DNA of 64,000 nt from Alphaproteobacteria bacterium. Lineage in GTDB: Bacteria; Pseudomonadota; Alphaproteobacteria; CAAHEQ01; UBA3637. The notes under the pieces are model-generated. The model saw only the letters and a program-made list of their open reading frames with translations, was not told the origin of the DNA and did not search any database. Position 1 is the stretch's first letter. Each line of letters begins with the position of its first letter. Below, piece after piece: positions 1 through 64,000 of the stretch. The stretch covers positions 70,837 through 134,836 of the forward strand of contig JAFTTR010000002.1 of NCBI GenBank assembly GCA_017466695.1. The letters are read 5' to 3'. A program made the position numbers and the translations under genes.

Positions 1-146
1 TCTGTCAATTCATCTAAAGGGAGTGTTATACTTTTTCCTTTAAAATAGGAGTTTTGTAAATCACTAAATGAAATAGAATTTTTATTTTCAGTTGCTTCTT
101 TAATTTCTCGAATAGAAGTCAAATTTATAATTTCTTCAAAATTCAT
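1..146 (-). CDS. Partial CDS (N-terminus only; continues beyond the window start), hypothetical protein
   Basis: ATG at 146-144 on the minus strand, open frame to the window edge (MNFEEIINLTSIREIKEATENKNS...). A G7 tract lies 3 nt upstream of the ATG. No recognisable motif. Confidence 0.3.
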   Translation of the reverse strand, partial: MNFEEIINLTSIREIKEATENKNSISFSDLQNSYFKGKSITLPLDELT

Positions 147-406
147 TTTCCCCCCCACTATGTAATTTAATAAAGAACTATAGGATATCGTACATTGTAT
201 CATATATTTCAAAATTAATCAATTTTTTATTAAAGTATAGACTAAAACTATTCTGGCGACTTATCTGTTTTGGCTGGGGTGGCTGGATTGTAAATTGCAA
301 GGCAATTTATCCTGCGCTTTCGCTTAGGACCGTCCTATCGGACGTCGTTCGCCTTCGACTCACCGAACCAACTCATCCGTTGGTCAAATCCCCTCACCTA
401 GCCAAT

Positions 407-430
407 AAAAAAACGCCCCTTTCGGAGCGC
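407..430 (-). terminator. Rho-independent terminator (minus-strand reading CGCUCC-GAAA-GGGGCG followed by U7)
   Basis: On the minus strand this forms a 6-bp stem with one U.G pair and a GAAA tetraloop, followed by a U7 run (plus-strand aaaaaaa at 407-413). Same structure as the terminator at 575-598. Confidence 0.6.
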
Positions 431-574
431 TTTTTTAAACGCTAGAGGTGGCTGGATTGTAAATTGCAAGGCAATTTATCCTGCGCTTTCGCTTGGACCG
501 TCCTATCGGACGTCGTTCGCCTTCGGCTCACCGAACCAACTCATCCGTTGGTCAAATCCCCTCACCCAGCCATT

Positions 575-598
575 AAAAAAACGCCCCTTTCGGAGCGC
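575..598 (-). terminator. Rho-independent terminator immediately downstream of tRNA-Gln
   Basis: Minus-strand hairpin CGCUCC-GAAA-GGGGCG followed by UUUUUUU, directly 3' of the tRNA CCA end. Confidence 0.65.
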
Positions 599-606
599 TT
601 TTTTAT

Positions 607-681
607 TGGCTGGGGTGGCTGGATTCGAACCAACGGATGGCGGAATCAGAATCCGCTGCCTTACCACTTGGCGACACCCCA
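607..681 (-). tRNA. tRNA-Gln (anticodon CUG), CCA encoded
   Basis: Minus-strand read: UGGGGUGUCGCCAAGUGGUAAGGCAGCGGAUUCUGAUUCCGCCAUCCGUUGGUUCGAAUCCAGCCACCCCAGCCA. Cloverleaf folds with a 7-bp acceptor stem (U1-A72); anticodon loop UUCUGAU; T-loop UUCGAAU. Confidence 0.9.
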
Positions 682-731
682 AAACATATTTACTCATACA
701 TTGTTCTATGCAAAAATGCAAGAACTTTTTT

Positions 732-1004
732 TTAATCTTCACCAAACCGATTGTTAATAAGTGTTTTCAACGCATCAAGAGCTTCTTCAGCATCCACCCC
801 AACTGCTTTTATAACAATCTCATCCCCTAAAGGGACACCTAACATTAAAATACCCATAATGGACTTGCCAGACACTTCTAGTCCATCTTTATTTTTTACA
901 AAAATATCAGATTTAAACTGCTCAGATGTCTTAACAAAAGTGGCTGTTGCCCTCGCATGTAATCCCTTTAAATTTTGTATGGCTATTTTAAGTTCTTTTT
1001 CCAT
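732..1004 (-). CDS. ptsH: Phosphocarrier protein HPr/NPr (PTS)
   Basis: KGLHARATATFV contains the active-site His region (GLHARPA-like). Size ~90 aa. Start trimmed to MEKELK (ATG 1 nt after the EIIA stop). Context hprK-EIIA-HPr. Confidence 0.8.
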   Translation of the reverse strand: MEKELKIAIQNLKGLHARATATFVKTSEQFKSDIFVKNKDGLEVSGKSIMGILMLGVPLGDEIVIKAVGVDAEEALDALKTLINNRFGED

Positions 1005-1005
1005 C

Positions 1006-1407
1006 TTATGAATCAAGTTTTAATAAATGTGATGCAATATTAATGTATTTTCGGCCTGCGTCTTGTGCATCCACAACAGCATCAGCAATTGTTTCATTCC
1101 GTTCTCGAACTAATTTAACCAATAATGGGATATTCATTCCTGAAATAACTTCAATGTTGCGCTCTTCCATAATGGAAATTGCAAGATTAGAAGGCGTTCC
1201 CCCAAACATATCCGTCACAACAACAACGCCATCCCCTGTATCAGCAAGAGAGGTTTTTTCTAAAATCTCATGGCGTTTTTTTTCCATATCATCTGTAATT
1301 TGAATACCGACACATTCAATCCCTTCTTGCTTGCCCACAACATGCTCTACAACTTGGAGCATTTCTTGAGCTAAATTGCAATGTGCAACGAGTACGATAC
1401 CAATCAT
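1006..1407 (-). CDS. PTS EIIA component, mannose-type (ManX-like), 133 aa
   Basis: N-terminus MIGIVLVAHCNLAQEM is typical of EIIA-Man (the His in VAHCN). Sits between the short HprK and HPr, as in the alphaproteobacterial PTS-Ntr module. Confidence 0.75.
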   Translation of the reverse strand: MIGIVLVAHCNLAQEMLQVVEHVVGKQEGIECVGIQITDDMEKKRHEILEKTSLADTGDGVVVVTDMFGGTPSNLAISIMEERNIEVISGMNIPLLVKLVRERNETIADAVVDAQDAGRKYINIASHLLKLDS

Positions 1408-1416
1408 TCTTATCTC

Positions 1417-1857
1417 CTAAAGTTCAATAAAGTTCCATTCTTTTTTAAGGAGCTTTATAACGGCTTTTATTTTGTTTGTCAAGGCAAAATCATAGCTCAT
1501 AAACTCAAAAAAAGGAATCTCTATCCCTGATATTAAAATAGTCTTTTGATTCAAAGAGATATCATCATTTTCACCCATATGGATAACTGCTTTTATCTCT
1601 GTTAAATCCTTCTCATAAGGGACGGATATCATCCCAATTTCCCTAATAAAAAGTGCCCCTGATAACTTTTCAGCCGGCTTTGCATATATCCTTTGATTTT
1701 GAAGTGTTAAAAACGTGATATCTTCACTGATAAGACGTCCCCCTTCTTCTATCAAAGATAATGCTAAAGAGGATTTGCCACTCTTTGGTTTCCCCTCTAT
1801 CAAAATAGCAATACCATCTATTGAAACACTGGTTGCGTTATAATAAAGGTCTGACAT
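1417..1857 (-). CDS. hprK: HPr kinase/phosphorylase, short C-terminal-domain-only form
   Basis: Walker A GKPKSGKSS; 146 aa, the N-terminal-domain-less HprK form typical of Alphaproteobacteria; gene context. Confidence 0.75.
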   Translation of the reverse strand: MSDLYYNATSVSIDGIAILIEGKPKSGKSSLALSLIEEGGRLISEDITFLTLQNQRIYAKPAEKLSGALFIREIGMISVPYEKDLTEIKAVIHMGENDDISLNQKTILISGIEIPFFEFMSYDFALTNKIKAVIKLLKKEWNFIEL

Positions 1858-1873
1858 AATTCCTCTTTAGCAA

Positions 1874-1950
1874 TGGCGTTCTCGGCGGGATTCGAACCCA
1901 CGGCCCCAGGATTAGGAATCCTGTGCTCTATCCTACTGAGCTACGAGAAC
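1874..1950 (-). tRNA. tRNA-Arg (anticodon CCU), CCA encoded
   Basis: Minus-strand read: GUUCUCGUAGCUCAGUAGGAUAGAGCACAGGAUUCCUAAUCCUGGGGCCGUGGGUUCGAAUCCCGCCGAGAACGCCA; anticodon loop UUCCUAA; canonical D- and T-arms. Confidence 0.88.
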
Positions 1951-1956
1951 AAGCCC

Positions 1957-2211
1957 TTATTTTCCGTGTGATTGTAAAAATTCACAAAACATACGGAATA
2001 ATACAAACTCAACAACAACAGCAATAACTGTTAAAATAGCTGCTGCGAAGTTTGAGAACAATGTTACAACTGCACCTAAAAGTGAAATTGCCAAAATGAC
2101 CAAACCGATTAAATAAATAATCTTTGCATATGGTGCCAATTTTGGTGCATATTTTTCTGTAAAAATTGGTTCCCCTAATTCAAGATATTTTTTAAGTTCT
2201 TCTTTATTCAT
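1957..2211 (-). CDS. Small membrane protein (two predicted TM helices), hypothetical
   Basis: AAGGAG RBS 9 nt upstream of the ATG; hydrophobic stretches LIGLVILAISLLGAVVTLF and AAAILTVIAVVVEFVLF. Confidence 0.5.
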   Translation of the reverse strand: MNKEELKKYLELGEPIFTEKYAPKLAPYAKIIYLIGLVILAISLLGAVVTLFSNFAAAILTVIAVVVEFVLFRMFCEFLQSHGK

Positions 2212-2302
2212 TTTTATCTCCTTTTTTATGTATAAATTTTATACCCACTCATCAACAATACTGATTAAAAAATAAAATAGCAAGTTTTTTAAAACTTAAT
2301 TC

Positions 2303-3781
2303 TTATTTTTTTCGCATTGTTGGGAAGGCAATAATATCTCTGATTGATAAATTAGATGTTAAAACCATAATTAAACGGTCAATGCCAACCCCTAACCCAC
2401 CAGTTGGTGGCATACCATGTTCCAAAGCTGTAACAAAATCTTCATCCATCATGTCAGCTTCATCATCACCAGCATCACGGGCCTTGACTTGCTCTTCAAA
2501 ACGTTCTCTTTGGTCAATTGGGTTTGTCAATTCTGAATAAGCATTGCACATTTCCCATGTGTTCACAAATGTTTCAAATCTCTCAACAAGGCGAGGATCA
2601 TCACGATGTTCTTTTGTCAATGGAGAGATTGATTTTGGATGATCAATCACGTGTGTTGGTTGGATAAGATGTTGTTCACACTTTTCTTCAAATACGGCAA
2701 CCATACAATGCCCCCAATCTGCATTATCATCCACAGAAACACCTAATTTATCACAAGCAGCTCTTGCTTCTTCATCTGATTGAATAGCCAAGAAATCAAC
2801 TCCTGTATGCTCTTCAACCAAACTGGCCATTGTGCGACGTTGGAAAGGCCCCTTAAGACTAATCTTTTTCCCATCAATTTCAACATCAGTTGTCCCATTG
2901 ACTTTCAATGCAGCTGTTTCAAAAATTTGTTCAACCAATGTCATCATATCCGTATAGTCATTGTATTGACGATAAATTTCCATCATTGTGAATTCTGGGT
3001 TATGGCGCGTATCAATTCCCTCATTTCTGAAGTTACGACCAATTTCAAACACACCTTCCATACCACCAACAATCAGACGCTTTAAATAAAGCTCTGGAGC
3101 CACACGCAAGAACAAATCCATATCTAATGCATTGTGATGGGTAATAAATGGTTTTGCAGTTGCACCCCCTTTAATTACATGAAGCAATGGTGTTTCAACT
3201 TCCAATAACCCTTGATCTAATAATAACGTTCTAATCGCTGTTATAATTTGAGATCTTTTAATCAATGTCTCAGTTGTTTCAGGATTTGTAATCATATCCA
3301 AATAACGTTGACGATATTTTGTATCCGTATCTGTCAAACCATGGAATTTTTCAGGCAAAGGCAATAAGGCTTTTGCAAGCATTGTAATTTTAATTGAACT
3401 AACAGAAAGTTCCCCTCGTTTGGTCCGTTTAACCGTTCCTTCAACACCGATAATATCACCAATATCTAATAAATCCAACATATCCAAGAGTTCTTGTGAA
3501 CTTTCATTCTTGGAGGTATAAATTTGAACCTTGCCTGTTGAATCATAAATATCAATGAACATTCCTGAGTTTCTGATTGCTCTGATACGACCTGCCACTT
3601 TAACAACATCTTCAGTTACAGTGTCATTTGGCAATTCAGCATATTTTTCAGCCAATGATTTTGAGTTTTCAGTTGGTCTATAAATTTGAGGATAAGCATT
3701 AATCCCCTGCTCTTCTAAACGTTTTAACTTCGCCACACGTACTTGACGTTGTTCATGTCCTAAATTTTGACTTTCTGTCAT
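2303..3781 (-). CDS. lysS: Lysyl-tRNA synthetase, class II
   Basis: Class II motifs (FRNEGIDTRHNPEFT; GGLGVGIDRLIMVL); ~490 aa. Start trimmed to MTESQ, which has an AAGGA RBS (the ORF-track start at 3844 is 21 codons upstream). Confidence 0.9.
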   Translation of the reverse strand: MTESQNLGHEQRQVRVAKLKRLEEQGINAYPQIYRPTENSKSLAEKYAELPNDTVTEDVVKVAGRIRAIRNSGMFIDIYDSTGKVQIYTSKNESSQELLDMLDLLDIGDIIGVEGTVKRTKRGELSVSSIKITMLAKALLPLPEKFHGLTDTDTKYRQRYLDMITNPETTETLIKRSQIITAIRTLLLDQGLLEVETPLLHVIKGGATAKPFITHHNALDMDLFLRVAPELYLKRLIVGGMEGVFEIGRNFRNEGIDTRHNPEFTMMEIYRQYNDYTDMMTLVEQIFETAALKVNGTTDVEIDGKKISLKGPFQRRTMASLVEEHTGVDFLAIQSDEEARAACDKLGVSVDDNADWGHCMVAVFEEKCEQHLIQPTHVIDHPKSISPLTKEHRDDPRLVERFETFVNTWEMCNAYSELTNPIDQRERFEEQVKARDAGDDEADMMDEDFVTALEHGMPPTGGLGVGIDRLIMVLTSNLSIRDIIAFPTMRKK

Positions 3782-3889
3782 ATGAATCCTTCTTTCTTTG
3801 AATTTATCTTCAAACCTTGCATAATTTATCTTTTTTTTGTGCACAAGTCAATGAATTTTATTGACTTTAAGCAAGAAAAATGATACAAA

Positions 3890-4906
3890 TTGAAAAACAA
3901 TCAATTATCAAAGTGTTATCAAATGAATACACCAACTTGTCCTTATGCTTCAAAATGTGGTGGCTGTTTATATTTAAACATGCCGTTTGAAGAATACATA
4001 CAAAAGAAAAAGAATTTTATTATCAATTCGTTTTCTCATGCAGGCATTCAAATTCAGTTAGCTGATTTTATCATCATTCCTTTTGGGAAAAGACGCAGAG
4101 CCACATTTGCTTTTAAAAAAGGCATAGTTGGTTTCAACGAAAACAAAAGTCATCAAATTATCTCTATGGATAAATGCCCTAGCCTAACTGAAAATTTATC
4201 TTCACTCCTACCAAAATTAAAAGAACTCACTTTTTTGATTGGGAAGAAGGGGGATATTTCTCTTTTAGAAACACCTCAAGGTGTGGATATTCATATTAAA
4301 ACTGGCAAAGAGCAACCTTCTCTTGATTTAAGAATGGAGTTAGCCACGTTTGCAAGTGATGAAAAAATTATACGTTTAAGTTATAATTTTGAACCTATCT
4401 TGCAAAAAATACCTTTATCTCTTCCCATTGATGCTTTTTTACAACCTTCTTTTGAAGGAGAGCAAACCCTTGTAAATTTAGTTTTATCCAACTTAAAAGA
4501 TGAAAAAAAAGTTGCAGACCTTTTTTGTGGAGCCGGCACATTCACAACGCCTTTAATCAAGTCTGGTTTTGATGCTACGGGTTTTGACCTCGCAAAGGAA
4601 AGCGTAAAACTACTTGGGAGCAAAGGTGTTTTTCGTGATTTGTTTCGCAATCCACTCACAACACAAGAACTGAATGAATTTGATTGTGTCGTTATGGACC
4701 CTGCTAGAGCTGGCGCAAAAGAACAATCAAAAGAACTAGCAAAAAGCCAAGTTCAAAAAGTTATTATGATTTCTTGCAACCCTATTACAGCAGCAAGAGA
4801 CAGCCTCATTTTGCTTGAAGGGGGATTTAAATTAACAAAAACCATTGGTGTTGATCAATTTATTTACACCAATCATTGTGAAGTTTTTTGTCTTTTCGAA
4901 AGATAA
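3890..4906 (+). CDS. SAM-dependent RNA (uracil-5)-methyltransferase, RumA/TrmA family (RlmC-like, no TRAM domain)
   Basis: N-terminal 4-Cys cluster CPYASKCGGC; SAM motif DLFCGAGTFT; DPARAG; nucleophile motif MISCNP. Confidence 0.7.
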   Translation: MKNNQLSKCYQMNTPTCPYASKCGGCLYLNMPFEEYIQKKKNFIINSFSHAGIQIQLADFIIIPFGKRRRATFAFKKGIVGFNENKSHQIISMDKCPSLTENLSSLLPKLKELTFLIGKKGDISLLETPQGVDIHIKTGKEQPSLDLRMELATFASDEKIIRLSYNFEPILQKIPLSLPIDAFLQPSFEGEQTLVNLVLSNLKDEKKVADLFCGAGTFTTPLIKSGFDATGFDLAKESVKLLGSKGVFRDLFRNPLTTQELNEFDCVVMDPARAGAKEQSKELAKSQVQKVIMISCNPITAARDSLILLEGGFKLTKTIGVDQFIYTNHCEVFCLFER

Positions 4907-5035
4907 TTTAAAATCATAAAAAAAATCAAACAGTTCTTATCTTCACCTCTTTATTTATATTTTTTATAAAAAAGATAAAAAAACACTTGCAATTTTATAA
5001 AAAAACCGTTATCATATTGCACAAATGAAAGTGAG

Positions 5036-5251
5036 GTGAGTACCATAGTTACAATCGTTGTCCATGACAATAACGTTGAACAAGCATTACGTGTGTTGAA
5101 AAAGAAAATGCAACGTGAAGGTAGTTTTCGTGAAATGAAATTACGTCGTTACTACGAAAAACCATCTGAAAAAAAAGCTCGTAAAGCAACTGAATGCATT
5201 CGTCGTTCTCGTAAGATGAAAAGAAAACGTTTCAGCGTTGAAGGGTACTAA
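5036..5251 (+). CDS. rpsU: 30S ribosomal protein S21
   Basis: [43 protein letters not shown] is close to S21. GTG start, which overlaps the AGGTGA Shine-Dalgarno, so the exact start is uncertain. Confidence 0.85.
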
Positions 5252-5287
5252 TCCTTAATAGGTATTATTTACCATAGAGTTAAAAAA

Positions 5288-5316
5288 TCCCCGTAGCGAT
5301 CGCGCGGGGTTTTTTT
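5288..5316 (+). terminator. Rho-independent terminator after rpsU
   Basis: ccccgtagcgatcgcgcgggg stem-loop followed by ttttttt. Confidence 0.7.
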
Positions 5317-5549
5317 GATAAAAAAATAAGAGCCCTGCTCTTTTTATGAATTGATATTAAATATCAAAGAAATACTCTTATTTAAAAACGTCAAGTCAAA
5401 AAACACAAAAAACAAAACAAATCTGTTTTGATTTCATCTATAAAAAAAATAAAACCCAATTATTTAAGCATTACAACCAGATGTGCACAAAGAAGTGTCG
5501 TTCTGAAATTTATCATCTTCATATGACAGGAGTTTGCCTGAACACATTC

Positions 5550-6767
5550 CTATTGAAATCTTAATGCATCAATTGGATCCAATTTCATAGCTTTTATTGC
5601 CGGCATTAAACCAGATACAACACCCACAACCACAGCAACTGTTACAGAAATAACAACAGACCAAAGAGATATTGGAACCTGTTTTTCAAAAACAACTCCG
5701 GCTACTTGTGATCCCAGCACACCAACCACCATACCAACAAAACTCCCCATAAATGAAATCATCACAGATTCGGTTAAAAATTGAAGCATAATCCATTTAT
5801 TTGAAGCCCCCAAAGCCTTCCTTGTGCCAATTTCTCTTGTTCTCTCCGTTACAGAAACAAGCATCATATTCATAATCCCAATACTACCCACCAGCAAAGA
5901 AATTGAGGCAATCGACGCTAACAAAACAGACAAAGCAAAACCAACACTCCTAACTTTTTCAACCATATCTGTCATTAGCCTAACTGAAAAGTCATTAGCA
6001 ACCCCATCTTTTAAGTGATGTCTTGCTCTCAGTTGATATTCAATTCGATTAGCAACAGCCTCCATTTTATCTTCACTCACAGTTTTAACAAACGCTACAT
6101 TCGTATATTGTGGCCGAAACCCAGAGTGAATCCGTTGACGAAAAGTCGTTGCAGGCATCATCACAATATTATCTTGGTCATCCCCCATAAGGCCATCCCC
6201 TTTTTCTTTAAGCGTTCCAATAACAGTAAAAGGGCGACTTTTTAAACGAATAACCTTACCAATAGGATCTTGCAGACCGAACAATTCCTCAACAATTGTT
6301 TGTCCAATAACAACATAAGGACGCCCTGTTTTTAAATCTTTTTCACTAAACATAGAACCTTTATCAATTTCCCAATTACCAATTTCAAGATATTCAGGGG
6401 TAGTACCTGCCACACTCACCCCATAGTTGTTGGAACCATAAACAGCTTGTACAGCAAAGTTAACCAGATACGAAGCTGTCTTCACATCTTTTAAATTTTT
6501 TAAAGACTCAACATCATCAAAACTTACACTGGGCCTACCTCTACCACCTCGAACGCCTCCACTAACTGTTTCCCCAGGACCAATAATAATTAAATTTGTA
6601 CCCATAGAGTCAAATGTTTTTGTAATTTCATTTTGCACCGTTTGACCTGCTGCCACCATCATCACAACAGCTGCCACCCCAATTAAAATCCCCAGCATTG
6701 TCAAAAAAGTACGTAATTTGTAGGCACTAATTGAAATCCAAGACTCTTTTAATATCTGGTAAATCAT
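5550..6767 (-). CDS. ABC efflux permease, FtsX/MacB family (periplasmic core domain plus 4 TM)
   Basis: N-terminal TM, large periplasmic domain, C-terminal FtsX-like TM bundle; operon context with ABC ATPase, HlyD and TolC. Confidence 0.8.
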   Translation of the reverse strand: MIYQILKESWISISAYKLRTFLTMLGILIGVAAVVMMVAAGQTVQNEITKTFDSMGTNLIIIGPGETVSGGVRGGRGRPSVSFDDVESLKNLKDVKTASYLVNFAVQAVYGSNNYGVSVAGTTPEYLEIGNWEIDKGSMFSEKDLKTGRPYVVIGQTIVEELFGLQDPIGKVIRLKSRPFTVIGTLKEKGDGLMGDDQDNIVMMPATTFRQRIHSGFRPQYTNVAFVKTVSEDKMEAVANRIEYQLRARHHLKDGVANDFSVRLMTDMVEKVRSVGFALSVLLASIASISLLVGSIGIMNMMLVSVTERTREIGTRKALGASNKWIMLQFLTESVMISFMGSFVGMVVGVLGSQVAGVVFEKQVPISLWSVVISVTVAVVVGVVSGLMPAIKAMKLDPIDALRFQ

Positions 6768-7492
6768 TGTCCCTCCTTATTCAAATAGGCTGAACGAAGA
6801 CCATCATATTCTTTTCGCCCATCGTGAATTTTAATCATACGGTGCGCATAATCTGCCACATCATCCTCATGTGTTACCAAAACAATTGTAATACCTGCCT
6901 GATTGAGTTTTGAAAAAAGCGCCATAATTTCATCAGAAGTTTTGGTATCTAAATTCCCAGTTGGCTCATCTGCAAAAATAATAGCAGGATTGTTCACCAA
7001 AGCTCTTGCAATGGCAACACGTTGTTGCATACCCCCTGAAATTTGAGTTGGAAGTCTATCTTCATACCCTTTCAACCCCACAATTTTAAGCATTTCGACA
7101 GCTCTTTTATACCTTTCCTTTTCACCAACACCCTGATAAATCAAGGGTAAAGAAACATTATCAGCTATTGTTCGTTTCATCAAAAGGTTAAAGTTTTGAA
7201 ATACAAACCCTATTTCATGCCCTCTGATAAAAGCAAGCTCATTGTCCGTTTTTTGAGAAACAAGCTTCCCTGTTAAATAATACGCCCCTTTTGTGGGTCG
7301 ATCCAAACAACCCAAAATATTCATCAAAGTTGACTTACCAGAGCCAGAATGACCCATAATAGCTACAAACTCCCCTTTTTCAATTTTAAAAGAAACATTC
7401 TTGAGAACGGACTGGCTCATTCCACCAGCCATAAAATATGTCTTACATAAATCTTTCACCTCAATAACGGTTTCTTTTTGTTGTTTTGCCAT
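6764..7492 (-). CDS. ABC transporter ATP-binding protein (MacB/LolD-like ATPase)
   Basis: Walker [10 protein letters not shown]; signature [15 protein letters not shown]; Walker [13 protein letters not shown]. Confidence 0.9.
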
Positions 7493-8604
7493 TATTTTCG
7501 CCCACCTTTTTGAATGTATTCTGTAATGAATTGGTCGCCTTCTTTAAGTCCATCAACAACTTCAACATAAGAGGCATCCATAATTCCACGAGTAAAGACA
7601 AGAGGCACCACTTTGCCATCAATCAGTTGGTAGATAACCCCTTGATTAGCCTCTAAATCAAGTGTCACTTTGGGAACATATTTTCTAACCAATGCATTGG
7701 GTTTATATTGCAAAGCAGCCGTAGGAATACGAAGAACGCCTTCTTTATCATGAATAACAATTTGAACAAAAGCTGTCATCCCTGGCAATAACTTACGTGA
7801 AGAATTATCCACCTCAATCACAACCGTATACATCACAACATTTGACTCTTCGGTTGGGGATAATCTAATTTGTTTAACAACCCCGGAAAAAGCATCATTT
7901 GGGTAAGCATCCACCGTGAAAGAAGCTTTCATCCCAGATTGAATTGCTCCAATATCTGCTTCAGCAATACTCGCTTCAATTTGCATTTTGGACAAATCCT
8001 CAGCAATGGTAAATAACGTTGGTGTTTGAAGAGAGGCTGCTACTGTTTGACCTTGTTCCACTTCTTTGGAAATCACCGTTCCTGAAACAGGCGAAGTAAT
8101 TTTAGCATAGCCAAAATTACGTTCAGCCTTATTAAAATCAGCCGTTGCTGTTAAAACATCAGCTTCAGCTATGGCTAAATTAACCTCTGCTTCTTCCAAA
8201 GAGGCTTTGGCAATCAATTTATCTTTATAAAGTTTTTCATATCTTTTAAAGTTTAAATCAGCCACCTTCTTTTTCGCATAAGCTAAATCTAATCTAGCTT
8301 TGGCATCATTTTTATTCTCCGTTAAAACAGCCGTATCCAGCTCAGCTAAAAGTTGCCCTTCTTTGACTTCATCATTATAATCAACCAATACTCTTTCAAC
8401 AATTCCAGAAACTTGCGTTCCCACACTGACCGTATTAACTGGTTGAATTTTACCTGATGCCGTTACCTCTTCAACAATTCGACCCTTTTCAACTTTCATA
8501 ATTTCAAAATCTTGCTTTGTAAGGGCTTTTTCTTTTCCCCCTGAAAAAGCATATATCCCACCCCCAATTAATAGCACAATAATTAAAACGACCCACTTTT
8601 TCAT
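7492..8604 (-). CDS. Periplasmic adaptor (membrane fusion protein), HlyD/MacA family
   Basis: N-terminal anchor, coiled-coil segment, beta-barrel/lipoyl-like regions; overlaps neighbouring genes by 1 nt (operon). Confidence 0.8.
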   Translation of the reverse strand: MKKWVVLIIVLLIGGGIYAFSGGKEKALTKQDFEIMKVEKGRIVEEVTASGKIQPVNTVSVGTQVSGIVERVLVDYNDEVKEGQLLAELDTAVLTENKNDAKARLDLAYAKKKVADLNFKRYEKLYKDKLIAKASLEEAEVNLAIAEADVLTATADFNKAERNFGYAKITSPVSGTVISKEVEQGQTVAASLQTPTLFTIAEDLSKMQIEASIAEADIGAIQSGMKASFTVDAYPNDAFSGVVKQIRLSPTEESNVVMYTVVIEVDNSSRKLLPGMTAFVQIVIHDKEGVLRIPTAALQYKPNALVRKYVPKVTLDLEANQGVIYQLIDGKVVPLVFTRGIMDASYVEVVDGLKEGDQFITEYIQKGGRK

Positions 8605-9947
8605 TAAAACCTCCCTATGGCACGATACAAACTTGCCTTACTTGTTAACACGGCATAATAAGCTACAATAACTTCCTTTCTCGCATTAGATAGCTGTGAA
8701 CCGGCTGTCAATAAATTCAAAATATCCCCTTTACCAACTTGATATGAAGCAAAAGCCACTCGTTCATTTTCAACAGCACTTTCCAGCGCTTTTTTGCTAA
8801 TTTCATAAGAAGAAACAGCCGTTTTATAATTGTGATAAGAAGTCCAAACCTCATTTTTAACCATTTCAATCATTTCTTCTTTTTGTAAAAGAGCTTTTTC
8901 CTTTTGCGCCTCAGCCTCTTTCACATTATATGTTACTGAAAAGCCAGAAAAAAGAGGAACAGAAACATTCAACCCAATACTTGAGGAATAATCAAAATTA
9001 TTCCTTTCTTTAAAATCATCCCCATAACCGGAAGATGCTGTTAAAGAAATGGTTGGCATATGCATTGATTTCAAGGCTTTTACATTTTCAGTAGCTGCTA
9101 AAATATCTTTGTCAGCTTTTTGAATTTCAGGTCTGAGCCCTATCGCTGTTTCAATCATTTTATCAACACTCATCCCTTGCATGGAAAGTTTTGTCAAATC
9201 CCTATCATTTTTAGGTTTTAATAGGTTAAAATCAGTCGTTGGGGAAACATTTAATAAAACAGCTAATTTACCTTGATTTGTTTTAACCTGATTTTCAGCT
9301 TGAACAACATCTAATCTTGATTCTTCATAACTTGTTTTAGCAAGCAATTTATCACTTAAAGAAACAAGACCTAACTCATAACGTCTTGAAGATTCCTCAT
9401 ACGATTTTTTAAAACTTGCTTCACTTGTTTTGGCGCTTTTTAAAACCTCTTGGGCACTGAGTAAATCAAAATAAGCCTTATTAATTTCTAAAAAAGTATC
9501 TTTGATTTGAGCATTGTATTCAAACCCTGAAGATAACATATAATTTTCAGCCCTCTTCACACGAGCAGAACGGCCCCCAAAATCATAGAGCATCCACGAA
9601 AGAGCCGCATTCAAACGATAAGGATTAGCGGCATTCGAATTAAAATCTTCCACCTTATTATATGTATCTTCCATTGCACCTTTTAAAGTAACACTTGGCA
9701 AATACTCTGCTTTAGAGGCACCCAAAGAAGCCTCTTTTGCCTTCACTTCCATATACCCTCTATTTAAAGTCGGATTATTACAAAGCCCAATTTCTAACAA
9801 TTCAGGCAATCCCATAGGGCCTTTTAAAATATCTTTATCCACACAATTTTCTGGTGCTTTTTGTTCAAAAACATGAAAGGGATCCATGGCCTGCGCCACC
9901 CCTGAAAAACAAATTATACCCATACCTAATAAGAAAATTTTGCGCAT
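8604..9947 (-). CDS. Outer membrane efflux protein, TolC family
   Basis: Signal peptide MRKIFLLGMGIICFSGVAQA; two repeated OEP-like halves; first gene of the operon. Confidence 0.8.
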   Translation of the reverse strand: MRKIFLLGMGIICFSGVAQAMDPFHVFEQKAPENCVDKDILKGPMGLPELLEIGLCNNPTLNRGYMEVKAKEASLGASKAEYLPSVTLKGAMEDTYNKVEDFNSNAANPYRLNAALSWMLYDFGGRSARVKRAENYMLSSGFEYNAQIKDTFLEINKAYFDLLSAQEVLKSAKTSEASFKKSYEESSRRYELGLVSLSDKLLAKTSYEESRLDVVQAENQVKTNQGKLAVLLNVSPTTDFNLLKPKNDRDLTKLSMQGMSVDKMIETAIGLRPEIQKADKDILAATENVKALKSMHMPTISLTASSGYGDDFKERNNFDYSSSIGLNVSVPLFSGFSVTYNVKEAEAQKEKALLQKEEMIEMVKNEVWTSYHNYKTAVSSYEISKKALESAVENERVAFASYQVGKGDILNLLTAGSQLSNARKEVIVAYYAVLTSKASLYRAIGRF

Positions 9948-10120
9948 TTTTAACTCCTCACATGAAGGTTAACGAATATCCCCACCTAAATGTTCAAAAA
10001 AACTCTCTCGATAGTAGTACACCTTCCAAATCAAGTCAATATTTTTTTGATTTTTAATAAAAACACTTGTATTTAAAAATAAGTTCCTATAAACTATTAT
10101 TCTTGAAAAGGAGATATGAT

Positions 10121-10507
10121 ATGATTGGTGAAATTACAAAGAAAGTGGAAGCTTTAAATAAACTTAAAGAAACGGCAAATAATCCAAAAATTTTATGGGA
10201 AGAAATGCAAATTGTTGCTGACAAATCTTTTCAACTACAAGAAGATATATTAGCCCTTATTCAGCAAGCTGAAGAAACAGAAAAGAACATTGCTGCACTT
10301 CAATCGCTTTTTGAAACAAGAGAAATGGTTTGGGATATCATTGATGAAATTGCTGCGCTTGAAATAAAATCAAAAGAAAAAGCTCATAAAAAACAATCAA
10401 AATGTGCCTCAAAAAAAAGTTGTCCTGACAAAAAATGTGATTGCCATCATTCCTCTCATGAAGCCCAAGAAGAATGTCATAGCTCCTGTTGCTGCCACAA
10501 ACATTAA
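10121..10507 (+). CDS. Small coiled-coil protein with Cys/His-rich C-terminal tail (putative metal-binding), hypothetical
   Basis: AAGGAG RBS 7 nt upstream of ATG 10121 (the ORF-track start at 10067 is less likely). Tail KCASKKSCPDKKCDCHHSSHEAQEECHSSCCCHKH. Confidence 0.5.
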   Translation: MIGEITKKVEALNKLKETANNPKILWEEMQIVADKSFQLQEDILALIQQAEETEKNIAALQSLFETREMVWDIIDEIAALEIKSKEKAHKKQSKCASKKSCPDKKCDCHHSSHEAQEECHSSCCCHKH

Positions 10508-10522
10508 AGGAGAAGAACTTAT

Positions 10523-10771
10523 ATGACAAATAGTTTAGAAAATCTCTCTTTTGAAGAAGCCATGCAAGAACTAGAACAAGTTGTTCGCCAACTTGAAACA
10601 GGCAAAGTGAAGTTGGAAGATGCTGTATCAGCTTATGAAAAAGGGGTCGCACTTAAAAATATTTGCGAAGAAAAATTAAAAAATGCTAAATCAAAAATTG
10701 ACTTATTGGTAATTGGTGATAACAACACTCCTATTGCAACGGAAGATTTTGATGACAACATTAACAAATAG
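10523..10771 (+). CDS. xseB: Exodeoxyribonuclease VII small subunit
   Basis: LSFEEAMQELEQVVRQLETGKVKLEDAVSAYEKGVAL is typical of XseB; ~80 aa. Confidence 0.85.
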   Translation: MTNSLENLSFEEAMQELEQVVRQLETGKVKLEDAVSAYEKGVALKNICEEKLKNAKSKIDLLVIGDNNTPIATEDFDDNINK

Positions 10772-11642
10772 TTTGAGAAATGTTAGAAGCGAACTAGATA
10801 CTTATTTTAAAAACCATTTTCAAAATGAAATGGGGCTTCCCTCTGAAGTTCTTAAAGCCATGAGTTATTCCTTTATTGGAAAAGGAAAGGCATTAAGACC
10901 TTTTTTGGTTTTAACAGTTGCTGATATTTTAAATTTAGATAAACAATCAGCGTTGCAAATTGCACTTGCCATTGAAATGGTACACACCTACTCTCTTATT
11001 CATGATGATCTACCAGCTATGGATAATGATACCTTGCGAAGAGGGCAACCAACTTGTCATATTCAATTTTCTGAATCCACTGCCATTTTGGCTGGAGATG
11101 CTCTTTTAACACATGCATTTGAGGTTTTAGCTGATGAAAAAACACATCCCAATGCCCTTGTTCGTTGCCAATTAATTGCTTATCTTGCCAAAAGTGCTGG
11201 GGTTGAAGGGATGATTGGAGGGCAAGTCATGGACCTTCAAGGTGAAAAAATCCCCTTGATGGAAAATGAGATTTACAAAATGCAATCTATGAAAACCGGC
11301 GCTTTATTAAAATTTTCTTGCATTGCCCCTGCTATAGCAGCTCAAAAAAATCAAGAAACGATTGAAGCTTTAACCTCTTATGCCAACGCTATTGGTCTTT
11401 TGTTTCAAATAACAGACGATTTATTAGATGAAATAGGCTCAGAACAAGAAGTTGGTAAGACGCTCAAAAAAGACAAAAAAGCTGGTAAATCAACATTTTT
11501 AAATCTCTATGGTATTCAAAAAACAAGAGAACTTGCTCTTGAGATGCATCAAAAAGCCTTACAAGCGTTAAATACGCCTATTTTAAAGGAATGTACTTTA
11601 CTCAAAGAGTTAGCCAACTTCATTTTAACAAGGACCTATTAA
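10752..11642 (+). CDS. ispA: Farnesyl diphosphate synthase (geranyltranstransferase)
   Basis: FARM LIHDDLPAMDNDTLRRG and SARM FQITDDLLD motifs. Start taken at MTTLTN, a 20-nt overlap with xseB. Confidence 0.88.
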   Translation: MTTLTNSLRNVRSELDTYFKNHFQNEMGLPSEVLKAMSYSFIGKGKALRPFLVLTVADILNLDKQSALQIALAIEMVHTYSLIHDDLPAMDNDTLRRGQPTCHIQFSESTAILAGDALLTHAFEVLADEKTHPNALVRCQLIAYLAKSAGVEGMIGGQVMDLQGEKIPLMENEIYKMQSMKTGALLKFSCIAPAIAAQKNQETIEALTSYANAIGLLFQITDDLLDEIGSEQEVGKTLKKDKKAGKSTFLNLYGIQKTRELALEMHQKALQALNTPILKECTLLKELANFILTRTY

Positions 11643-12287
11643 ATGGCATTGATGAAAAAGAATGAACTGAAACTTTTTTTAGACAAACTGTTTGAAGTCT
11701 ATCCCAATCCACGCTGTGAATTAAACTATATCAATCACTTCACTTTACTTGTTGCTATTATTTTATCGGCCCAAAGCACGGATAAAGGGGTTAACAAGGT
11801 AACTGAAAAGCTTTTTCCTGTCGCCTCAACACCTGAAGAGATGCTTTTGCTTGGGGAAGAAAGATTAAAACAATATATCCGTTCGATTAACTACTTTAAT
11901 AATAAGGCAAAATCCATTATTAAATTAGCTCATCAACTCATTGAGAACTTCAATGGGCAAATCCCCACTGATTTTGAAACACTCAAAACTTTAAGTGGTG
12001 TTGGGCAAAAAACAGCTAGTGTTTTTTTAAATGTTGCCTATCATGCTCCCTTTATTGGCGTTGATACCCACGTTTTTCGCCTGTGTCATCGGCTTAATAT
12101 TTGTAAGGGGAAAGATCCAAGCGCTGTTCAAGAAAAATTACAAAAAATCATTCCAGCAAGCTATCAACCAGATGTTGCTTTGGCGCTTGTCTTTCATGGG
12201 AGATATGTTTGCACAGCAAAACGACCAAAATGCGCAACATGCCCTTTAAAGGATGTCTGCACTGCAATTGAAAATAAGGAGATATAA
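11643..12287 (+). CDS. nth: Endonuclease III
   Basis: HhH-GPD LSGVGQKTASV; C-terminal 4Fe-4S loop CTAKRPKCATCPLKDVC. Confidence 0.9.
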   Translation: MALMKKNELKLFLDKLFEVYPNPRCELNYINHFTLLVAIILSAQSTDKGVNKVTEKLFPVASTPEEMLLLGEERLKQYIRSINYFNNKAKSIIKLAHQLIENFNGQIPTDFETLKTLSGVGQKTASVFLNVAYHAPFIGVDTHVFRLCHRLNICKGKDPSAVQEKLQKIIPASYQPDVALALVFHGRYVCTAKRPKCATCPLKDVCTAIENKEI

Positions 12288-13858
12288 TGCGTTTATCTAT
12301 CTTTTTAACACTCATCAGTATAAGTCTTCTTTCAAATCACAGTTTTGCAACAAATATTGAAACGTTGTTTAACTTGAAAGACCCAAACTATTATAAAGAG
12401 ACAGTTTCAAAAACATATACAAACACCCCTATTATTAAAATTGAAGGACCTGCTCCTATTGTTGAAGGGGAAAAAGACATTGAACGCCCCACACTTAAAC
12501 CCTCAAGCATTGATGAACTTAAGGCTTTAACGCCTCAAATTAATCAAACATATACCCTTAAAACTCCTTTTGGACAAAATACAACAGCTGACAATTTAGA
12601 ACACACGACTGATTTTAACGTACAAATTCAAATTATTGACAATAAAACGGTTTCTGTTCAAGAATATATTCAGTTCATCTCCCACCAGAAAAAGAAACTT
12701 TCAAGACACATTCCCTTACAACTTCAAAAAGGCTTAGCCCCTTTAAACATTGAAATGAATACTTTTGAAAAAAATGGTAAAAAAGTCAGTTATGACATTC
12801 AAAAAAGCAATGATGAATTTGTCATTACCAGCACAAAAGAATATCCTGCCGGCGTTCATATGATTCATTTAAACTATATTGCTCATAATGCTATTCAAGA
12901 ACAAAATGGCATGACTCAACTTTTTTTAAGCTTAACAGGAAAACACTGGCCATATCCTGTCAATAGATTTAAAGCTATTGTTCTTTATCCATATATACCA
13001 GTCTCTTATCAAAAAAATTTGCTTGCAGGCACAAACAACATCAATCTTACACAAGGAGTTGACATTGTAACAGATATTAAGGGAAATTCAATTTATACCC
13101 TAAAACAAATTTTACCAGCTTTTGGTGATGTAAGAATTTTTGAAACCTTTGATGGGAAAAACTTACCCCAAAATTTCAGCGAGTTATTCTTTCAAAAATA
13201 TAAAAAATTGTTCTTTTCTTTATTCTCGTGTTTAGCTATTTTCTTATATCTTGGACTTTCAACACTTTATATAAAAAAAATAGAAAAAAGACATGAAAAT
13301 GTTTTAAAACGTGTAAATCGCCTCTCATTTACAACATTATTGTTATTACAGAAGAAAAAAATCAAAAAAGATGTTGTTTCTACATTAATCAAAATAAAAA
13401 AAATAACAAAGAAATCTTCTTTTATTCTTAAAGCACTTGCTTTTTTAATGAAAACAAAAATAACACAATCTATCACAAAAAGAGTTCTTAAATTCTTAAC
13501 TCTTTTTGTGGCCTTATTTAAACATTTATTTGTTGTAAGTGTTATTTTAGGAGTTACCACATTCCCTTTCATTCAAAAGGCCGGAGGATCAGATATTGTC
13601 TTTTTAATACCTCTTTTCTTTGCTATCATAGCTGTGAAGTTTTTTTATCAAAAAGTTCTTATTCCTGAACTTAAAAATGATTTGAAACTTTTTAAAGAAA
13701 AATTACTCAGTCCTCATATTTGTTTTGGACTAAAAGACAGCACAATTTTAGCTTTTTATTTAAGATATTTACAAACAGCCTATTTACTTAATATTGATGA
13801 TAAGTTAGCATCTATTATCACCACTCAAAATCCTGATATTCAATTACCTTCTATTTAA
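12287..13858 (+). CDS. Hypothetical secreted/membrane protein: signal peptide, ~300-aa extracytoplasmic domain, C-terminal multi-TM region with Lys-rich loops (DUF2207-like architecture)
   Basis: Signal peptide MRLSIFLTLISISLLSNHSFA; C-terminal hydrophobic segments (FFSLFSCLAIFLYLGL; LTLFVALFKHLFVVSVILGV; IVFLIPLFFAIIAV). AAGGAG RBS; ATG overlaps the nth stop. No catalytic motif recognised. Confidence 0.5.
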   Translation: MRLSIFLTLISISLLSNHSFATNIETLFNLKDPNYYKETVSKTYTNTPIIKIEGPAPIVEGEKDIERPTLKPSSIDELKALTPQINQTYTLKTPFGQNTTADNLEHTTDFNVQIQIIDNKTVSVQEYIQFISHQKKKLSRHIPLQLQKGLAPLNIEMNTFEKNGKKVSYDIQKSNDEFVITSTKEYPAGVHMIHLNYIAHNAIQEQNGMTQLFLSLTGKHWPYPVNRFKAIVLYPYIPVSYQKNLLAGTNNINLTQGVDIVTDIKGNSIYTLKQILPAFGDVRIFETFDGKNLPQNFSELFFQKYKKLFFSLFSCLAIFLYLGLSTLYIKKIEKRHENVLKRVNRLSFTTLLLLQKKKIKKDVVSTLIKIKKITKKSSFILKALAFLMKTKITQSITKRVLKFLTLFVALFKHLFVVSVILGVTTFPFIQKAGGSDIVFLIPLFFAIIAVKFFYQKVLIPELKNDLKLFKEKLLSPHICFGLKDSTILAFYLRYLQTAYLLNIDDKLASIITTQNPDIQLPSI

Positions 13859-13873
13859 AAAAAAGGACTAACC

Positions 13874-14989
13874 ATGAAAACAACATTATTTCTTTTTTTA
13901 ATATTAGCGACAACTTCTTTTACAGCAAGAGCAACTTTGCAGGATTTAGCAAGCGAATATTCACCCATTCAACCGATTAAAGAAATTGCTCAAAAAACAA
14001 TTGAGTTATCTGGTGCACTTTCTGGAACACTTGAAAAAAGCCCTACAGCCATTCTGCAAGAACAGCTAAATGAGGCTTTTGATGATGATAAAATGCTGGC
14101 TTTTTATTTATCCACGCCAAAAGAAAAACGCCAATATCTTTTTCCAATGATACATATAGCGCCTTTTATTTCACATAAAATTAAATCCCATCCAGAAATT
14201 TTGTTTTATAAAAATAAACAACCAACCATTATTGCCCCTAGGTTGCAAGAATTTGCAAAAAAACATTTGAACGACCTTTCCCCTTACTATTACAATTATT
14301 TAGATCCTGAGTTTTGGCAAAAAACACCTCAAGAAGAACTTTGCAATCCTGAAATGGTACAACAAGAAAGAGCCCCAGCTTTGAAAGAAAAAGGACCAGA
14401 TTATGTCTATCCAACAATTAGGGAAATCTTTAATCTCGCTGGAAAAGATGCAAAAGATTATTTTAAAACCAGTCTCACAAGTGATGATTTAGCAAAATTT
14501 TCATCTGTTATTGCTGACTTAGAATCTTTCACCCCTGTTCATTTTGAAAAAGATAACCTGATTGTTTTTGTTTCCAAATACTCAAAGAATCAACCCTTTA
14601 GGTATATCGGTGATCCTTTCTTAATGTATCTTTTTACACTTGAAAAATTAGATGAAAGAGAAAATTTTGACGCCTTTGTTCAAAAACATGGGTTCAAAGA
14701 TGGGCAAGATTTTGCCTTAAAAGCTGATAAGATTGTTAAGGCTTATAATGCCTTGACGCTTCATTTGTTAATTGCCTCTTACATCACCCAACATAAAGAA
14801 GGCAAATCCATTAAACAACCTACCAGAGAGGACTTTGGGGCACCAGATATTCACGTAATGGATATGTATACCAGAATGAATTCATCCACACCTGGAGATG
14901 TTTATTTTGTGAAAAAATATAAAGATCAAATTAAACCAATTTTAAAAACAAACTTTATCCAATATGGTATTATGTTTTATATTGACTAA
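13874..14989 (+). CDS. Hypothetical secreted protein (371 aa)
   Basis: Signal peptide MKTTLFLFLILATTSFTARA; no recognisable domain; very AT-rich. Confidence 0.45.
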   Translation: MKTTLFLFLILATTSFTARATLQDLASEYSPIQPIKEIAQKTIELSGALSGTLEKSPTAILQEQLNEAFDDDKMLAFYLSTPKEKRQYLFPMIHIAPFISHKIKSHPEILFYKNKQPTIIAPRLQEFAKKHLNDLSPYYYNYLDPEFWQKTPQEELCNPEMVQQERAPALKEKGPDYVYPTIREIFNLAGKDAKDYFKTSLTSDDLAKFSSVIADLESFTPVHFEKDNLIVFVSKYSKNQPFRYIGDPFLMYLFTLEKLDERENFDAFVQKHGFKDGQDFALKADKIVKAYNALTLHLLIASYITQHKEGKSIKQPTREDFGAPDIHVMDMYTRMNSSTPGDVYFVKKYKDQIKPILKTNFIQYGIMFYID

Positions 14990-15037
14990 ATCGAAAAGAA
15001 ACGCTATACTCTCAAGAAATTAGAAGGAGTTTTACAA

Positions 15038-15664
15038 ATGGCTTGGACTGCAGAAAAGATTAAACAACTTAAAAAATTATGGCTCAAAGGTAAAAGTACA
15101 ATTGAAATTGGAAAAGAACTTGGCATTTCAAAAAATGCTGTGGTTGGAAAAGTTCACCGGTTAGAACTTGCCGCTCGTCCTTCTCCAATTAAACGGGTAC
15201 AAAAACCTACTACAGCTACAAAACAAAAGGTTGTTAAAAAAGAAATTAAACCTAAAAAAATGACTTTAATGGATTTAAAACTCACTTCTTGCAGATGGCC
15301 AATTGGTGACCCTAAGGATGAAGATTTTCACTTTTGTGGGGCCGATACAGTCACGGGAAAACCTTATTGCGCTGAACACTGCAAAGTTGCCTATACTTCA
15401 TTAAAAGAACTCACTCTTCAAAATGCAAAAGCAAAAAAAGAAAAAGAAGAACAAGAATTGTTAGAAAAGCAAGCTGATGCTCTTTTAAAAGAAGCTGATG
15501 AAAAAGAATCTAAAAAAACAAAAGCAACTTCAAAGAAAAAACTTTCATTAGAAGAACAACAATCTTTATGGGAACAACAAGCTGATGCGTTGCTCGCTGC
15601 TGCTGACGAAGCTGAAGCACCAAAAAAAAGAGCTAGCTCGAAGAAAAAAGAAACAGCAATCTAA
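15038..15664 (+). CDS. gcrA: Cell-cycle transcriptional regulator GcrA
   Basis: N-terminus MAWTAEKIKQLKKLWLKGKSTIEIGKELGISKNAVVGKVHRL and the C-terminal CRWPIGDP...CAEHC motif are characteristic of GcrA. Confidence 0.88.
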   Translation: MAWTAEKIKQLKKLWLKGKSTIEIGKELGISKNAVVGKVHRLELAARPSPIKRVQKPTTATKQKVVKKEIKPKKMTLMDLKLTSCRWPIGDPKDEDFHFCGADTVTGKPYCAEHCKVAYTSLKELTLQNAKAKKEKEEQELLEKQADALLKEADEKESKKTKATSKKKLSLEEQQSLWEQQADALLAAADEAEAPKKRASSKKKETAI

Positions 15665-15710
15665 AAAGTTTTTAATCATCTTTTAAGAATAAAATATGGG
15701 GAGTGAAACA

Positions 15711-18599
15711 ATGCAACAAGTTAACGTGTCGCATCTAAGAGAAGTTGACTTAGAAAATGATAAGACAAAAAGCATTTGTCTTGTTGATGGCTCTGGATAC
15801 ATTTTTAGAGCATTCTATGCCCTACCCCTTATGACACGAGAAGACGGTACACCAGTAAATGCTGTTTACGGTTTTATGAATATGTTGATGAACCTAGTAA
15901 GCGAAAATGGGTGTTCTCATATTTTGGTTGTTTTTGATGCTAAGCGTAAAAATTATCGAAATGATATTTATAAAGCTTATAAAGAAAATAGAAAAGAAAC
16001 CCCACCAGAACTTGTACCTCAGTTTCCCCTTATTCGAGAAGCTAGTGACGTTTTAAACATTCCATGGATTGAAATGGAAGGGTTTGAAGCTGATGACTTA
16101 ATTGCGTCCTATGCAAAAATTGCAACTGAAAAAGGATGGCATACCACAGTTGTTTCTGCCGATAAAGACTTGATGCAATTAATGAATGATCATGTTTCTC
16201 TTTATGATCCAATGAAAAAAAAGATCATCACAAATGAAGATGTCATTAACAAATTTGGTGTTTTGCCAGACAAAGTAACAGATGTTCAATCATTAATGGG
16301 CGATAGTACCGATAATATTCCAGGAGCCACTGGCATTGGTCCCAAAACAGCGGCCAGTTTAATCAATGAATTCGGCTCACTTGATACATTACTGAATAAT
16401 TTATCCCAAGTAAAAAATGAAAAAAGGCGCGCAATTTTAGAAAGAGATAAAGAGCAAATTCTCATTTCTCAAAAACTTGTCACTTTGTGTGACACAGCAC
16501 CTGTGAACGAGGATTTATCTTTGTATAGAGCTAAAGCACCCGATATTGAAAAGATGAAGCAATTTTTGGTTCAAAATCGCTTTAAAAGTTTGTTAGCAAA
16601 AGTTTCTTCTTGGTCAGATGACAGAGTTAAAAATATTCATCTTTTAAATGAAAGCCCTTCCATTTCTTCAAGCGAAAACCTTGTTAAAGATAAGGTTGAA
16701 TCTATTCCAGTACAGCCCATTGAAAAGAAAGCTATTCTATTTTCTCCCAGAAAATATGAGCTTATTCAAGAAGTAAAAGATCTCGAGCGTTGGATTGAAA
16801 AATTAAAAACCGCCTCTGAGTTCGCCATTGATACGGAAACCACCTCTTTAAATATTTTGGAGGCAAAGCTGGTGGGTATTTCTCTTGCTGTTGATGATAA
16901 AGCTTGTTATATTCCTGTGCGCCATGGTGGGGAGGAAGAGGAAAATACGGTTGATTTATTCTCTTTTACCTCAGTTGAAAAAAAAGAAAGAGAAAAACAA
17001 ATTCCTTTAAAAGTTGTTTTAAAAGAACTCCTCCCTTTGTTAAAAGATAAAAACATTAAAAAGATTGGGCATAATTTAAAATATGACCTTCACATTTTGG
17101 CAAAAGAAATTGGACCAGCGTTTGATATTATCTCTTATGAAGACACAATGGTTTTGAGTTATGTTTTAAATGGTGTTACCCATGGACATGGAATGGACGA
17201 GCTGTCCACGCTTTATTTAAACCATACAACAATTAAATATGAAGAGGTTTGTGGTTCGGGAAAAGAAAAAATAACCTTTGATCAAGTACCACTTGAAAAA
17301 GCTTTACTCTATGCAGCTGAAGATGCAGATATTACCTTGGAATTGTATCACCATTTCAAAGAAAAGCTCACAGATGAAAGTCTTAAAAACATCTATTATC
17401 ATATTGACTTACCTTTGGTTAAAATCTTATTTAGGATGGAAGAAAAAGGCATTCAAATTGACACCTTGCAGTTAAATAATTTGAAGCATTATTTCACACA
17501 AGAACTTGCCAACTTAACTCAAAAAATTTATGACCTTGCTGGTGAAGAATTCAACATCAATTCACCTATGCAACTGGGGCAAATCTTGTTTGAAAAAATG
17601 GGTCTTCCTGGTGGAAAGAAAGGCACAAAAGGTGGATTTAGTACAGATGTCAAAGTGTTAGAGGCTTTGGCTAGCGAAGGACATGAGATTGCAAAAACAG
17701 CTTTAGAATATCGCTCATTTGCTAAGCTTAAAAGCACATATGTAGATGCTTTACTCACTTTAACAGATAAAGAAAATCGAGTTCACACTTCTTATATGCA
17801 AACTGTAACAAGCACTGGACGCCTTTCTTCAACAGACCCTAATTTGCAAAATATCCCCATTAAAACAGAGGCAGGAAAAGAAATTAGAAAAGCCTTTGTT
17901 GCCAAAAAGGGATATAAGATTATGGCCGCCGACTATTCTCAAATTGAATTAAGATTAATGGCTGACGTTGCTAATATTAAAAATTTAAAAACTTCTTTTA
18001 TGAATAATGAAGATATTCACGCAAGAACAGCCTCTCAAATTTTCAATGTACCACTAGAAGAAGTCTCAAAAGATTTAAGACGTAACGCTAAAGCGATTAA
18101 CTTTGGGATTATTTATGGAATGAGCGCCTTCGGCCTTTCGGCTCAATTAGGTATTTCAAGACAAGAGGCTAGTAATTATATCAATGCTTATTTCAAAGAA
18201 TATCCTGAAATTAAAACGTATATGGAAGAAACCACTCAATTTGCAACCACAAATGGGTACGTCCTCACACCAATGGGACGCAGATGTTACATCCGAGGGA
18301 TTATGGACCCTAAAATGCGTGGGATTGCTTCACGAGCAGCCATCAATGCTCCCATCCAAGGTGGTGCTGCAGATATCATCAAAATTGCCATGCAAAAAGT
18401 AGTTGACCGATTGGCAAAAGAAGATGTGGATGCTTCTTTATTACTCCAAGTTCATGATGAATTGGTGTTAGAAGTCAAAGAGAGTGATACCCAAAAAGTT
18501 GCTGAACTTTTAAAAGAAACAATGGAAAATGCTGTTACTCTTTCTGTGCCACTTATTGTTGAAGTTGACACAGCCGATAATTGGAAAGATGCTCATTAA
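15711..18599 (+). CDS. polA: DNA polymerase I
   Basis: 5'-3' exo N-terminus (LVDGSGYIFRAFYA), 3'-5' exo and pol domains (RRNAKAINFGIIYG; QVHDELVLE). Start taken at MQQVN, with a GGGGAG RBS (the ORF-track start is 5 codons upstream). Confidence 0.92.
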   Translation: MQQVNVSHLREVDLENDKTKSICLVDGSGYIFRAFYALPLMTREDGTPVNAVYGFMNMLMNLVSENGCSHILVVFDAKRKNYRNDIYKAYKENRKETPPELVPQFPLIREASDVLNIPWIEMEGFEADDLIASYAKIATEKGWHTTVVSADKDLMQLMNDHVSLYDPMKKKIITNEDVINKFGVLPDKVTDVQSLMGDSTDNIPGATGIGPKTAASLINEFGSLDTLLNNLSQVKNEKRRAILERDKEQILISQKLVTLCDTAPVNEDLSLYRAKAPDIEKMKQFLVQNRFKSLLAKVSSWSDDRVKNIHLLNESPSISSSENLVKDKVESIPVQPIEKKAILFSPRKYELIQEVKDLERWIEKLKTASEFAIDTETTSLNILEAKLVGISLAVDDKACYIPVRHGGEEEENTVDLFSFTSVEKKEREKQIPLKVVLKELLPLLKDKNIKKIGHNLKYDLHILAKEIGPAFDIISYEDTMVLSYVLNGVTHGHGMDELSTLYLNHTTIKYEEVCGSGKEKITFDQVPLEKALLYAAEDADITLELYHHFKEKLTDESLKNIYYHIDLPLVKILFRMEEKGIQIDTLQLNNLKHYFTQELANLTQKIYDLAGEEFNINSPMQLGQILFEKMGLPGGKKGTKGGFSTDVKVLEALASEGHEIAKTALEYRSFAKLKSTYVDALLTLTDKENRVHTSYMQTVTSTGRLSSTDPNLQNIPIKTEAGKEIRKAFVAKKGYKIMAADYSQIELRLMADVANIKNLKTSFMNNEDIHARTASQIFNVPLEEVSKDLRRNAKAINFGIIYGMSAFGLSAQLGISRQEASNYINAYFKEYPEIKTYMEETTQFATTNGYVLTPMGRRCYIRGIMDPKMRGIASRAAINAPIQGGAADIIKIAMQKVVDRLAKEDVDASLLLQVHDELVLEVKESDTQKVAELLKETMENAVTLSVPLIVEVDTADNWKDAH

Positions 18600-18742
18600 C
18601 AAATAAAAACTCTTTATTCTCTTTTTTTTACTATAAAGAGAAAGATAATGGCTAACCAGCTGGTTTCTGATTACAAAAAAAAGCAACATAATTTCAATGT
18701 TGCTTTTTTATGATAATGCTAAAAGTATGAGCAAATTGTTAT

Positions 18743-19444
18743 TTAATAATCATCATTTGGAACAATTGCTTTTTTGGCCTTTTTAAGTGCCCGTTTTGGA
18801 CGGCGAGCCATAATATCAGGCACGGCATCTGTGATAATATCATGAACATCTTTTAAATTTTTGGAATAAACGTGATCCCCTTCAGGCACAACACGATATT
18901 CGACATGTAAATATCTGTGATTTGAAAGCTGTTCAGCCAACATGGCAACAGATGGTTCAGAAATCAAACTATCCTTTGCCCCTTGAATAATCAACCCTGA
19001 GGATGGACATGGAGTTAAGAAATCAAATTGATAGGCATTCGTTGGAGGAGAAACAAAAACAAAACCCTTAATTTCTGGTCTGCGCATCAATAATTGCGCA
19101 GCAATCCACGCCCCAAAAGAATACCCTGCAATCCAACAAACATTTGATTCAGAATCAATATTTTGCAACCAGTCTAATGCAATAATTGCATCAGCAAGTT
19201 CACCAACCCCTGTTCCATCAACGACACCTTGAGAATTTCCAACACCACGATAATTAAAACGAAGAACGGAAAAACCCATGTTCACAAAGGCTTGAAACAT
19301 CGCATATGTCACTCGATTGTTCATTGTTCCCCCTTGAGATGGGTGTGGGTGTAAAACTAAAACAAGTGGTGCTCTTGGATTTTCAGATTTATGAAAACGA
19401 CCTTCTAATCTTCCTGCTGCACCATTAAAAAATACTTCTGCCAT
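18743..19444 (-). CDS. Alpha/beta-fold hydrolase (esterase/thioesterase-like)
   Basis: GxSxG nucleophile motif GYSFGAW; ~230 aa; HPHP...GG oxyanion-region motif. Confidence 0.65.
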   Translation of the reverse strand: MAEVFFNGAAGRLEGRFHKSENPRAPLVLVLHPHPSQGGTMNNRVTYAMFQAFVNMGFSVLRFNYRGVGNSQGVVDGTGVGELADAIIALDWLQNIDSESNVCWIAGYSFGAWIAAQLLMRRPEIKGFVFVSPPTNAYQFDFLTPCPSSGLIIQGAKDSLISEPSVAMLAEQLSNHRYLHVEYRVVPEGDHVYSKNLKDVHDIITDAVPDIMARRPKRALKKAKKAIVPNDDY

Positions 19445-19592
19445 AAGAAACCCCCAATTGGATGTGTTAATATTCGTTTATTTTTGAATATATTATAACA
19501 AATTTTAATAAAAAGCAATATTTTTTCATTTTTTTTAATATTTTTTATTGACATTTATATTTTTTGAGGCTATAAGTATTTTATCAACGATG

Positions 19593-19667
19593 GCGGAATA
19601 GCTCAGATGGTAGAGCGGTGGAATCATAATCCATGTGTCGGGGGTTCGATCCCCTCTTCCGCTACCA
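19593..19667 (+). tRNA. tRNA-Met (anticodon CAU; elongator-type; could alternatively be tRNA-Ile2/lysidine)
   Basis: GGCGGAAUAGCUCAGAUGGUAGAGCGGUGGAAUCAUAAUCCAUGUGUCGGGGGUUCGAUCCCCUCUUCCGCUACCA; anticodon loop AUCAUAA; no initiator signature (no GGG/CCC anticodon stem). Confidence 0.88.
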
Positions 19668-19670
19668 GTT

Positions 19671-19704
19671 AAAAGACCTTGTAGAAATGCAAGGTCTTTT
19701 TTTT
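19671..19704 (+). terminator. Rho-independent terminator after tRNA-Met
   Basis: aagaccttg-tagaaatg-caaggtctt hairpin followed by tttttttt. Confidence 0.75.
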
Positions 19705-19715
19705 ATGCATATGAG

Positions 19716-20114
19716 AATAACCATAGAGGTAGAGGGTGGCATCATAATTCCAAGTGCCCAAGGGTTCTAACCCCTCTTGTGCTACCAGTTAGAAAGGGCC
19801 TCGTAGAAATACGAGGTCTTTTTTTTGCTTTTATCCCGTATCAAAGGACAAAATAGCTATAGAGGTAGAGCGGTGGAATCTCAATTCCACCATCTTTTCA
19901 ACTTCGGCTCACCGCCTTGTTTCAAAGTGGTTCATTGCTTTACGCAGAAAAACAGTTCCCCAAACTGTTTTTCTTTACGCAGTCAAGTGCCCAAGGATTC
20001 TAACCCCTCTTGTGCTACCAGTTAGAAAGGGCCTTGTAGAAATACGAGGTCTTTTTTTTATATGTAAGAGAACACCTATAGAGATAGAGGGTAAAATCAT
20101 AATTCCATGTTGAT
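19716..20114 (+). repeat. Array of degenerate or partial tRNA-Met copies with associated hairpin terminators. Components: a near-full-length pseudo-tRNA at 19724-19787 plus terminator at 19792-19827; a 5' fragment at 19858-19890; a ~90-bp insert at 19891-19981; a 3' fragment at 19982-20020 plus terminator at 20025-20059; a 5' fragment at 20077-20114.
   Basis: Direct reading: atagaggtagag(c/g)g(g)tgg(c/a)atc(a/t)(t/c)aattcca... and ...agtgcccaag(g/a)(g/a)ttctaacccctcttgtgctaccagttagaaagggcc(t/c)(c/t)gtagaaatacgaggtcttttttt recur with mutations. The D-arm and T-arm are disrupted, so these are non-functional copies. Confidence 0.8.
19724..19787 (+). pseudogene. tRNA-Met pseudogene (degenerate copy; CAU anticodon loop retained, D- and T-arms mutated)
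   Basis: atagaggtagagggtggcatcataattccaagtgcccaagggttctaacccctcttgtgctacca compared with the intact tRNA at 19593-19667. Confidence 0.7.
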
Positions 20115-20131
20115 AAAGTGAATTTTTCTTA

Positions 20132-21001
20132 CTATCTTTCTAATTTTAAATGATAATAAGGAGAATTTTTAAGCAAAGGACGAATATGCGTGTTGAATAG
20201 CACTTTTTCTTCCACAGATAAAAACAAAATTTCACTTTCCTTTGCCTCGTCATTATTTTTAATCACTCCATTGCCTTTTAATGTTTTCATAAAATGAAAC
20301 CAAACAGGCTGCGAATGGATATTATTTTTCATTTTTTTATTAAAAACAACATATTCAAAATATTTTTTTTGTTGAAAATGAGAGAAATTTTTTCTTTGAA
20401 TAGCGTAACTATCCCCATTCTCACCGTTAAATGGTCCTAATTTATATTTCACAAGAACACCATTATGTGAAAATGTGTTGTATCCCTTTAAAGAAAAATG
20501 CTTATTATCATTTTCCGCTTTTTTCATCATCTCGACAAATTCTTTTAACCTATTTGTTAAATAAACCTGATCAGCATCAATTTTCACAACCCATTCGTTT
20601 GGTTTAAAAAATTGCAATCCAAATTGATTATACGCTGCTAATGTATTCTCATAAGGAACAGATCCTTTATATCTCTTATCATGAGAAGGAATAACAGCAT
20701 GAGGATATTCATGAATTTCACAACTGGGCCTTTTTTCACACCACGCATTCATAAAAGCAACAGAGCCATCATCTTTTTCATTTGAATGAATAATAACAAT
20801 CCTATCAAAAACGCCGTCAATTGAATTTAAACAGGCCTCAATGGTGTTTATTTCATTCTTAACACGTAAATAGGCTGATGCAGGAAATGCTTCTGTTCCC
20901 TGCGCATTTATAGAGTTAAAAAATATATAAATTACAACAAATAATAACAACTTCTTAAAGTTTTGCTTTAACACAAAATACCCCCACACTTTTTTAGACA
21001 A
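20132..21001 (-). CDS. Putative glycosyltransferase (GT-A-like, DxD motif) with N-terminal membrane anchor/signal
   Basis: Hydrophobic N-terminus LLLFVVIYIFFNSINAQG; beta-strand-like RIVIIHSNEKDDGS followed by VVKIDADQVY (DxD). Very AT-rich; lies directly next to the tRNA-Met pseudo-copy array. Confidence 0.45.
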   Translation of the reverse strand: MSKKVWGYFVLKQNFKKLLLFVVIYIFFNSINAQGTEAFPASAYLRVKNEINTIEACLNSIDGVFDRIVIIHSNEKDDGSVAFMNAWCEKRPSCEIHEYPHAVIPSHDKRYKGSVPYENTLAAYNQFGLQFFKPNEWVVKIDADQVYLTNRLKEFVEMMKKAENDNKHFSLKGYNTFSHNGVLVKYKLGPFNGENGDSYAIQRKNFSHFQQKKYFEYVVFNKKMKNNIHSQPVWFHFMKTLKGNGVIKNNDEAKESEILFLSVEEKVLFNTHIRPLLKNSPYYHLKLER

Positions 21002-21021
21002 AACGTTTTGTCCACCTTATT

Positions 21022-21714
21022 TTATGCCGTATATAACCCCTCTTTAATCAACCCCTCTTCGACACGAATTTGCTTATCCATCTGCAATGCTAAATCAGGG
21101 TTATGTGTTGCAATCAATGCCGATAATTTTGTTTCTTTCACTAAATTTAAAAGCGTTTGAAACACACCACTTGCCGTACTAGGGTCCAAATTTCCAGTTG
21201 GCTCATCTGCTAATAAAATAGCTGGGTTGTTTGCCAATGCTCTTGCAATGGCAACACGTTGTTGCTCACCCCCTGAAAGTTGCCCTGAGCGATGTTTTAA
21301 TCGGTGTTTTAATCCCACTAACTCCAGCAATTCTTCAGCTCTTTTTCTAGCAAGTTTTGGCTTTTTCCCTTCAATTAGTTGGGGAAGCATCACATTTTCA
21401 AGCGCATTAAAATCTGGCAATAACAAATGGGATTGATAAACAAAACCAATGGCCTTTCGTCTCAAAAGAGTGCGTTCTTTATCTAAGGCATGAGATACAT
21501 CAACGCCATTTACAAAAATTTCACCACCCGTAGGCGTATCCAACAGCCCTGCAATATGAAGGAGTGTTGATTTTCCAGAACCAGAAGGACCAACAAGAGC
21601 CACAATTTCCCCTTTTTGAAGTGTAAAGTTAATATCTTTTAAAACCTCAAGTTTCGTTTCTTTATCGCCATAAAAACGGCTCACATGTTTTAATTCTAAA
21701 CAAGGATTATTCAT
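21022..21714 (-). CDS. lolD: Lipoprotein-releasing system ATP-binding protein
   Basis: [18 protein letters not shown]; [32 protein letters not shown]; paired and overlapping with the LolC/E permease gene. Confidence 0.85.
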
Positions 21715-22951
21715 ATCTTAATGCCTCCACAGGGTCAGTTTTGCTTGCTTTATAAGAAGGATAAAGTGTTGCAAGTAAGGATAAAGCTAAACTCATCACA
21801 ACAACAAGTGTCACTTCTGTCATATCCACTTTTGCTGGTAGGTGGGAAAGGAAATAAATTTCAGCCGAAAAAAGCTCTCTTCCTGATAATCCTTCTAAAA
21901 ACGTTTTTATCGCATCAATATTTTCACAAAACAACAAACCAAGAGCAAAACCTGCGAATGTTCCAACAACACCAACGGTTAATCCAGACATTAAGAAAAT
22001 CCGTTGAATAGCACCACGGCTCATCCCCATTGTACGTAAAACTGCAATATCTTTTGTCTTATCTTGCACAAGCATAATCAGCCCTGAAATCATATTAAAA
22101 GCAGCCACAATAATAATGAGCGTTAAAATTAAAAACATAACATTTCGCTCAACTTCAATGGCATTAAAAAAGGCTTGATTTGTATATCTCCAATCATGGA
22201 TTGTAGCATCTCTTCCAATTTTTGAAAATGCATTTTCTGCAATTTTTTCATAATCGGCGCCTTTGTTTGTAAATACTTCAAGATGAGAAACTTTATCCCC
22301 TGTCATGAAGAATTTTTTCGCCTCGTCAAGGGGCATGAAAAGAAAATTGCCGTCATATTCACTCATACCACTATCAAAAGTTCCTAAAACCGTATATGCC
22401 TTCATTTTAGGAATTGTGCCAAATGCTGTTATATTTCCTTTAGGTGAAACCAATGATACTTGATCTCCAGCTCTTACCCCTAACCTTCTGGCCAAACGAT
22501 AACCTAAAATAATTTGGCTATCTAAAAACTCATTGATATCTATGCCTTTATATTTTCCACCTAATAAAGGCCTTTTTTTAAAATCCTCAAGACTCATCCC
22601 TCTAACCATAACCCCAGCTGAGGCCATATCAGAGGAAAGCATAACCTGCCCATCCACCACAGGTACAACATGGGTAATATCTTTAATGGATTGCATTGTT
22701 TTAGCCTTTTCTTCGCCATCAGACAAATATGGACCATAAGAGGGATAAACTCCTAATTGCCCATTAATACCAAGAACACGACTTAAAAGCTCTTCTTTAA
22801 ACCCATTCATCACACTCATTACAATAATAAGCGTTGCAACACCTAACATAATCCCTAAAAATGAAAACCCTGCAATAACAGAGACAAAGCCGGTTCTTTT
22901 TCTAGACTTTAAGTAGCGAAAAGATAACATTCTTTCTGTTTTTGAAAACAT
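21707..22951 (-). CDS. lolC: Lipoprotein-releasing system permease LolC/LolE (FtsX family)
   Basis: 414 aa; N-terminal TM, periplasmic domain, C-terminal FtsX TM bundle; upstream of lolD with an 8-nt overlap. Confidence 0.8.
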   Translation of the reverse strand: MFSKTERMLSFRYLKSRKRTGFVSVIAGFSFLGIMLGVATLIIVMSVMNGFKEELLSRVLGINGQLGVYPSYGPYLSDGEEKAKTMQSIKDITHVVPVVDGQVMLSSDMASAGVMVRGMSLEDFKKRPLLGGKYKGIDINEFLDSQIILGYRLARRLGVRAGDQVSLVSPKGNITAFGTIPKMKAYTVLGTFDSGMSEYDGNFLFMPLDEAKKFFMTGDKVSHLEVFTNKGADYEKIAENAFSKIGRDATIHDWRYTNQAFFNAIEVERNVMFLILTLIIIVAAFNMISGLIMLVQDKTKDIAVLRTMGMSRGAIQRIFLMSGLTVGVVGTFAGFALGLLFCENIDAIKTFLEGLSGRELFSAEIYFLSHLPAKVDMTEVTLVVVMSLALSLLATLYPSYKASKTDPVEALRYE

Positions 22952-23019
22952 ATTTTAACCCCTTTAAAAAAAACTAAGTTAGAAAGTACAAAACTTTTTC
23001 TTAAAAATCAAGTTTTAAA

Positions 23020-23595
23020 TTAATCTCTTAAATGTGTTCTCAAATCTGTATACAAACGTAACACTTTATTTTCTGGAACATGGGACACCCTCTTTTGTGG
23101 AGTACAACTTTCAATCAAAAAACGCCATGTATTAATCTTTAAATCTGCTAACAAATAATCTAAACGTTCCTTCATCATCCCCCCTTCTCTTATAATATAT
23201 CCCCTTAACATGTCACTTTGTGTATCAGATAGATATTTTTTAATCTGCTCATCACTCGCATAAGGATAAGGTCGATTTAAGATTTTTTTTTGCTTTTGAG
23301 GAAAATATTCTTGCCATTCGATTGGAAAATCAACATGTCGGTATTCTTTTAAAAAATCAGTCAGTGTACGTGTCAGAAAATAATGCAACCTTAAAACTTC
23401 AGGTTTTTGCGCAAAAACAGAGGGCCTTAAAGCTCCTTCAGCACGGGCCGGATATGCGTATAAAAATGTCATTTTAACATTATAGACACGCTTATCTTTA
23501 CAAACCATATCGAATAAAAAAGGCAATTTAAGTTGATAATATTCAACTTTATGTATTCGTTTTGGCACACCGACCTCCTTTAGGATATATATCAC
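23020..23595 (-). CDS. Hypothetical protein (191 aa)
   Basis: No motif recognised; basic, AT-rich; divergent from the transglutaminase-like gene. Confidence 0.4.
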   Translation of the reverse strand: MIYILKEVGVPKRIHKVEYYQLKLPFLFDMVCKDKRVYNVKMTFLYAYPARAEGALRPSVFAQKPEVLRLHYFLTRTLTDFLKEYRHVDFPIEWQEYFPQKQKKILNRPYPYASDEQIKKYLSDTQSDMLRGYIIREGGMMKERLDYLLADLKINTWRFLIESCTPQKRVSHVPENKVLRLYTDLRTHLRD

Positions 23596-23656
23596 ATTTT
23601 CAGCACACTCTCAATAAAAAGTTTACTTTTTTTTGACTTATGTGATATAATAAAGT

Positions 23657-24346
23657 ATGCGTTATATATTGTTATTTATTTGTATCATCTTCTTTGGAAC
23701 AACCCCTGCTTTTTCAAAAGCATCTTATGGGAGAGCTGATAGCCGTGCTTATCGTGTCCCAACACAATACAATGATAATTTAGATGAACTTGTAGTCTAT
23801 TTGATTAAACCCTTCGAAAAAAACGAAGAACTCAAAGCAAGAGTTCTTTTTGCATGGATTGTTTATCACATCCAATATGATGATTACGAATTTAAAACAC
23901 AGTATGAATGGTCAAGGGATAAAAAAGACATCACATGTAAAAAGGGTCTTTGTATGCGTCAAACACCTCAAGATACATTTAAAATCAGAAGTGGTGTCTG
24001 CAGACACTTTGCAGATCTTTTTCATTACATGGCCTCCAAAGCAGGCTTAAAGTCTGAAATTATTTTAGGCATCTCACAAGGGCAAGGCCACGCTTGGAAT
24101 GCTGTTTTCGTTAATAAAAAATGGCATCTTTTGGATACCACATGGGCTGCGCAATCGAAAAATGCTTTCATTGGAATAAAAAACGACAGAGCTTATAAAA
24201 GAGCAAAAGAAATCAGAGAAAGAAAAGCAAAATCCAATCGAATTAAAGGATCAAAAAAAATTAATGAACAATGGTTTTTCCCAAATCCCAAAAAATTCTA
24301 TCAAACACATAAGCCTCATGATGAAAAATGGTCTCTTATAAAATAA
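23657..24346 (+). CDS. Secreted transglutaminase-like cysteine peptidase superfamily protein
   Basis: Signal peptide MRYILLFICIIFFGTTPAFS; Cys-His-Asp triad context GVCRHFADLF ... GHAWNAVF ... HLLDTTW (Transglut_core-like). Confidence 0.6.
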   Translation: MRYILLFICIIFFGTTPAFSKASYGRADSRAYRVPTQYNDNLDELVVYLIKPFEKNEELKARVLFAWIVYHIQYDDYEFKTQYEWSRDKKDITCKKGLCMRQTPQDTFKIRSGVCRHFADLFHYMASKAGLKSEIILGISQGQGHAWNAVFVNKKWHLLDTTWAAQSKNAFIGIKNDRAYKRAKEIRERKAKSNRIKGSKKINEQWFFPNPKKFYQTHKPHDEKWSLIK

Positions 24347-24490
24347 AAGACTGCCTCTCTTTTTTGTTAACTATATACACCATATAGACTTTGAAACATA
24401 ATTGTCATAAAAAAAAGGGAAGTTTTTTCTTGACAGGCAAAATATTTTCATTTAAAATCTTGTTAGTTTTTTTAATGAAAGGACAAAAAA

Positions 24491-24772
24491 ATGATTAAAT
24501 CTGAACTCGTTACAAAATTAGCAGAACAAACAAACTTAACAAAAACAGATGCTGAAAACATCGTCACAACTGTTTTTAGAGAAATCACAAAAGCTCTTGT
24601 TAAAGGCAATCGTGTTGAATTGCGTGGCTTTGGTGTTTTATCTGTTAGAGAACGTAAACCTCGTGTTGGTCGCAACCCAAAAACAGGTGAAAAAGTTGAT
24701 GTTGCTTCAAAGAAAGTTCCTTTCTTCAAAGCAGGTAAATCAATTAACGAAGCTCTTAATAAAAAGAAATAG
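24491..24772 (+). CDS. ihfB: Integration host factor beta subunit (HU/IHF family)
   Basis: MIKSELVTKLAEQ...RVELRGFGVLSVRERKPRVGRNPKTGEKV; the GRNPKTGE arm is typical of IHF-beta; 93 aa. Confidence 0.85.
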   Translation: MIKSELVTKLAEQTNLTKTDAENIVTTVFREITKALVKGNRVELRGFGVLSVRERKPRVGRNPKTGEKVDVASKKVPFFKAGKSINEALNKKK

Positions 24773-24779
24773 GATTTAA

Positions 24780-25628
24780 ATGAACTGGCTCAGTCGTCTT
24801 ACACGTCCAACTGTTAAAAAAGCAGCTACGCAAAAAGATATTCCAAACAATTATTGGGATCGTTGTCCTGATTGTGGGGCCATGCTCTTTCATGCTGAAA
24901 TTGAAAAGGCTGATTTTGTATGTCCTTATTGCGATCATCACTTTCGTTTACCAATCTTAAAACGTCTTGAAATGCTTTTTGACAGAGGCGAATATACGCT
25001 GATTCAACTGCCCAAAGTGAAAGAGGACCCACTTAAATTTGCAGATCTTGAAAAATACACAGATAGACTAAAAAAAGCCAGAAAAAAAACAAAGCATGAA
25101 GATGCTATCGTTGTTGCACATGGGCACATTGGTGGGCACGCTAGTGTTGTTGGTGTTTTTGACTTCTCTTTCATGGGTGGTTCGATGGGAACTGCTGTGG
25201 GGGAAGCTATTATTACAGCATCCCAACTTGCATTATTACAAGAAGCAGCACTCATTCTTGTTCCTGCTTCTGGTGGTGCTCGTATGCAAGAAGGAATGCT
25301 TTCTTTGATGCAAATGGCCAGAACAACAATCGCTGTTAAAAAGTTAAAGGCAAAACGTCTTCCTTACATTACCATTTTATCCGATCCAACAATGGGTGGG
25401 GTAACAGCCTCTTTTGCAATGTTGGGGGACGTTGCCTTTGCTGAACCAGGGGCAGCCATTGGTTTTGCTGGCAAACGTGTGATTGAGCAAATTGTTCGTG
25501 AAAAGTTACCTTCAAACTTTCAACAAGCCAGCTACTTGTTAGAGCATGGCATGATTGATCAAGTCGTGCACAGAAAAGAGCTTAAAAATGCAATTTCAAA
25601 TATCCTAAATTTGTTGCACAAACATTAA
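24780..25628 (+). CDS. accD: Acetyl-CoA carboxylase carboxyltransferase beta subunit
   Basis: N-terminal zinc ribbon CPDCGAMLF...CPYCDHHFRL; CoA-carboxylase fold motifs (FSFMGGSMG; PYITILSDPTMGG). Confidence 0.9.
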   Translation: MNWLSRLTRPTVKKAATQKDIPNNYWDRCPDCGAMLFHAEIEKADFVCPYCDHHFRLPILKRLEMLFDRGEYTLIQLPKVKEDPLKFADLEKYTDRLKKARKKTKHEDAIVVAHGHIGGHASVVGVFDFSFMGGSMGTAVGEAIITASQLALLQEAALILVPASGGARMQEGMLSLMQMARTTIAVKKLKAKRLPYITILSDPTMGGVTASFAMLGDVAFAEPGAAIGFAGKRVIEQIVREKLPSNFQQASYLLEHGMIDQVVHRKELKNAISNILNLLHKH

Positions 25629-25693
25629 AAATCATATTGACCCATTAAAAAAGAACACTTATATTACTCTTATCACAAAAAAAAGGAGTTTAT

Positions 25694-26707
25694 ATGAAAA
25701 AAGTGCTATTTTTTAATGGGGATAATATTTTATTAGATTATCTACATACACATCCCTCCCCTCATTTTGAACCAGTTGTTTTTAAAGAATCTTTAAACCA
25801 TATTCCTCTATCGTTATTAGAAGAATATAAAGATATTGAAGCTCTTTCAATCTTTGTGCATTCTGAATCCTTAAGTACCGAACGATTAGATTATTTTAAA
25901 AATTTAAAAATCATTGCAACCAGATCAACAGGATTTAACCACATTGATTTAAAATATTGCAAAAAAAGGAATATCAGCGTTGTCAATGTCCCAAGATATG
26001 GCGAATCCACCGTTGCCGAATTTGCCTTTGGAATGTTATTAAACTTAACAAGACACATTATTCAAGGTAGAAATGGCATGGCACACAACCATGTGGACAT
26101 TCCAAGTTATATGGGCTTTGATTTAATGGGCAAAACATTAGGCGTGGTAGGAACGGGCTCCATTGGTCAGCATATGATACAAATCGCAAAAGGGTTTCAA
26201 ATGAATGTGGTTGCTTTTGATTTATACCCCAAAAAAGAATTAAAAGACCTTTATGTTAAAACCTTGGATGAATTGTATAAAAAAAGTGATATCATCTCTT
26301 TGCACGTTCCTTCAACAAAAGAAAATTATCATTTATTAGATGAAAAGGCCTTTAAGAAAATGAAAAAAGGCGTTATCATTATCAACACAGCAAGAGGAGA
26401 CTTAATTGATACACAAGCTCTTTATGGAGCTTTAAAAACAGATCAAGTAGGAGGTGCCGGACTGGATGTGCTTGAAAATGAAGATTTCCTCATTCATGAT
26501 GATATTGAAACGAGTAACCTATTTAAAGATAAGGACTTTTTGTTAGATTCAGCCTTAAATTTAAAGCTCTTACAATTTAAAAATGTGATTGCAACACCCC
26601 ACATTGCGTTTAATTCTATTGACGCTGTTAATCGAATTAACCAAACAACGTGTGAAAATATGGTTGCCTTTTTTGAGGGTTCACCTCAAAATCTGGTTTC
26701 AAAATAA
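25694..26707 (+). CDS. D-isomer-specific 2-hydroxyacid dehydrogenase family protein (NAD-binding)
   Basis: Rossmann GVVGTGSIGQ; catalytic region ...NTARGDLID...TPHIAFNS. Confidence 0.75.
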   Translation: MKKVLFFNGDNILLDYLHTHPSPHFEPVVFKESLNHIPLSLLEEYKDIEALSIFVHSESLSTERLDYFKNLKIIATRSTGFNHIDLKYCKKRNISVVNVPRYGESTVAEFAFGMLLNLTRHIIQGRNGMAHNHVDIPSYMGFDLMGKTLGVVGTGSIGQHMIQIAKGFQMNVVAFDLYPKKELKDLYVKTLDELYKKSDIISLHVPSTKENYHLLDEKAFKKMKKGVIIINTARGDLIDTQALYGALKTDQVGGAGLDVLENEDFLIHDDIETSNLFKDKDFLLDSALNLKLLQFKNVIATPHIAFNSIDAVNRINQTTCENMVAFFEGSPQNLVSK

Positions 26708-26806
26708 TCTAAAATATCGCCCCTTTCATTGGAGAGGGGCTTTTTAAATTTATTTTATACTTACTGACGTTAAGAAGATTGGATATTTTGTATCCTTAGA
26801 TTGTAT

Positions 26807-27025
26807 TTATTCTCTTGATTTTAAAAGATTTTTAATTTTTTCAAATAAAAGTGTTGCTAAATATCCAAATAAAACAGATAAAACAACAGCAAAAACAACC
26901 ATCACATCTCCCTTTTCGTTCAAAGGCGCATAAAGTGTAATCAATTTTCTGGCTAAAAGAAGAGCCATAGCAGATAAAAGATACGCATTTAAAAGATATT
27001 TTTTCCCCATTGAAATAAAATGCAA
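26807..27025 (-). CDS. Small hypothetical membrane protein (72 aa)
   Basis: Two hydrophobic segments; no homology recognised. Confidence 0.3.
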   Translation of the reverse strand: MHFISMGKKYLLNAYLLSAMALLLARKLITLYAPLNEKGDVMVVFAVVLSVLFGYLATLLFEKIKNLLKSRE

Positions 27026-27152
27026 AAAAGCCCTTTTTCTTGATGATATTTTTTTTACATAAAAAAATGATTCAATGGTCTTTTAACTGGTTTTCTAGTT
27101 ATAAAAAAACACCCTTGCTGATTAAGCAAGGGTGTCTTTTTAATCAAGTTTT

Positions 27153-27953
27153 TTAAGAATTAATCAAATCTAAGAAGGTTTGCTTTAATGGCATATTGCA
27201 AGTAATCATTTCTTGCGCATTCACAATATCCATTAATTCACGTTCACCTTTGAAGTTAGAAATATACCCCCCAGCTTCTTTGATTAACAAAGAACCAACG
27301 GCAATATCCCACAATTTAAACCGTGTTGCAATATCAGCATCAAATTGCCCAGCAGCAACACTTGCCAAAGCCATGGTTGTGCTTCCATTATAACGCACAG
27401 AAGCCACTTCTTTAATCACTTTGTCAATAACTTGACGATTTCTTGTCGAGTTATACCCATTACTACCAATCAATGAGCAACTCAAATCGTTACGCCCAGA
27501 CACACGCAAACGCACATTGCCTGTTGGTGTCATTAAAAAGCTACCACGACCCTTTTCAGCATAATACAATTCATTTGTAACTGGATTGAATGAAACGCCT
27601 GCTAAAACATCATCACCTTCCATCACTGCAACTGAAATTGAAAAACAAGGAAGCGCATGTAAAAAGTTTGTTGTCCCATCAATTGGATCAATAATCCAAT
27701 AATAAGAACACCCATTTTTAGGTTCAATCCGTTCACTTTCTTCCGTAATAAAACCAAAATCTGGCTTATCAGTGCTTAACTGCTCAATCAATGTTTTTTC
27801 GGCCATCATATCAGCGTTGGAAACAAAATCCCCAGGACCTTTACGGGAAACTTGTAAACTTGAAACTTCACCAAAGTCACGGAGCATTCTGCGCCCTGCT
27901 TTTCTGACAGCACGTACCATAATTGTCATCAAAGGTGACAAAGAATCAAGCAT
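27153..27953 (-). CDS. suhB: Inositol monophosphatase family protein (SuhB-like)
   Basis: WIIDPIDGTTNFLHALP and WDIAVG motifs. Start trimmed to MLDSLSPLM, because the ORF-track start (28037) would overlap the efp stop. Confidence 0.8.
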   Translation of the reverse strand: MLDSLSPLMTIMVRAVRKAGRRMLRDFGEVSSLQVSRKGPGDFVSNADMMAEKTLIEQLSTDKPDFGFITEESERIEPKNGCSYYWIIDPIDGTTNFLHALPCFSISVAVMEGDDVLAGVSFNPVTNELYYAEKGRGSFLMTPTGNVRLRVSGRNDLSCSLIGSNGYNSTRNRQVIDKVIKEVASVRYNGSTTMALASVAAGQFDADIATRFKLWDIAVGSLLIKEAGGYISNFKGERELMDIVNAQEMITCNMPLKQTFLDLINS

Positions 27954-28036
27954 AATTTCTTCCCTTGTTTTGGGGCGTTCTCTGCGTTCTGCCTGCTTAC
28001 GTGGTGTGATACGTCTTTTTTCAGTAATGGTTGCCA

Positions 28037-28600
28037 TTATTTTGCCCTTTCAACATAGGAACAATCAGCTGTTGCAACAACAATCTTTTCCCCTGTTGTA
28101 ACAAAAGGTGGAATGCTTGTTCTTAATCCATTATCTAAAATAGCTGGCTTATAAGAAGTTGTAACTGTTTGGCCTTTCAAATAAGGTTCTGTTTCAACAA
28201 CTTCACAAACAACGTGTAAAGGCAATTCAATACCCACAACTTTACCTTCAATTGTGTTAGCCACAACTTCCATATTATCTTGCAAGAAAGCAACGCCCTC
28301 ACCCATCAAATCGGCTGGGATTTCAATTTGATCATATGTTTCTTTATTCATAAAATAAAGGGTATCTCCTTCACGATAAAGGTATTGGCAATCAATATTT
28401 TCGGATGTTAATTTTTCAATGGTGTCTTCCGTTCTGAAACGTTCATTTGTTTTGTTCCCACTGGCTAAGTCACGCATTTCAACTTGCATGAAAGCACCAC
28501 CTTTACCAGGCTTTGTTACTTGTGTTTTCATCACTGTCCATTGTTTTCCATTATGTTCAATAATCCAACCGGGTCTAATATTGTTTGCTTGTGTTTTCAT
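28037..28600 (-). CDS. efp: Elongation factor P
   Basis: MKTQANNIRPGWIIEHNGKQWTVMKTQVTKPGKGGAFMQVEMRDLASG (the KPGKGGA loop containing the modified Lys); 187 aa. Confidence 0.9.
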   Translation of the reverse strand: MKTQANNIRPGWIIEHNGKQWTVMKTQVTKPGKGGAFMQVEMRDLASGNKTNERFRTEDTIEKLTSENIDCQYLYREGDTLYFMNKETYDQIEIPADLMGEGVAFLQDNMEVVANTIEGKVVGIELPLHVVCEVVETEPYLKGQTVTTSYKPAILDNGLRTSIPPFVTTGEKIVVATADCSYVERAK

Positions 28601-28692
28601 GCATTTTCCTTTTCACTATGTTAAAAATCTCATTCACCAAATGTGAATTTCGTTTATTTTACAAAAAAAAAGTTTATTTTTCAAGTAAAAAA

Positions 28693-29565
28693 TCATTTCC
28701 CCTCAAAAGAAAAAACCAAGACCCGAATAATACCAGCCAAATCCTTACGTTCTTCAAGTAAAGTATAGCCTTTATCTTTCATCAATGCGATAACTGATTT
28801 TTCTTGTCCTTTCCCAATTTCAAAAAAAATCTTCCCCCCTGGTGTTAATAAATGTTTTAAGCTATGAGCTAAACTTCTATAAGCATCTAATCCGTCTATT
28901 CCACCATCCAAAGCAAGCAAGGGGTCATAATAACGCACATTTTCTTCTAAATTTTCAATCTCTTTTGTTGGGATATAAGGTGGATTGGATACAATCACAT
29001 CAAACACAGGCAAATCATTGATAAAATCTTTTGAAAATAGGTCCTTTTTAAAAAAAGAGGCATTATAATCTAAACCATTTTCTTTAGCAATCTGAAGAGC
29101 TTTATCTGAAATATCAACCCCAATCCCTTTGGCATTTTTGTATTCGTATAACAAAGAAATCAATAAACACCCAGACCCTGTACCAATATCCAAAATTGAA
29201 AGAGGCGCTTCTTTATCTTTAAAATAAGAAAGCACACTTTCAATAATCGTTTCAGAATCAGATCGTGGATCTAAAACATCTTTTGTAACCTTAAAATCCA
29301 AAGCCCAAAAGCCTCGTTCTCCTACAATTTTTGACACAGGCTCCTTCTTTTGAATGCGTTTAACAAAATCGTCCACATCACAAGAGGTGATTTCTTTTTG
29401 TTGCCTTTCATAGGCCTCAACAAAAAATAAAGCATCAAGATAAGGGGTTGTTGATATCCCTTGTAAACGAGCTTCAATCTCTTTAACAAGTTTATTCAAT
29501 TTCTGCCAACCTTGCCATTTGATCTTCAAAAACAAGTGCTTCAATAAATTCATCCAATCCAGCAC
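28693..29565 (-). CDS. prmC: Release factor glutamine N5-methyltransferase
   Basis: [18 protein letters not shown] motif; IVSNPPYIP (NPPY). Sits downstream of and overlapping prfA. Confidence 0.85.
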
Positions 29566-30562
29566 CTGAGATAACTTCAGTTAATTGGTAAGACGTCTTA
29601 TTGATACGGTGATCTGTAACACGTCCTTGTGGATAGTTATACGTTCTGATACGTTCAGACCGATCCCCAGACCCTACTTGGGTTTTTCTGTTTTGAGAGC
29701 GTTCCTTATCCAAGGCCTGGCGTTGCATATCATAAAGCGCTGTTCTCAAACGCATCATAGCTTTGTCTTTATTCTTAAATTGAGAGCGTTCTTCCTGACA
29801 TTCAACAGCAATCCCTGTTGGTTTATGCACAATACGAATGGCACTATCTGTCTTATTAACGTGTTGTCCACCAGCACCAGAGGCACGACAAGTGGTAATT
29901 TCTAAATCAGCTTCATTAATTTCAACATCAACCTCTTGCGCTTCTGGCAATACAGCAACCGTTGCAGCCGAAGTATGCACACGCCCCCCTGATTCTGTTT
30001 CAGGAACACGTTGCACACGGTGTGCCCCTGATTCAAATTTAAGACGGGCAAACACAGCGTTACCAGAAATTTGGGCAACAGCTTCCTTATAACCACCAAG
30101 ACCTGTTTCATTTAATGAAAGCACCTCAAAACGCCACCCTTTCATAGAGGCATAGCGCTCATACATACGGAACAATTCAGCCCCAAAAAGGGCTGCTTCT
30201 TCCCCACCGGTACCAGCTCTAACTTCTAAAATAACGTTCCTGTCATCAGCTTCATCTTTTGGCAATAAGAGAATCTGAATTTGCTTTTCTAGTTCACTAA
30301 TCCCTTCTTTTAAAGCATAAAATTCCTCATTTGCCATTTCCTTCATTTCTACATCCAAACTTTCATCTTGAAGCATCATTTCTGCATCAAGAAGGTCTTG
30401 CTTCATCTTTTTATATTGAAGCCCTGCTTTGTTCACTTCTTCCAAAGAGCTTAATTCTTTCGAAAGTTTCACAAATTCGTCACTTGAAAGCTCTTGTGAT
30501 AAAAGGGCTGTAACTTCTTCATATCTTGAAATAATTGGATCTAATTTTTGTTCAAAATTCAT
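29492..30562 (-). CDS. prfA: Peptide chain release factor 1
   Basis: GGQ motif [18 protein letters not shown]; RF1-type tripeptide region VQRVPETES. Start trimmed to MNFEQ, which has a GGAGA RBS. Confidence 0.9.
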
Positions 30563-30627
30563 CTTTTTCTCCATATAAAAAAGCACTCTACTTTATTAAA
30601 AGTAAAGAGTGCTTTTTTGTTCTTTTG

Positions 30628-31647
30628 CTAATTTTCATAAGCGTCAACTGTTAACTCAACATCTTTTAAAATATGGCCTTTTCGACCTAAAACTTTTTTA
30701 AACTCTCCATCAATATAAACAGATAAAGCCCCTGCGTTACCTGTACGTAAGCGATAATCTTGCGCATCTAACGGTGGGTTATAACTATCTCCTTCTTGCA
30801 ACACTTTACTTAGCAACACTTTATCTAATTGCTTCACCTCAACCCAAACTTTGCTCGTTGCTTTAATGGAAAGACGAGCCCCCTCTTTTAAACCATAAAC
30901 GGTTGGAGCAGGCTTTTCTTCTGCTATAGTTTGCTTTTCTTTTACCTCTTGAGAAGGTGTTCCCGTTGGAATTAAGGCTTTTAATTCTTTTGAAAGAGCT
31001 TTTGTATCCACCTGAGAAGGCTTTATTTCTTGAACCAAGCTATCACTCATCACTGGAGCAGATAAAACCTTTTCTTCTTTTGTTGAAAGACTTTTTGTTT
31101 CTTCCTGCGCTACTTCATTTTGTGTTTTTTCTTCTGGAGTTGTTTGAGAAGTTAACGTACTGTCCTTTTGTTCACTCACAGCTGATTTTAAAGTTTCATC
31201 AACTTCTTTATTTGAACAAAAGTAGCTTCCAAATCCAAACAAAAAAACAACCACAATCAAAGACAATAAAAACCTTTTTGTCGGAACAACATTTTTATCC
31301 GAAACGGTCAACGGTTCAGCTTGACTTTCTTTTAAATGAGAGGTTTCATGATGGAATTTTTTTGTCATTAAATTGGCATCTAACCCCAAATAAGAGGCAT
31401 AGCTTCTTAAAAATCCAGCCCCATAAACAAGCGCTGGGAAAGAAGCATAATCCCCTTCTTCAAGGGCTTGTAAAAAACTTTCTCTAATACAAAGTGTTTG
31501 CGCAATTTCTGAAAGTTCCAAACCCTTTTCTTCTCTTGTGTTCTTAAGCACATCCCCCAAAGGCAAATCAAGCGCTAAAACAGTTTGAACAGGGAAAACT
31601 TCTTCTTCAATTTCAGAAGTTTCAATCTCTTCATTTTCTTTCATCAT
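30628..31647 (-). CDS. rodZ: RodZ-like cytoskeleton protein (N-terminal HTH, single TM, C-terminal DUF4115-like domain)
   Basis: HTH region LGDVLKNTREEKGLELSEIAQTLCIRESFLQALEEGDYASFPALVYGAGFLRSYASYLGLD; TM LLSLIVVVFLFGFGSYF; C-terminal VWVEVKQLDKVLLSKVLQEGDSY...LRTGNAGALSVYIDGE. Confidence 0.55.
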   Translation of the reverse strand: MMKENEEIETSEIEEEVFPVQTVLALDLPLGDVLKNTREEKGLELSEIAQTLCIRESFLQALEEGDYASFPALVYGAGFLRSYASYLGLDANLMTKKFHHETSHLKESQAEPLTVSDKNVVPTKRFLLSLIVVVFLFGFGSYFCSNKEVDETLKSAVSEQKDSTLTSQTTPEEKTQNEVAQEETKSLSTKEEKVLSAPVMSDSLVQEIKPSQVDTKALSKELKALIPTGTPSQEVKEKQTIAEEKPAPTVYGLKEGARLSIKATSKVWVEVKQLDKVLLSKVLQEGDSYNPPLDAQDYRLRTGNAGALSVYIDGEFKKVLGRKGHILKDVELTVDAYEN

Positions 31648-31708
31648 TTAATTCCTTTATAAAATAAGTATGGTTATTTATACCTGTTTTTTTTAAAAAT
31701 GTCTACTA

Positions 31709-32398
31709 CTATTTCAAATGGAGCCATATAAAAACAAGAATGGCCGCACTTCCAAGGGCTGGGCCAAAGGGCCCCACCTTTCGTTTATATAAAATAGCTT
31801 CAATCAAAAAGAATACAAAAGAAAGCACAAGCGTTATACTTAGACCAATCAGACCAAACCACGCTCCAAGTGCTGTGAGCATCTTAGCATCCCCTGCCCC
31901 AAACTCTGCTTTTTTTACCGTACTAAGCATTACAACGGATATAATTGAGACAAAATATCCGTACCAAGCCCCAATTAAACTTTCCACCATTGAAAGAGGC
32001 GTATTTAGGCAATAAACATACGTAAACCCCAGCACCAATAAGGGAATAGTAAAAAAGTCTGGCAATAAGTAGTACATCCGATCTACACTCATCAGCAATA
32101 AGACCATATATATGAAAGCACAGGCTAAATAAAATGAAGCCCCTCCCAACAAATAATGACAAATCACATATAAAAAAGCAGTTGAAAGACCAAAAAAGAA
32201 TGAAACTTTAAAAAATTTTTTCCAAAGCGCTTTTAAACGCTGATTCTTTGCTTCATCCTTACTTTTTGTCACACAAGGTTTATGCCACATTTGAACCAAA
32301 ACAAGCCCAGGATCTGCTGGTAAAATCTTCCCAAATCGGCTTGCAATAGCAGGGATAAAACACCCCATCAAAAACCCAATCATCCCAGATAAAAACAT
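31709..32398 (-). CDS. A24-family aspartic peptidase (prepilin peptidase-like, CpaA/TadV-type)
   Basis: Polytopic membrane protein; FGAGDAKMLTALGAWFG matches the prepilin-peptidase second-Asp motif (GGGDVKLLAA-like). Confidence 0.55.
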   Translation of the reverse strand: MFLSGMIGFLMGCFIPAIASRFGKILPADPGLVLVQMWHKPCVTKSKDEAKNQRLKALWKKFFKVSFFFGLSTAFLYVICHYLLGGASFYLACAFIYMVLLLMSVDRMYYLLPDFFTIPLLVLGFTYVYCLNTPLSMVESLIGAWYGYFVSIISVVMLSTVKKAEFGAGDAKMLTALGAWFGLIGLSITLVLSFVFFLIEAILYKRKVGPFGPALGSAAILVFIWLHLK

Positions 32399-32532
32399 AA
32401 AAAAACTCCCCTTATAAATTCTTTTTCTTAGAAAATATGCGTCAAAATAAAAAAATAATCAATCATTTTTTATTGATAAAATCTTTTTTTCATATTAGAA
32501 TAAACAAACAACTTAACATAAGGAGAAGAATA

Positions 32533-32991
32533 ATGATTAGAGATGATTTAAAAAAAGCATTGGTTGAAGCTTTAAAAGCAAAAGATGAAACAAAAGTTGC
32601 AACCATTCGGTTGATTAACGCAGCTATCAAAGATAAAGACATTGAAGCACGCCCCAAAGGAAACTTGGACGGCATTGATGACACAGCTATTTTAAACCTG
32701 CTCATGAGTATGGTCAAACAACGCAATGAAAGCATCAGCATGTATCAAAAAGGTGGTCGCAGCGATTTGGCTCAAAAAGAACAAGCTGAAATTGACATCA
32801 TCAGTCTTTTTCTTCCAAAACAAATGTCTACAGAAGAAGTAAGTGCTGCTATTGATACTCTTATTCAAGAAACAGGTGCAACAAGCATTAAAGACATGGG
32901 CAAAGTCATGGGCGCTTTAAAGGCAAAATACGCTGGAAAAATGGATTTTGCAGCAGCCTCAGCTTTAATCAAATCAAAACTTGGCGCTTAA
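32533..32991 (+). CDS. GatB/YqeY domain-containing protein
   Basis: MIRDDLKKALVEALKAKDETKVATIRLINAAIKDKDIE is typical of YqeY. AAGGAG RBS at ATG 32533 (the ORF-track start is further upstream). Immediately upstream of dnaG. Confidence 0.75.
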   Translation: MIRDDLKKALVEALKAKDETKVATIRLINAAIKDKDIEARPKGNLDGIDDTAILNLLMSMVKQRNESISMYQKGGRSDLAQKEQAEIDIISLFLPKQMSTEEVSAAIDTLIQETGATSIKDMGKVMGALKAKYAGKMDFAAASALIKSKLGA

Positions 32992-33007
32992 AAAAAGGTA
33001 ACAGGGT

Positions 33008-34750
33008 ATGAGCTTTCCACCAGCGTTTTTAGATGAAATAAAAGAGCGTGTAAGTGTTTCATCTATTATCGGACGCAAAATAAAACTCACCAAAAAGGGA
33101 CGTGAGTTTTTAGGCTTGTGCCCTTTTCATCATGAAAAAACCCCCTCTTTCACCATCAATGATGAAAAAGGTTTTTATCATTGTTTTGGTTGTGGGGCAC
33201 ATGGGAATGTGATTAACTTTTTAACCGATTGTGAAAAGATGCCCTTTTTAGAAGCTGTTGAGCATTTAGCCAACTTAGCTGGACTTAAAATGCCCGATCA
33301 AAAGCCTCAAAATCAAGCACAAGAAAATCGCTTTAATACCTTGATTGAAATTATGGAAAAGGCGTGTCTTTTTTTTCAAAAAAACTTATTTTCTCCAGCC
33401 GGCGAACAAGCCAGAGAGTACTTAAAAAACAGAGGTATAACTGGAGAAATTGCAAAACAGTTTCGTTTAGGCTACGCACCCAGTGGCTCTCAGCTCACCC
33501 CTTTATTAAAGGAGACAAATGTTTCTTTTGCCTTAGCGCAAGAACTGGGGCTGATTGCTAAAAACCAAGGCAGAGAGGGGTATCACGATTATTTTTACGA
33601 CAGAGTTATGTTCCCTATTTTAGATAGACGTAAGCGTGTGATTGGTTTTGGCGGGCGTCTCATGCGAAAAGGCGAACCAAAATATCTTAACTCACCAGAT
33701 ACAGCTCTTTTTCATAAAGGAGAGCAACTTTATGCCCTTCCAAACGCACTTGAAACAATTAGAAAATCAAACAATGCCATTATTGTAGAAGGGTATATGG
33801 ATGTTATTTCCCTTCATAGCGCCGGCTTTACAAACGCTGTTGCGCCTTTGGGAACAGCATTTACCGAAAACCAACTTCAATTACTTTGGAAAGAGTGTGA
33901 CGAGCCTATTATCTGTTTTGACGGAGATAAGGCTGGTAGGAAAGCCTCTTCAAGAGCATTGCTTCGAGCCCTACCCTTATTAAAAGCTGGCAAATCACTT
34001 CAATTTGTGTTTCTTCCAGACCCTTTTGATCCAGACGATATGATTCGGAAAAAATCGCCTGAAGCTTTTAAAAATATGTTGGACCACCCCAAAAGTCTTT
34101 TTTACGCTCTTTGGAATATGTTACTTGAAAACAGGTCGGTTGACACCCCTGAGCGTATGGCAAAACTTGAAAAAGAAGCCCTTGAATTAATTGAAAAAAT
34201 ACAAGATGAGCGCATTCAAGTTTACTATACAAAAGAAGTGAAAAAACAGCTTTGGCAATTGGGAAGAGAAAAGAAAAAATCTCCCCTTTCTTTTAACGAG
34301 GCACAAAGCATTTTAAAACCACAGAAAAACACCATTGAAGGACGAATGCTTCTTGCCTATTTGATTTGTTATCCTAAAATTGCTCAAAATTTCATTGAAG
34401 AAATTGCCTCCATTAATTTGCATGAAAATATGCTTCAAAATATAAAAGAAAAGGTTTTAGAAAAACTCTTTGAAAACCCAGAAATTAGCTCTAATGAATT
34501 ACAATCATTTGTTTTTGAAGACTTTGAAGGAATTAAATTATCCGAAATGGAAATGCTTCAAAAAGCCTCAAAAGCTCCTGATGAAGTCATTAAAGATATT
34601 GAGCATTGGTTACACATCTATCAAGTACGATCTTTGGAAGAAGAATGCCAACGAAAAGTTATGGAATTTAATGAAACCGGTAACGAATCGCTTTGGGCTG
34701 AAATTCAGTCGATTAAAAATGAACTTTCTCTTCTTTTAAATCCTGAATAA
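33008..34750 (+). CDS. dnaG: DNA primase
   Basis: CHC2 zinc finger CPFHHEKTPSFTINDEKGFYHCFGCGAHGNVINFL; TOPRIM IIVEGYMDVISLH ... DGDKAGRKA. Confidence 0.92.
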   Translation: MSFPPAFLDEIKERVSVSSIIGRKIKLTKKGREFLGLCPFHHEKTPSFTINDEKGFYHCFGCGAHGNVINFLTDCEKMPFLEAVEHLANLAGLKMPDQKPQNQAQENRFNTLIEIMEKACLFFQKNLFSPAGEQAREYLKNRGITGEIAKQFRLGYAPSGSQLTPLLKETNVSFALAQELGLIAKNQGREGYHDYFYDRVMFPILDRRKRVIGFGGRLMRKGEPKYLNSPDTALFHKGEQLYALPNALETIRKSNNAIIVEGYMDVISLHSAGFTNAVAPLGTAFTENQLQLLWKECDEPIICFDGDKAGRKASSRALLRALPLLKAGKSLQFVFLPDPFDPDDMIRKKSPEAFKNMLDHPKSLFYALWNMLLENRSVDTPERMAKLEKEALELIEKIQDERIQVYYTKEVKKQLWQLGREKKKSPLSFNEAQSILKPQKNTIEGRMLLAYLICYPKIAQNFIEEIASINLHENMLQNIKEKVLEKLFENPEISSNELQSFVFEDFEGIKLSEMEMLQKASKAPDEVIKDIEHWLHIYQVRSLEEECQRKVMEFNETGNESLWAEIQSIKNELSLLLNPE

Positions 34751-34886
34751 ATCTCTTTGTTTTTCAAAGAAAAAAATAAAAAAAATAAAAATCTTCTTTT
34801 AAAGATAAAAATAGTTGACAGGGGCATAAAAAAATCGTATATTAGCCCCAAATTATTTTCAATATTTTTTATTATGGTGTTGCCTT

Positions 34887-37010
34887 ATGACCTCTCTTTC
34901 AGATAATCAACAATTATCCAAAAGCCGTTCAGCCACAACTCAAGAGTCCAAAGCTTCAATGAAAAAATTAATTGAAAAAGGGAAAGAACGTGGCTTTGTC
35001 TCACTCAATGAATTGAAAAAATGTATCCCTGCTGATGCCCATAATGAAGAATCAATGGAATTGATTATTTCTTCTTTCACCGATATGGGGATTAACATTA
35101 TCGATGGAACTGAAGATTTAACCGATTTAACTGAAAGCTTAACGGAACAAAAATCTTTAACTCCTTCTCAATCAGATGAGGATGCCCCTGCTGAGGTGGA
35201 TACTGGCAATCGCGTAAATGACCCTGTTCGCCTTTATTTAAGAGAAATGGGGGCTGTTGAACTCCTCTCTCGTGAAGGGGAAATTGCTATTGCAAAGCGA
35301 ATCGCAGCCGGTATTGATGTGATGATGACCGGTCTAAGTGAAAGTTCCTTAACAATGCGAGCTCTTTCTACTTGGCATCAAAAATTAAATGATGGCACCA
35401 TGTTCTTGCGTGAAATTATTGATTTGGAATCTTCCATTGAATCAACAAAAGATGGCGTCCAAAAAGAAGAAGATTTGCACCTTGAATTATCAAAGATTGA
35501 AAAAACAGAAGCTCTTTTGCAAAGTGAAAAAGCAAAAGCTGCCTCTGTTAAAGTTGCACCAGTTCCTCAAAAATTAGAGGACGAGGAAGAAGAGGACTTT
35601 GATGATGAGCCTGTTCAAGATGATTATGAAGAAGATAAAGACGATTTAACAGAAGACGAACCTCTTATTGATGAACCAGAAGAAAAACGCACCTCTTCTT
35701 TAGACGAAGACGAAGATGATGAGGACTACGCTGACGGCGCAATGAGTATTGGACAGATGGAAGAGTCCTTATTACCTCAAACAATTGAAACTTTAACAGC
35801 AATTGAAGAACTCAACATTGAGTTTGAAAAAGTTAAACAAGAAAAAATGGCCGCCTTCATTGCGAATAAACCATTACCTCGTGCTGTTGAAAAGCGTTAT
35901 ATTGAGCTCAGACGTGAAATTACAACAAAATTAAAAAGTATTTGTTTAAATCCTTTGCGCATTGAAGAATTAATCAACGAACTCAATGACTTCAACCAAC
36001 GCTTATTAATGTTAGAAGGTCGTTTGTTACGCTTAGCCACTTCTTCAAAAATTGAACGTGAAGAATTTTTAGACGCCTATCAAAACAGTGAAGTTGATCC
36101 AAAATGGGTGAACAAGGCAGAACGTAAACAATCCAAAAACTGGCAAATGTTTATCGAAAGATATAAACCTGAAATTATTGATATTCGTTCAGCTATTCAA
36201 GACGTTGTTGAAGAAGTCTGTATGCCAATTTCTGAATATCGTAGAATTGTCTCAACTGTTAAAAAAGGCCGTCAAGAAACAAATAAAGCAAAACAAGAAA
36301 TGATCGAAGCAAACCTTCGTTTGGTGATTTCAATTTCTAAAAAATACACTAATAGAGGACTTCAATTCCTTGATTTAATTCAAGAAGGAAACATTGGTTT
36401 GATGAAGGCAGTTGATAAATTTGAATATCAACGAGGCTATAAATTTTCAACCTATGCCACTTGGTGGATTCGTCAATCCATTACACGGGCCATTGCCGAC
36501 CAAGCAAGAACCATTCGTATCCCTGTCCATATGATTGAAACCATCAATAAAATGCTCAAAACGGGTCGTCAAATGATGCTTGAAACTGGTCACGAACCAA
36601 CACCTGAAGAATTGGCACCTCGCATTAACTTATCCGTTGAAAAGATTAAAAAAGTTCTTAAAATTGCAAAAGAACCTATTTCGCTTGAAACACCAGTTGG
36701 TGATGAAGAAGATTCACATTTAGGCGATTTCATTGAAGATAAAAACACAATCCAACCATTGGAAGCGGCAATTCAAACGAACTTGCGTCAATCTTGCACA
36801 GCTGTGTTATCAACACTCTCCCCTCGTGAAGAACGTGTCCTTCGTATGCGTTTTGGTATTGGGATGAATTCTGATCACACATTGGAAGAAGTTGGTCTTC
36901 AATTTGCTGTGACCCGTGAACGTATTCGTCAAATTGAAGCAAAAGCCTTGCGTAAACTCAAACACCCAAGTCGTTCAAGAAAATTACGCAGCTTCTTAGA
37001 AGAAGGATAA
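34887..37010 (+). CDS. rpoD: RNA polymerase sigma factor RpoD (sigma-70) with acidic non-conserved region
   Basis: Region 2 [35 protein letters not shown]; region 4 [26 protein letters not shown]; acidic insert [12 protein letters not shown]... Confidence 0.95.
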
Positions 37011-37042
37011 GTTTTTAATCATTAACATTCATAAAGACAAAG

Positions 37043-37070
37043 AACCCATCTTTTTAGATGGGTTTTCTTA
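37043..37070 (+). terminator. Rho-independent terminator after rpoD
   Basis: aacccatct-ttttag-agatgggtt hairpin followed by a T-rich tract. Confidence 0.65.
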
Positions 37071-37115
37071 TTGCAAAAGCAAAACAAGTGTGAGAACGTT
37101 GCACACAGATATAAA

Positions 37116-37210
37116 CCGGCGCAAGGGTCTGAGCTGGCGCATGGTGTGTGAGCTGGCGTGTGGGGGTGAGCTGGCGCATGGTGTGTGAGTTGGCGTGTAG
37201 GTCTGAGCTA
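37116..37210. repeat. GC-rich tandem repeat, ~18-19-bp units alternating two variants (tgagctggcgcatggtgtg / tgagctggcgtgtggggg), about 4.5 units
   Basis: Direct reading of gtctgagctggcgcatggtgtgtgagctggcgtgtgggggtgagctggcgcatggtgtgtgagttggcgtgtaggtctgagcta, within a 410-bp convergent intergenic region. Confidence 0.75.
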
Positions 37211-37420
37211 TATCAAAAACATAAAATCCACGCAGTGGCTACTGTCTTTTAAAGCAAAATGTCAAAAAGAAAAAGGGGTAAATAAAAAAATGCTTACAAA
37301 AAAAAGAGAGGTTACCCCCCTCTTTTTTATATATGCTCTAACCTTTTCACAAACTGATTGCTTTTTAGCGTTATTTAAAAGCAATCGTTTTTAAGAAAAG
37401 TGAAACCTTTTTAGGCTCTG

Positions 37421-37762
37421 TTATTTACGGATCCGTTCAAAATCACTTAAACATTTTTGCCACTCATACAGTGTTTTTTGCATCCCAAGTTTTTTAGCAT
37501 TATAGGCTTGCCCCACAAGTTGAGAAGAACTCGACATCCCAGAAACATACCCAACATATTCAGCATCTTGCTTGTTTGCATCCGTGCTAATTAAATAAAA
37601 AGCTTTTGTTTGATATTTATTTTCAACAACCTGCATATCAATAACCGTCCCAAGCGTGTTATCACCCTCTACAAATGATGCATGTGAGGGAATAATATCA
37701 TCCTTACACCCAGATAGAATCAGCCCTGAAAAAGCACATAACGCCATTAATTCATTTTTCAT
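37421..37762 (-). CDS. Small lipoprotein, hypothetical
   Basis: GGAGGA RBS; lipobox LILSGC (MKNELMALCAFSGLILSGCKDD). Confidence 0.6.
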   Translation of the reverse strand: MKNELMALCAFSGLILSGCKDDIIPSHASFVEGDNTLGTVIDMQVVENKYQTKAFYLISTDANKQDAEYVGYVSGMSSSSQLVGQAYNAKKLGMQKTLYEWQKCLSDFERIRK

Positions 37763-37845
37763 ACATATCCTCCATTATAAATGGTAAAAAAATATATCAT
37801 AAAACAAAATAATTGTCAATTTTTTTAAAAAAACACAGAATAAAA

Positions 37846-37878
37846 CAAAAAAGGGAAAGAAAATAAAACTTCTTTCCC
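37846..37878 (-). terminator. Rho-independent terminator downstream of aspS
   Basis: Minus-strand hairpin GGGAAAGAA-GUUUUAUUU-UCUUUCCC followed by UUUUUU. Confidence 0.6.
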
Positions 37879-37900
37879 TTTCAAATAATATAAAAAAGAA

Positions 37901-39667
37901 CTATCTAATTTTGATATGTAATTCTCTTAATTGCTTTTCAGTTACCTCGGCAGGCGCTTTCATCAACAAATCAAGCCCTTGTTGTGTGAGTGGGAAGGCA
38001 ATCACTTCTCTGATATAATCTTCATCTGTCAACAACATAACCAAACGGTCAATACCAAAAGCACACCCACCGTGTGGAGGAGCGCCAAATTTAAAGGCAT
38101 TGAGAAGACCGGAAAACTTTTGTTCCACCACTTCTGGACCATAACCTGCAATTTCAAATGCTTTGTACATCACATCTGGTCTGTGGTTACGAATAGCACC
38201 TGACAAAATTTCATACCCATTACAAACCATATCAAATTGATAAGCCATAATTTCAAGTGGGTCTTTGCTGGTCAAAGAATCCATTTCCCCTTGAGGCATT
38301 GAGAATGGGTTGTGTGAAAATTCAGGAGCGCCTGTTTCTTCATTCAACTCATACATTGGGAAATCAACAATCCAACAGAATTTGAATGCATCTTTTTCAA
38401 TCAAATCCAACTCTGTGCCCAATTTTGTACGAACAGCACCAGTAAATTTGACAACCTTGTCCCCTTTACCAGAAACAAAAAAGACGCTATCTCCCACAGT
38501 TGCACCTGTGATGTCTTTTAACATTTGAATACGATCATCATCTAAATTCTTGGCGATTGGGCCTTTATTCCCATCTTCAGCAAATGAAATATAACCAAGT
38601 CCACCAAAGCCCTCAGCTCTTGCATATTCGTTTAATTTATCAAACCAAGAGCGTGGGCGCATAGCTGTATTAGGTGTTTTTATCGCTCTGACAAAGCCAC
38701 CATTTGCAACTTGCCCAGCAAATAACCCAAAACTTGAACCATCAAATACTTTTGAAACATCTTTAATCAAAAGAGGGTTGCGTAAATCTGGCTTATCCGT
38801 CCCATATGTAAGCATAGATTCTAAATATGGAATATGCACAAAAGGAGCTGGTGTGATTTTTGCATTTGGCGCAAATTCATCAAATAAGCCATGAATAATT
38901 GGTTCAACAGTTGCAAAAATTTCATCTTGTGTAACAAAAGACATTTCAATATCTAATTGATAAAATTCCCCTGGGGATCTGTCAGCTCTTGCATCTTCAT
39001 CTCTAAAACAAGGAGCTACTTGGAAGTATCTATCAAAACCTGACACCATGAGTAATTGTTTGAATTGTTGTGGTGCTTGAGGCAAAGCGTAAAACTTGCC
39101 ATGATGCAAACGAGAAGGAACCAAAAAGTCACGAGCGCCTTCTGGGGAGGACGCTGTCAAAATAGGTGTTTGAAATTCACTAAATCCAGCTTTCCACATC
39201 CTTTCACGAATAGAGCGCACAAAAGCATTGCGAAGCAAAATATTTGCATGTGGTTTTTCACGTCTTAAATCTAAAAAGCGATAAGTGAGACGTTGTTCTT
39301 CTGACAAATCAGAAGTATCTGCCACAACCTGCATTGGAAGGACTTCAGCTTCTGATAAAACTTCAACTGCTTGAACTTGAACTTCGATTTCCCCTGTTGG
39401 CATTTTAGGGTTGACTGTTTCCTTAGCACGTAACACCACTTTCCCATCAATTTTGACAACAGATTCAGGGCGCACCTTTTCCAACACTTTAAAACAATCG
39501 CTAGATGTATCAAGAACACATTGTGTAATCCCATAATTATCACGTAAATCCACAAACAATAAATTACCGTGATCCCGTTTACGATGGACCCAACCTGACA
39601 ATCTAACTGTTTGAGCTTCATGCTCAGCTCTCAAAGCGCCGCATGTATGTGTTCTATATTGATGCAT
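37901..39667 (-). CDS. aspS: Aspartyl-tRNA synthetase (bacterial type, class II)
   Basis: 588 aa; motif 2 [30 protein letters not shown]; motif 3 [14 protein letters not shown]; N-terminal OB fold. Confidence 0.92.
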
Positions 39668-39777
39668 ATTCTTCTCCTTAAATCAAATATCAATAAACCT
39701 GATAAAAATACAAAATTTTATAAAAAAAAGCAAGAAGTATTCTTCTTTAAGTACATATTTTTAACGAAATAGCTTTG

Positions 39778-40473
39778 TTATGAAAAAAGTGGCCCAGCAA
39801 TCTGCATTGTTTTATGCATTAAAAGGGTGAAATAGGCTTCAACCCCTGCCCAGCCTTTGATGGAATAACAAAACACCATACCATATTTTAAAAAGAGAAT
39901 CCCTGGTAAAAAACAGATAGTAAAAATATATCCTGCAACCCTAAAATCTGTTTGCTTAGGGTGAATGGACAAACAACTCACAATGAAGTTATACCCTAAG
40001 AAAATCCCCAACATAGAGAGGTAAAATTCAGGCACTTTCCCAGCAAAGGCAACATAAAGGGGCGTCAAAAGAACCAAAACAAACCAAAATGTTGGGAAAA
40101 AATAAGGCGCAAGAGCGATCATCCAATTCCCCTTCCCTTCAAAAGAAAAAGACCCCCCTACATCTTGATTTACATCTAACCCTCTTGGTTTATGAAATGT
40201 CAAAACGGCAAAAAGCATATGCGTTAATTCATGTTCCATAATCGCAAAAAAGGACCCTGCCAATGCCGGAATAAACAAAAATAACACACAGGTTGCTAAA
40301 AAAGGCAAAAAGAACTGTAAAATCACATCCATATTCGTCAATTTTTCAATCACGTAAATATCTGCATACAATGCTGGAACGGCTATTAACACCATCAAAA
40401 TACCAATCGGCCATTTTAATTTATCAATTATCCAATTTAAACAATGATTTATTTTTTTCATCTTCCCCACCAT
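39778..40473 (-). CDS. Polytopic membrane protein with HExxH motif (putative zinc metallopeptidase, DUF3267-like)
   Basis: MEHELTHMLFAVLTFHKP within a membrane-embedded context; about 6 hydrophobic segments. Confidence 0.4.
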   Translation of the reverse strand: MVGKMKKINHCLNWIIDKLKWPIGILMVLIAVPALYADIYVIEKLTNMDVILQFFLPFLATCVLFLFIPALAGSFFAIMEHELTHMLFAVLTFHKPRGLDVNQDVGGSFSFEGKGNWMIALAPYFFPTFWFVLVLLTPLYVAFAGKVPEFYLSMLGIFLGYNFIVSCLSIHPKQTDFRVAGYIFTICFLPGILFLKYGMVFCYSIKGWAGVEAYFTLLMHKTMQIAGPLFS

Positions 40474-40547
40474 AAAAAAAGGATTGTAATTTTAAGTTGT
40501 TTTGTTACACTATATCTAAATTAACTTAAACTTGTAAAGGATTTTTT

Positions 40548-41735
40548 ATGTCACCAGAGCTTTTTCTTCTTATTGCCGGCGCTGTGAGCGTTGTTTTAAT
40601 TATTGTAATTACCAGTCTTATTTTCAAGGTATTAGGTCAAAATAAGCCCTCTCAACCCCCTCTTCTTTCTTCAGAATTGGAGCGCCTTGAGCGTATCACA
40701 AAAGAAGATGCAAGAGCGCTTAGAGAGGAACTTGCAAAATCTTTATTAAACTTTAATGATTCCATTCGAAAAACGGTTGAAGAACGGCTGGATAAAATGA
40801 ATTTTGACAACAAACAAAAGTTGGATGAAATGCGTACAACGGTTGATGAAAAGCTCCATGTTACACTTGAAAAAAGATTGGGAGAATCTTTTTCACAAGT
40901 TTCCGAACGACTTGAAAAAGTTCATCAAGGCTTGGGAGAAATGCAACTTTTAGCCTCAGATGTAGGAGGTTTAAAACGTGTTCTATCCAATGTTAAAACA
41001 AGAGGAACTTGGGGCGAAGTGCAATTAGGTGCCTTGTTAGAACAAATGCTAACACCTGAGCAATATATTAAAAATGCACATATTGACCCTGCCTCTCAAG
41101 AGGTGGTGGAATATGCGATTAAACTGCCAGAGGGAGAGGTTCTCATTCCAATTGATTCTAAATTTCCCATTGAGGCTTATGAACGCTTGATTGATGCTGC
41201 TGAAAAAGCAGATACGTCCTTAATTGACAGCGCATCAGTAGAGCTGGAACGTCAAATCAGATTGGAAGCCAAACGTATTGCAAGCAAATATGTTTGTCCT
41301 CCAAAAACGACCGATTTTGCCATTATGTTTTTGCCAACGGAAGGACTTTATGCTGAGGTAATGAAAAAAGCCGGTCTTGCTGGAGAAATTCAAGCGAAAC
41401 ACCGTGTTTCAATTGCAGGGCCATCCACATTGGGTGCGTTTTTAAACTCCCTTCAAATGGGTTTTCGCTCCGTTTTGATTCAAAAGCGCTCTGGCGAGGT
41501 ATGGCAAACATTAAACGAGGTTAAAACCGAGTTTGAAAAATACATCTCTTGGGTTGAAAAAGTCAAACGCAACATTGAACTAACTTCCAAAACACTTGAT
41601 GAAGCAGATACAAGAACAAGAGCTATGGCAAGGCGCTTACGTCATGTTAGTGAATCTTCAACTAAAGAAACATTAAGGGATGAATTAGATATGCAATCTC
41701 TTCCCAGTAATGTGGCACAACTTCCCCTTGAATAA
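40548..41735 (+). CDS. rmuC: DNA recombination protein RmuC
   Basis: N-terminal TM followed by a long coiled coil; RmuC-core KTRGTWGEVQLGALLEQ; ~400 aa. Confidence 0.75.
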   Translation: MSPELFLLIAGAVSVVLIIVITSLIFKVLGQNKPSQPPLLSSELERLERITKEDARALREELAKSLLNFNDSIRKTVEERLDKMNFDNKQKLDEMRTTVDEKLHVTLEKRLGESFSQVSERLEKVHQGLGEMQLLASDVGGLKRVLSNVKTRGTWGEVQLGALLEQMLTPEQYIKNAHIDPASQEVVEYAIKLPEGEVLIPIDSKFPIEAYERLIDAAEKADTSLIDSASVELERQIRLEAKRIASKYVCPPKTTDFAIMFLPTEGLYAEVMKKAGLAGEIQAKHRVSIAGPSTLGAFLNSLQMGFRSVLIQKRSGEVWQTLNEVKTEFEKYISWVEKVKRNIELTSKTLDEADTRTRAMARRLRHVSESSTKETLRDELDMQSLPSNVAQLPLE

Positions 41736-41751
41736 CTTTTTAGGGCAAAGT

Positions 41752-44700
41752 CTAGCTTTCTTTTTGACCTGCAATTTCAGCCAGTTTCACTAGCATTTTG
41801 TGAACACCTTCTAATCTTGCCTTTGCCTCACCCCAAGGACGCATGACAACGAGTTTTTGATCAGGCTTAATTTGAATGGTACCCATTTGCGATTGAATAT
41901 ATTGAATAAGACCAGCAGGATTAGGAAAAATGTTTTGATAAAAAGAGATAACGGCACCTTTAGGTCCCACGTCCAGACGTTCAATGTTTGCTTTTTTTGC
42001 CAATACTTTAAGCTTTAAGGTGGCAAACAAATTTTCAACCTCCACTGGATAGGCTCCAAATCTATCCATTATTTCAGCTGAAAAAGAGTCAATTTCATCC
42101 AAATCTTCAATTAAAGAAGCTCTGTGATAAAGTTCCATCCTTAAATCTAATTCTGCCACATAATTTTGAGGGATAATAACCGGGAAACCCATTGAAATTT
42201 GAGGAGAAAAATCCTCTTCCATCACTTCTTTTTTGTTCTCTTTTAAGTTTTGAATGGCTTCATAAAGCATTTTTTGATAAAGGGCAATACCAACTTCTTT
42301 GATGTGTCCTGATTGCTCATCCCCCAACAAATTGCCAGCGCCTCTGATATCCAAATCATGGCTTGCTAAAGTAAATCCTGCTCCCAAGCTATCTAAATTT
42401 TGCATAACGGTTAAACGTTTTTCAGCCATAGCAGAAAGTTTTTTAAAAGCTGAAGTAACCAAGTAAGCATAAGCTCTAAGTTTTCCCCTACCAACACGCC
42501 CTCGCATTTGGTACAAGGCTGCTAGACCAAACATATCTGCTTTATGAATAATAATCGTATTGACAGCCTTGATATCTAACCCAGATTCGACAATGCTGGT
42601 TGCAAGGAGAACATCATATTTATGCGCTGCGAAGTCAGACATAATCTTCTCCAGCTCTTTCGCTGGCATTTGTCCATGGGCTTTAACAATTTTAATTTCA
42701 GGGAGTAACTTGCTTAAAGTTTGATAAATTTCAGGCATATCTGAAATTCTAGGGCACACATAAAAGACCTGCCCACCTCTAAAATATTCCCTTAAAATTG
42801 CCTCTTTAATAATAACACCATCAAAAGGGGTAACAAATGTTTTAACAGCCAGTCTATCCACCGGTGGCGTTGCAATCACAGATAAGGAGCGAACTCCTGA
42901 TAAAGATAATTGTAACGTTCTTGGAATAGGCGTTGCTGTCAGTGTTAACACATGAACACCTTTTTTAAGCTCCTTGAGCCTTTCCTTGTGGGTGACGCCA
43001 AAGTGCTGTTCTTCATCCACAATCACAAGCCCCAAGTTTTTGAACTTTTGCCCTTTAGACAACAAAGCATGCGTACCAATAACGATATCTAAAACACCTG
43101 TTTCAAGCTCTTTATGAACTTGTTTTGCCTTTTGTCCTGTCACCAAACGAGACAAAGTTCCAACCCTGATTGGGAACCCTTTAAACCGTTCTTGAAAGGT
43201 ATTAAAATGTTGCAATGCAAGCAATGTTGTTGGCACAATCAGTGCCACTTGCTTGCCAGCCATAGCGCACAAAAAGGCTGCTCTTAAAGCCACTTCTGTT
43301 TTACCAAAGCCAACATCCCCACACACCAATCTATCCATAGGCTTACCACTTGCCAAATCGGCTTCAATTTCTTGAATAGTTCTTGTTTGATCTTCTGTTT
43401 CAACGTAGGGAAATCTGGCACAAAATTCTTGATAAGCACCATGAGGGGCTAAAATCTTTTCTTGGCTATCCAGTTCTCTTAGAGAGGCTGTTGCAATAAG
43501 TTTTTCAGCCATCACAAGTAAATCTTTTTTTACCTTATTTTTACGGGTAATAAAACTTTGCGATCCCAAATGATCCAAAGCCACCCCTTCTGAGCCGTAT
43601 TTTGAAAGTGTTTCTAAATTCTCAACAGGGATGAACAGCTTGTCCCCTCCTTCATAAAGAAGCTCTAAACAATCGTGTACAACGTTGTTGACGTTCAAAG
43701 CCTTCAACCCTTCAAACCGGCCTACCCCATGTTTTTGGTGAACAACTAAATCGCCCACATTTAACGCACTAATATCGGTGATAAAGTTCGCCTGCTTTTG
43801 TTTTTTGGGTTTTCTGATAATCCTTTCCCCTAAAATATCTGTTTCCGTTAGGAGTAAAAAATCCTTCGCTTCAAATCCATTTTCAAATGGAGCCACCAAA
43901 ATAGAGGGCGCTTTTTTAAGCGCATCTTTGAAATTTTCAGCTTCATAAAGATGAATCCCCTTGTCCCTTAACAAACCACTTAATCGCTGAGCAGAACCAA
44001 AGCTAGAGGCTGTAAAAATCACATTTTTTTGCGCTTTTTTAACAAATTCAGCCACTTCATCAAAAACATGAGCTGGGTCTTTTAACCGAACATCAACAAA
44101 CGTTTTCCCTCTTTTTGATTTTAAATCCTCAGCATTTGGAACCATAAAAGGAGAAAAAAGTGAAAATCTTGATTTTAAAAGAGCCTCTTCAACTTCTTCT
44201 TTGGTTAAAAACATCTCTTCCTTTGGAATGGGATTATACGCTCTTTCTTGAAAAGTAAGAGGCATTTTTAACGCTTCAAGACGGGCCTCATAGTATTCGT
44301 CAATTTGTTCTAGCTTACTTTGAAAAGCCTTTTGTGTTTGAAAATCAAAAGAAAAATCAAACCCTCTTAAATATTCAAAAATCGATGTCAATTCTTGATG
44401 AAACAGGGGTAAATAATGCTCCAACCCTTCCACAAAAACACCATTAGAGACACTTTCATACAAAAAATCTGATTGTACATTTTCAAACAAGGTTCTATAC
44501 TTTGTACGAAACAAGGCAATACTTTCTTTTGTCAAAGCAAATTCGGCCATCGGTTTTAAAAGAATGAGGTTTGTTTTTTTAAGCGTTCTTTGCGTCATTT
44601 CATCAAAGAACTTAATTTCATCCACCTCATTGCCAAAAAAATCAATACGCACCGGATGATCAAATCCAGCAGGAAAAATATCCACCAATCCCCCTCGAAT

Positions 44701-45189
44701 GGCATATTCCCCTGTGTTAATCACTGTGTTCACAGATTTATAACTGTTTTTTTGTAAAAAAAGTTTCAACACATCAAAATCAATTTCTTGACCTTCTTTA
44801 AGTTCCAGCAATCGTTCTTTGAAAAACGCCTGTTGGGGCACTTTTTGAATAAGTCCTGCAGGTGTTGTCAGCACAAGAAGAGGTACATCCTTATTTTCTT
44901 GATTAGCTAAGGAACAAAGTGCTTCAATACGCTCTCCTTCAATATCAGATTTGGGAGAAACCCTGTCATAAGGGACTGTATCCCACTCTGGCAAGGTCAG
45001 AACATTCACATCTGGTGCAACAAGAGAAAGAACTTCTTTTAGAAAGGCTAAATGCACATCTGTTGGTACCACGTGACAATGCTTTTTGTTTTGTCTTAAG
45101 CACTTTTTAAGTACAAAGGCTTGATAACCCTCTTGGATGTTTGATAAGTATTTTGCTTTTTTTTCAAGCATTCCTTGTTCTTCCTTCAC
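41752..45189 (-). CDS. mfd: Transcription-repair coupling factor
   Basis: 1145 aa; UvrB-homology N-terminus; superfamily-2 helicase motifs (GDVGFGKTEVALRAAF; DEEQHFGV); TRG and C-terminal D7-like region. Confidence 0.95.
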   Translation of the reverse strand: MKEEQGMLEKKAKYLSNIQEGYQAFVLKKCLRQNKKHCHVVPTDVHLAFLKEVLSLVAPDVNVLTLPEWDTVPYDRVSPKSDIEGERIEALCSLANQENKDVPLLVLTTPAGLIQKVPQQAFFKERLLELKEGQEIDFDVLKLFLQKNSYKSVNTVINTGEYAIRGGLVDIFPAGFDHPVRIDFFGNEVDEIKFFDEMTQRTLKKTNLILLKPMAEFALTKESIALFRTKYRTLFENVQSDFLYESVSNGVFVEGLEHYLPLFHQELTSIFEYLRGFDFSFDFQTQKAFQSKLEQIDEYYEARLEALKMPLTFQERAYNPIPKEEMFLTKEEVEEALLKSRFSLFSPFMVPNAEDLKSKRGKTFVDVRLKDPAHVFDEVAEFVKKAQKNVIFTASSFGSAQRLSGLLRDKGIHLYEAENFKDALKKAPSILVAPFENGFEAKDFLLLTETDILGERIIRKPKKQKQANFITDISALNVGDLVVHQKHGVGRFEGLKALNVNNVVHDCLELLYEGGDKLFIPVENLETLSKYGSEGVALDHLGSQSFITRKNKVKKDLLVMAEKLIATASLRELDSQEKILAPHGAYQEFCARFPYVETEDQTRTIQEIEADLASGKPMDRLVCGDVGFGKTEVALRAAFLCAMAGKQVALIVPTTLLALQHFNTFQERFKGFPIRVGTLSRLVTGQKAKQVHKELETGVLDIVIGTHALLSKGQKFKNLGLVIVDEEQHFGVTHKERLKELKKGVHVLTLTATPIPRTLQLSLSGVRSLSVIATPPVDRLAVKTFVTPFDGVIIKEAILREYFRGGQVFYVCPRISDMPEIYQTLSKLLPEIKIVKAHGQMPAKELEKIMSDFAAHKYDVLLATSIVESGLDIKAVNTIIIHKADMFGLAALYQMRGRVGRGKLRAYAYLVTSAFKKLSAMAEKRLTVMQNLDSLGAGFTLASHDLDIRGAGNLLGDEQSGHIKEVGIALYQKMLYEAIQNLKENKKEVMEEDFSPQISMGFPVIIPQNYVAELDLRMELYHRASLIEDLDEIDSFSAEIMDRFGAYPVEVENLFATLKLKVLAKKANIERLDVGPKGAVISFYQNIFPNPAGLIQYIQSQMGTIQIKPDQKLVVMRPWGEAKARLEGVHKMLVKLAEIAGQKES

Positions 45190-45198
45190 TCAAACATA

Positions 45199-46566
45199 TT
45201 AAAAAAATGAAAACCCAACGGTGAACAAATTTTCAGCCTCTTTGACGTGCCCTTTTTCAACAAAAAGAAGGACGCTATCACCTGCTTTGATTTGAAAATG
45301 CTTATCTGGCAAAACAAAAATCCCTTCTCTGATAACACCAGCTAAAACAATACCTTCTGGGATTTTTAATTTTCCAATCTCTTTACTCGTGATTTTAGCT
45401 GTTTCCATCGCTTCAGCTTCAATAATTTCACCCACAACAGAACTGATGAAATAATCGTTTTTAACCCTACCTTTGCGAATGTGCTGCAAGATGGCTGAAA
45501 TTAAAACAGCATTAGGGTCAATGGCTGCATCAATACCCATTTCAAAGGTTAAATCTGAATAAAGCTGATTGTGAATAAGCGCTGTTGTTTTATCAATTTG
45601 GTTTCTTTTAGACACCAAAGAAAGTAAAATATTACTTTCATCACTTTGAGTGGTAGCAATAGCTATTTGATAATTTTTCAAATTTAAATCATCCATCAAA
45701 GCATCATCCAACCCATCCCCATGAATAACAACGGATTTATCCAATTTTTCAGCCAAATAAACGGCTCTTTCCTCTTCTTTTTCCACAACAGTTAAGTTTT
45801 TATATTTTGGCAATTGCTCCATTTGGCGCATTAATTGATACCCAACTTTTCCACCACCAAAAACAATCACACCATTTGGATCAATTTTTTGATACGCTAA
45901 GATATCTAATAATTGTTGAAAGTCATCTTTTGCCACCACAAAATAAACATCATCCAAATATCTGATTAATGCTTTTTGTAAAGGCACAAGGCGATGCCGT
46001 CTTCGAATAGCAATAACCTTCGCCCTTAACCCCTCTAACAACTGAGTAACTTCTTTTACTGTTTTTGAAAACATGGGGGAAGATTTTTTACACCTCAGAC
46101 CTATCACACGGGCTTGATCTTCAGCTAATTTGAACAAATCCACAGCTGATGATATGGTTAAACTATCCAACAAGTGCCTAGCTGTTTCCACCTCTGGGGA
46201 CAAAACCACATCTAAATTTTGAGATTTTAAATACTCCTTATATTTTGTGCTCAAATATTCATGAGAAGTAATACGTACAATGCGTTGAGGAATGTTAAAA
46301 AGTGTATGTGCCACCCCACAAGCTACAATATTTGTTTCATCATTACCAGTAACAGCCAAAAGAATATCAGCTTGTCCTGCTCCTGCTTTTTCAAGCACAG
46401 AGGGAAGTGCTGAAGAGCCTTCAATGGTTTGAATGTCTAACTGTTCACTTAAATTGCCAAGACGGTTCACATTATTATCAATTAAAACAATATCATGTTT
46501 TTCAGCTCTTAAATATTTTGCCAATCCAATACCAACTTGTCCTGCCCCTGCAATAATAATTCGCAT
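45199..46566 (-). CDS. trkA: Trk potassium uptake system NAD-binding protein TrkA (tandem RCK domains)
   Basis: MRIIIAGAGQVGIGLAKYL Rossmann fold; second RCK-N with VIVFGGGKVGYQLMRQM; 455 aa. Confidence 0.88.
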   Translation of the reverse strand: MRIIIAGAGQVGIGLAKYLRAEKHDIVLIDNNVNRLGNLSEQLDIQTIEGSSALPSVLEKAGAGQADILLAVTGNDETNIVACGVAHTLFNIPQRIVRITSHEYLSTKYKEYLKSQNLDVVLSPEVETARHLLDSLTISSAVDLFKLAEDQARVIGLRCKKSSPMFSKTVKEVTQLLEGLRAKVIAIRRRHRLVPLQKALIRYLDDVYFVVAKDDFQQLLDILAYQKIDPNGVIVFGGGKVGYQLMRQMEQLPKYKNLTVVEKEEERAVYLAEKLDKSVVIHGDGLDDALMDDLNLKNYQIAIATTQSDESNILLSLVSKRNQIDKTTALIHNQLYSDLTFEMGIDAAIDPNAVLISAILQHIRKGRVKNDYFISSVVGEIIEAEAMETAKITSKEIGKLKIPEGIVLAGVIREGIFVLPDKHFQIKAGDSVLLFVEKGHVKEAENLFTVGFSFF

Positions 46567-46579
46567 ATTGTCTCCTTTT

Positions 46580-47500
46580 TTATTTTAATTGAGAGAAAAA
46601 ATCTTTTATCATTTTTTGAACTTTGTCAACACTCTTTTCTTGATAAATCTGATTTAAAAACAAGGCTCGCTCTTCAAAACCTGACGCATACCAAGCCAGG
46701 TGTTTTCTGGCAACCAATAACCCATGCATTCCATAGTACGAAAGCATCAAATCCAAGTGCTCCAAAATCAAGTCAGATAACTGAAATTTAGGAACACTCA
46801 ACCCGTCAATTTCAGCCATAATCCAAGGTTTGCCTAGCAACCCTCTACCTATCATAATGCCATCAGCTTGTGTGATTTTTAGCATTTCTTCAGCCGTTTT
46901 TTGATCCACAACATCTCCATTTGCAATCACAGGGATTGAAAGAGCTTGTTTCACAGCTTTAATGGCATCTTTATTCACAGGACCACTGTATCCTGCGTGT
47001 TTTGTCCTTCCATGAATGGTCACTCGATCAGCTCCAGCTCTTTCAAGCGCTTTGGCAAAAGACACAACATTGATATTATCTTCATCCCAGCCGATACGTG
47101 TTTTAACCGAAACAGGTACATCTCCAGCATTTTTTTTGACCACTTCAACCAAATGACAAGCCTCTTTTTCATCTTTCATCAAAGAAGCCCCTGACCCATT
47201 GGTAATAAGCTTTTTAACAGGACAACCCATGTTAATATCAATCCCCTTTGCCCCATAAAAAAGCGCCTCTTTCGTAGCATGCACCATATATTTTTCTTCA
47301 ATCCCCACCAACTGCACAATGATATTCTTTTCATCTGAAATATGAAGCATTTTGCGTGTCACATGGTGGTTGTGGAATAACGTTGAAATACCAATCATCT
47401 CCGTGTACAAGGGTCTTGAAGTGAACTTTCTTAAAATCAAGCGAAATGGTTTATCCGAAATGCCAGCCATAGGGGCTGAAAAGAGAAGTTTATCTTTCAT
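46580..47500 (-). CDS. dusB: tRNA-dihydrouridine synthase (Dus family; DusB/NifR3-like)
   Basis: MAGISDKPFRLI; NMGCPVKK catalytic Cys loop; TIM-barrel size ~306 aa. Confidence 0.85.
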   Translation of the reverse strand: MKDKLLFSAPMAGISDKPFRLILRKFTSRPLYTEMIGISTLFHNHHVTRKMLHISDEKNIIVQLVGIEEKYMVHATKEALFYGAKGIDINMGCPVKKLITNGSGASLMKDEKEACHLVEVVKKNAGDVPVSVKTRIGWDEDNINVVSFAKALERAGADRVTIHGRTKHAGYSGPVNKDAIKAVKQALSIPVIANGDVVDQKTAEEMLKITQADGIMIGRGLLGKPWIMAEIDGLSVPKFQLSDLILEHLDLMLSYYGMHGLLVARKHLAWYASGFEERALFLNQIYQEKSVDKVQKMIKDFFSQLK

Positions 47501-48181
47501 TTAGGCTCCTTCATAACTTTCATTTGTTATTTTGACAGCCTTTTGAACTTTAACCTTTTCAGCCAAACGCTTTAAATCTGGTGAGCGTTCTTGTAAATTT
47601 TTTTCATTTGGGAACATTTGTTTCATTGCTTTTAAAAACCAGTCATAGGCTTTTTGATATTCTTCATTAGCCTCATACAAAAAAGCAACTTTCATCTGAG
47701 CAGGAGCATATGAGCTTTTCGCCGCTTTTAAATAATAATACATTGCCTTTTCATCATCTTTTTGAATCCACTTATTTTCCTCATAAATTTCTGCCAATCG
47801 CATAGCTGATTCAATATGCCCCTTTTCAGCTGCTTTTTTATAAAAAGCAACAGCTTTTTGTGGATTTACAGACGTATATTCCCCTTTTTCATAAGCTTGT
47901 GCAATGATGTATTGGCTATCCCTATCGCCATAATCGGCCAATCTTGCATGAAATGCCATATCCCAATACCCCTCATCTTTTACCCCCACAAGATCAGAGT
48001 ACTGTTCTTGATAATCTTTTAAAAAGCGTCTTTTTTCCAACTGTTTTTTGTTATGCGCTTGCAAGGCTTGAATTTCAGCCTCTTCCACCTTTGTCAATGA
48101 GCCTGCTTGTACAGGAGTTTTTCCCCCACTTATAAGAAAAAAACAAGCTAAGATTAAATAAAAAAGTTTCTTTTTCATCAT
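47501..48181 (-). CDS. Secreted Sel1-repeat (TPR-like) protein
   Basis: Signal peptide MMKKKLFYLILACFFLISGGKTPVQA; Sel1-like repeats (AVAFYKKAAEKGHIESAMRLAEIYE; AMYYYLKAAKSSYAPAQMKVAFLYE). Confidence 0.6.
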   Translation of the reverse strand: MMKKKLFYLILACFFLISGGKTPVQAGSLTKVEEAEIQALQAHNKKQLEKRRFLKDYQEQYSDLVGVKDEGYWDMAFHARLADYGDRDSQYIIAQAYEKGEYTSVNPQKAVAFYKKAAEKGHIESAMRLAEIYEENKWIQKDDEKAMYYYLKAAKSSYAPAQMKVAFLYEANEEYQKAYDWFLKAMKQMFPNEKNLQERSPDLKRLAEKVKVQKAVKITNESYEGA

Positions 48182-48260
48182 TTTTATGGTATTTATAGAA
48201 TAAAAATTAATTTATCAACTGTACTATAGCAGAAGAATTAGAAAAAGGAAACAAAAAAGA

Positions 48261-49592
48261 ATGAAAAAAGTTTTAATCGTTGGGGCTGGATTGGCTGGGA
48301 GTGAAGCTGCTTGGCAGTTATTAAACAAAGGCTTTGCTGTCAAAATGGTTGAAATGCGCCCTAAAAAAACAACACCAGCACACAAATCCAAACTCTTTGG
48401 TGAACTTGTTTGCTCCAATTCACTTAGAAGTGATGATCATGAAATTAACGCTGTAGGCTTGATGCATGATGAAATGCGCAAAATGGGCTCTTTGATTATG
48501 CAAGCAGCTGATGCAACGAGAGTGCCTGCTGGGGCAGCTTTGGCTGTTAATCGAGAGGAATTTGCCACCTTTATTACTGAAAAATTAAAATCACATCCTC
48601 TTTTTGAGCTTGAAGAAAAAGAAATGTCTTTTGAAGAACTTCCAACTGATATGCCTGTTATTTTGGCAACAGGGCCTTTAACAAGTTCAAAAATGGCTCA
48701 AGGGCTTCAAGCATTCACTCAAAAAGAATCTTTGCATTTTTTTGATGCTATTGCCCCTATTGTTTATCGTGATAGCGTGGATATGACAAAAGCGTGGTAT
48801 CAATCTCGTTATGACAAAGGAGATGGGACGGATTATTTGAACTGCGCCCTTTCTAAAGAAGAATACAATGCTTTTATTGATGCTCTCCTCAATGGTGAAA
48901 AAGTTGCTTTTAAGGATTTTGAAAAAGATACACCTTATTTTGAAGGGTGTCTTCCTGTTGAAGTGATGGCTGAACGAGGCAGACAGACCCTTCTTTTTGG
49001 CCCAATGAAGCCAGTCGGCCTTTCAAATCCACATGAAAATGGGCGCCGTCCTTTTGCTGTTGTTCAATTAAGAAAAGAAAACAAACAAGGCACGTTATTT
49101 AATTTGGTTGGATTTCAAACAAAGTTAACGTACAAGGCGCAAAATGAGGTGTTTCGTTTAATCCCTGCCCTCAAAGATGCTGTCTTTGCAAGGTTTGGTG
49201 GTATTCATCGAAACACTTTTGTTTGTGGCCCACAAGTTTTGGATGAGCGTCTATCCTTAAAAGGAAGAGAAAATATTAAGCTCGCTGGGCAACTTTCTGG
49301 CTGTGAAGGGTATATTGAAAGTGCTGCTATGGGTTTATTGGCAGGTCTTTTAACAAGTGATAATCAACTCCCTCTCCCCCCACAAGAAACAGCTTTGGGC
49401 GCTATGCTCTGTCATATCACAAAAGAAGCTGAAAAATCAACTTTTCAACCCATGAATATCAATTTTGGGCTGTTCCCTGAAGTTGAAATCCCTGAAGGGA
49501 AAAAGAAGCTCAAAGGTCATGATCGAAAAAAAGCATACACCGAACGGGCAAAAAAGGCTTTTGATGCGTGGTATCATAATATAACAGCTTAA
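48261..49592 (+). CDS. trmFO: Methylenetetrahydrofolate--tRNA-(uracil-5-)-methyltransferase TrmFO
   Basis: FAD-binding VLIVGAGLAGSEAAWQL; LFGELVCSNSLRSDD; ~443 aa, typical of TrmFO/Gid. Confidence 0.9.
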   Translation: MKKVLIVGAGLAGSEAAWQLLNKGFAVKMVEMRPKKTTPAHKSKLFGELVCSNSLRSDDHEINAVGLMHDEMRKMGSLIMQAADATRVPAGAALAVNREEFATFITEKLKSHPLFELEEKEMSFEELPTDMPVILATGPLTSSKMAQGLQAFTQKESLHFFDAIAPIVYRDSVDMTKAWYQSRYDKGDGTDYLNCALSKEEYNAFIDALLNGEKVAFKDFEKDTPYFEGCLPVEVMAERGRQTLLFGPMKPVGLSNPHENGRRPFAVVQLRKENKQGTLFNLVGFQTKLTYKAQNEVFRLIPALKDAVFARFGGIHRNTFVCGPQVLDERLSLKGRENIKLAGQLSGCEGYIESAAMGLLAGLLTSDNQLPLPPQETALGAMLCHITKEAEKSTFQPMNINFGLFPEVEIPEGKKKLKGHDRKKAYTERAKKAFDAWYHNITA

Positions 49593-49607
49593 TAACAAAT
49601 TGTTGTG

Positions 49608-51392
49608 TTATGATGCCTTTGAAGTGGCATATAAAATTCCTTGGGCCATTCCATCCCCTTCTTTTCGAAGCTGTATCTCTTCTTTTGTTTGAATTGAAAA
49701 CCCTGTTTTCAACAGCAAATGAGTAACAAAAGGTTCTTTATATACAAACCGTGCATTTTCAAGCAAGGCTTCGTCTAATTGACTATCCCCAAGTTCAATG
49801 GTGAACAAAAAAGTTCCCTCTTTTGTTAGGTGTTCATACACTCTTTTTAAAAACAGTTCCATATTTGAAAAATAACCGGTTACATCACTTGCAACAATTA
49901 AATCATAACAATCATCATCTGCTTCCAAAAAAGAGAGAATATCTTGATGAACAAGACGTGTATAAGCTTCTTTTTCCCCAGCTATAAGCAACATGTTTTT
50001 TGAAATATCCACCCCTGTTAAAGAGTTCGCCTTTTCTAAATAAGAAACCAAATTACCAGTCCCACAGCCAAGGTCTAAAACGTTTTCAAAAGTCTTTTGG
50101 TGCAAAAATTCTTCCATTTTTTTAAGAACCCCGGCCTCCAGTTTTTGCATTTTCGCATCATACGATAAAGCAAAGGCATCATACAAAACTTCAGCATATT
50201 TTTTGGAAAGTTCAGGCGTTACTTTTTCACCTGTAAGTGAGGCATGTGTATAAACAGCAACGACACTCTCTGGGAAATTTTTAACCCACCCTTTAGCAAA
50301 AGAAAGGGCTTGTTTTTTATCTTTTTTATCCCCTTTTGCCAAAAAAGTTAATGTATTTTGAATACGAAAATTTAAATCTGGAATCTCTTTATTTTGACTC
50401 AACAAATTAAAATAAAGGCCAGCTGCTTCTGAATAATCCCCAGTTTCTTCCAAAATAATAGCTAAATTATAAAGCGAAGAAGTATGGTTTGGCGCTAAAA
50501 TAATCACACTTCTTAAATGCTCTAAAGCTTCGGTCAAGCGATTTTCTTCATGAAGCACAAGCGCCAAATTATGATGGGCGTTTAAAAAGTCTTTATCCAC
50601 TCCTAATGCTCTTTTATAAGAATCTTCAGCTTTTTTAAAGTTTTTTTCTTTTAAATAAATGTTCCCAAGGTTAAAATAAGCATCTGCTAAATAAGCATTT
50701 TTTGAAAGAGCTGTTTCATAAGAAATCTTCGCACTTTGCATCAATCCTTCTGCTTCTTCAATCAAGCCCTTTTCATTATAAAATGAGGCAACTTCCTCCA
50801 TTTTTAGTGCATTTTCAATCGCTTGTTTGGCAGGTTTTAATTTCCCTGTCAAGCGATAGGCCATTGCTAATTGGTAATAAAGCTCGGCACTTTGGCCTTG
50901 ATTGAGACCCTCTTGCAATAAGTCTAAAGATTCTTGAAGCGCTCCTTGACGCCTTAAAATAAGAGCTTTTCCGATATAGGCTGTGAGCACAGCGCTGTTT
51001 AAAAAGAGACTTTTATCAAAAGCACTTTTGGCAAAGTCTGGTTGTCCTTTTTGAAGATAAATAAATCCAATTTCTGCCAAAACAAAAGCATCCTCTTTAT
51101 AAGCCTCATAAAAGGAAAGCGCTTCATCCAAACGACCTTGTTTTTCAAGGATAAAACCTAAACTCAGTTTATATTGCTTGTTATCAGGATAGAGTTGAAC
51201 AGCTTGATATAAAAGTTTTTCAGCCGGCTCATAAGCCCCCATTTTTGAAGCAATCAACCCCAATAAATAAAGCCCATCTCCTTGAGCTGGGGCAATGGTC
51301 AAAACCTGTCTTGCCAAGTCTTCAGCTGAATCATAGTCTTTTTGATTGTAAGCCCAAAAGGCCTGATCTAACATCTCATCAAGCGTTGACAT
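49608..51392 (-). CDS. TPR-repeat protein fused to C-terminal class I SAM-dependent methyltransferase domain
   Basis: Multiple TPR units (AYFNLGNIYLKEKNFKKAEDSYKRAL, etc.); methyltransferase motif I VLDLGCGTGNL in the C-terminal ~200 aa. Confidence 0.7.
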   Translation of the reverse strand: MSTLDEMLDQAFWAYNQKDYDSAEDLARQVLTIAPAQGDGLYLLGLIASKMGAYEPAEKLLYQAVQLYPDNKQYKLSLGFILEKQGRLDEALSFYEAYKEDAFVLAEIGFIYLQKGQPDFAKSAFDKSLFLNSAVLTAYIGKALILRRQGALQESLDLLQEGLNQGQSAELYYQLAMAYRLTGKLKPAKQAIENALKMEEVASFYNEKGLIEEAEGLMQSAKISYETALSKNAYLADAYFNLGNIYLKEKNFKKAEDSYKRALGVDKDFLNAHHNLALVLHEENRLTEALEHLRSVIILAPNHTSSLYNLAIILEETGDYSEAAGLYFNLLSQNKEIPDLNFRIQNTLTFLAKGDKKDKKQALSFAKGWVKNFPESVVAVYTHASLTGEKVTPELSKKYAEVLYDAFALSYDAKMQKLEAGVLKKMEEFLHQKTFENVLDLGCGTGNLVSYLEKANSLTGVDISKNMLLIAGEKEAYTRLVHQDILSFLEADDDCYDLIVASDVTGYFSNMELFLKRVYEHLTKEGTFLFTIELGDSQLDEALLENARFVYKEPFVTHLLLKTGFSIQTKEEIQLRKEGDGMAQGILYATSKAS

Positions 51393-51400
51393 TTCCCCTC

Positions 51401-52564
51401 CTAGTCATCATCAATGGAACCATTACGTCCAATAACCATCTCTTTATTAATATAAACAGCTTCAACCAACCCAAAGCCAAAAAAGAGCGTCATCATAGCC
51501 GTTCCACCATAGGAAACCAATGGCAATGGCACACCAACCACAGGGAGCAAGCCCGACACCATTCCAATATTGATAAACACATAGAGTGCAAAGTTAACTC
51601 CCAGTCCTGTAGCCAACACTTTCCCAAAGTAATTGTTTGAAATCACACCGATATAAAAGCAATAAATAATAATGCTTAAAAACAATAAAATCAACACGGT
51701 AGAGCCCAAAAATCCAAATTCCTCAGCAATGAGTGTAAAAATAAAATCCGTTTGCTTTTCAGGTAAAAAGTTCAATCGGCTTTGTGTACTTTCCATAAAG
51801 CCCTTTCCAAGTAATCCCCCTGAGCCTAAAGCAATTTTTGATTGCATAATATGGTAACCACTCCCCAAAGGATCACTTTCAGGGTTTAAAAAGGTCATCA
51901 CCCTCTTTTTTTGATATTCATGCAAACAGGTCCACAAAATGGGAATAGCTGTTAAAACACCTGTTCCAACAAGCGCAAATTTCCACCATTCAACCCCAAC
52001 TAAAAAGAAAATAGCAGCTGTGGCAAACACAAGCATCAAGGCTGTACCCAAATCTGGTTGCTCTAAAATCAAAGAGACAGGTAAAATCATCATCAAGGCT
52101 GGTGGAATAATCGAACGAATGGAACGAATATCATTGAGCGTTACGCTGTGGAAATACCGTGCCAAAGCAAGTACCAAAGCAATTTTCATCAATTCAGATG
52201 GTTGCAAACGCATAAAACCCAAATTCAGCCAGCGTTGCGCTCCCATACCCACATGCCCAAACAAGGTCACACCAATAAGCAATAAAAAACTAATTCCATA
52301 AATCCAATAAGCATACTTCATCCACAAGCGCAAATTCACCATGGACACACAAATAAGCACTGATAAGCTCAACAAAAAGCGCATAAATTGTTTATCTGCC
52401 CAAGGATCTAAATTACCATTAGCAGCAGAATAAAGTGTCCCAATCCCAATAAAAACAGTCAAACAAACAAGCGCTAACAATTTGTAATTAAATGCTTTTA
52501 TCTTATCTGTCAAAGATAAGTTGTAATTTTTAAGATAACAGTTCCTATCTTTAAAAAAGGGCAT
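51401..52564 (-). CDS. rodA: Rod shape-determining protein RodA (SEDS family)
   Basis: FtsW/RodA/SpoVE polytopic protein; immediately downstream of PBP2; ~387 aa. Confidence 0.85.
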   Translation of the reverse strand: MPFFKDRNCYLKNYNLSLTDKIKAFNYKLLALVCLTVFIGIGTLYSAANGNLDPWADKQFMRFLLSLSVLICVSMVNLRLWMKYAYWIYGISFLLLIGVTLFGHVGMGAQRWLNLGFMRLQPSELMKIALVLALARYFHSVTLNDIRSIRSIIPPALMMILPVSLILEQPDLGTALMLVFATAAIFFLVGVEWWKFALVGTGVLTAIPILWTCLHEYQKKRVMTFLNPESDPLGSGYHIMQSKIALGSGGLLGKGFMESTQSRLNFLPEKQTDFIFTLIAEEFGFLGSTVLILLFLSIIIYCFYIGVISNNYFGKVLATGLGVNFALYVFINIGMVSGLLPVVGVPLPLVSYGGTAMMTLFFGFGLVEAVYINKEMVIGRNGSIDDD

Positions 52565-52565
52565 T

Positions 52566-54578
52566 TTAAATCCTTTCTAACTTGTTAGGGGTTTGATTTT
52601 CGCTTTTCTTCTTTACCAAGCTCTCTTGGGTGTTTTGTTCACTTTTAAGCAAAAGGGGCATTGGCTGAGGCGCAAGAGAGGTCGGTTGGGCGTTTTTAAG
52701 GTGCTGACTTTGCCGTGGCTCTGTTTTTAAAGGAATGTTAGATTCTTTTTCCTCTTTTTTTTCAGCTGGGAAAAGTCTTAAAGCTTCCTTTAAAATCTGA
52801 CTTGCAACAGGGGCAGCAGCCGAGGCACCCCCTCCTCCATGTTCCACCATTACAACAACGGCTAAACGAGGCTTATCCAAAGGAGCATAAGCGCCAAAAA
52901 TAGCATGATCTCGATATTTCCAAGGCAGTTTATCTTGCGAAATCACACCTTTTTCACGTTCTTTTTTGCTAATACGGCGCACTTGTGTACTTGCCGTTTT
53001 CCCAGCCATCCGTTCCCCTTTTTGTACAAATCTTGACCTATAAGCAGTGCCTTTTTCATTGTTCACAACCATATTCATCCCAGATTTAACCAATCTTAAA
53101 TGCCATGCATTGAGATTTAAAGAAGGAGGATTTAAAAGTTCTTGCCCTTGAATAATATGTGGTTTAACCTTGTAACCTCCATTAGCAATTTGGCTGATTA
53201 AATAAACAAGCTGTAATGGCGTTGTTGTGATAAACCCTTGCCCAATGCTTAAGTTAATCGTATCACCTGTACGCCACTCATCTTTAAAACGGCTCTTTTT
53301 CCACGCACTAGAAGGAACAAGCCCCTCTTTTTCGCCTTTAATGCCAATATCAAGCGCTGAGCCTAACCCGAAGCGCCTTGCCATAGCAAGGATTTTTTCA
53401 GCACCAATTTGCTCAGCAATTTGATAAAAATACACATCACAAGAATGCATCAAGGCTTCTTCTAAATTCACAAAACCATGCCCACCTCGTTTCCAACAGT
53501 GAAAATCATGATTACCGACTGTATGCTTGCCATTACAATAAATTTTCTTTTGCTGATAAGTGGCCTTTTCTTCCAAAGCAGCCAAACTTACCACCAATTT
53601 AAAAATTGACCCTGGAGAATAAGTCCCTGTCAATGCTTTATTTTGCAAAGGGCGCCGTTCATTGTTAATCAAGCTCTTCCAAACCTTTGTGGAAACTGGC
53701 ATTGTGAAAATGTTGCTGTCAAACGAAGGAGAAGAAACCAATGCCAAAATAGCCCCTGTGTTTACATCCATTACAACAGCACTCGCTGACTCCCCATTCA
53801 ATGCTTCTAATGCCACTTTTTGCAACCTTGAATCAATGGTTAGATTTAAGTTTTCACCTTTTTCAGCATCTTTTTCTTCCAACACCCTGACCAAATGACC
53901 ATAAGCATTGACCTCACGTTTACGCATCCCAGGTGAGCCTTTTAAAACAGATTCAAAGGAATGTTCAACTCCTGTCCTTCCAATTCTGTACCCCGGCAAA
54001 TCAGCCAAAGGACTATCTGGATTATTTTCTAAATCCCTTTCGTTTAATAAGGAAACATAGCCGATTAAATGGGCATTTTGATCTTTAAAGGGATAAAATC
54101 TTGTCAACTCCTCCTCGATTTGAAGCCCTATTAAATCCGGCGCATTCAAATGCAATTTAGCAATATCAGAAAAGGAAAGCCCATCTTTAATCAACACCGG
54201 CATATAAGCTCTCTTTTTTTTCAAATCCTTTTGAATACGTGTGATTTCATCTTCTTCCAAAGGAATAATTTTTGAAAAATTTTCAATCACTAAATCAACA
54301 TTTTGCGCTTCATCCTTAATTAAGATTGCTTGAAATGTCTTCTTGTTTTCAGCTAATTTGACCCCATTCCTATCAAAAATATTACCTCTGCTAGGCATGG
54401 TTAAACGAATAGAGGTACGATTTTTATCTGCTAAAAACTTGTATCTCTCTCCTTGCAAAATTTGCAAATAAAAAACTCTTGAAATTAAAACAGCAATCAA
54501 TAAAAGAAAAAAGCCGAGCAACACCAAAATGCGCTTTGAAAAAACACGATCTTTTTCATATTTCCAAGGGGCACTCAT
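52566..54578 (-). CDS. mrdA: Penicillin-binding protein 2 (elongasome transpeptidase)
   Basis: SxxK SPGSIFK; SxN region; KTGT-like KTAST. Membrane anchor plus dimerisation domain; position in mreBCD-mrdA-rodA. Confidence 0.88.
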   Translation of the reverse strand: MSAPWKYEKDRVFSKRILVLLGFFLLLIAVLISRVFYLQILQGERYKFLADKNRTSIRLTMPSRGNIFDRNGVKLAENKKTFQAILIKDEAQNVDLVIENFSKIIPLEEDEITRIQKDLKKKRAYMPVLIKDGLSFSDIAKLHLNAPDLIGLQIEEELTRFYPFKDQNAHLIGYVSLLNERDLENNPDSPLADLPGYRIGRTGVEHSFESVLKGSPGMRKREVNAYGHLVRVLEEKDAEKGENLNLTIDSRLQKVALEALNGESASAVVMDVNTGAILALVSSPSFDSNIFTMPVSTKVWKSLINNERRPLQNKALTGTYSPGSIFKLVVSLAALEEKATYQQKKIYCNGKHTVGNHDFHCWKRGGHGFVNLEEALMHSCDVYFYQIAEQIGAEKILAMARRFGLGSALDIGIKGEKEGLVPSSAWKKSRFKDEWRTGDTINLSIGQGFITTTPLQLVYLISQIANGGYKVKPHIIQGQELLNPPSLNLNAWHLRLVKSGMNMVVNNEKGTAYRSRFVQKGERMAGKTASTQVRRISKKEREKGVISQDKLPWKYRDHAIFGAYAPLDKPRLAVVVMVEHGGGGASAAAPVASQILKEALRLFPAEKKEEKESNIPLKTEPRQSQHLKNAQPTSLAPQPMPLLLKSEQNTQESLVKKKSENQTPNKLERI

Positions 54579-55082
54579 TTACACCACCCCTGTTTTTTGA
54601 TTAATAAAAGCTGATAAAGCAGCGCAAAAAGGATACATCACTCCCACGAATATAAAACCTGTCAAAAAACTTGAAAAAGGAATTGTCCTATCCAAAAAAA
54701 CACGTAATAATAATAAGTTAAGTACTAAAACACCCAACAATGTTACTAAAAAAACAGCCCATTGTTTTTGAAAAGATAACTGTATGACCACACGTCGGTT
54801 AAACCCAGCTAAAAAAGCACCCATTAACAAAGCAAATGATTGAAAACCCAAAGGATAGGCCATAAAAAAATCAGAAGCAATCCCAAGCAAAAACACAAAA
54901 ATCAAATTCAATTTTTGAGGATTAAAAATGCTGAAATAAAAAACAAAACAAAATAAAAGAGAAACAAGAGGATAAGGCAATCCAAATTGAAACAAAAAGG
55001 CACTTTCCAAAAAAGAAAACAGCATCAACACCAAAAAAGGCATCAGCAAAGCCACATATTTTTGAGCCAAAACCTTTTGCAT
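54579..55082 (-). CDS. mreD: Rod shape-determining protein MreD
   Basis: 167-aa polytopic membrane protein directly after mreC. Confidence 0.7.
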   Translation of the reverse strand: MQKVLAQKYVALLMPFLVLMLFSFLESAFLFQFGLPYPLVSLLFCFVFYFSIFNPQKLNLIFVFLLGIASDFFMAYPLGFQSFALLMGAFLAGFNRRVVIQLSFQKQWAVFLVTLLGVLVLNLLLLRVFLDRTIPFSSFLTGFIFVGVMYPFCAALSAFINQKTGVV

Positions 55083-55948
55083 CAGCGTTCCTCTTTTACC
55101 TGTTTTAAGGGTGTTTCAATCAATCCCCCCAAATCAAAATGAACCACTTGAACAAAGCTGTTATTAGAGGATGTTTCCATCAAAGAAACTTGAAAAACCC
55201 CCTCTTGAATCTTCACACTCCCAATCATCAACCCTTCTGGGTAGACACCAGCCACACCAGAAGTTATCACCTTATCCCCCTCTTTGATAAAATGCTCCTC
55301 CGGAAGTGCTGTTAAAAGAGGCATAGCCGTGTTATCACCCACCAAAATAGCTGGGGTTTTCCTCTCACCCACAAAAACTGGAACTCTTGAATAATAGTCG
55401 GTCAATTTAAGCGCTCTAGAAGTTTTTAAATTCACCTCGATCACACGCCCAAACAAAGCATTATGATGCATCAAGACATCTCCTTTATAAATCCCTGTTT
55501 GAGAGCCACCTTCCAACACAATGGAATGTGAAAAAGGAGAGTTATATTCCCCTAAAATACGCACCAGTTTCGTCTGAGCCTCAAACACAGGTTTATAATT
55601 TAAAATGTCCAACAATTCTTTTTGTTCCAACGCTAATTTATAAGCTGTATGTTGCCAACCTTTTAAACGCTCATTTTCAGCCCTGAGACGCTCATTTTCA
55701 TCATACACATTTACATAATTTTTAATAAAGGAAACTTGATGAATAGCCGTTTCAAATGGGGAAGAAACCATATGCATCAAAGGCATAAATGAATCATAAA
55801 TCGCACGTCTTGCTTCATAAATCAAAGGATGAGATGTATAACTTAAATAGACAAACAACACCAATGAAACAAACGCCATTGGCAAGGCAACAAAACGTTT
55901 GAGCTGCTGTTTAATGCGTTGCAGTCGAAAAAACTTATTGCTTGCCAT
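55082..55948 (-). CDS. mreC: Rod shape-determining protein MreC
   Basis: N-terminal anchor, coiled coil (ENERLRAENERLKGW), C-terminal beta-rich domain; between mreB and mreD. Confidence 0.8.
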   Translation of the reverse strand: MASNKFFRLQRIKQQLKRFVALPMAFVSLVLFVYLSYTSHPLIYEARRAIYDSFMPLMHMVSSPFETAIHQVSFIKNYVNVYDENERLRAENERLKGWQHTAYKLALEQKELLDILNYKPVFEAQTKLVRILGEYNSPFSHSIVLEGGSQTGIYKGDVLMHHNALFGRVIEVNLKTSRALKLTDYYSRVPVFVGERKTPAILVGDNTAMPLLTALPEEHFIKEGDKVITSGVAGVYPEGLMIGSVKIQEGVFQVSLMETSSNNSFVQVVHFDLGGLIETPLKQVKEER

Positions 55949-56007
55949 AAAAGTCTCTTCTTCAAATTAAAGTGCCTTTAAACTTGTTCGCTCAAAGGCA
56001 CAAATTG

Positions 56008-57099
<1,092 letters not shown>

Positions 57100-57182
57100 T
57101 TAACTGTTTTACACGAAATTGATTAAAAAAACAAGTCTTTTTTTAATGGAATGACCCCTCTTTTTAAAAGTCATTTTTTAAT

Positions 57183-57214
57183 AAAAAAAAGAGCCGACAC
57201 TTATTTGTCAGCTC
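57183..57214 (-). terminator. Rho-independent terminator downstream of the autotransporter gene
   Basis: Minus-strand GAGCUGACA-AAUAAG-UGUCGGCUC hairpin (one U.G pair) followed by a U-run. Confidence 0.6.
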
Positions 57215-57235
57215 TTTTTATCCTTCTTATATTGA

Positions 57236-60200
57236 TTAGAAATGATATTTCACGTTAGCAACACCCGTGTGGTTGGTGTAATCGCCTTTGAAAAGACCTT
57301 CATACTCCAATCCAATTTCGGTACGCTTGTCAATTTCAAGACCCATTTTAACGCCAATTTCAACACCAAAACGATCCATTTCTTCCGTTTCATAGGTATA
57401 GCTTGCACCATTTAACAGAACAACGTTTGTATCCATTGTTGGCGTGATGAAATCATATGTTAAAGCAGCTCTGAGCTCTGGATACATCCACATAGAAGGT
57501 GATAATCTGTACCCAAGTGTGTATTTGGCTCCCAAAACACCCGTTAAAGTATGGCTATCTGTTCCTTCAACAGTTTGACCCAATGTATCTGTGTATTCTT
57601 TTTGTTTAGCATAGACATATCTAAACCCAGCTTCTGGTGAAATCACACCACTAACCCAATTGCCAAAAACAACTGGACCAAGCTTGTACCCGGCAATGGC
57701 TTGCGCTGCGATAATGTTCACGTCAAATTCTGATTCAACCTTCTTAGAAAAGACTGATCTTTCTTCCTTAACCTTTGAGGAACCGTACAACGCAAATGCA
57801 TTGGCATAAAAACGGCTGGGGCTGTATTCAGCATAAACGGCACCAGCTGTGGTTTCAATTTCAGTATCACGGCTAGAAGTACTACCATCACCTGTTGTAT
57901 AGGCAATCATTGCCCCAACTTTCAAGGTTTTTGTTAATTTCGCTTCAATACCAGCTGCCACACCCATGGTGTCCATATCCCACTTGTTTTTGCCAGAATA
58001 TTCTGATTGTCCATAAATGCCGTCCACCCAAACATTAGATGTTTGACGAGGGGCTTTATAATGAACTTTACCATTATAAACATAGTGTGAACGTTCAATA
58101 GAGGAATAAAAACGTTTGCTAATCGCATTCGATATTTGACGTGTTACCTCATTCGCATGTGCTGTGATTAAGGTTGAGGTGTCAGGTGTAATCTGATTCA
58201 TAGCGTCTTGATAATCTTGAGAATCAAGACCTTTTTCTTGAGCTAAAGCATGCAACTGTGTACGAACAAATTGAGCCTCTTCATTTTCTTCAATCACACC
58301 ACCATCAATCCAAGCATCAGAGGCTTCTTTGTTATAATTATCACAATTGCCAGAAGGACAATGTGGATTTGTTGGTTTTACAACAGGGTTGCTCGTACTC
58401 CCACTGCCGTTTTGGTTTGAAGAAGAGCCAGACCCCGTCCCTCTTTCAACAATATAAACACCCTTTTCACCTTCTTTTTCAGTGATGGTATATAAATAGT
58501 TTTCAGCAATATTTGAAAAAGCCCCACTAATACCTGTTGATGAAGTCGTCGTTCCTTCACCTGTAGTTGATGGCGTATTGGCATCTGGTTCCACTTTAAA
58601 GAGTTGATATTCTTTTGATTCCCCTTTTTGAAGTTCATCAATATCCACAATCACTTGCAAGGAAGTACCTTGTCCCGAAATGTTAATATTGCTTCCTGCA
58701 ACAACTTGACCATTCACATTTTCACCCACGTGTGCAATCACTTTTGAGTTATTGTTCACGTTGAAAATATCTGTATAAATTGTGTTCAACCCCAAATCAA
58801 CAATTGAATCTGTGATTGAAATAGTCCCAATTGTTTTATCCGTCGTTTGTTTGGTATTAATCCCCACTAAATGCAGATTACTTCTGTTAATATTGAGGGT
58901 CCCAGCGTTATAAATATCACCTGACTGGTCCAAAAGCGTATGCGCATTAGAAGGATATGGCGTGTTCGTATATGGTTCATATTCGATTGCCATGGTATCT
59001 TCAACCCCTTGAATGTTCACCGTTCCAAGGTTATAAATATTGCTTCCCAACTCGGCTATGTTATTTTTAAAAGCAACATTAGAGCCCGAAATTGTCATCA
59101 ATGCACCTGCGTCATTATAAATGGCACCACCCAATTGTGCTTTGTTGCCAGTAAGGGTTGTCTTGCCCCCTAATTCCATAACACCTTTGTTAAAGATAGC
59201 ACCACCCCCTGTGGTTGCTTCATTGTTTTTAAAGGTTGTGGTTCCATAAAAATTCACACGCCCTGTGTCATTGGCAAAAACCTCATTATAAACAGCCCCA
59301 CCATAACCCTTAGCCTTTTCACTCAATGCTTTGTTGCCTTCAAAAGTAACGTCTGTACCTGTGCCAAAAGTCGTGTTCCCTTCAGCGTTATAAAGCGCAC
59401 CCCCACGGCCTTGAATAAAGTGAATATTATTTTGAAGCAATTCTTCATTTGAGTAGTCATTTTCTGCTATCATATTTTTAACAGAGTTACCTTTAAATTG
59501 GATGGTTGAATTCCCTTCAAAATTCGTTGTACCATAGTTTACAAGAGCACCACCCACAGCATAAGAGGAAGCCACAACAGAGTTGCCCTCAAATGAAGCA
59601 TCATTTTTAAATGTTGCAACAGCAGTGGTACCCAGCACTTGCATAGCACCCCCTTCCCCATAAGAAAGGCCTGGCGTAAGAGTACCATCAGTTTCTTTTA
59701 TATTCGCTTGAGCATCAATACTATTCCCAGCAAAAACAGCACCACCATTAAAGTTAATTATCCCATCTGAAAGATAAACCCCAGCACCATTACCAGAAGA
59801 CTGAGCATCATAACTTTTAACTTTGTTGTTCAAAAAATAAGTCGTACCATTGAATGTGGCTGAAGATTCTCTTCCCAAGTTATAAAGACCGGCACCTGCT
59901 ACAACCAATCCCTCCTCCTCATCTTCAAGAATAGCCTCATTGGCACTAAATGTTGTTATTCCATCAAAAACAATGTGACCTTTCATATTGGCAATACCAC
60001 CACCATAGGCATAAAAATCCTTTGTTGTGGCAATATTTTGAGCAAATGAAGCATTCCCTTTAAAATGAATAGTTGGAATAACTGGCTCTGTTGATCCCAG
60101 CTGTCCTGTTACATTGTAATTATCAACACCAGCATTATAAATAGCGCCCCCACGACTTGACGTTCCATTTTCAGCTCTATTTCCAACGAATGTTACTGAT

Positions 60201-61132
60201 TTTGAAAAGACGATATCTTTTTCATTATAAATTGCCCCACCATCACTTAACGACCAAGCATCATACGTTGTTTCACCTTTTTTAGAATCATAATAACGCC
60301 CTGTATGTATCCATTTTTGTGTAACAATATTATTTGAAAAAGAGCTTTCTCCTTCAAAATTAGCCAAGCCCTTATTAAAAAGAGCACCACCTTGCGCAGC
60401 AGCATTTGCGAAGTGGTTCGTTTCACCACCCGTTTTTGTTGTCCCTGCAATTACAATATTAGAATCAAATGCAGCCCTTGTATCTGATGACACCGTCAAT
60501 ACACCAGAGTTATAAACTGCTGCACCTTGAGAAAAAGTATCAAGGGCGTGTTCTGCCTCTTTCCAATGAGTTGCCGAATCAATTTTATTATTTTTAAAAG
60601 AAATACTTGTCCCTGTAAAAGAAGTATTCGCCCCATTATGCAAAGCACCACCATAAAATGCGGTTACATAATTTTCTTTAGGAGCCTCCCAAATAGTTCC
60701 ACCAGCATAACCTTCTAACGAAAGTATAAGTTCACCGTTTTCATCTACAATAACCCACGGATCTGTTGCTAACTCAGTCGTACCCCTTTGAATAAAGTGT
60801 GCATTTTGAAACGCCACTTCACCCATAAAATCCAAATCAACACTATTTGTTTTAAGCCATGTTTTATGATGTTTACCTTTTTTGATAAATTCCTGTCCTG
60901 GGTTAGGAATACTAAAACCAGAAGTAGAACTTTCAGCTCCTTCTGCACCCAACTCATGCATCCAAGTCCCGTCTAAAAGAGCTGTTCGAAGATCGGTACC
61001 ATCATTAATACCAATATTATTGGCTAAAACTTCACTTGGAAAACACACGGAACTTAATAAAAGGCTGGCAAATGCAAACCGTACAACAACCCCACTCAAT
61101 CCTAAACAAACGTTAGAACGATTATCCCCCAT
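57236..61132 (-). CDS. Large autotransporter (type Va) outer-membrane protein with Pmp-type GGA[ILV]/FxxN repeats in the passenger
   Basis: Signal peptide; repeated GGAIYN / GGALYN / GGAVYNE / GGAIFNKG and FKGN / FEGN / FSNN / FKNN motifs; Gly/Ser/Thr-rich linker; C-terminal ~280-aa beta-barrel ending ...NVKYHF. Confidence 0.8.
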   Translation of the reverse strand: MGDNRSNVCLGLSGVVVRFAFASLLLSSVCFPSEVLANNIGINDGTDLRTALLDGTWMHELGAEGAESSTSGFSIPNPGQEFIKKGKHHKTWLKTNSVDLDFMGEVAFQNAHFIQRGTTELATDPWVIVDENGELILSLEGYAGGTIWEAPKENYVTAFYGGALHNGANTSFTGTSISFKNNKIDSATHWKEAEHALDTFSQGAAVYNSGVLTVSSDTRAAFDSNIVIAGTTKTGGETNHFANAAAQGGALFNKGLANFEGESSFSNNIVTQKWIHTGRYYDSKKGETTYDAWSLSDGGAIYNEKDIVFSKSVTFVGNRAENGTSSRGGAIYNAGVDNYNVTGQLGSTEPVIPTIHFKGNASFAQNIATTKDFYAYGGGIANMKGHIVFDGITTFSANEAILEDEEEGLVVAGAGLYNLGRESSATFNGTTYFLNNKVKSYDAQSSGNGAGVYLSDGIINFNGGAVFAGNSIDAQANIKETDGTLTPGLSYGEGGAMQVLGTTAVATFKNDASFEGNSVVASSYAVGGALVNYGTTNFEGNSTIQFKGNSVKNMIAENDYSNEELLQNNIHFIQGRGGALYNAEGNTTFGTGTDVTFEGNKALSEKAKGYGGAVYNEVFANDTGRVNFYGTTTFKNNEATTGGGAIFNKGVMELGGKTTLTGNKAQLGGAIYNDAGALMTISGSNVAFKNNIAELGSNIYNLGTVNIQGVEDTMAIEYEPYTNTPYPSNAHTLLDQSGDIYNAGTLNINRSNLHLVGINTKQTTDKTIGTISITDSIVDLGLNTIYTDIFNVNNNSKVIAHVGENVNGQVVAGSNINISGQGTSLQVIVDIDELQKGESKEYQLFKVEPDANTPSTTGEGTTTSSTGISGAFSNIAENYLYTITEKEGEKGVYIVERGTGSGSSSNQNGSGSTSNPVVKPTNPHCPSGNCDNYNKEASDAWIDGGVIEENEEAQFVRTQLHALAQEKGLDSQDYQDAMNQITPDTSTLITAHANEVTRQISNAISKRFYSSIERSHYVYNGKVHYKAPRQTSNVWVDGIYGQSEYSGKNKWDMDTMGVAAGIEAKLTKTLKVGAMIAYTTGDGSTSSRDTEIETTAGAVYAEYSPSRFYANAFALYGSSKVKEERSVFSKKVESEFDVNIIAAQAIAGYKLGPVVFGNWVSGVISPEAGFRYVYAKQKEYTDTLGQTVEGTDSHTLTGVLGAKYTLGYRLSPSMWMYPELRAALTYDFITPTMDTNVVLLNGASYTYETEEMDRFGVEIGVKMGLEIDKRTEIGLEYEGLFKGDYTNHTGVANVKYHF

Positions 61133-61378
61133 AAATAGCCTCCTACATGCATATTTATCATAAAGTATACTTTTATACTTTTAGTATTATGAAAAGATAA
61201 AATAAATTGCAAGCGCTTTTTTTAATTTTTTTTATCTATTGAATCAAAAAAAAATCCTTATACGTATTCAACTTAAATAACCTATTCATATTATTATATT
61301 ATTTTAAATTAAAAAAAAGTCCTTTACATCAAAAAATAAACAAGCTAACATATCAAAAACAAACAAAGGAGTTAACAA

Positions 61379-61936
61379 ATGGTTAAAATTGCTATCTGGT
61401 GTCGTCATCAAGAAACTTCCATTATTGGAATGGGGCCCAATATCCCTTGGCATATTTCAAGTGATTTTAAAAGATTTAAACGTATCACACAAAATAAAGC
61501 CCTTCTCGTGGGGCAAACAACTTATGAAAGTTTCCCCAATCGAACACTCCCTAACCGTAAAATATATATCCTTTCTTTTGACAAGGATTATAAGGTTTCT
61601 GATCCTCAAAATCACATGCTTATTCCACTTGAAAGTGTCGCTGATATTCAAGAGGAACTTTATATCTCAGGAGGAGCTTCTATTTATAAACTCATGATGG
61701 ATAAAAGCATGCCAGATTTTATTGTAGATAGCGCTTATATGGGACAAATTGACCCCTCATTTAAAGGGGAACCTGTTACCATCTCAAGAAGCATTGAACT
61801 GATGCATCAAAATTATCAAAAAATCACGGATGATTTTATCCTCGATAACATCAACACCACCATTTGGGCAAAAAAGGGGCACCCCGTTGATGAAAAAATT
61901 CTTGAACATTTAAAGAATGCGATTTATAACTTCTAA
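61379..61936 (+). CDS. folA: Dihydrofolate reductase
   Basis: [34 protein letters not shown] (PWH...DxxxFK); [11 protein letters not shown]; [10 protein letters not shown]; [18 protein letters not shown]; upstream of thyA. Confidence 0.75.
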
Positions 61937-61974
61937 GACTAAATAACACTATATATTATAAAAGGGAAAATATT

Positions 61975-62760
61975 ATGAAACAATATCTTGATTTATTAGA
62001 CCATGTGATGAAAACAGGCGTTGATAAGCCAAATCGTACTGGGATTGATACACGATCAATCTTTGGCGCTCAAATGCGTTTTGACTTATCCAAAGGCTTT
62101 CCCCTTGTAACGACAAAAAAAGTTCATTTAAAATCTATTATTCATGAACTTATTTGGTTGCTTTCTGGGAACACAAACATCAAATATTTGCAAGATAACA
62201 ATGTGCGTATTTGGAATGAATGGGCTGATGAAAATGGTAATCTAGGACCTGTCTATGGTGCACAATGGCGTAATTTTAATGGCGAAGGTATTGACCAAAT
62301 TAAAGATGTTGTTAATCGGCTCAAAACAAATCCAAATGATAGACGCATGATTGTGAGCGCTTGGAATCCAGCTCAAATTGATAAAATGGCCCTCCCCCCT
62401 TGTCATGCTTTCTTTCAATTTTATACTGCTAATGGGAAGCTATCTTGCCAGCTGTATCAACGCAGCTGCGATTTGTTTTTAGGCGTTCCTTTTAATATTG
62501 CTTCCTACTCGCTTTTAACCATGATGATGGCGCAAGTGACTGGTTTTGAACCTGGGGAATTTGTTCACACACTGGGCGATGCACACATTTATCATAACCA
62601 CTTTGAACAAGTCAACGAACAACTTACAAGAACGCCTTATGCCTTACCTCAAATGAAAATTAACCCTGATGTAAAGGATATTGACGCTTTCAAATACGAA
62701 GATTTTGAACTCCATGGCTATCAATCTCATCCAACACTTAAAGGAGTTGTGGCTGTTTAA
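61975..62760 (+). CDS. thyA: Thymidylate synthase (ThyA-type)
   Basis: [31 protein letters not shown]; catalytic [10 protein letters not shown]; 261 aa. Confidence 0.95.
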
Positions 62761-62895
62761 AATAAGTTTTTCTTAAGCTCTACCCTGAGTGTTTTTTTTA
62801 AGCAGTTTATTCTAAAATTTTTAGGGCAATTTTGACTTAAACAAAAACTTTAATTTCAAGGAGCAACCCATTTAAAACAAAAAAGGATTTAATAA

Positions 62896-63093
62896 ATGTT
62901 AAGACATATTCTTCTGGCTGTTCTTATTTTAATGATTGTAAAGGGTTTTATGTATTTTTTCTTGGCAGATCACATCAAATATCTGGCACAAAAAATGGCA
63001 GATATCGACCCTTTGCAATATAAAATTTTTGGGTTGCTCCTCTTTTTTATGAGTTTTATTCTTTGGGTCGGTTGGTTAAGATATATGTTTTGA
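62896..63093 (+). CDS. Small hypothetical membrane protein (65 aa, two TM)
   Basis: Hydrophobic segments ILLAVLILMIV and FGLLLFFMSFILWVGW; no homology recognised. Confidence 0.3.
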   Translation: MLRHILLAVLILMIVKGFMYFFLADHIKYLAQKMADIDPLQYKIFGLLLFFMSFILWVGWLRYMF

Positions 63094-63159
63094 TTAAGAC
63101 CAACTGAAAATGCATTCAAACAAGGTTTTAACACTTCGCATGAATTGATGAGTCTTAAT

Positions 63160-63906
63160 TCACCGGAAGTTTGATCTTAAAAAATCCAATCCAACATTTA
63201 TATGTTTAATCAATCTCCCTTTTTGAATGAGTTTAAAATTTTTCATATGAGAGCTTGGTTTATCAACTTTTTCAATAGCCTGTAGCAACACACTTCTTAA
63301 AGCCTCTTTTTGAGCTAACTCCAAACGAGGGCCTGCTCCTCGCTCTTTTAACACACTCAAACATCTGGCTGCTGAAAGAATGGCTTTGGGCGAGCTTGTT
63401 TTATCAAGTATCTTCTCAAGCAACAAATCTCCAGCTGTTTTATCCTCATTGTTGCGATACCCCAGCATAACACCCTCACAAATAATGTAAGCTGCCACGT
63501 CAAAATGATTGTTTTTTATTGCCACATGAAGGGGTAGCTCTGGCATAGGCCGTGGCATATCGGAAAGAGCACCTCTCCTTGCCAAATACATCACAACGTT
63601 TAAGTGTCCATTTTTTGCAGCATGGTATAAAGGCGTTTGCCTTGAATAATTCATATCATCACGCCACTCATACTGCGTCTGATCAAAAGCTCTTAGCACG
63701 TCTACCTTCCCTGCTTCAGCTGCTTTTGAAAAAGGCGTATCCCCGGCAAAATTGGTTAACCCTGCTCTTGCATTATTTTTAAGCAAATCCTTCACCAGCT
63801 CAACATCTCCAGCTTCGGCTGCCCAATGGAGCAATGTATTTCCTTTCAAATCTTGACGATCCACATCAGCAATTCGAAATGTTCCATTCTTTTTTTCTTC
63901 TTTCAT
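63160..63906 (-). CDS. Ankyrin-repeat protein
   Basis: At least 4 ankyrin units (GNTLLHWAAEAGDVELVKDLLKNNA; DTPFSKAAEAGKVDVL; QTPLYHAAKNGHLNVVMYLARRGA; LPLHVAIKNNHFDVAAYII). Confidence 0.75.
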   Translation of the reverse strand: MKEEKKNGTFRIADVDRQDLKGNTLLHWAAEAGDVELVKDLLKNNARAGLTNFAGDTPFSKAAEAGKVDVLRAFDQTQYEWRDDMNYSRQTPLYHAAKNGHLNVVMYLARRGALSDMPRPMPELPLHVAIKNNHFDVAAYIICEGVMLGYRNNEDKTAGDLLLEKILDKTSSPKAILSAARCLSVLKERGAGPRLELAQKEALRSVLLQAIEKVDKPSSHMKNFKLIQKGRLIKHINVGLDFLRSNFR

Positions 63907-64000
63907 ATAACCTCTCTTATTCCATCGTTCTAACTTTTGTTGTTCCTATTAAGACCTCATCAGTCAAAAACATATTTTTTTTGTTTAATACAATCTTGGG

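Follow-up and report, generated by a model that had tools for sequence, protein, structure and literature searches.

A CgtA-like glycosyltransferase gene downstream of lolCD with a predicted leader and mosaic alleles: a candidate variable surface-glycan determinant in an uncultured alphaproteobacterial lineage

Among the closest described systems is CgtA of Campylobacter jejuni (Pfam PF06306, CAZy GT82), the beta-1,4-N-acetylgalactosaminyltransferase of the LOS outer core; another is the group of eukaryotic Golgi glycosyltransferases with type II topology, for example B4GALNT1 (GM2 synthase). In C. jejuni, the LOS glycosyltransferase genes differ between strains and are turned off by frameshifts. 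More generally, the Neisseria lgt, Haemophilus lic2/lex2 and C. jejuni LOS loci are mosaic on/off systems with recombinant mosaics, varying copy number and frameshifted alleles among near-identical strains. Nucleotide-sugar-dependent glycosyltransferases of bacteria are expected to work in the cytoplasm, where the Leloir donors are found, and glycosylation in the periplasm is normally carried out by GT-C enzymes with lipid-linked donors. Lst, the LOS alpha-2,3-sialyltransferase of Neisseria, provides a precedent for a nucleotide-sugar-dependent transferase outside the cytoplasm; it is a GT52 enzyme with a fold different from GT-A. According to a passage of PMC4324315 that cites Shell et al. 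2002, Lst resides in the outer membrane, and the CMP-NANA with which N. gonorrhoeae sialylates its LOS comes from the host.

Within the whole 64,000-nt stretch of DNA that was analysed (hereafter, the window), the gene studied here corresponds to an open frame on the minus strand at 20132–21001, which would encode 289 amino acids from a TTG codon (the longest ORF). The real start is likely the GTG at 20974, giving a CDS for a CgtA-like GT-A glycosyltransferase of 280 amino acids (20132–20974, minus strand), because the N-termini of homologues start with M-L-K-x-x-F exactly at this position of the alignment, relatives L011 and L018 have an ATG in place of the GTG, and a Shine-Dalgarno-like GGGGG run (20981–20985, minus strand) was read from the sequence 6 nt 5' of it. 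Relatives keep 'GG' codons matching this run upstream of the start. The identical protein is present on four contigs. In the search of genome contigs, relatives were recovered using the alignment as query, while a single-protein query recovered none.

A preliminary description of this gene had proposed a GT-A fold with a DxD motif, and both are borne out by the Pfam profile, an AlphaFold2 model and structure comparison. The match to PF06306 (CgtA-like) exceeds the gathering cut-off (48.8 bits versus 21, E = 8.9e-13), covers only profile positions 89–248 of 347, and is precomputed for all close homologues as well. The Pfam GT2 score is slightly below threshold (21.9 versus 23.3 bits), the NCBIfam search gave only a sub-threshold match to TuaG, and the PDB sequence search only a non-significant match to GmaR. 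In the model (pLDDT 93.9, pTM 0.86), structure comparison recognised the Rossmann-like alpha/beta/alpha sandwich of the GT-A fold, with the DxD following the central strand and the nucleotide-binding Asp upstream of it. The motifs quoted previously were found at residues 67–80 (RIVIIHSNEKDDGS) and in VVKIDADQVY, whose D142-A-D144 is encoded at 20570–20578 (minus strand). This putative metal- and diphosphate-binding motif is invariant in 54 aligned homologues, and R46, K48, E50, S60, Q145, Y147 and H236 are equally invariant across the alignment. By analogy with other GT-A enzymes, H236 (in WFHF, 20294–20296, minus strand) is a candidate third metal ligand. Two further aspartates, D78 of 'DDGS' and D197 of 'GDS', are conserved in at least 90% of the sequences, and D197 could act as a base; according to PMC7185993, the GT82 family, which is restricted to prokaryotes and inverting, lacks the usual xED catalytic Asp. 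Comparison with orthologues yielded dN/dS values of 0.17–0.33. With this fold and these motifs, the gene product is predicted to act as a metal-dependent GT-A glycosyltransferase of the CgtA-like superfamily.

The likeness to C. jejuni CgtA is nevertheless remote. Both are GT-A proteins with a DxD from host-associated bacteria, but BLASTP against a Campylobacter homologue aligned only residues 34–156 of the 280-aa protein, that is about 120 residues of the N-terminal donor-side region (36% identity, E = 7e-18); the C-terminal halves gave no alignment, so that similarity to CgtA does not extend over the full length. The window protein is also shorter (280 versus ~347 aa), it has a Sec-like leader and a Cys pair, both missing from the Campylobacter and Helicobacter members, and its gene lies outside any LOS gene cluster. 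Sequence and structure comparisons with the PDB found no close solved structure. GT2-type GT-A structures (SunS, SpsA, TarP, WrtF) have the beta1 strand, the 'DDGS' motif and the DxD layout in common with the window protein, but identities are 10–18%, TM-scores reach only 0.4–0.5, and ~100 residues, mainly of the beta-rich C-terminal part, are left uncovered. The analogy with Lst concerns location only, that of the window enzyme being predicted; Lst belongs to an unrelated family and no sequence or structural similarity to the window protein was found.

The gene lies, as described before, between an array of partial tRNA-Met copies and lolD. The latter (21022–21714, minus strand), coding for an ABC ATPase (Pfam ABC_tran), is directly upstream on the same strand, an adjacency that is conserved, and a lolC/E-type permease gene (MacB_PCD and FtsX domains) is found at 21707–22951 (minus strand). 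On the other side, an intact tRNA-Met (CAT) gene convergent with the glycosyltransferase gene (19592–19667, plus strand; detected by ARAGORN and by Rfam RF00005 with 63.1 bits) is followed by the array (19668–20110, plus strand), which includes 3'-end copies at 19762–19794 and 19995–20027 and a 5'-part copy at 19852–19885, all on the plus strand. Terminator-like hairpins start at 19671, just 3' of the intact tRNA, and at 19791 and 20024, just 3' of the two 3'-end copies. None of the array copies scores as a tRNA with ARAGORN or Rfam; the intact tRNA is the sole Rfam match, a BTnc231 match being far below threshold. Similar arrays are present in the syntenic relatives that retain the tRNA, and the number of units varies between near-identical strains. 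Contrary to the earlier view that the gene has no operon partners, it follows the lolD stop after 47 nt on the same strand as lolCD, no terminator-like site is predicted in this gap, and the two genes are adjacent in all syntenic relatives. Judged only from spacing, it is probably the last gene of a lolC-lolD-GT transcription unit. The order lolC-lolD-GT-(tRNA-Met fragments)-tRNA-Met-hydrolase is preserved in at least seven related MAG species. No further glycan-synthesis gene was seen among the 31 window ORFs scanned.

At this conserved site, copies have been gained, lost or inactivated. Two tandem glycosyltransferase copies are found in L002 and L008, a truncated and frameshifted remnant is all that is left in the closest species (L028), a 1-nt deletion in L089 and L090 leads to a stop after the leader, and the copy of L012 gave no open frame. 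Compared with the near-identical strain L089, the acceptor-side half of the gene contains a hypervariable recombining segment (20239–20638, minus strand; approximately residues 122–255 in the 289-aa numbering). The alleles are intragenic mosaics, because the flanks of this block are 99–100% identical while 400 bp of the C-terminal half are only 70–83% identical at the nucleotide level. Mosaic alleles are also apparent in the protein alignment (P0002, P0003 and P0004), and the identity of the glycosyltransferase stays flat at 58–66% while that of the neighbouring unk191 protein drops from 87% to 44%. Fast evolution driven by positive selection was considered as the cause of the divergence and rejected in favour of recombination, since synonymous divergence is likewise 10–20 times that of the flanks (dS of 0.40 for the glycosyltransferase versus 0.02–0.04 for the flanks, against L089). 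Homologous recombination thus exchanges divergent alleles, or parts of them, at a locus that is itself conserved in position. These features are those of the mosaic LOS loci mentioned above; unlike them, the locus consists of a single gene beside lolCD, outside any glycosyltransferase cluster.

The hydrophobic N-terminal segment noticed in the preliminary description is real, has a predicted N-in orientation and is unusual within the wider family. It forms a helix over residues 4–32 in the AlphaFold2 model and can be read as a leader, MLKQNFKK-LLLFVVIYIFF-NSINA/QG (20903–20974, minus strand; the slash marks the predicted cleavage site), with a basic n-region, a hydrophobic core of 11–16 residues and a c-region of small residues. 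This candidate Sec/SPase I layout comes from a manual, rule-based reading (basic n-region, h-region of 7–15 residues, polar c-region with small residues at −3/−1). It matches the N-termini of other proteins encoded in the window (OEP/TolC-like, transglutaminase-like and DUF2207). Such a leader is found in 72 close homologues, with AXA-type cleavage sites read by eye in many of them and small-residue c-regions such as VWS/AD, AFA/LE and QASA/TE. In these 72 homologues the leader occurs together with Cys88 and Cys94 (codons at 20738–20740 and 20720–20722), a candidate disulfide pair across the alpha2-beta3 loop (20720–20740, minus strand) that is confined to leader-bearing members and absent from 106 leaderless representatives. 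It is also absent from a leaderless group nested inside the leader clade (bootstrap 78–91 of 100, these values being approximate as the Kimura distance gave NaN for a few very distant pairs). P0052 is truly leaderless, because a stop codon lies directly 5' of its start. The association of leader and Cys pair amounts to about two evolutionary transitions rather than many independent ones. The wider family comprises 1330 cluster representatives; of the 150 best-scoring ones at 50% identity, 10 belong to the small leader-bearing subfamily, which is found mainly in uncultured gut Alphaproteobacteria. Genes around its members include an ABC exporter with MsbA-type domain layout, mlaEFD, an OMP beta-barrel, A2M/PbpC and MBOAT+AlgX; these neighbours vary between genomes, and a fixed functional partner gene was rejected. 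Taken from sequence, the leader and the Cys pair suggest an exported Leloir-type GT-A enzyme, which would be unusual, whose leader would be cleaved and whose Cys88 and Cys94 would form a disulfide.

We propose, with a probability of about 0.5, that the gene encodes a functional CgtA-like GT-A glycosyltransferase with a Sec-type leader, acting as a variable surface-glycan determinant within a lolC-lolD-GT unit. Modification of surface or envelope glycans, the role suggested from the outset, is the best reading. Probably transcribed as the final gene of this unit, the enzyme would transfer a sugar from a diphosphate-activated donor to a cell-envelope glycoconjugate, which could be the LOS/LPS core, a glycolipid or an envelope protein. 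The Sec-type leader would most likely carry the catalytic domain across the inner membrane, to its periplasmic face or farther out, where the Cys88-Cys94 disulfide would probably stabilise it. The donor-binding N-terminal half remains nearly constant, the acceptor-side C-terminal half is swapped between strains by homologous recombination, and copies are duplicated, truncated or frameshifted; from this combination we infer a strain-variable surface-glycan determinant. A more specific scenario, which we regard as doubtful, is that the leader-bearing subfamily moved a Leloir-type GT-A out of the cytoplasm, with leader and disulfide gained together and lost together in one nested lineage, so that exported envelope molecules would be glycosylated and the C-terminal half would set strain-specific glycans. 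If this were true, the repeated placement of these genes near lolCD, the ABC exporter with MsbA-type layout and mlaEFD would fit glycosylation after export, and an unconventional donor would be needed, for example host nucleotide sugars scavenged as by gonococcal Lst, or undecaprenyl-diphosphate-linked sugars.

The alternative to which we give most weight, though a minority one, is an LOS/LPS or capsule glycosyltransferase at the cytoplasmic face, the N-terminal helix then being an uncleaved, interfacial or re-entrant tether at the inner leaflet, within reach of nucleotide sugars and lipid-linked acceptors; the variability of the locus and the mosaic acceptor half would be unchanged. Two points count against a periplasmic placement: the bacterial periplasm is not known to offer a donor that a DxD-type enzyme could use, and the nucleotide- and metal-binding residues of the Leloir GT-A type are all kept. 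A literature search on GT-A enzymes of the periplasm yielded nothing of direct relevance. Leaderless relatives (Helicobacter, Akkermansia, a sister clade) are evidently cytoplasmic, and in Campylobacter/Rickettsiales-type relatives a K/R-rich stretch comes after a hydrophobic patch, which fits an anchor at the cytoplasmic face, so N-terminal membrane tethers do occur in the family. In the leader-bearing proteins, however, basic residues stand before and not after the hydrophobic core, predicting an N-in orientation, the core is short for a transmembrane span in many members (11–16 residues), and many homologues have small-residue c-regions when read by eye. The leader resembles those on bona fide exported proteins encoded by the same genome; this, together with a Cys pair that is missing wherever the leader is missing, also argues for export. 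An exported enzyme could instead be a toxin- or effector-like glycosyltransferase acting on glycans or proteins of the host or of neighbouring cells and not on the bacterium's own envelope; GT-A toxins using host UDP-sugars are a known class, and these organisms are host-associated gut bacteria. We consider this very improbable: the mature protein of ~256 aa would be a bare catalytic domain with neither a translocation nor a receptor-binding module, toxin glycosyltransferases appeared neither in the Pfam search nor among the top structural matches listed, the genomic neighbours are envelope-biogenesis genes, and no dedicated secretion-system genes are nearby, the nearest export genes being a MacB/HlyD/OEP-type tripartite set ~10 kb away.

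The gene had also been described as a candidate for horizontal acquisition and as of extreme AT content, which would make it cargo of a genomic island recently integrated at the tRNA-Met, foreign in composition and functionally unconnected to its neighbours. It does abut 3'-end copies of tRNA-Met such as integrases leave behind, locus content differs between relatives, and its GC content (30.0% versus a mean of 36.9%) is the second lowest of 46 ORFs (z = −2.5). GC3, on the other hand, is 24.5% (z = −1.0, within 1 SD of the window mean), so that the deficit lies in codon positions 1 and 2, i.e. in amino-acid composition; orthologues show the same pattern, their GC3 broadly tracking that of their neighbours in most relatives but falling below it in L002. 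The low overall GC stands, but the normal GC3 removes the compositional case for a foreign origin. In the 64 kb, the 3'-end motif recurs only at 19763–19787 and 19996–20020, in each case on the side of the gene that faces the tRNA, and no tRNA-like repeat is found on the lolD side here or in relatives; the gene is thus outside the repeat-bounded segments and not between the tRNA and a distal 3'-end repeat. The neighbourhood holds no integrase or other mobile-element gene, searches gave no PHROG and no plasmid match and a single weak phage match (25% identity), and, rather than patchy presence at an otherwise empty site, the same post-lolD site is occupied in at least seven related species-level genomes, with the order lolD-GT-tRNA-hydrolase. 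A recently imported foreign island is not supported and must be judged quite improbable; what remains of the proposed horizontal acquisition is the exchange of alleles or part-alleles by homologous recombination at a conserved locus, and a variable surface-sugar gene fits better. Least probable of all is that the locus is prone to deletion and the window copy a non-functional remnant in decay, as the truncated copy of L028 and the frameshifted one of L089/L090 might suggest: the window copy has an intact frame of 280 codons, it lacks none of the invariant family residues, the dN/dS values are those given above, and the same protein recurs on the four contigs.

If a variable, exported surface-glycan enzyme is indeed encoded here, a GT-A family in which a secretion signal goes together with a matching disulfide would challenge the division between cytoplasmic and periplasmic glycosylation, and the origin of the donor would become the question. 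The locus is a clear, small example of the diversification of a surface determinant in an uncultured gut lineage, in which a constant donor half, a swapped acceptor half and segregating 'off' alleles are combined at a fixed site beside essential genes. It also illustrates that low GC alone is a poor sign of foreign origin in an AT-rich genome.

The open frame at positions 20132–21001 (minus strand, 289 codons in the ORF listing of the window) contains the motifs quoted in a preliminary description of this locus, which had assigned its product to the GT-A glycosyltransferases; the D-A-D codons are read from the sequence at 20570–20578. Residue numbers refer to this 289-aa ORF unless the 280-aa protein is stated. 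Since homologs begin with M-L-K-x-x-F at the position of Val10 (54-sequence alignment), the GTG of the window (20974) is ATG in two syntenic relatives and is preceded, 6 nt upstream, by a GGGGG run, the gene most likely spans 20132–20974, encoding a predicted 280-aa protein (hereafter GT). The initial observation was thus largely right as to frame and motifs, the start being moved to 20974.

GT matches the Pfam family PF06306 (CgtA; E = 8.9e-13, 48.8 bits for a gathering score of 21) and scores just under the threshold of the Pfam GT2 models, while NCBIfam and PDB sequence searches gave nothing further on its identity. A confident AlphaFold2 model derived from the homolog alignment (pLDDT 93.9, pTM 0.86) presents an N-terminal helix (residues 4–32) followed by an alpha/beta domain. 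Foldseek returned 112 PDB matches at E ≤ 1e-3, and the 50 listed are all GT-A transferases, among them SunS/ThuS, heparosan synthase, SpsA, WrtF, K4CP and TarS/TarP, with TM-scores of 0.4–0.5. No close solved structure was found in the PDB by this search, and the structural alignments leave out ~100 residues, mainly the beta-rich C-terminal part. Residues R46, K48, E50, S60, D142, D144, Q145, Y147, L152 and H236 are invariant in the 54-sequence alignment, and 90% or more of the sequences also share D78 and D197. The Pfam, AlphaFold2 and Foldseek results bear out the fold assignment, and GT is almost certainly a GT-A glycosyltransferase. GT82, the CAZy family of CgtA, is described as a prokaryote-only family of inverting GT-A enzymes without the usual xED Asp (Taujale et al., PMC7185993). 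A Campylobacter homolog shares 36% identity with GT, aligned only over residues 34–156 of the 280-aa protein, and kinship to characterized CgtA is remote; GT is placed in the CgtA-like superfamily, at a distance that allows no inference of donor or acceptor.

The gene had been proposed to be an AT-rich, horizontally acquired element sitting on a tRNA-Met scar array. Its GC content is indeed low (30.0% where the 46 ORFs of 150 aa or more average 36.9%, z = −2.5; second lowest of this set), the lowest being that of a DUF2207 membrane protein at 12287–13858 on the plus strand (29.1%, GC3 21.2%, both below GT). GT has a GC3 of 24.5%, the ORF average being 28.5% (z = −1.0), its shortfall lies at codon positions 1 and 2, orthologs in other genomes have an equally low GC2 (0.24–0.29), and their GC3 mostly tracks that of their neighbors (e.g. 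0.32 in the higher-GC3 locus L003), falling below it in L002. AT-richness is therefore the composition of this protein family and no sign of foreign DNA.

The window belongs to an uncultured alphaproteobacterium. It encodes GcrA, a protein identical to GT (285 residues of its gene call) was found on a 376-kb ENA metagenome contig, and the relatives carrying GT homologs are animal-gut MAGs labeled Alphaproteobacteria. The order transglutaminase-like protein, 191-aa protein, lolC, lolD, GT, tRNA-Met and hydrolase is common to L002/L007, L003/L009, L008, L011 and L018. L004/L010 (GCA_937906925.1) keeps this order without tRNA-Met, just 128 bp separating GT from the hydrolase, and tRNA-Met and its array were lost or moved in that lineage. 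The 191-aa protein upstream of lolC (23020–23595, minus strand) has no Pfam match and drops from 87 to 44% identity across relatives while lolC holds 87–95%. The lolD stop lies 47 nt from the GT start on the same strand (24–61 nt in relatives), with no terminator-like site predicted between them in the window; we infer that the two genes are co-transcribed, and the claim that GT has no operon partners is unsupported. Partial tRNA-Met copies with terminator-like hairpins, none of which scores as a tRNA, occupy 19668–20110 between GT and the intact tRNA; they occur likewise in every syntenic locus retaining the tRNA, and similar arrays in L002, L003, L008, L009, L011, L012, L018 and L028 show that this feature is not peculiar to the window genome. 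All copies of the tRNA 3'-end motif in the window are on the tRNA side of GT, so that att-like repeats do not bracket the gene. Its surroundings contain no integrase, PHROGs and plasmid searches gave no relatives, and a phage search gave one match at 25% identity. With normal GC3, conserved gene order and neither bracketing repeats nor integrase, the argument for horizontal acquisition fails in both mechanism and basis.

GT identity to the window protein stays at 58–66% regardless of flank divergence. Two JGI metagenome contigs (L089 and L090) come from a strain near-identical to the window, with nucleotide identities of 99.5% at the lolD end and 99.1% in the hydrolase (dS 0.02–0.04), and its GT is 86% identical (dS 0.40, dN 0.106, dN/dS 0.26). 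Compared with L089 in 100-bp sliding blocks, the window is 99–100% identical over 21238–20639, with a single dip to 87% over the N-terminal leader, 70–83% over 20638–20239 and 94% over 20238–20139; the tRNA-fragment array has a 240-bp indel, unit number differing between near-identical strains, and the ~700 bp beyond it are 98–100% identical. Simple positive selection as the source of this divergence is ruled out by the raised dS. In protein alignments, the homolog P0002 follows the window allele over its first 122 residues and differs in its C-terminal half, P0003 departs from it only in the middle (about residues 124–225), and parts of both resemble P0004; these alleles are intragenic mosaics produced by recombination. 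As GT-A enzymes hold the nucleotide in their N-terminal half and owe the form of the acceptor site to the C-terminal half, what strains exchange is presumably acceptor specificity. In polA (17300–18600), 100-bp blocks at 86, 91 and 94% identity to L089 stand among others at 97–99%, and dS is 0.215 against 0.02–0.04 for lolD and the hydrolase, indicating that recombination mosaicism is not limited to GT.

Copy number and integrity vary as well. L002 and L008 carry two tandem paralogs, 'a'-type copies being 60–68% identical across species and 'b' copies 54–65% identical to 'a' copies. L028 represents the closest species, with aa identities of 95% in lolC and 98% in the hydrolase; there GT is reduced at 5990–6320 to a frameshifted N-terminal remnant ending in Cys94-Gln-Ile and joined directly to tRNA-Met 3'-end-like sequence (ttggtagctaaagaggggtt), which suggests that recombination involving tRNA-derived repeats deletes into the gene. 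In two independent assemblies, L089 and L090, a 1-nt deletion at the GGGGAGGG stretch after the leader introduces a stop between leader and catalytic domain, giving an 'off' allele. An A8 run (T8 on the plus strand) lies inside the coding region at 20360–20372 (QQKKYF), at a different place from this deletion. The intact window gene has dN/dS of 0.17–0.33 against orthologs and its neighbors 0.04–0.14, indicating purifying selection weaker than on the neighbors. Although the argument for acquisition is wrong, the locus does exchange alleles and does gain and lose genes.

The GT leader (MLKQNFKK-LLLFVVIYIFF-NSINA/QG) has an n/h/c layout matching the N-termini of the OEP/TolC-like, transglutaminase-like, DUF2207 and 371-aa proteins of the window. 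Such a leader occurs in 72 of 107 homologs from a first search, many ending in small-residue sites read by eye (VWS/AD, AFA/LE, QASA/TE, VFA/ST), and every one of the 72 carries the Cys88/Cys94 pair. The pair is absent from leaderless homologs whose short N-terminus is verified or plausible (P0036, P0042, P0051, P0052, which has a stop codon immediately upstream of its start, and the Helicobacter type); Akkermansia homologs are also leaderless. Searching 1.84 billion representatives with a profile yielded 1330 clusters (E ≤ 1e-3). Of the 150 best-scoring ones, 106 are leaderless and lack the pair, which is found in 10 full-length leader-bearing sequences, 2 leader-bearing fragments and 2 fragments without N-terminus. 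In a neighbor-joining tree of the catalytic domain, a leaderless clade is sister to the leader clade, inside which P0036, P0042, P0051 and P0052 nest (approximate bootstrap 78–91 of 100). Tree and cysteine distribution together indicate that leader and pair appear together and disappear together. The nested leaderless homologs without the pair include L006 (GCA_045638605.1) and L014, a MAG labeled Candidatus Gastranaerophilaceae, of a different phylum, which may reflect cross-phylum transfer with leader loss or a mis-binned contig. Leaderless members have C/I/V/A at position 88 and F/Y/I at position 94, which fits two side chains in contact.

From these patterns, which reflect about two evolutionary transitions, we infer that leader-bearing members would be exported to an oxidizing compartment, with a putative Cys88–Cys94 disulfide, and an extracytoplasmic GT is modestly favored. 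The rival reading, a cytoplasmic enzyme with the N-terminal helix as a mere tether, is less probable but keeps substantial weight, because a DxD enzyme requires a diphosphate-activated donor and, to our knowledge, none exists in the periplasm; the donor-binding residues of GT are all kept in the alignment. The closest precedent for a glycosyltransferase outside the cytoplasm is Neisseria Lst, the LOS sialyltransferase, a functional likeness and not homology. Lst resides in the outer membrane, and N. gonorrhoeae uses CMP-NANA taken from the host to sialylate its LOS (PMC4324315, with its reference to Shell et al. 2002). In members of the Campylobacter/Rickettsiales type, which have Cys88 but Phe94, a K/R-rich stretch comes after a short hydrophobic patch, an N-terminus that fits a cytoplasmic-face anchor.

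In other genomes, leader-bearing homologs adjoin envelope genes: an ABC exporter with MsbA-type domain layout, whose end the homolog overlaps by 1 nt (L086), mlaE-mlaF-mlaD, directly downstream of the homolog (L025), an OMP beta-barrel (L019), A2M/PbpC (L087) and MBOAT with AlgX (L088). No constant partner gene was found among these five neighborhoods. CAYJES010000004.1 carries two leader-bearing copies ~11 kb apart (L086, 8334–10846; L025, 5917–9482), and its genome is labeled 'Lactobacillales' yet has Mla, YhdP and OM-type genes.

The description that suits GT best is a glycosyltransferase of the CgtA-like superfamily that modifies envelope glycans and varies between strains, and we give a role in envelope-glycan diversification a probability of about 0.65. 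Its subfamily has gained a leader of export type and, to match it, a pair of cysteines; if true, export of an active Leloir GT-A enzyme would make GT considerably more notable.

Follow-up and report, generated by a model that had tools for sequence, protein, structure and literature searches.

A predicted exported transglutaminase-like cysteine hydrolase beside a lineage-specific orphan gene in uncultured gut Alphaproteobacteria: a divergent pair probably held together by inherited synteny

The closest described relatives of the enzyme reported here belong to the KY (kyphoscoliosis peptidase)-like branch of transglutaminase-like proteins (PF01841 plus PF04473), and we know of no member of that branch, bacterial or other, with a demonstrated substrate. 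Proteins with solved structures and a related core include a putative cysteine protease from Cytophaga hutchinsonii (3isr), TglA from Streptococcus pyogenes (9crn), and TgpA from Pseudomonas aeruginosa (6g4h); the literature that we searched contained nothing on the function of 9crn/TglA. LapG-type enzymes are small periplasmic Cys-His-Asp proteins of the same superfamily that carry a Sec leader, and they offer a precedent for a periplasmic protease trimming a surface protein. The papain-like thiol hydrolase fold is also used by some effectors.

Here, we analyze a divergent gene pair within a 64,000-nt stretch of DNA (the window) from an alphaproteobacterial metagenome-assembled genome (MAG), whose lineage is known from ruminant gut MAGs. 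Both genes are annotated as "hypothetical protein." The plus-strand gene (hereafter TGase) adds an unremarkable new member to a known enzyme family and lies beside an unrelated, lineage-specific orphan gene on the minus strand; the idea of a partnership between them is not supported. Our preferred reading, to which we assign a probability of roughly 0.6, is that these are two separate genes that became neighbors by chance in a single ruminant-gut clade of uncultured Alphaproteobacteria, their adjacency reflecting inherited synteny and no functional module.

The TGase coding sequence occupies positions 23657..24346 of the plus strand and specifies 229 residues, an ORF whose exact sequence is present in NCBI (MBQ8250385.1). 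By family profile and predicted structure, the product is an exported transglutaminase-like (KY/DUF553-type) cysteine hydrolase, recognized by fold and triad and with a predicted activity. The Pfam search proposed in an earlier, sequence-only reading was positive: Transglut_core (PF01841) matched residues 79–160 above the curated gathering threshold (40.1 bits vs. a cut-off of 23; E 5e-10), and DUF553 (PF04473) matched at 35 bits vs. a cut-off of 20.5 (1.2e-8). Structure prediction, likewise proposed there, gave an AF2 model that reached a pLDDT of 90.7 and a pTM of 0.87 and resembles solved transglutaminase-like structures, with Foldseek probabilities of 1.0 against 3isr, 9crn, 4xz7, TgpA (6g4h), PNGase, and LapG. 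A profile match to 9crn (3.4e-18) also brought the catalytic motifs into alignment. The transglutaminase-like call of that reading is upheld by these Pfam scores and by a Cys-His-Asp set in canonical order and secondary-structure positions, and the three motifs it quoted (GVCRHFA, GHAWNAV, and LLDTTW) are all present in the plus-strand ORF.

Each member of the predicted triad is marked by conservation, by alignment to 9crn, and by its place in the model. The candidate nucleophile Cys115 (codon 23999..24001, plus strand; GVCRHFA) is nearly invariant among 32 homologues, pairs with the SVCNGYA motif of 9crn, and sits at the N terminus of helix 115–128. His145 (24089..24091, plus strand; GHAWNAV), also nearly invariant in this set, pairs with HAWNAV of 9crn and falls inside strand 143–152, while Asp160 (24134..24136, plus strand; LLDTTW) is invariant in 32/32 sequences, pairs with DVTW of 9crn, and directly follows strand 155–159. 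A Cys at a helix N terminus with His and Asp on the next β-hairpin is the arrangement of a papain-like core. The full triad is kept in 31 of the 32 homologues; the sole exception, P0034, lacks both Cys and His. Five further residues (F207, H218, P220, W225, and L227) are invariant across the bacterial and Branchiostoma KY-like sequences. Elsewhere in the 64,000 nt, we found no paralogue of either gene.

A Sec (SPase I) signal peptide is predicted at residues 1–21 (23657..23719, plus strand), with cleavage after AFS. The N terminus reads MR, a hydrophobic run, and then PAFS/KA (MRYILLFICIIFFGTTPAFS/KA); a hydrophobic leader begins nearly all homologues in alignment A2, and the AF2 model places a helix at residues 2–13 followed by a low-confidence linker at 15–21. 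The signal peptide that the first reading had assigned to the plus-strand protein stands as a prediction. Assignment as a lipoprotein was rejected: there is no usable lipobox, and the only early cysteine, Cys9, lies outside any lipobox and is not conserved. Because LolC and LolD are encoded next door, the organism is taken to be a diderm, in which a Sec leader predicts export to the periplasm only; the suggestion of a secreted effector consequently overreaches the evidence.

Two further features of TGase bear on its likely surroundings. At about residues 165–200 (24149..24256, plus strand; alignment A2 columns 330–370), a Lys/Arg-rich insertion (IKNDRAYKRAKEIRERKAKSNRIKGSKK), with a helix at 177–191 in the model, is present in the low-GC bacterial subfamily of TGase and missing from Bacteroidota-type and KY-like homologues. 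Together with a pI of 9.7, this clade-specific predicted helix suggests docking onto an anionic envelope component. A CxxxxC pair (Cys94/Cys99), found in the closest relatives only, fits an oxidizing compartment.

The orphan gene (23020..23568, minus strand; MBQ8250384.1) encodes 182 residues. Its true start is almost certainly GTG 23568: a perfect AAGGAGG precedes this codon by 5 nt, and most full-length homologues start at the equivalent position. The length of 191 residues reported earlier counts from the first in-frame GTG (23595), at odds with the 182 of the NCBI record; once the start is corrected, the two start codons are 88 bp apart and not separated by the 60 bp first described. The protein is basic (pI 9.5) and has no recognizable motif, both as originally noted: searches of Pfam, NCBIfam, PHROGs, PADLOC, and PDB sequence profiles returned no match, and the family is tiny, with 5 real clusters in a search across 1.84 billion representatives. 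Its N terminus (MPKRIHKVEYYQLK...) is hydrophilic; a hydrophobic leader or lipobox is absent from 13/13 homologues, and we detected in the orphan neither a transmembrane segment nor an HTH or other DNA-binding or regulatory domain. Two hits were set aside. PRS2_N (PF23900) scored 16–18 bits vs. a cut-off of 27 in only 4 closely related members, the window protein not among them, and was judged a chance match; P0054, a 709-aa repeat protein from an exhaustive search, matched over a 20-residue stretch and was judged spurious.

Structure prediction gave the orphan an α/β topology of β-hairpin, helices, and second β-hairpin. No significant fold match emerged from this model, whose moderate quality (pLDDT 73.8, from 8 sequences) means that a relationship could be missed. 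The nearest shapes, all weak matches, are the SPFH/FliL, EF-Ts core, eS1, and T-fold domains, two-layer α/β structures with helices on an antiparallel sheet, as in the predicted orphan. One reading would make the orphan a highly diverged T-fold (tunnelling-fold, β-β-α-α-β-β) protein, either an oligomeric enzyme or a protein that binds a purine- or pterin-like ligand. The predicted β-β, helices, β-β order is compatible with this, the weak matches repeatedly include PTPS/QueD structures (3d7j, 2g64, 2a0s, 2dj6, 7v0f, and 3qn0) and GTP cyclohydrolase I (7ala), and the family has two invariant cysteines and an invariant Glu. We regard such an assignment as very unlikely.

Comparison with the closest relative, L011, gave dN/dS values of 0.06 (orphan) and 0.09 (TGase), which marks both ORFs as real genes under purifying selection and not as chance ORFs. 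Both evolve 4–8 times faster than their neighbors; in pairs other than the closest, dS was saturated (>1) and dN ratios alone were used.

Candidate promoters for the two genes lie back to back, with −35 boxes 7 bp apart. That of TGase (TTTACT, 18 nt, (TGa)TATAAT; 23622..23651, plus strand) was found by consensus scan with 10/12 positions matching and a TG. Its −10 box stops 5 nt short of the ATG, and a Shine-Dalgarno sequence is absent, from which we infer a leaderless TGase mRNA; L006 and 10 syntenic loci share the arrangement of −10, 5 nt, and ATG. On the minus strand, the orphan's candidate promoter and ribosome-binding site (23574..23614; consensus match only) comprise TTGAGA (23614–23609), 17 nt, (TGa)TATATA (23591–23586), and AAGGAGG (23580–23574). 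The counterpart in L011 reads TTGTGG, 17 nt, (TGa)TACAAT, and the block CAATAAAAAGTTTAC is conserved. Rfam identified no RNA element in the intergenic regions.

The other flank of the orphan raises the question of whether it belongs with the Lol genes, as the first gene of a lolC-lolD-cgtA transcription unit serving lipoprotein sorting or envelope biogenesis, with TGase an incidental neighbor. In all syntenic loci, the orphan is co-oriented with and directly upstream of lolC across a spacer of 28–150 bp, and no strong intrinsic terminator lies between them. That spacer, however, contains a candidate independent lolC promoter (TTGATT, 17 nt, TACTTT; 22983..23011, minus strand; consensus match only), kept as TTGATT or TTGCAT, 17 nt, TAnTTT when the spacers of 10 loci are aligned, so that a conserved promoter-like element (TTGAtt, 17 nt, TAnTTT) separates the orphan from lolC. 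Distant orphans (L018 and L019) are near no lol gene, the protein itself shows neither a signal peptide nor a transmembrane segment, and its rate of evolution exceeds that of lolC about 5 times. Membership in a Lol unit is accordingly given little credence.

The co-occurrence check that the sequence-only reading had offered went against its pairing: the two genes are adjacent only within a single syntenic clade and lie apart in L004–L008, L018, and L019. Divergent orphan–TGase adjacency was found in about 15 loci, all from this one closely related clade, with spacers of 88–99 bp. Every one of them retains the block cgtA-lolD-lolC-orphan-TGase-HU-accD, syntenic over 10 kb or more, and across them lolC is 87–95% and accD 91–99% identical. 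Adjacency and divergent orientation persist where the orphan and TGase have diverged to 43–57% identity. Outside the clade, five TGase loci in four contexts (L004/L005, L006, L007, and L008; TGase identity 38–52%) are without the orphan, with TGase close to a contig end and one flank visible in L004, L005, and L007. Two orphan loci (L019 and L018; P0052 and P0053, identity 33–38%) are without TGase over the flanks covered, which extend 6 kb to each side in L019 and, in L018, 3 kb upstream and 184 bp downstream to the contig end. A metagenome scan for more orphan contexts added one locus, L020, which belongs to this clade too. The TGase subfamily is the more widespread, with 41 clusters vs. about 12 for the orphan. 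One TGase locus (L004) and one orphan locus (L019) come from the same sample (ERR13991793; GC 0.33 and 0.34), and the two families may co-occur in genomes though unlinked.

Divergence within the clade gave no sign of a special tie. Pairwise orphan divergence correlated with that of TGase at r 0.89 and with that of lolC at 0.91, following lolC and accD as closely as TGase. Between the window and L011, TGase is 79% and the orphan 90% identical; between the window and L012, the values are 80% and 63%.

These data bear on whether the pair forms a functional two-gene module, in which the orphan would work in the cytoplasm to regulate TGase, assist its export as a chaperone, or inhibit it before export, with both genes co-regulated from a shared divergent promoter region. 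Such a module could draw on the maintenance of close divergent adjacency down to 43% orphan identity, on the conserved block with its back-to-back −35 boxes, on rates of change in both genes such as interacting or host-facing proteins may show, and on the presence of both families in one sample. Yet the pair-keeping loci amount to one syntenic clade, and the genes are never adjacent in the five TGase loci and two orphan loci outside it; the TGase subfamily is far wider than the orphan family; the orphan has no regulatory domain; and no correlated divergence beyond phylogeny is seen, TGase identities to L011 and L012 failing to parallel those of the orphan. We therefore consider a module unlikely. 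The partner first envisaged, whether immunity protein, chaperone, or regulator, loses ground on the same counts: linkage lost outside the clade, no export signal, no DNA-binding domain, and no excess co-divergence. Because adjacency is kept at 43–57% protein identity and the promoter block is conserved, co-regulation within the clade is possible. A more specific proposal, that the orphan founds a new fold or family that arose in a narrow set of gut-associated low-GC bacteria and serves in this clade as a cytoplasmic TGase partner (a chaperone or inhibitor acting before export, or a sensor that controls the divergent promoter), strikes us as highly improbable. Were the orphan a dedicated TGase partner, the two fast-evolving genes would constitute a host- or envelope-directed module.

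A host-associated lineage, a fast-evolving enzyme with a predicted signal peptide, and a papain-like thiol hydrolase fold could also point to TGase as a secreted toxin or host-directed effector with the orphan as its immunity protein. Sec export in a diderm stops at the periplasm, however, and the neighborhood contains neither secretion-system genes nor delivery domains such as Rhs/PAAR; PADLOC returned no matches. Immunity to a periplasm-acting enzyme needs a signal peptide or lipobox, and because the orphan has neither, it would be unable to protect a periplasmic target. The two genes are divergent, whereas effector–immunity pairs are usually co-transcribed, and their linkage is not kept across unrelated contexts. 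We consider this reading highly improbable.

We thus favor two separate genes, each of which, like lolC, has a conserved promoter-like element to itself. TGase would probably be translated from its leaderless mRNA and exported by Sec with removal of a signal peptide of about 21 residues, and may then serve the periplasm or envelope as a thiol-dependent hydrolase or transamidase through Cys115-His145-Asp160. The orphan, preceded by a strong ribosome-binding site, would be a basic, soluble, cytoplasmic α/β protein with two invariant cysteines and a DFPxEW motif, plausibly a stand-alone accessory protein that binds a small ligand, a nucleic acid, or a protein and is neither a TGase partner nor part of the Lol system.

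For annotation, MBQ8250385.1 can be changed from "hypothetical protein" to exported transglutaminase-like (KY/DUF553) cysteine hydrolase, and the 182-aa start should be used for MBQ8250384.1. Beyond annotation, the pair offers little. As a small, single-domain, exported KY-like member, TGase could serve biochemists as a convenient model. With the orphan, uncultured gut Alphaproteobacteria provide a further case of a protein family that is very narrow and evolves rapidly; the orphan would gain interest only if a structure or interaction revealed something new.

Set against described systems, TGase resembles the LapG-type bacterial transglutaminase-like cysteine proteinases (BTLCPs; 4fgo and 4u65) weakly in structure (E 1e-3 to 4e-2). 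Assignment to that type was rejected: a Pfam scan at E up to 1 gave no LapG family-model match, and no lapD- or lapA-like partner gene is present in the neighborhood. The core fold is shared with 3isr, 9crn, and 6g4h (Foldseek E 3e-6 to 9e-4), at only 18–20% identity and modest TM-scores of 0.37–0.49 on the query; the transglutaminase domain of TgpA is also periplasmic, as predicted for the window enzyme. Unlike TGase, those three proteins are larger or membrane-anchored. With the KY-like branch, TGase has in common the order of Cys, His, and Asp, but it is much shorter, a single domain that has a signal peptide and lacks any C-terminal extension, and it carries a Lys/Arg-rich insertion and a CxxxxC loop that distant KY-like homologues lack. 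A Branchiostoma KY-like protein is 34% identical to TGase over 88% of the query, and a C-terminal WF...P..F..TH.P.D.KW.L motif is common to TGase, the Bacteroidota proteins, and this animal relative.

The two divergent ORFs in this region are best read as independent genes: a plus-strand transglutaminase-like gene (TGase, 23657–24346) and a minus-strand gene of its own small family (the orphan, 23020–23568). Their products are identical to MBQ8250385.1 and MBQ8250384.1, respectively (locus tags IJY92_00555 and IJY92_00550), both annotated as hypothetical proteins of "Alphaproteobacteria bacterium." The window (36% GC) is ordinary chromosome of an uncultured alphaproteobacterium, with related loci known from MAGs of sheep rectum, yak rectum, and comparable sources. 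Beyond the orphan, the minus strand carries a LolC/E-type permease (21707–22951), LolD (21022–21714), and a CgtA-like glycosyltransferase (20132–21001); beyond TGase, the plus strand carries an HU/IHF-type protein (24491–24772), AccD (24780–25628), and a D-2-hydroxyacid dehydrogenase (25694–26707), followed by minus-strand suhB (27153–28037). The dehydrogenase/suhB slot varies between loci: in the window (26708–27152) it holds only a 72-aa hydrophobic ORF (26807–27025, minus strand), in L001 (1135–2689) and L003 (1176–2729) a NUDIX hydrolase and a family-2 glycosyltransferase, and in L021 (1219–1728) a 169-aa ankyrin-repeat protein.

The sequence-only reading had described the orphan as a basic 191-aa protein sharing a 60-bp promoter region with its neighbor. 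That length follows from the first in-frame GTG (23595), the longest-ORF start, which is probably wrong. GTG 23568 follows a perfect AAGGAGG at a distance of five bases and is where most full-length homologues begin, and the deposited protein has 182 aa; the gene therefore spans 23020–23568, leaving 88 bp between the two start codons. Its basic character (pI 9.5) stands. The orphan is a real gene, as shown by a dN/dS of 0.06 against its closest relative and by 26 invariant columns among 13 sequences with identities down to 31%. Invariant positions include Cys23, Cys155, Arg60, and Arg135; a DFPxEW motif is likewise invariant in its F-P-x-E-W core and almost so in its Asp. From this conservation pattern, the two Cys residues and the acidic/aromatic motif suggest a site that binds a ligand or a partner. 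The protein has neither a signal peptide nor a hydrophobic segment.

The orphan family is very small. Word-indexed search recovered 7 clusters, exhaustive profile search of 1.84 billion representatives 5 genuine ones (a sixth match was a spurious repeat protein), and a broader profile 11 clusters; the family occurs in 7 GTDB species genomes and on one JGI metagenome contig. In line with the first reading, which saw no recognizable motif, it has no recognizable family: Pfam, NCBIfam, PHROGs, PADLOC, and PDB sequences returned no match, and a sub-threshold PRS2_N match involved only four near-identical members. It belongs to no described family, and only its restricted distribution and rapid evolution are demonstrably unusual. 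The best-supported description is a lineage-restricted cytoplasmic alpha/beta protein for which no significant fold match emerged; that it is a T-fold enzyme is improbable.

Promoter elements at the locus were identified as consensus matches. The TGase candidate comprises TTTACT, an 18-nt spacer, and an extended −10 (TGaTATAAT) ending five bases upstream of the ATG, with no Shine–Dalgarno (SD) sequence before that codon. Ten syntenic loci share this −10/5-nt/ATG arrangement, as does L006, and the extended −10 is conserved as TGnTAnAAT (window 23622–23659; L003, L006, L009, L011–L017), so that the TGase mRNA appears leaderless; the more distant homologues in L004 and L008 have an SD sequence instead. 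The orphan candidate (TTGAGA, 17 nt, (TGa)TATATA, then an SD sequence) abuts the oppositely oriented TGase candidate, with 7 bp separating the two −35 boxes, in the conserved block CAATAAAAAGTTTAC. The orphan–lolC spacer contains a conserved element (TTGATT or TTGCAT, 17 nt, TAnTTT), so a separate promoter for lolC is probable. Rfam identified no RNA family in the region. Upstream of the HU/IHF-type gene, a near-consensus candidate promoter (24430–24458; TTGACA, 17 nt, TAAAAT; 11/12 positions) suggests that this gene probably does not need read-through from TGase.

A functional partnership between the divergent genes, as initially proposed, is not supported and has low probability. The pair is kept in the window and in L001/L012, L002, L003, L009/L010, L011, L013–L017, L021, and L022–L024, but every pair-bearing contig long enough to show it also keeps the whole block—efp-suhB-...-2-Hacid_dh-accD-HU-TGase and, divergently, orphan-lolC-lolD-cgtA-hydrolase-polA—with LolC 87–95% and AccD 91–99% identical to the window. 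Adjacency, although widespread, is therefore not independent evidence of a unit. Outside this clade the genes are apart. TGase occurs without the orphan upstream of DUF502 and ATP synthase genes in L006 and L007 (50–52% identity; flanked in L006 by rplU-rpmA on the opposite side), between a histidine kinase plus an AtpR-like gene and HU-accD in L008 (52%), and after a small NrdD-like ORF in L004 and L005 (38%). Conversely, orphan homologues lie between pirin and glycyl-tRNA synthetase genes in L019 (P0052, 38%) and after a BOF/response-regulator cluster in L018 (P0053, 33%), with neither TGase nor a lol gene in their sequenced flanks, which also makes a Lol accessory role for the orphan unlikely. 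L004 and L019 share a sample and similar GC, so both families may coexist unlinked in one genome. The class II aminoacyl-tRNA synthetase beside P0052 (L019, 6993–8360) has an N-terminus that we take to be of the dimeric glycyl type. This type is unusual for Alphaproteobacteria, and the orphan family may thus extend past the lineage of the window.

Within the syntenic clade, orphan pairwise identities correlated no better with TGase (r = 0.89) than with LolC (0.91) or AccD (0.90), and individual comparisons were discordant (window versus L011, 90% for the orphan and 79% for TGase; versus L012, 63% and 80%). A TGase effector with the orphan as its immunity protein is likewise improbable, and two independent genes remain the favored reading. 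Across positions 20132–24346 of the window and in L001, L003, L009, and L011–L017, the orphan (43–90% identity), TGase (52–80%), and the CgtA-like glycosyltransferase (48–67%) diverge several-fold faster than their conservative neighbors LolC, LolD, HU, and AccD (79–99%). Because dS is saturated across the clade, only dN ratios are meaningful; dN against the more distant subclade was ~0.5 for the orphan, ~0.39 for TGase, 0.10 for LolC, and 0.06 for AccD. Such rates fit envelope-exposed or dispensable functions and do not show partnership. Some relatives carry a tandem duplication of the glycosyltransferase gene that follows lolD (L013, 7553–9236; L014, 7552–9238; two copies each, 56–62% identical to the window protein), and L011 gave only a fragment match (residues 4–106).

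The 229-aa TGase product begins with MR, a hydrophobic run, and PAFS|KA, an N-terminus resembling a Sec/SPase I signal peptide; an equivalent leader is present in almost every aligned homologue. A lipoprotein was rejected: Cys9 lies outside any lipobox and is unconserved. The earlier view of a secreted enzyme holds as far as predicted export; the organism is a diderm, given LolCD, making the periplasm the default destination. The protein would then be an exported KY/DUF553-type transglutaminase-like thiol enzyme, most likely either a transamidase or a hydrolase (protease, amidase, or deamidase) at work in the periplasm or envelope. The mature protein is strongly basic (pI 9.7). A Lys/Arg-rich helical insertion (~residues 165–200) is present throughout its subfamily, and the closest relatives also have a CxxxxC loop, both missing from Bacteroidota and KY-like homologues in the alignment; the insertion may dock the enzyme onto an anionic envelope polymer. 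In one assembly, TGase of the 90% cluster that includes the window protein is called as two fragments, P0067 (130 aa) and P0069 (61 aa), on a single ENA contig (103817 bp), a split that could stem from a frameshift, pseudogene formation, or misassembly.

Transglutaminase-like identity with a Cys/His/Asp triad, proposed from sequence, was borne out. The product scored above the curated Pfam thresholds for Transglut_core (40.1 versus 23 bits) and DUF553 (35 versus 20.5 bits), and a profile from 32 homologues matched the solved structure 9crn at 3.4e-18, pairing GvCrdyadLF with SVCNGYAQAF, HAWNAV with HAWNAV, and DvtW with DVTW. Across those homologues Asp160 is invariant and Cys115 and His145 nearly so; P0034, lacking Cys and His, is the sole degenerate member. 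In the confident AlphaFold model (pLDDT 90.7, pTM 0.87), Cys115 begins helix 115–128, His145 lies within strand 143–152, and Asp160 directly follows strand 155–159, a predicted placement that is the canonical layout of the transglutaminase-like fold. Foldseek matches in the PDB at probability 1.0 were all transglutaminase-like or papain-like: 3isr, 9crn (Streptococcus pyogenes TglA), 4xz7, ciliary FAP246, TgpA, PNGase, and LapG. Every testable feature—model score, triad, fold topology, and structural match—thus places TGase in the known superfamily as a new member, one that differs from LapG-type BTLCP by both sequence and context.

Follow-up and report, generated by a model that had tools for sequence, protein, structure and literature searches.

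In Chlamydia, the beta-helical autotransporters of the Pmp type are key adhesins as well as vaccine targets. Each chlamydial genome carries 9–21 Pmp paralogues, and it is because of this number and the obligate intracellular lifestyle that Pmps are hard to study there. Their passengers are built on GGA/FxxN motifs, which are buried rung elements (PMC10715098). Adhesion by Pmp21 requires these motifs, and motif-dependent adhesion to host cells has been described for Pmp6, Pmp20 and Pmp21 (PMC2997323). The underlying family, PF02415 (Chlam_PMP), extends well beyond Chlamydia. Less than one third of its proteins are chlamydial (PMC11166332), and it is found in more than 100 non-chlamydial species, where the motifs have the same structural role (PMC10715098). 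Among solved structures, the Pmp-type rungs are reported to lack a close counterpart (PMC10715098), and four prediction methods agree on beta-solenoid models for PF02415 (PMC11795689).

Here, we describe a protein with such repeats from an uncultured alphaproteobacterium that is represented by metagenome assemblies alone. It is encoded in a 64-kb window (the whole stretch of DNA that was analysed, 64,000 nucleotides), which also encodes GcrA, an alphaproteobacterial cell-cycle regulator. The best explanation of the data as a whole, to which we give a probability of roughly 0.75, is a type Va autotransporter with a Pmp-type passenger that is likely an adhesin and is subject to allele exchange.

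The autotransporter locus

The gene and the putative signals for its expression are as follows:

57236..61132, minus strand: autotransporter ORF, 1298 aa, with an ATG start and the C-terminal end ...VKYHF
61183..61212, minus strand: promoter-like pair TTGCAA ... ATAATACT, invariant columns 165–171 and 190–196 of alignment A5 (five lineages)
61139..61144, minus strand: ribosome-binding site AGGAGG, 6 nt 5´ of the ATG and the same in the window and in L001–L006
57178..57219, minus strand: intrinsic terminator, 14-bp stem, 6-nt loop and T8, 17 nt past the stop codon

The exact protein is available as MBQ8250414.1, which already carries the name autotransporter at NCBI. As the original prediction had stated, the ORF is the largest in the window, followed by Mfd with 1145 aa, and lies between the mre operon and folA-thyA, with mreB-mreC-mreD-mrdA-rodA downstream and folA-thyA upstream in divergent orientation. 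The order of a divergent folA, the autotransporter gene and mreBCD-mrdA is kept in 5/5 orthologue lineages, and the GC content of the gene is that of the surrounding DNA. A tblastn search of the 64-kb window revealed no further copy, and the closest non-orthologous relatives (P0006, P0013, P0024 and P0025) are encoded on contigs of other assemblies in unrelated gene contexts. A protein-pattern scan of JGI metagenome contigs gave zero confirmed relatives, and a DNA pattern for the barrel C-terminus retrieved one 1.1-kb contig (L012) and no further alleles.

The promoter-like pair is the sole stretch of the folA/autotransporter intergenic region that is kept in the most distant orthologous locus. 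A promoter-like match from a sequence scan (61193..61164) overlaps the pair, which may act as a promoter. Exceptional conservation of the upstream intergenic region as a whole was considered and rejected; the measured identities of 96%, 85% and 84% track flank phylogeny, so that the region is constrained rather than anomalous. At the other end of the gene, the terminator that had been ascribed to it is borne out by folding. The hairpin has a free energy of -19.1 kcal/mol (z = -6.1), and 0/200 shuffles fold as well. An Rfam search in and around the gene returned nothing, its sub-threshold matches reflecting the terminator hairpin alone.

Phase variation driven by homopolymeric or repeat tracts had also been suggested and finds no basis in the sequence. 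The CDS has no homopolymer of the kind proposed (at least 8 A/T or at least 6 G/C) and no 2–7-nt tandem repeat of at least four copies, and the upstream T9, A8 and T8 tracts are of equal length across four near-identical strains. We therefore reject a phase-variable surface protein that is switched by slipped strands, as there is no length-varying homopolymer or short tandem repeat to support it.

Architecture of the protein

The domain architecture makes it almost certain that the protein is a classical (type Va) autotransporter. The PF03797, PF02415, TIGR01414 and TIGR01376 profiles all score above their curated cut-offs, in agreement with the original call. The protein is divided as follows:

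61022..61132, minus strand: signal peptide, residues 1–37, with an n-region to R18, the hydrophobic core FAFASLLLSSVCF and predicted cleavage between VLA and NN
59033..60652, minus strand: Pmp-type repeat region, residues 161–700, with 13 paired GGA-like/FxxN units as predicted beta-helix rungs
58553..59032, minus strand: conserved passenger base, residues 701–860, modelled as an irregular beta-helix (pLDDT 84–92)
58328..58552, minus strand: G/S/T-rich spacers, a short beta unit and a Cys-x4-Cys loop, residues 861–935
58034..58327, minus strand: alpha-helical linker, residues 936–1033, with four predicted helices (pLDDT 70–89)
57239..58033, minus strand: 12-strand outer-membrane beta-barrel translocator, residues 1034–1298, PF03797, ending in KYHF

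From sequence and hydropathy, a signal peptide is predicted in which a basic n-region precedes 13 residues of hydrophobic core and a c-region with VLA before NN, between which it is probably cut. The hydropathy reaches 1.7–2.2 over residues 14–22, and the signal peptide is conserved in orthologues. A lipoprotein anchored through Cys30 was rejected, because the preceding SSV fits a lipobox poorly and this residue is not conserved in P0047. Model confidence is low over the ~50 N-terminal residues of the mature protein.

The repeats were evaluated against 2000 residue shuffles of the protein. GGA[ILVM] occurs 11 times (0.28 expected, shuffle maximum 4), the strict form GGA[ILVM][YFQVH]N nine times (0.01 expected) and FxxN 18 times (4.7 expected, shuffle maximum 14), with 16 of the 18 in the passenger. 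The nine examples quoted in the original prediction are all present, at residues 248, 298, 328, 377, 527, 577, 611, 643 and 668. When the near variants GAAV, GGGI, GAGL and GAGV are included, there are 13 GGA-type motifs, each of them paired with an FxxN (one LxxN) 13–19 residues on, between residues 161 and 691. Four pairs conform to the core pattern GGA[ILV]-x(14,18)-FxxN and seven (0.016 expected) to the relaxed-gap pattern GGA[ILV]-x(12,23)-FxxN, both as defined in PMC11166332; relaxing the motif brings the count to 13.

Profile searches, named in the original prediction as a point at which it might fail, place the repeats as Pmp-type, with 62.4 bits for PF02415 (cut-off 20.6) and 17 bits for TIGR01376 (cut-off 15). 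Their description as a chlamydial hallmark did not hold to the same extent. The GGA/FxxN repeat also occurs outside Chlamydia, and the Pmp middle domain, PF07548, has no match in the window protein (E up to 1) or in seven orthologues (E up to 10) and is absent from 17/17 relatives of the corresponding region. With PF07548 absent, the protein is by its sequence Pmp-like and not a chlamydial Pmp proper.

In place of the middle domain, the repeats are followed by a base that matches no Pfam family. It has 76–89% amino-acid identity among the four lineages compared below and is a candidate autochaperone. Next comes the G/S/T-rich linker that had been noted after the repeats; residues 861–935 are 53% G+S+T+N and indel-rich, and the spacers are modelled at pLDDT <50. 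This part includes a near-invariant Cys-x4-Cys loop (C925 and C930), in which both Cys are invariant in alignment A1 and show conservation of at least 90% in alignment A6. The linker helices span model residues 56–64, 72–88, 93–102 and 107–129. The longest and last, at residues ~986–1008 (pLDDT 78–89), is a candidate pore-filling helix, and the predicted helices directly before the barrel extend to residue ~1014. Among 1.84 billion cluster representatives, only 17 have the 334-residue module of base, Cys-loop and helical linker (residues 700–1033), and its rarity is a new result.

The C-terminal translocator barrel, whose absence had been named as decisive against the prediction, is detected by PF03797 (108 bits, cut-off 26, E 6.6e-31, residues 1034–1278), by TIGR01414 (77 bits, cut-off 16, residues 924–1298) and by the predicted fold. 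It has the anticipated size and terminal Phe, with 12 long strands in the model and the C-terminus ...VKYHF. Foldseek matches the model to the solved type Va translocators EstA, NalP, EspP, Hbp, BrkA and AIDA-I at E 1e-14 to 1e-10 and TM up to 0.86. Amino-acid identity in the barrel is 94–97% among the four lineages, and the terminal F1298, the C-terminal aromatic of the beta-signal for BAM, is invariant in orthologues.

Segment histories of the gene

The four lineages (the window, L001, L002 and L006) were compared by counting informative sites for the three tree topologies. One segment stands out:

59438..61021, minus strand: distal hypervariable passenger half, residues 38–565, comprising the N-terminal cap and the first ~nine Pmp-type rungs

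The mreBC flank has informative sites in the ratio 270:3:0, which gives the lineage tree, and the barrel follows the same tree at 41:8:3. The signal peptide segment likewise follows flank phylogeny, with 91% nucleotide identity to L001. Residues 38–565 give 29:106:30 and favour a tree that groups the window with L002 and L001 with L006, whereas residues 701–1033 give 12:18:42 and a tree unlike that of both the flanks and residues 38–565. The chi-square p for heterogeneity among segments is ~4e-95. Between sister lineages the distal passenger has ~45% amino-acid identity where the flanks are 95–97% identical, and for the window and L001 the figures are 44% in residues 161–565 and 95% in the flanks. 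In the same pair, passenger pS is 0.56–0.67, threefold the flank value (0.19). Residues 38–565 have many indels and a dN/dS of 0.3–0.6, as opposed to 0.03–0.09 in the barrel. This mosaic phylogeny is a new result.

The sequences compared are all metagenome contigs or MAGs, and the mosaic might have been created during assembly, if contigs passed from one co-occurring strain to another within conserved stretches. Possible switch points are the barrel and the 5´ end, both of which are conserved, and the L001 allele (P0003) comes from one contig, which begins 235 nt 5´ of the gene. On the other hand, separate samples have yielded at least eight contigs with the window allele and its flanks, another MAG has it at 99% identity, and the L002-type and L006-type proteins are each present in at least two contigs or assemblies; identical full-length proteins from independent assemblies argue against chimeric contigs. 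Three segment histories in four lineages would also need several independent in-frame chimeras, and the conserved stretches are only 85–90% identical between lineages, which leaves few exact k-mer bridges. We consider an assembly artefact very unlikely, and the gene is very probably a mosaic formed by real recombination. The passenger would then evolve as lineages exchange allele segments of it through homologous recombination, the conserved 5´ end and the barrel serving as homology arms. Such a mosaic would be expected of a surface protein under diversifying or frequency-dependent selection. The dN/dS ratio is <1 in every segment of the gene and gives no evidence of positive selection.

Proposed function and relation to known systems

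Established type Va biology suggests how the protein would be secreted. The Sec signal peptide (residues 1–37) would direct it to the periplasm, and BAM would insert the 12-strand barrel (residues 1034–1298, terminal Phe) into the outer membrane. The helical linker would fill the barrel pore and the passenger would exit C-terminus first. The conserved base (residues 701–860) would fold first and template the stacking of ~13 Pmp-type rungs, in which GGA[ILV] and FxxN would be buried structural elements. The passenger is expected to be exposed at the cell surface, where homology and fold point to a role as an adhesin or invasin. By analogy with chlamydial Pmps, we lean towards an adhesin, most likely for a host, mucus or partner-cell ligand. 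The protein has no RGD motif.

The beta-helix fold is common to lyases, glycosidases and phage tailspikes, and the fold alone is thus no proof of adhesion. An enzymatic passenger (polysaccharide lyase, glycosidase or epimerase) is conceivable in principle, and so is an effector that is secreted and cleaved. Searches of Pfam and NCBIfam argue against this, as all catalytic families, among them Beta_helix, Pectate_lyase and Peptidase_S6 and S8, were unmatched at E up to 1–10 (E up to 1 for S6/S8, the mark of SPATE or protease autotransporters). The passenger model is a right-handed beta-helix whose closest structures are the secreted adhesins EtpA, UpaB, Hap and Vag8, and its repeats form a regular Pmp-type solenoid without an inserted globular domain. 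Taken with these observations, an enzyme or effector is very improbable. Self-association of the passenger in autoaggregation or biofilm, as in Ag43 and AIDA, may replace binding to a host ligand. Ag43 is the best Foldseek PDB match of the passenger, although a weak one (E 1e-3), and a lone long beta-helical rod without accessory domain suits the Ag43/AIDA class. Homo- and hetero-oligomers of chlamydial Pmps (PMC8326573) are in line with the same idea. We nevertheless regard self-association as unlikely, and retain an adhesin for a foreign ligand as the working model.

One speculative and rather doubtful extension is that, in a probably host-associated clade of uncultured alphaproteobacteria, attachment to a host or partner is determined mainly by this one Pmp-like autotransporter of the core genome. 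Its passenger would consist of exchangeable cassettes that are kept across species (trans-species polymorphism) and swapped via the 5´ end and the barrel, and the base/Cys-loop/helical-bundle module, restricted to this lineage, would be a new autochaperone or stalk that replaces the Pmp middle domain. If so, the gene would provide a tractable non-chlamydial single-gene model of Pmp-type beta-helix ligand binding and diversification. In these poorly known alphaproteobacteria, the locus probably has a role in attachment or as an antigen. The protein is of an ordinary type and reveals no new kind of system.

Compared to the chlamydial Pmps (for example PmpA-I of C. trachomatis and Pmp21 of C. pneumoniae), the window protein has the same type Va organization with a right-handed beta-helix passenger, both match PF02415 and PF03797, and the rungs of both are based on paired GGA[ILV]/FxxN tetrapeptides. 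The distance from GGA to FxxN is 13–19 residues here and 14–18 in 75% of chlamydial pairs (PMC11166332). In contrast, the gap from FxxN to the next GGA, typically 4–5 residues in Chlamydia (PMC11166332), is 5 residues in 1/14 cases and 4 between LTGN and GGAI, and otherwise 9–35. Where the Pmps have PF07548, the window protein has a different, rare base/linker module. The Pmps form a large paralogous family in each genome of Chlamydiaceae, whereas the alphaproteobacterial gene is single-copy in the 64-kb window, occupies a fixed syntenic site and belongs to no detected cluster of paralogues.

Many other non-chlamydial PF02415 proteins, including autotransporters from Pseudomonadota metagenome assemblies, have the same Chlam_PMP and Autotransporter architecture (for example P0013, P0014, P0019, P0025 and P0031), but are only 25–30% identical to the window protein outside the barrel, and the module at residues 700–1033 is common to just the 17 cluster representatives. 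Solved structures are available for beta-helical adhesins of classical autotransporters and of two-partner secretion (UpaB, Hap, Vag8, pertactin, EtpA and Ag43). A PDB sequence search found zero relatives of the protein, with no detectable similarity to these adhesins, and the Foldseek similarity of the passenger is marginal (E >=1e-3).

Intragenic recombination is a property that the gene shares with chlamydial pmpE, pmpF and pmpH (PMC3126793). The window gene combines a Pmp repeat architecture with a syntenic setting, as a single copy in the 64-kb window, and a different base module in an unrelated lineage. Together with the clear evidence for exchange of the exposed distal half, this setting and module make it a useful comparative case, which helps to tell the structural role of the GGA/FxxN rungs from the functional role of the variable surface.

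The gene and its locus

The autotransporter gene occupies 57236..61132 on the minus strand and encodes 1298 aa, from an ATG start to a C-terminus of ...VKYHF; as the original prediction had it, no ORF in the window is larger. The ribosome-binding site AGGAGG precedes the start by 6 nt, and the separate terminator it had been credited with is a strong intrinsic one (hairpin of -19.1 kcal/mol, z = -6.1, then T8) 3´ of the stop codon. The exact protein is present in NCBI nr (MBQ8250414.1, 'MAG: autotransporter outer membrane beta-barrel domain-containing protein [Alphaproteobacteria bacterium]').

The window is chromosomal and housekeeping in content (GcrA, PolA, DnaG, RpoD, Mfd, aminoacyl-tRNA synthetases, RodZ), and the GC content of the gene is in line with its surroundings. 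Its placement between the mre operon and folA-thyA holds by Pfam, with MreB, MreC, PBP2 and RodA downstream and, divergently upstream, DHFR and thymidylate synthase. The exception is the 167-aa ORF at the mreD position (54579-55082, minus strand), which has no Pfam match in the window (E up to 1e-5); in its orthologues the precomputed match to MreD is no more than weak, and the ORF is apparently an MreD that has diverged. Only five clusters of full-length orthologues (57–99% identity), all from metagenome assemblies, were found among 5.8 billion clusters. Because the order folA<>autotransporter>mreB-mreC-mreD-mrdA is kept in all five, the gene is a vertically placed core-locus gene and not part of an island.

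Other features of the window and of two database contigs (L003, L007)
5550-9947 (-) and 21022-22951 (-): MacB-type ABC systems
13874-14989 (+), 371 aa, and 39778-40473 (-), 231 aa: ORFs with no Pfam family (E up to 1e-8)
15038-15664 (+): GcrA cell-cycle regulator (PF07750, E 1e-35)
47501-48181 (-), 49608-51392 (-), 63160-63906 (-) and L003 1-216: eukaryote-like repeat proteins
L003 1040-1237 and L007 2230-2424 (equivalent: window ~62830-63090): small ORF 3´ of thyA

The GcrA match independently supports an alphaproteobacterial origin of the window. One MacB-type system makes up a full tripartite efflux operon (OEP/TolC-like, HlyD-type adaptor, ABC ATPase, MacB/FtsX permease) and the other a LolCDE-like permease and ATPase pair. 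The small ORF directly 3´ of thyA (64–65 aa, no Pfam match) is kept in several lineages; in window-type strains an ankyrin-repeat gene lies beyond it. The repeat proteins near the locus (ankyrin-repeat, Sel1-repeat, a TPR and SAM-methyltransferase fusion and, from the same strain just outside the window, an LRR_5 protein) hint at a host-associated lifestyle.

Repeats, predicted fold and base module

All the GGA/FxxN examples first quoted for the passenger are present, and counts exceed those obtained by shuffling the residues of the protein 2000 times.

Motif counts in the protein and in its shuffles
GGA[ILVM]: found 11, expected 0.28, shuffle maximum 4
GGA[ILVM][YFQVH]N: found 9, expected 0.01, shuffle maximum 1
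FxxN: found 18, expected 4.7, shuffle maximum 14

Including near variants there are 13 GGA-type motifs. The arrangement is organised, not scattered: within residues 161–691, 13 GGA-like motifs each have an FxxN 13–19 residues further on. Profile searches bear out both the translocator barrel (PF03797, E 6.6e-31, residues 1034–1278) and the Pmp-type repeats (PF02415, 62.4 bits, cut-off 20.6), and NCBIfam agrees (TIGR01414 and TIGR01376).

The structure was predicted as two pieces. That of residues 880–1298 (pLDDT 78.8) has disordered G/S/T spacers, four helices and 12 long beta-strands, and Foldseek matches it to the solved translocators EstA, NalP, EspP, Hbp, BrkA and AIDA-I (E 1e-14 to 1e-10, TM <=0.86). 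The passenger model (residues 38–935; pLDDT 78.8, pTM 0.83) consists of short strands almost throughout, with pLDDT mostly 85–98 in the repeat region. It gives only marginal Foldseek matches to solved beta-helical passengers, in agreement with the lack of a close solved counterpart of Pmp-type rungs (PMC10715098). AF2 is over-confident on beta-solenoids, but PF02415 is reported to be unaffected, four prediction methods agreeing (PMC11795689).

The beta base within residues 700–1033 is irregular and conserved; the same stretch also holds G/S/T spacers, an invariant Cys-x4-Cys loop and a helical region of ~80 residues, and matches no Pfam family. When 1.84 billion cluster representatives were scanned exhaustively with phmmer, only 17 proteins with this lineage-restricted module came up. 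In the alignment of 18 members (these relatives and the query fragment), 16 have the Autotransporter barrel, 14 have Chlam_PMP repeats and none has PF07548. One related protein, P0006 (2208 aa), shares the base/Cys-loop/linker/barrel unit, with a barrel ~50% identical and the EYEGLFKGDYTNHTG motif identical; the Pfam Autotransporter model misses this barrel (E up to 0.01). Its Pmp-repeat region is ~1000 residues longer, and its locus (contig L008 6001-12627, assembly GCA_054288145.1) differs in context, with a PALP enzyme gene on one side and pheST on the other.

Mosaic evolution of the passenger

The main new result is that the gene has evolved as a mosaic. Parsimony-informative sites were counted by segment for four lineages, the window and the contigs L001, L002 and L006, under the groupings T1 (window,L001 / L002,L006), T2 (window,L002 / L001,L006) and T3 (window,L006 / L001,L002).

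Informative sites by segment
mreB-mreC flank: T1 270, T2 3, T3 0; favours T1
Passenger, residues 38-565: T1 29, T2 106, T3 30; favours T2
Passenger, residues 701-1033: T1 12, T2 18, T3 42; favours T3
Barrel, residues 1034-1298: T1 41, T2 8, T3 3; favours T1

The signal peptide and upstream 190 nt also follow T1, and the heterogeneity among segments has p ~4e-95. Identity in the mreB-mreC flank is 95% for window/L001, 97% for L002/L006 and 82% between pairs. Amino-acid identity over residues 161–565 is 70% for window/L002 and 44% and 46% for the sister pairs window/L001 and L002/L006; over residues 701–1033 the closest pair is L001/L002. Synonymous divergence between window and L001 rises from 0.19 in the flanks to 0.56–0.67 in the passenger, which points to imported alleles and not merely to amino-acid replacement at a higher rate. 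In every segment dN/dS stays below 1, with its highest values in the distal passenger (0.3–0.6) and its lowest in the barrel (0.03–0.09). Chimeric assembly could mimic such a pattern, and the L001 allele is known from one contig; identical full-length proteins nevertheless recur in independent assemblies, making an artefact unlikely.

The suggestion that homopolymeric or repeat tracts drive phase variation is not upheld. Long homopolymers and short tandem repeats are absent from the coding region, and the promoter-region T9, A8 and T8 tracts have the same lengths in four near-identical strains. The locus varies through allelic exchange and not by switching on and off.

The folA<>autotransporter intergenic region (61133-61378) contains T9, A8 and A7 tracts and a tandem AAAGTATA x2 at 61166-61183. 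Over the ~190 nt next to the autotransporter start, identity is 96% with L001 and 84–85% with L002 and L006, a conservation at the level of the coding flanks even though synonymous sites there differ at pS ~0.55. A TTGCAA...ATAATACT pair is the sole part kept in the locus of the 57% orthologue. The region has no Rfam match and probably serves both genes as a divergent promoter or as a regulatory element.

Function and relation to chlamydial Pmps

From established type Va biology, the protein would be exported by Sec, its barrel inserted by BAM and its passenger extruded C-to-N, folding on the conserved base. We infer that the passenger is an adhesin, since Pmp adhesion depends on the GGA/FxxN motifs (PMC2997323), the predicted passenger fold is nearest known adhesins, and the evolution of the distal passenger resembles that of an exposed surface. 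Over Ag43-like self-association or an enzymatic beta-helix, neither of which is favoured, we prefer this adhesin role. The reading as a Pmp-repeat autotransporter is confirmed as an observation and supported as an interpretation.

Though unstudied, the protein can be recognised as belonging to a known class, and automatic annotation already gives it the right name. Some interest comes from its recombining distal passenger and rare base module, but neither would be unexpected in a bacterial surface protein. PF02415 is not Chlamydia-specific (PMC11166332, PMC10715098), and many proteins from Pseudomonadota metagenomes also combine Chlam_PMP with Autotransporter. There is no paralogue within the 64-kb window, and database candidates all come from other assemblies.

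As a classification, Pmp-like type Va autotransporter suits the protein best. Its GGA-to-FxxN spacing fits that of chlamydial Pmps (14–18 residues in 75% of pairs; PMC11166332), whereas its FxxN-to-next-GGA gaps are mostly 9–35 residues against 4–5 in Chlamydia, and the Pmp middle domain PF07548 is matched by no orthologue (E up to 10). As in C. trachomatis pmpE, pmpF and pmpH, where recombination inside the genes is documented (PMC3126793), recombination has occurred within the gene.
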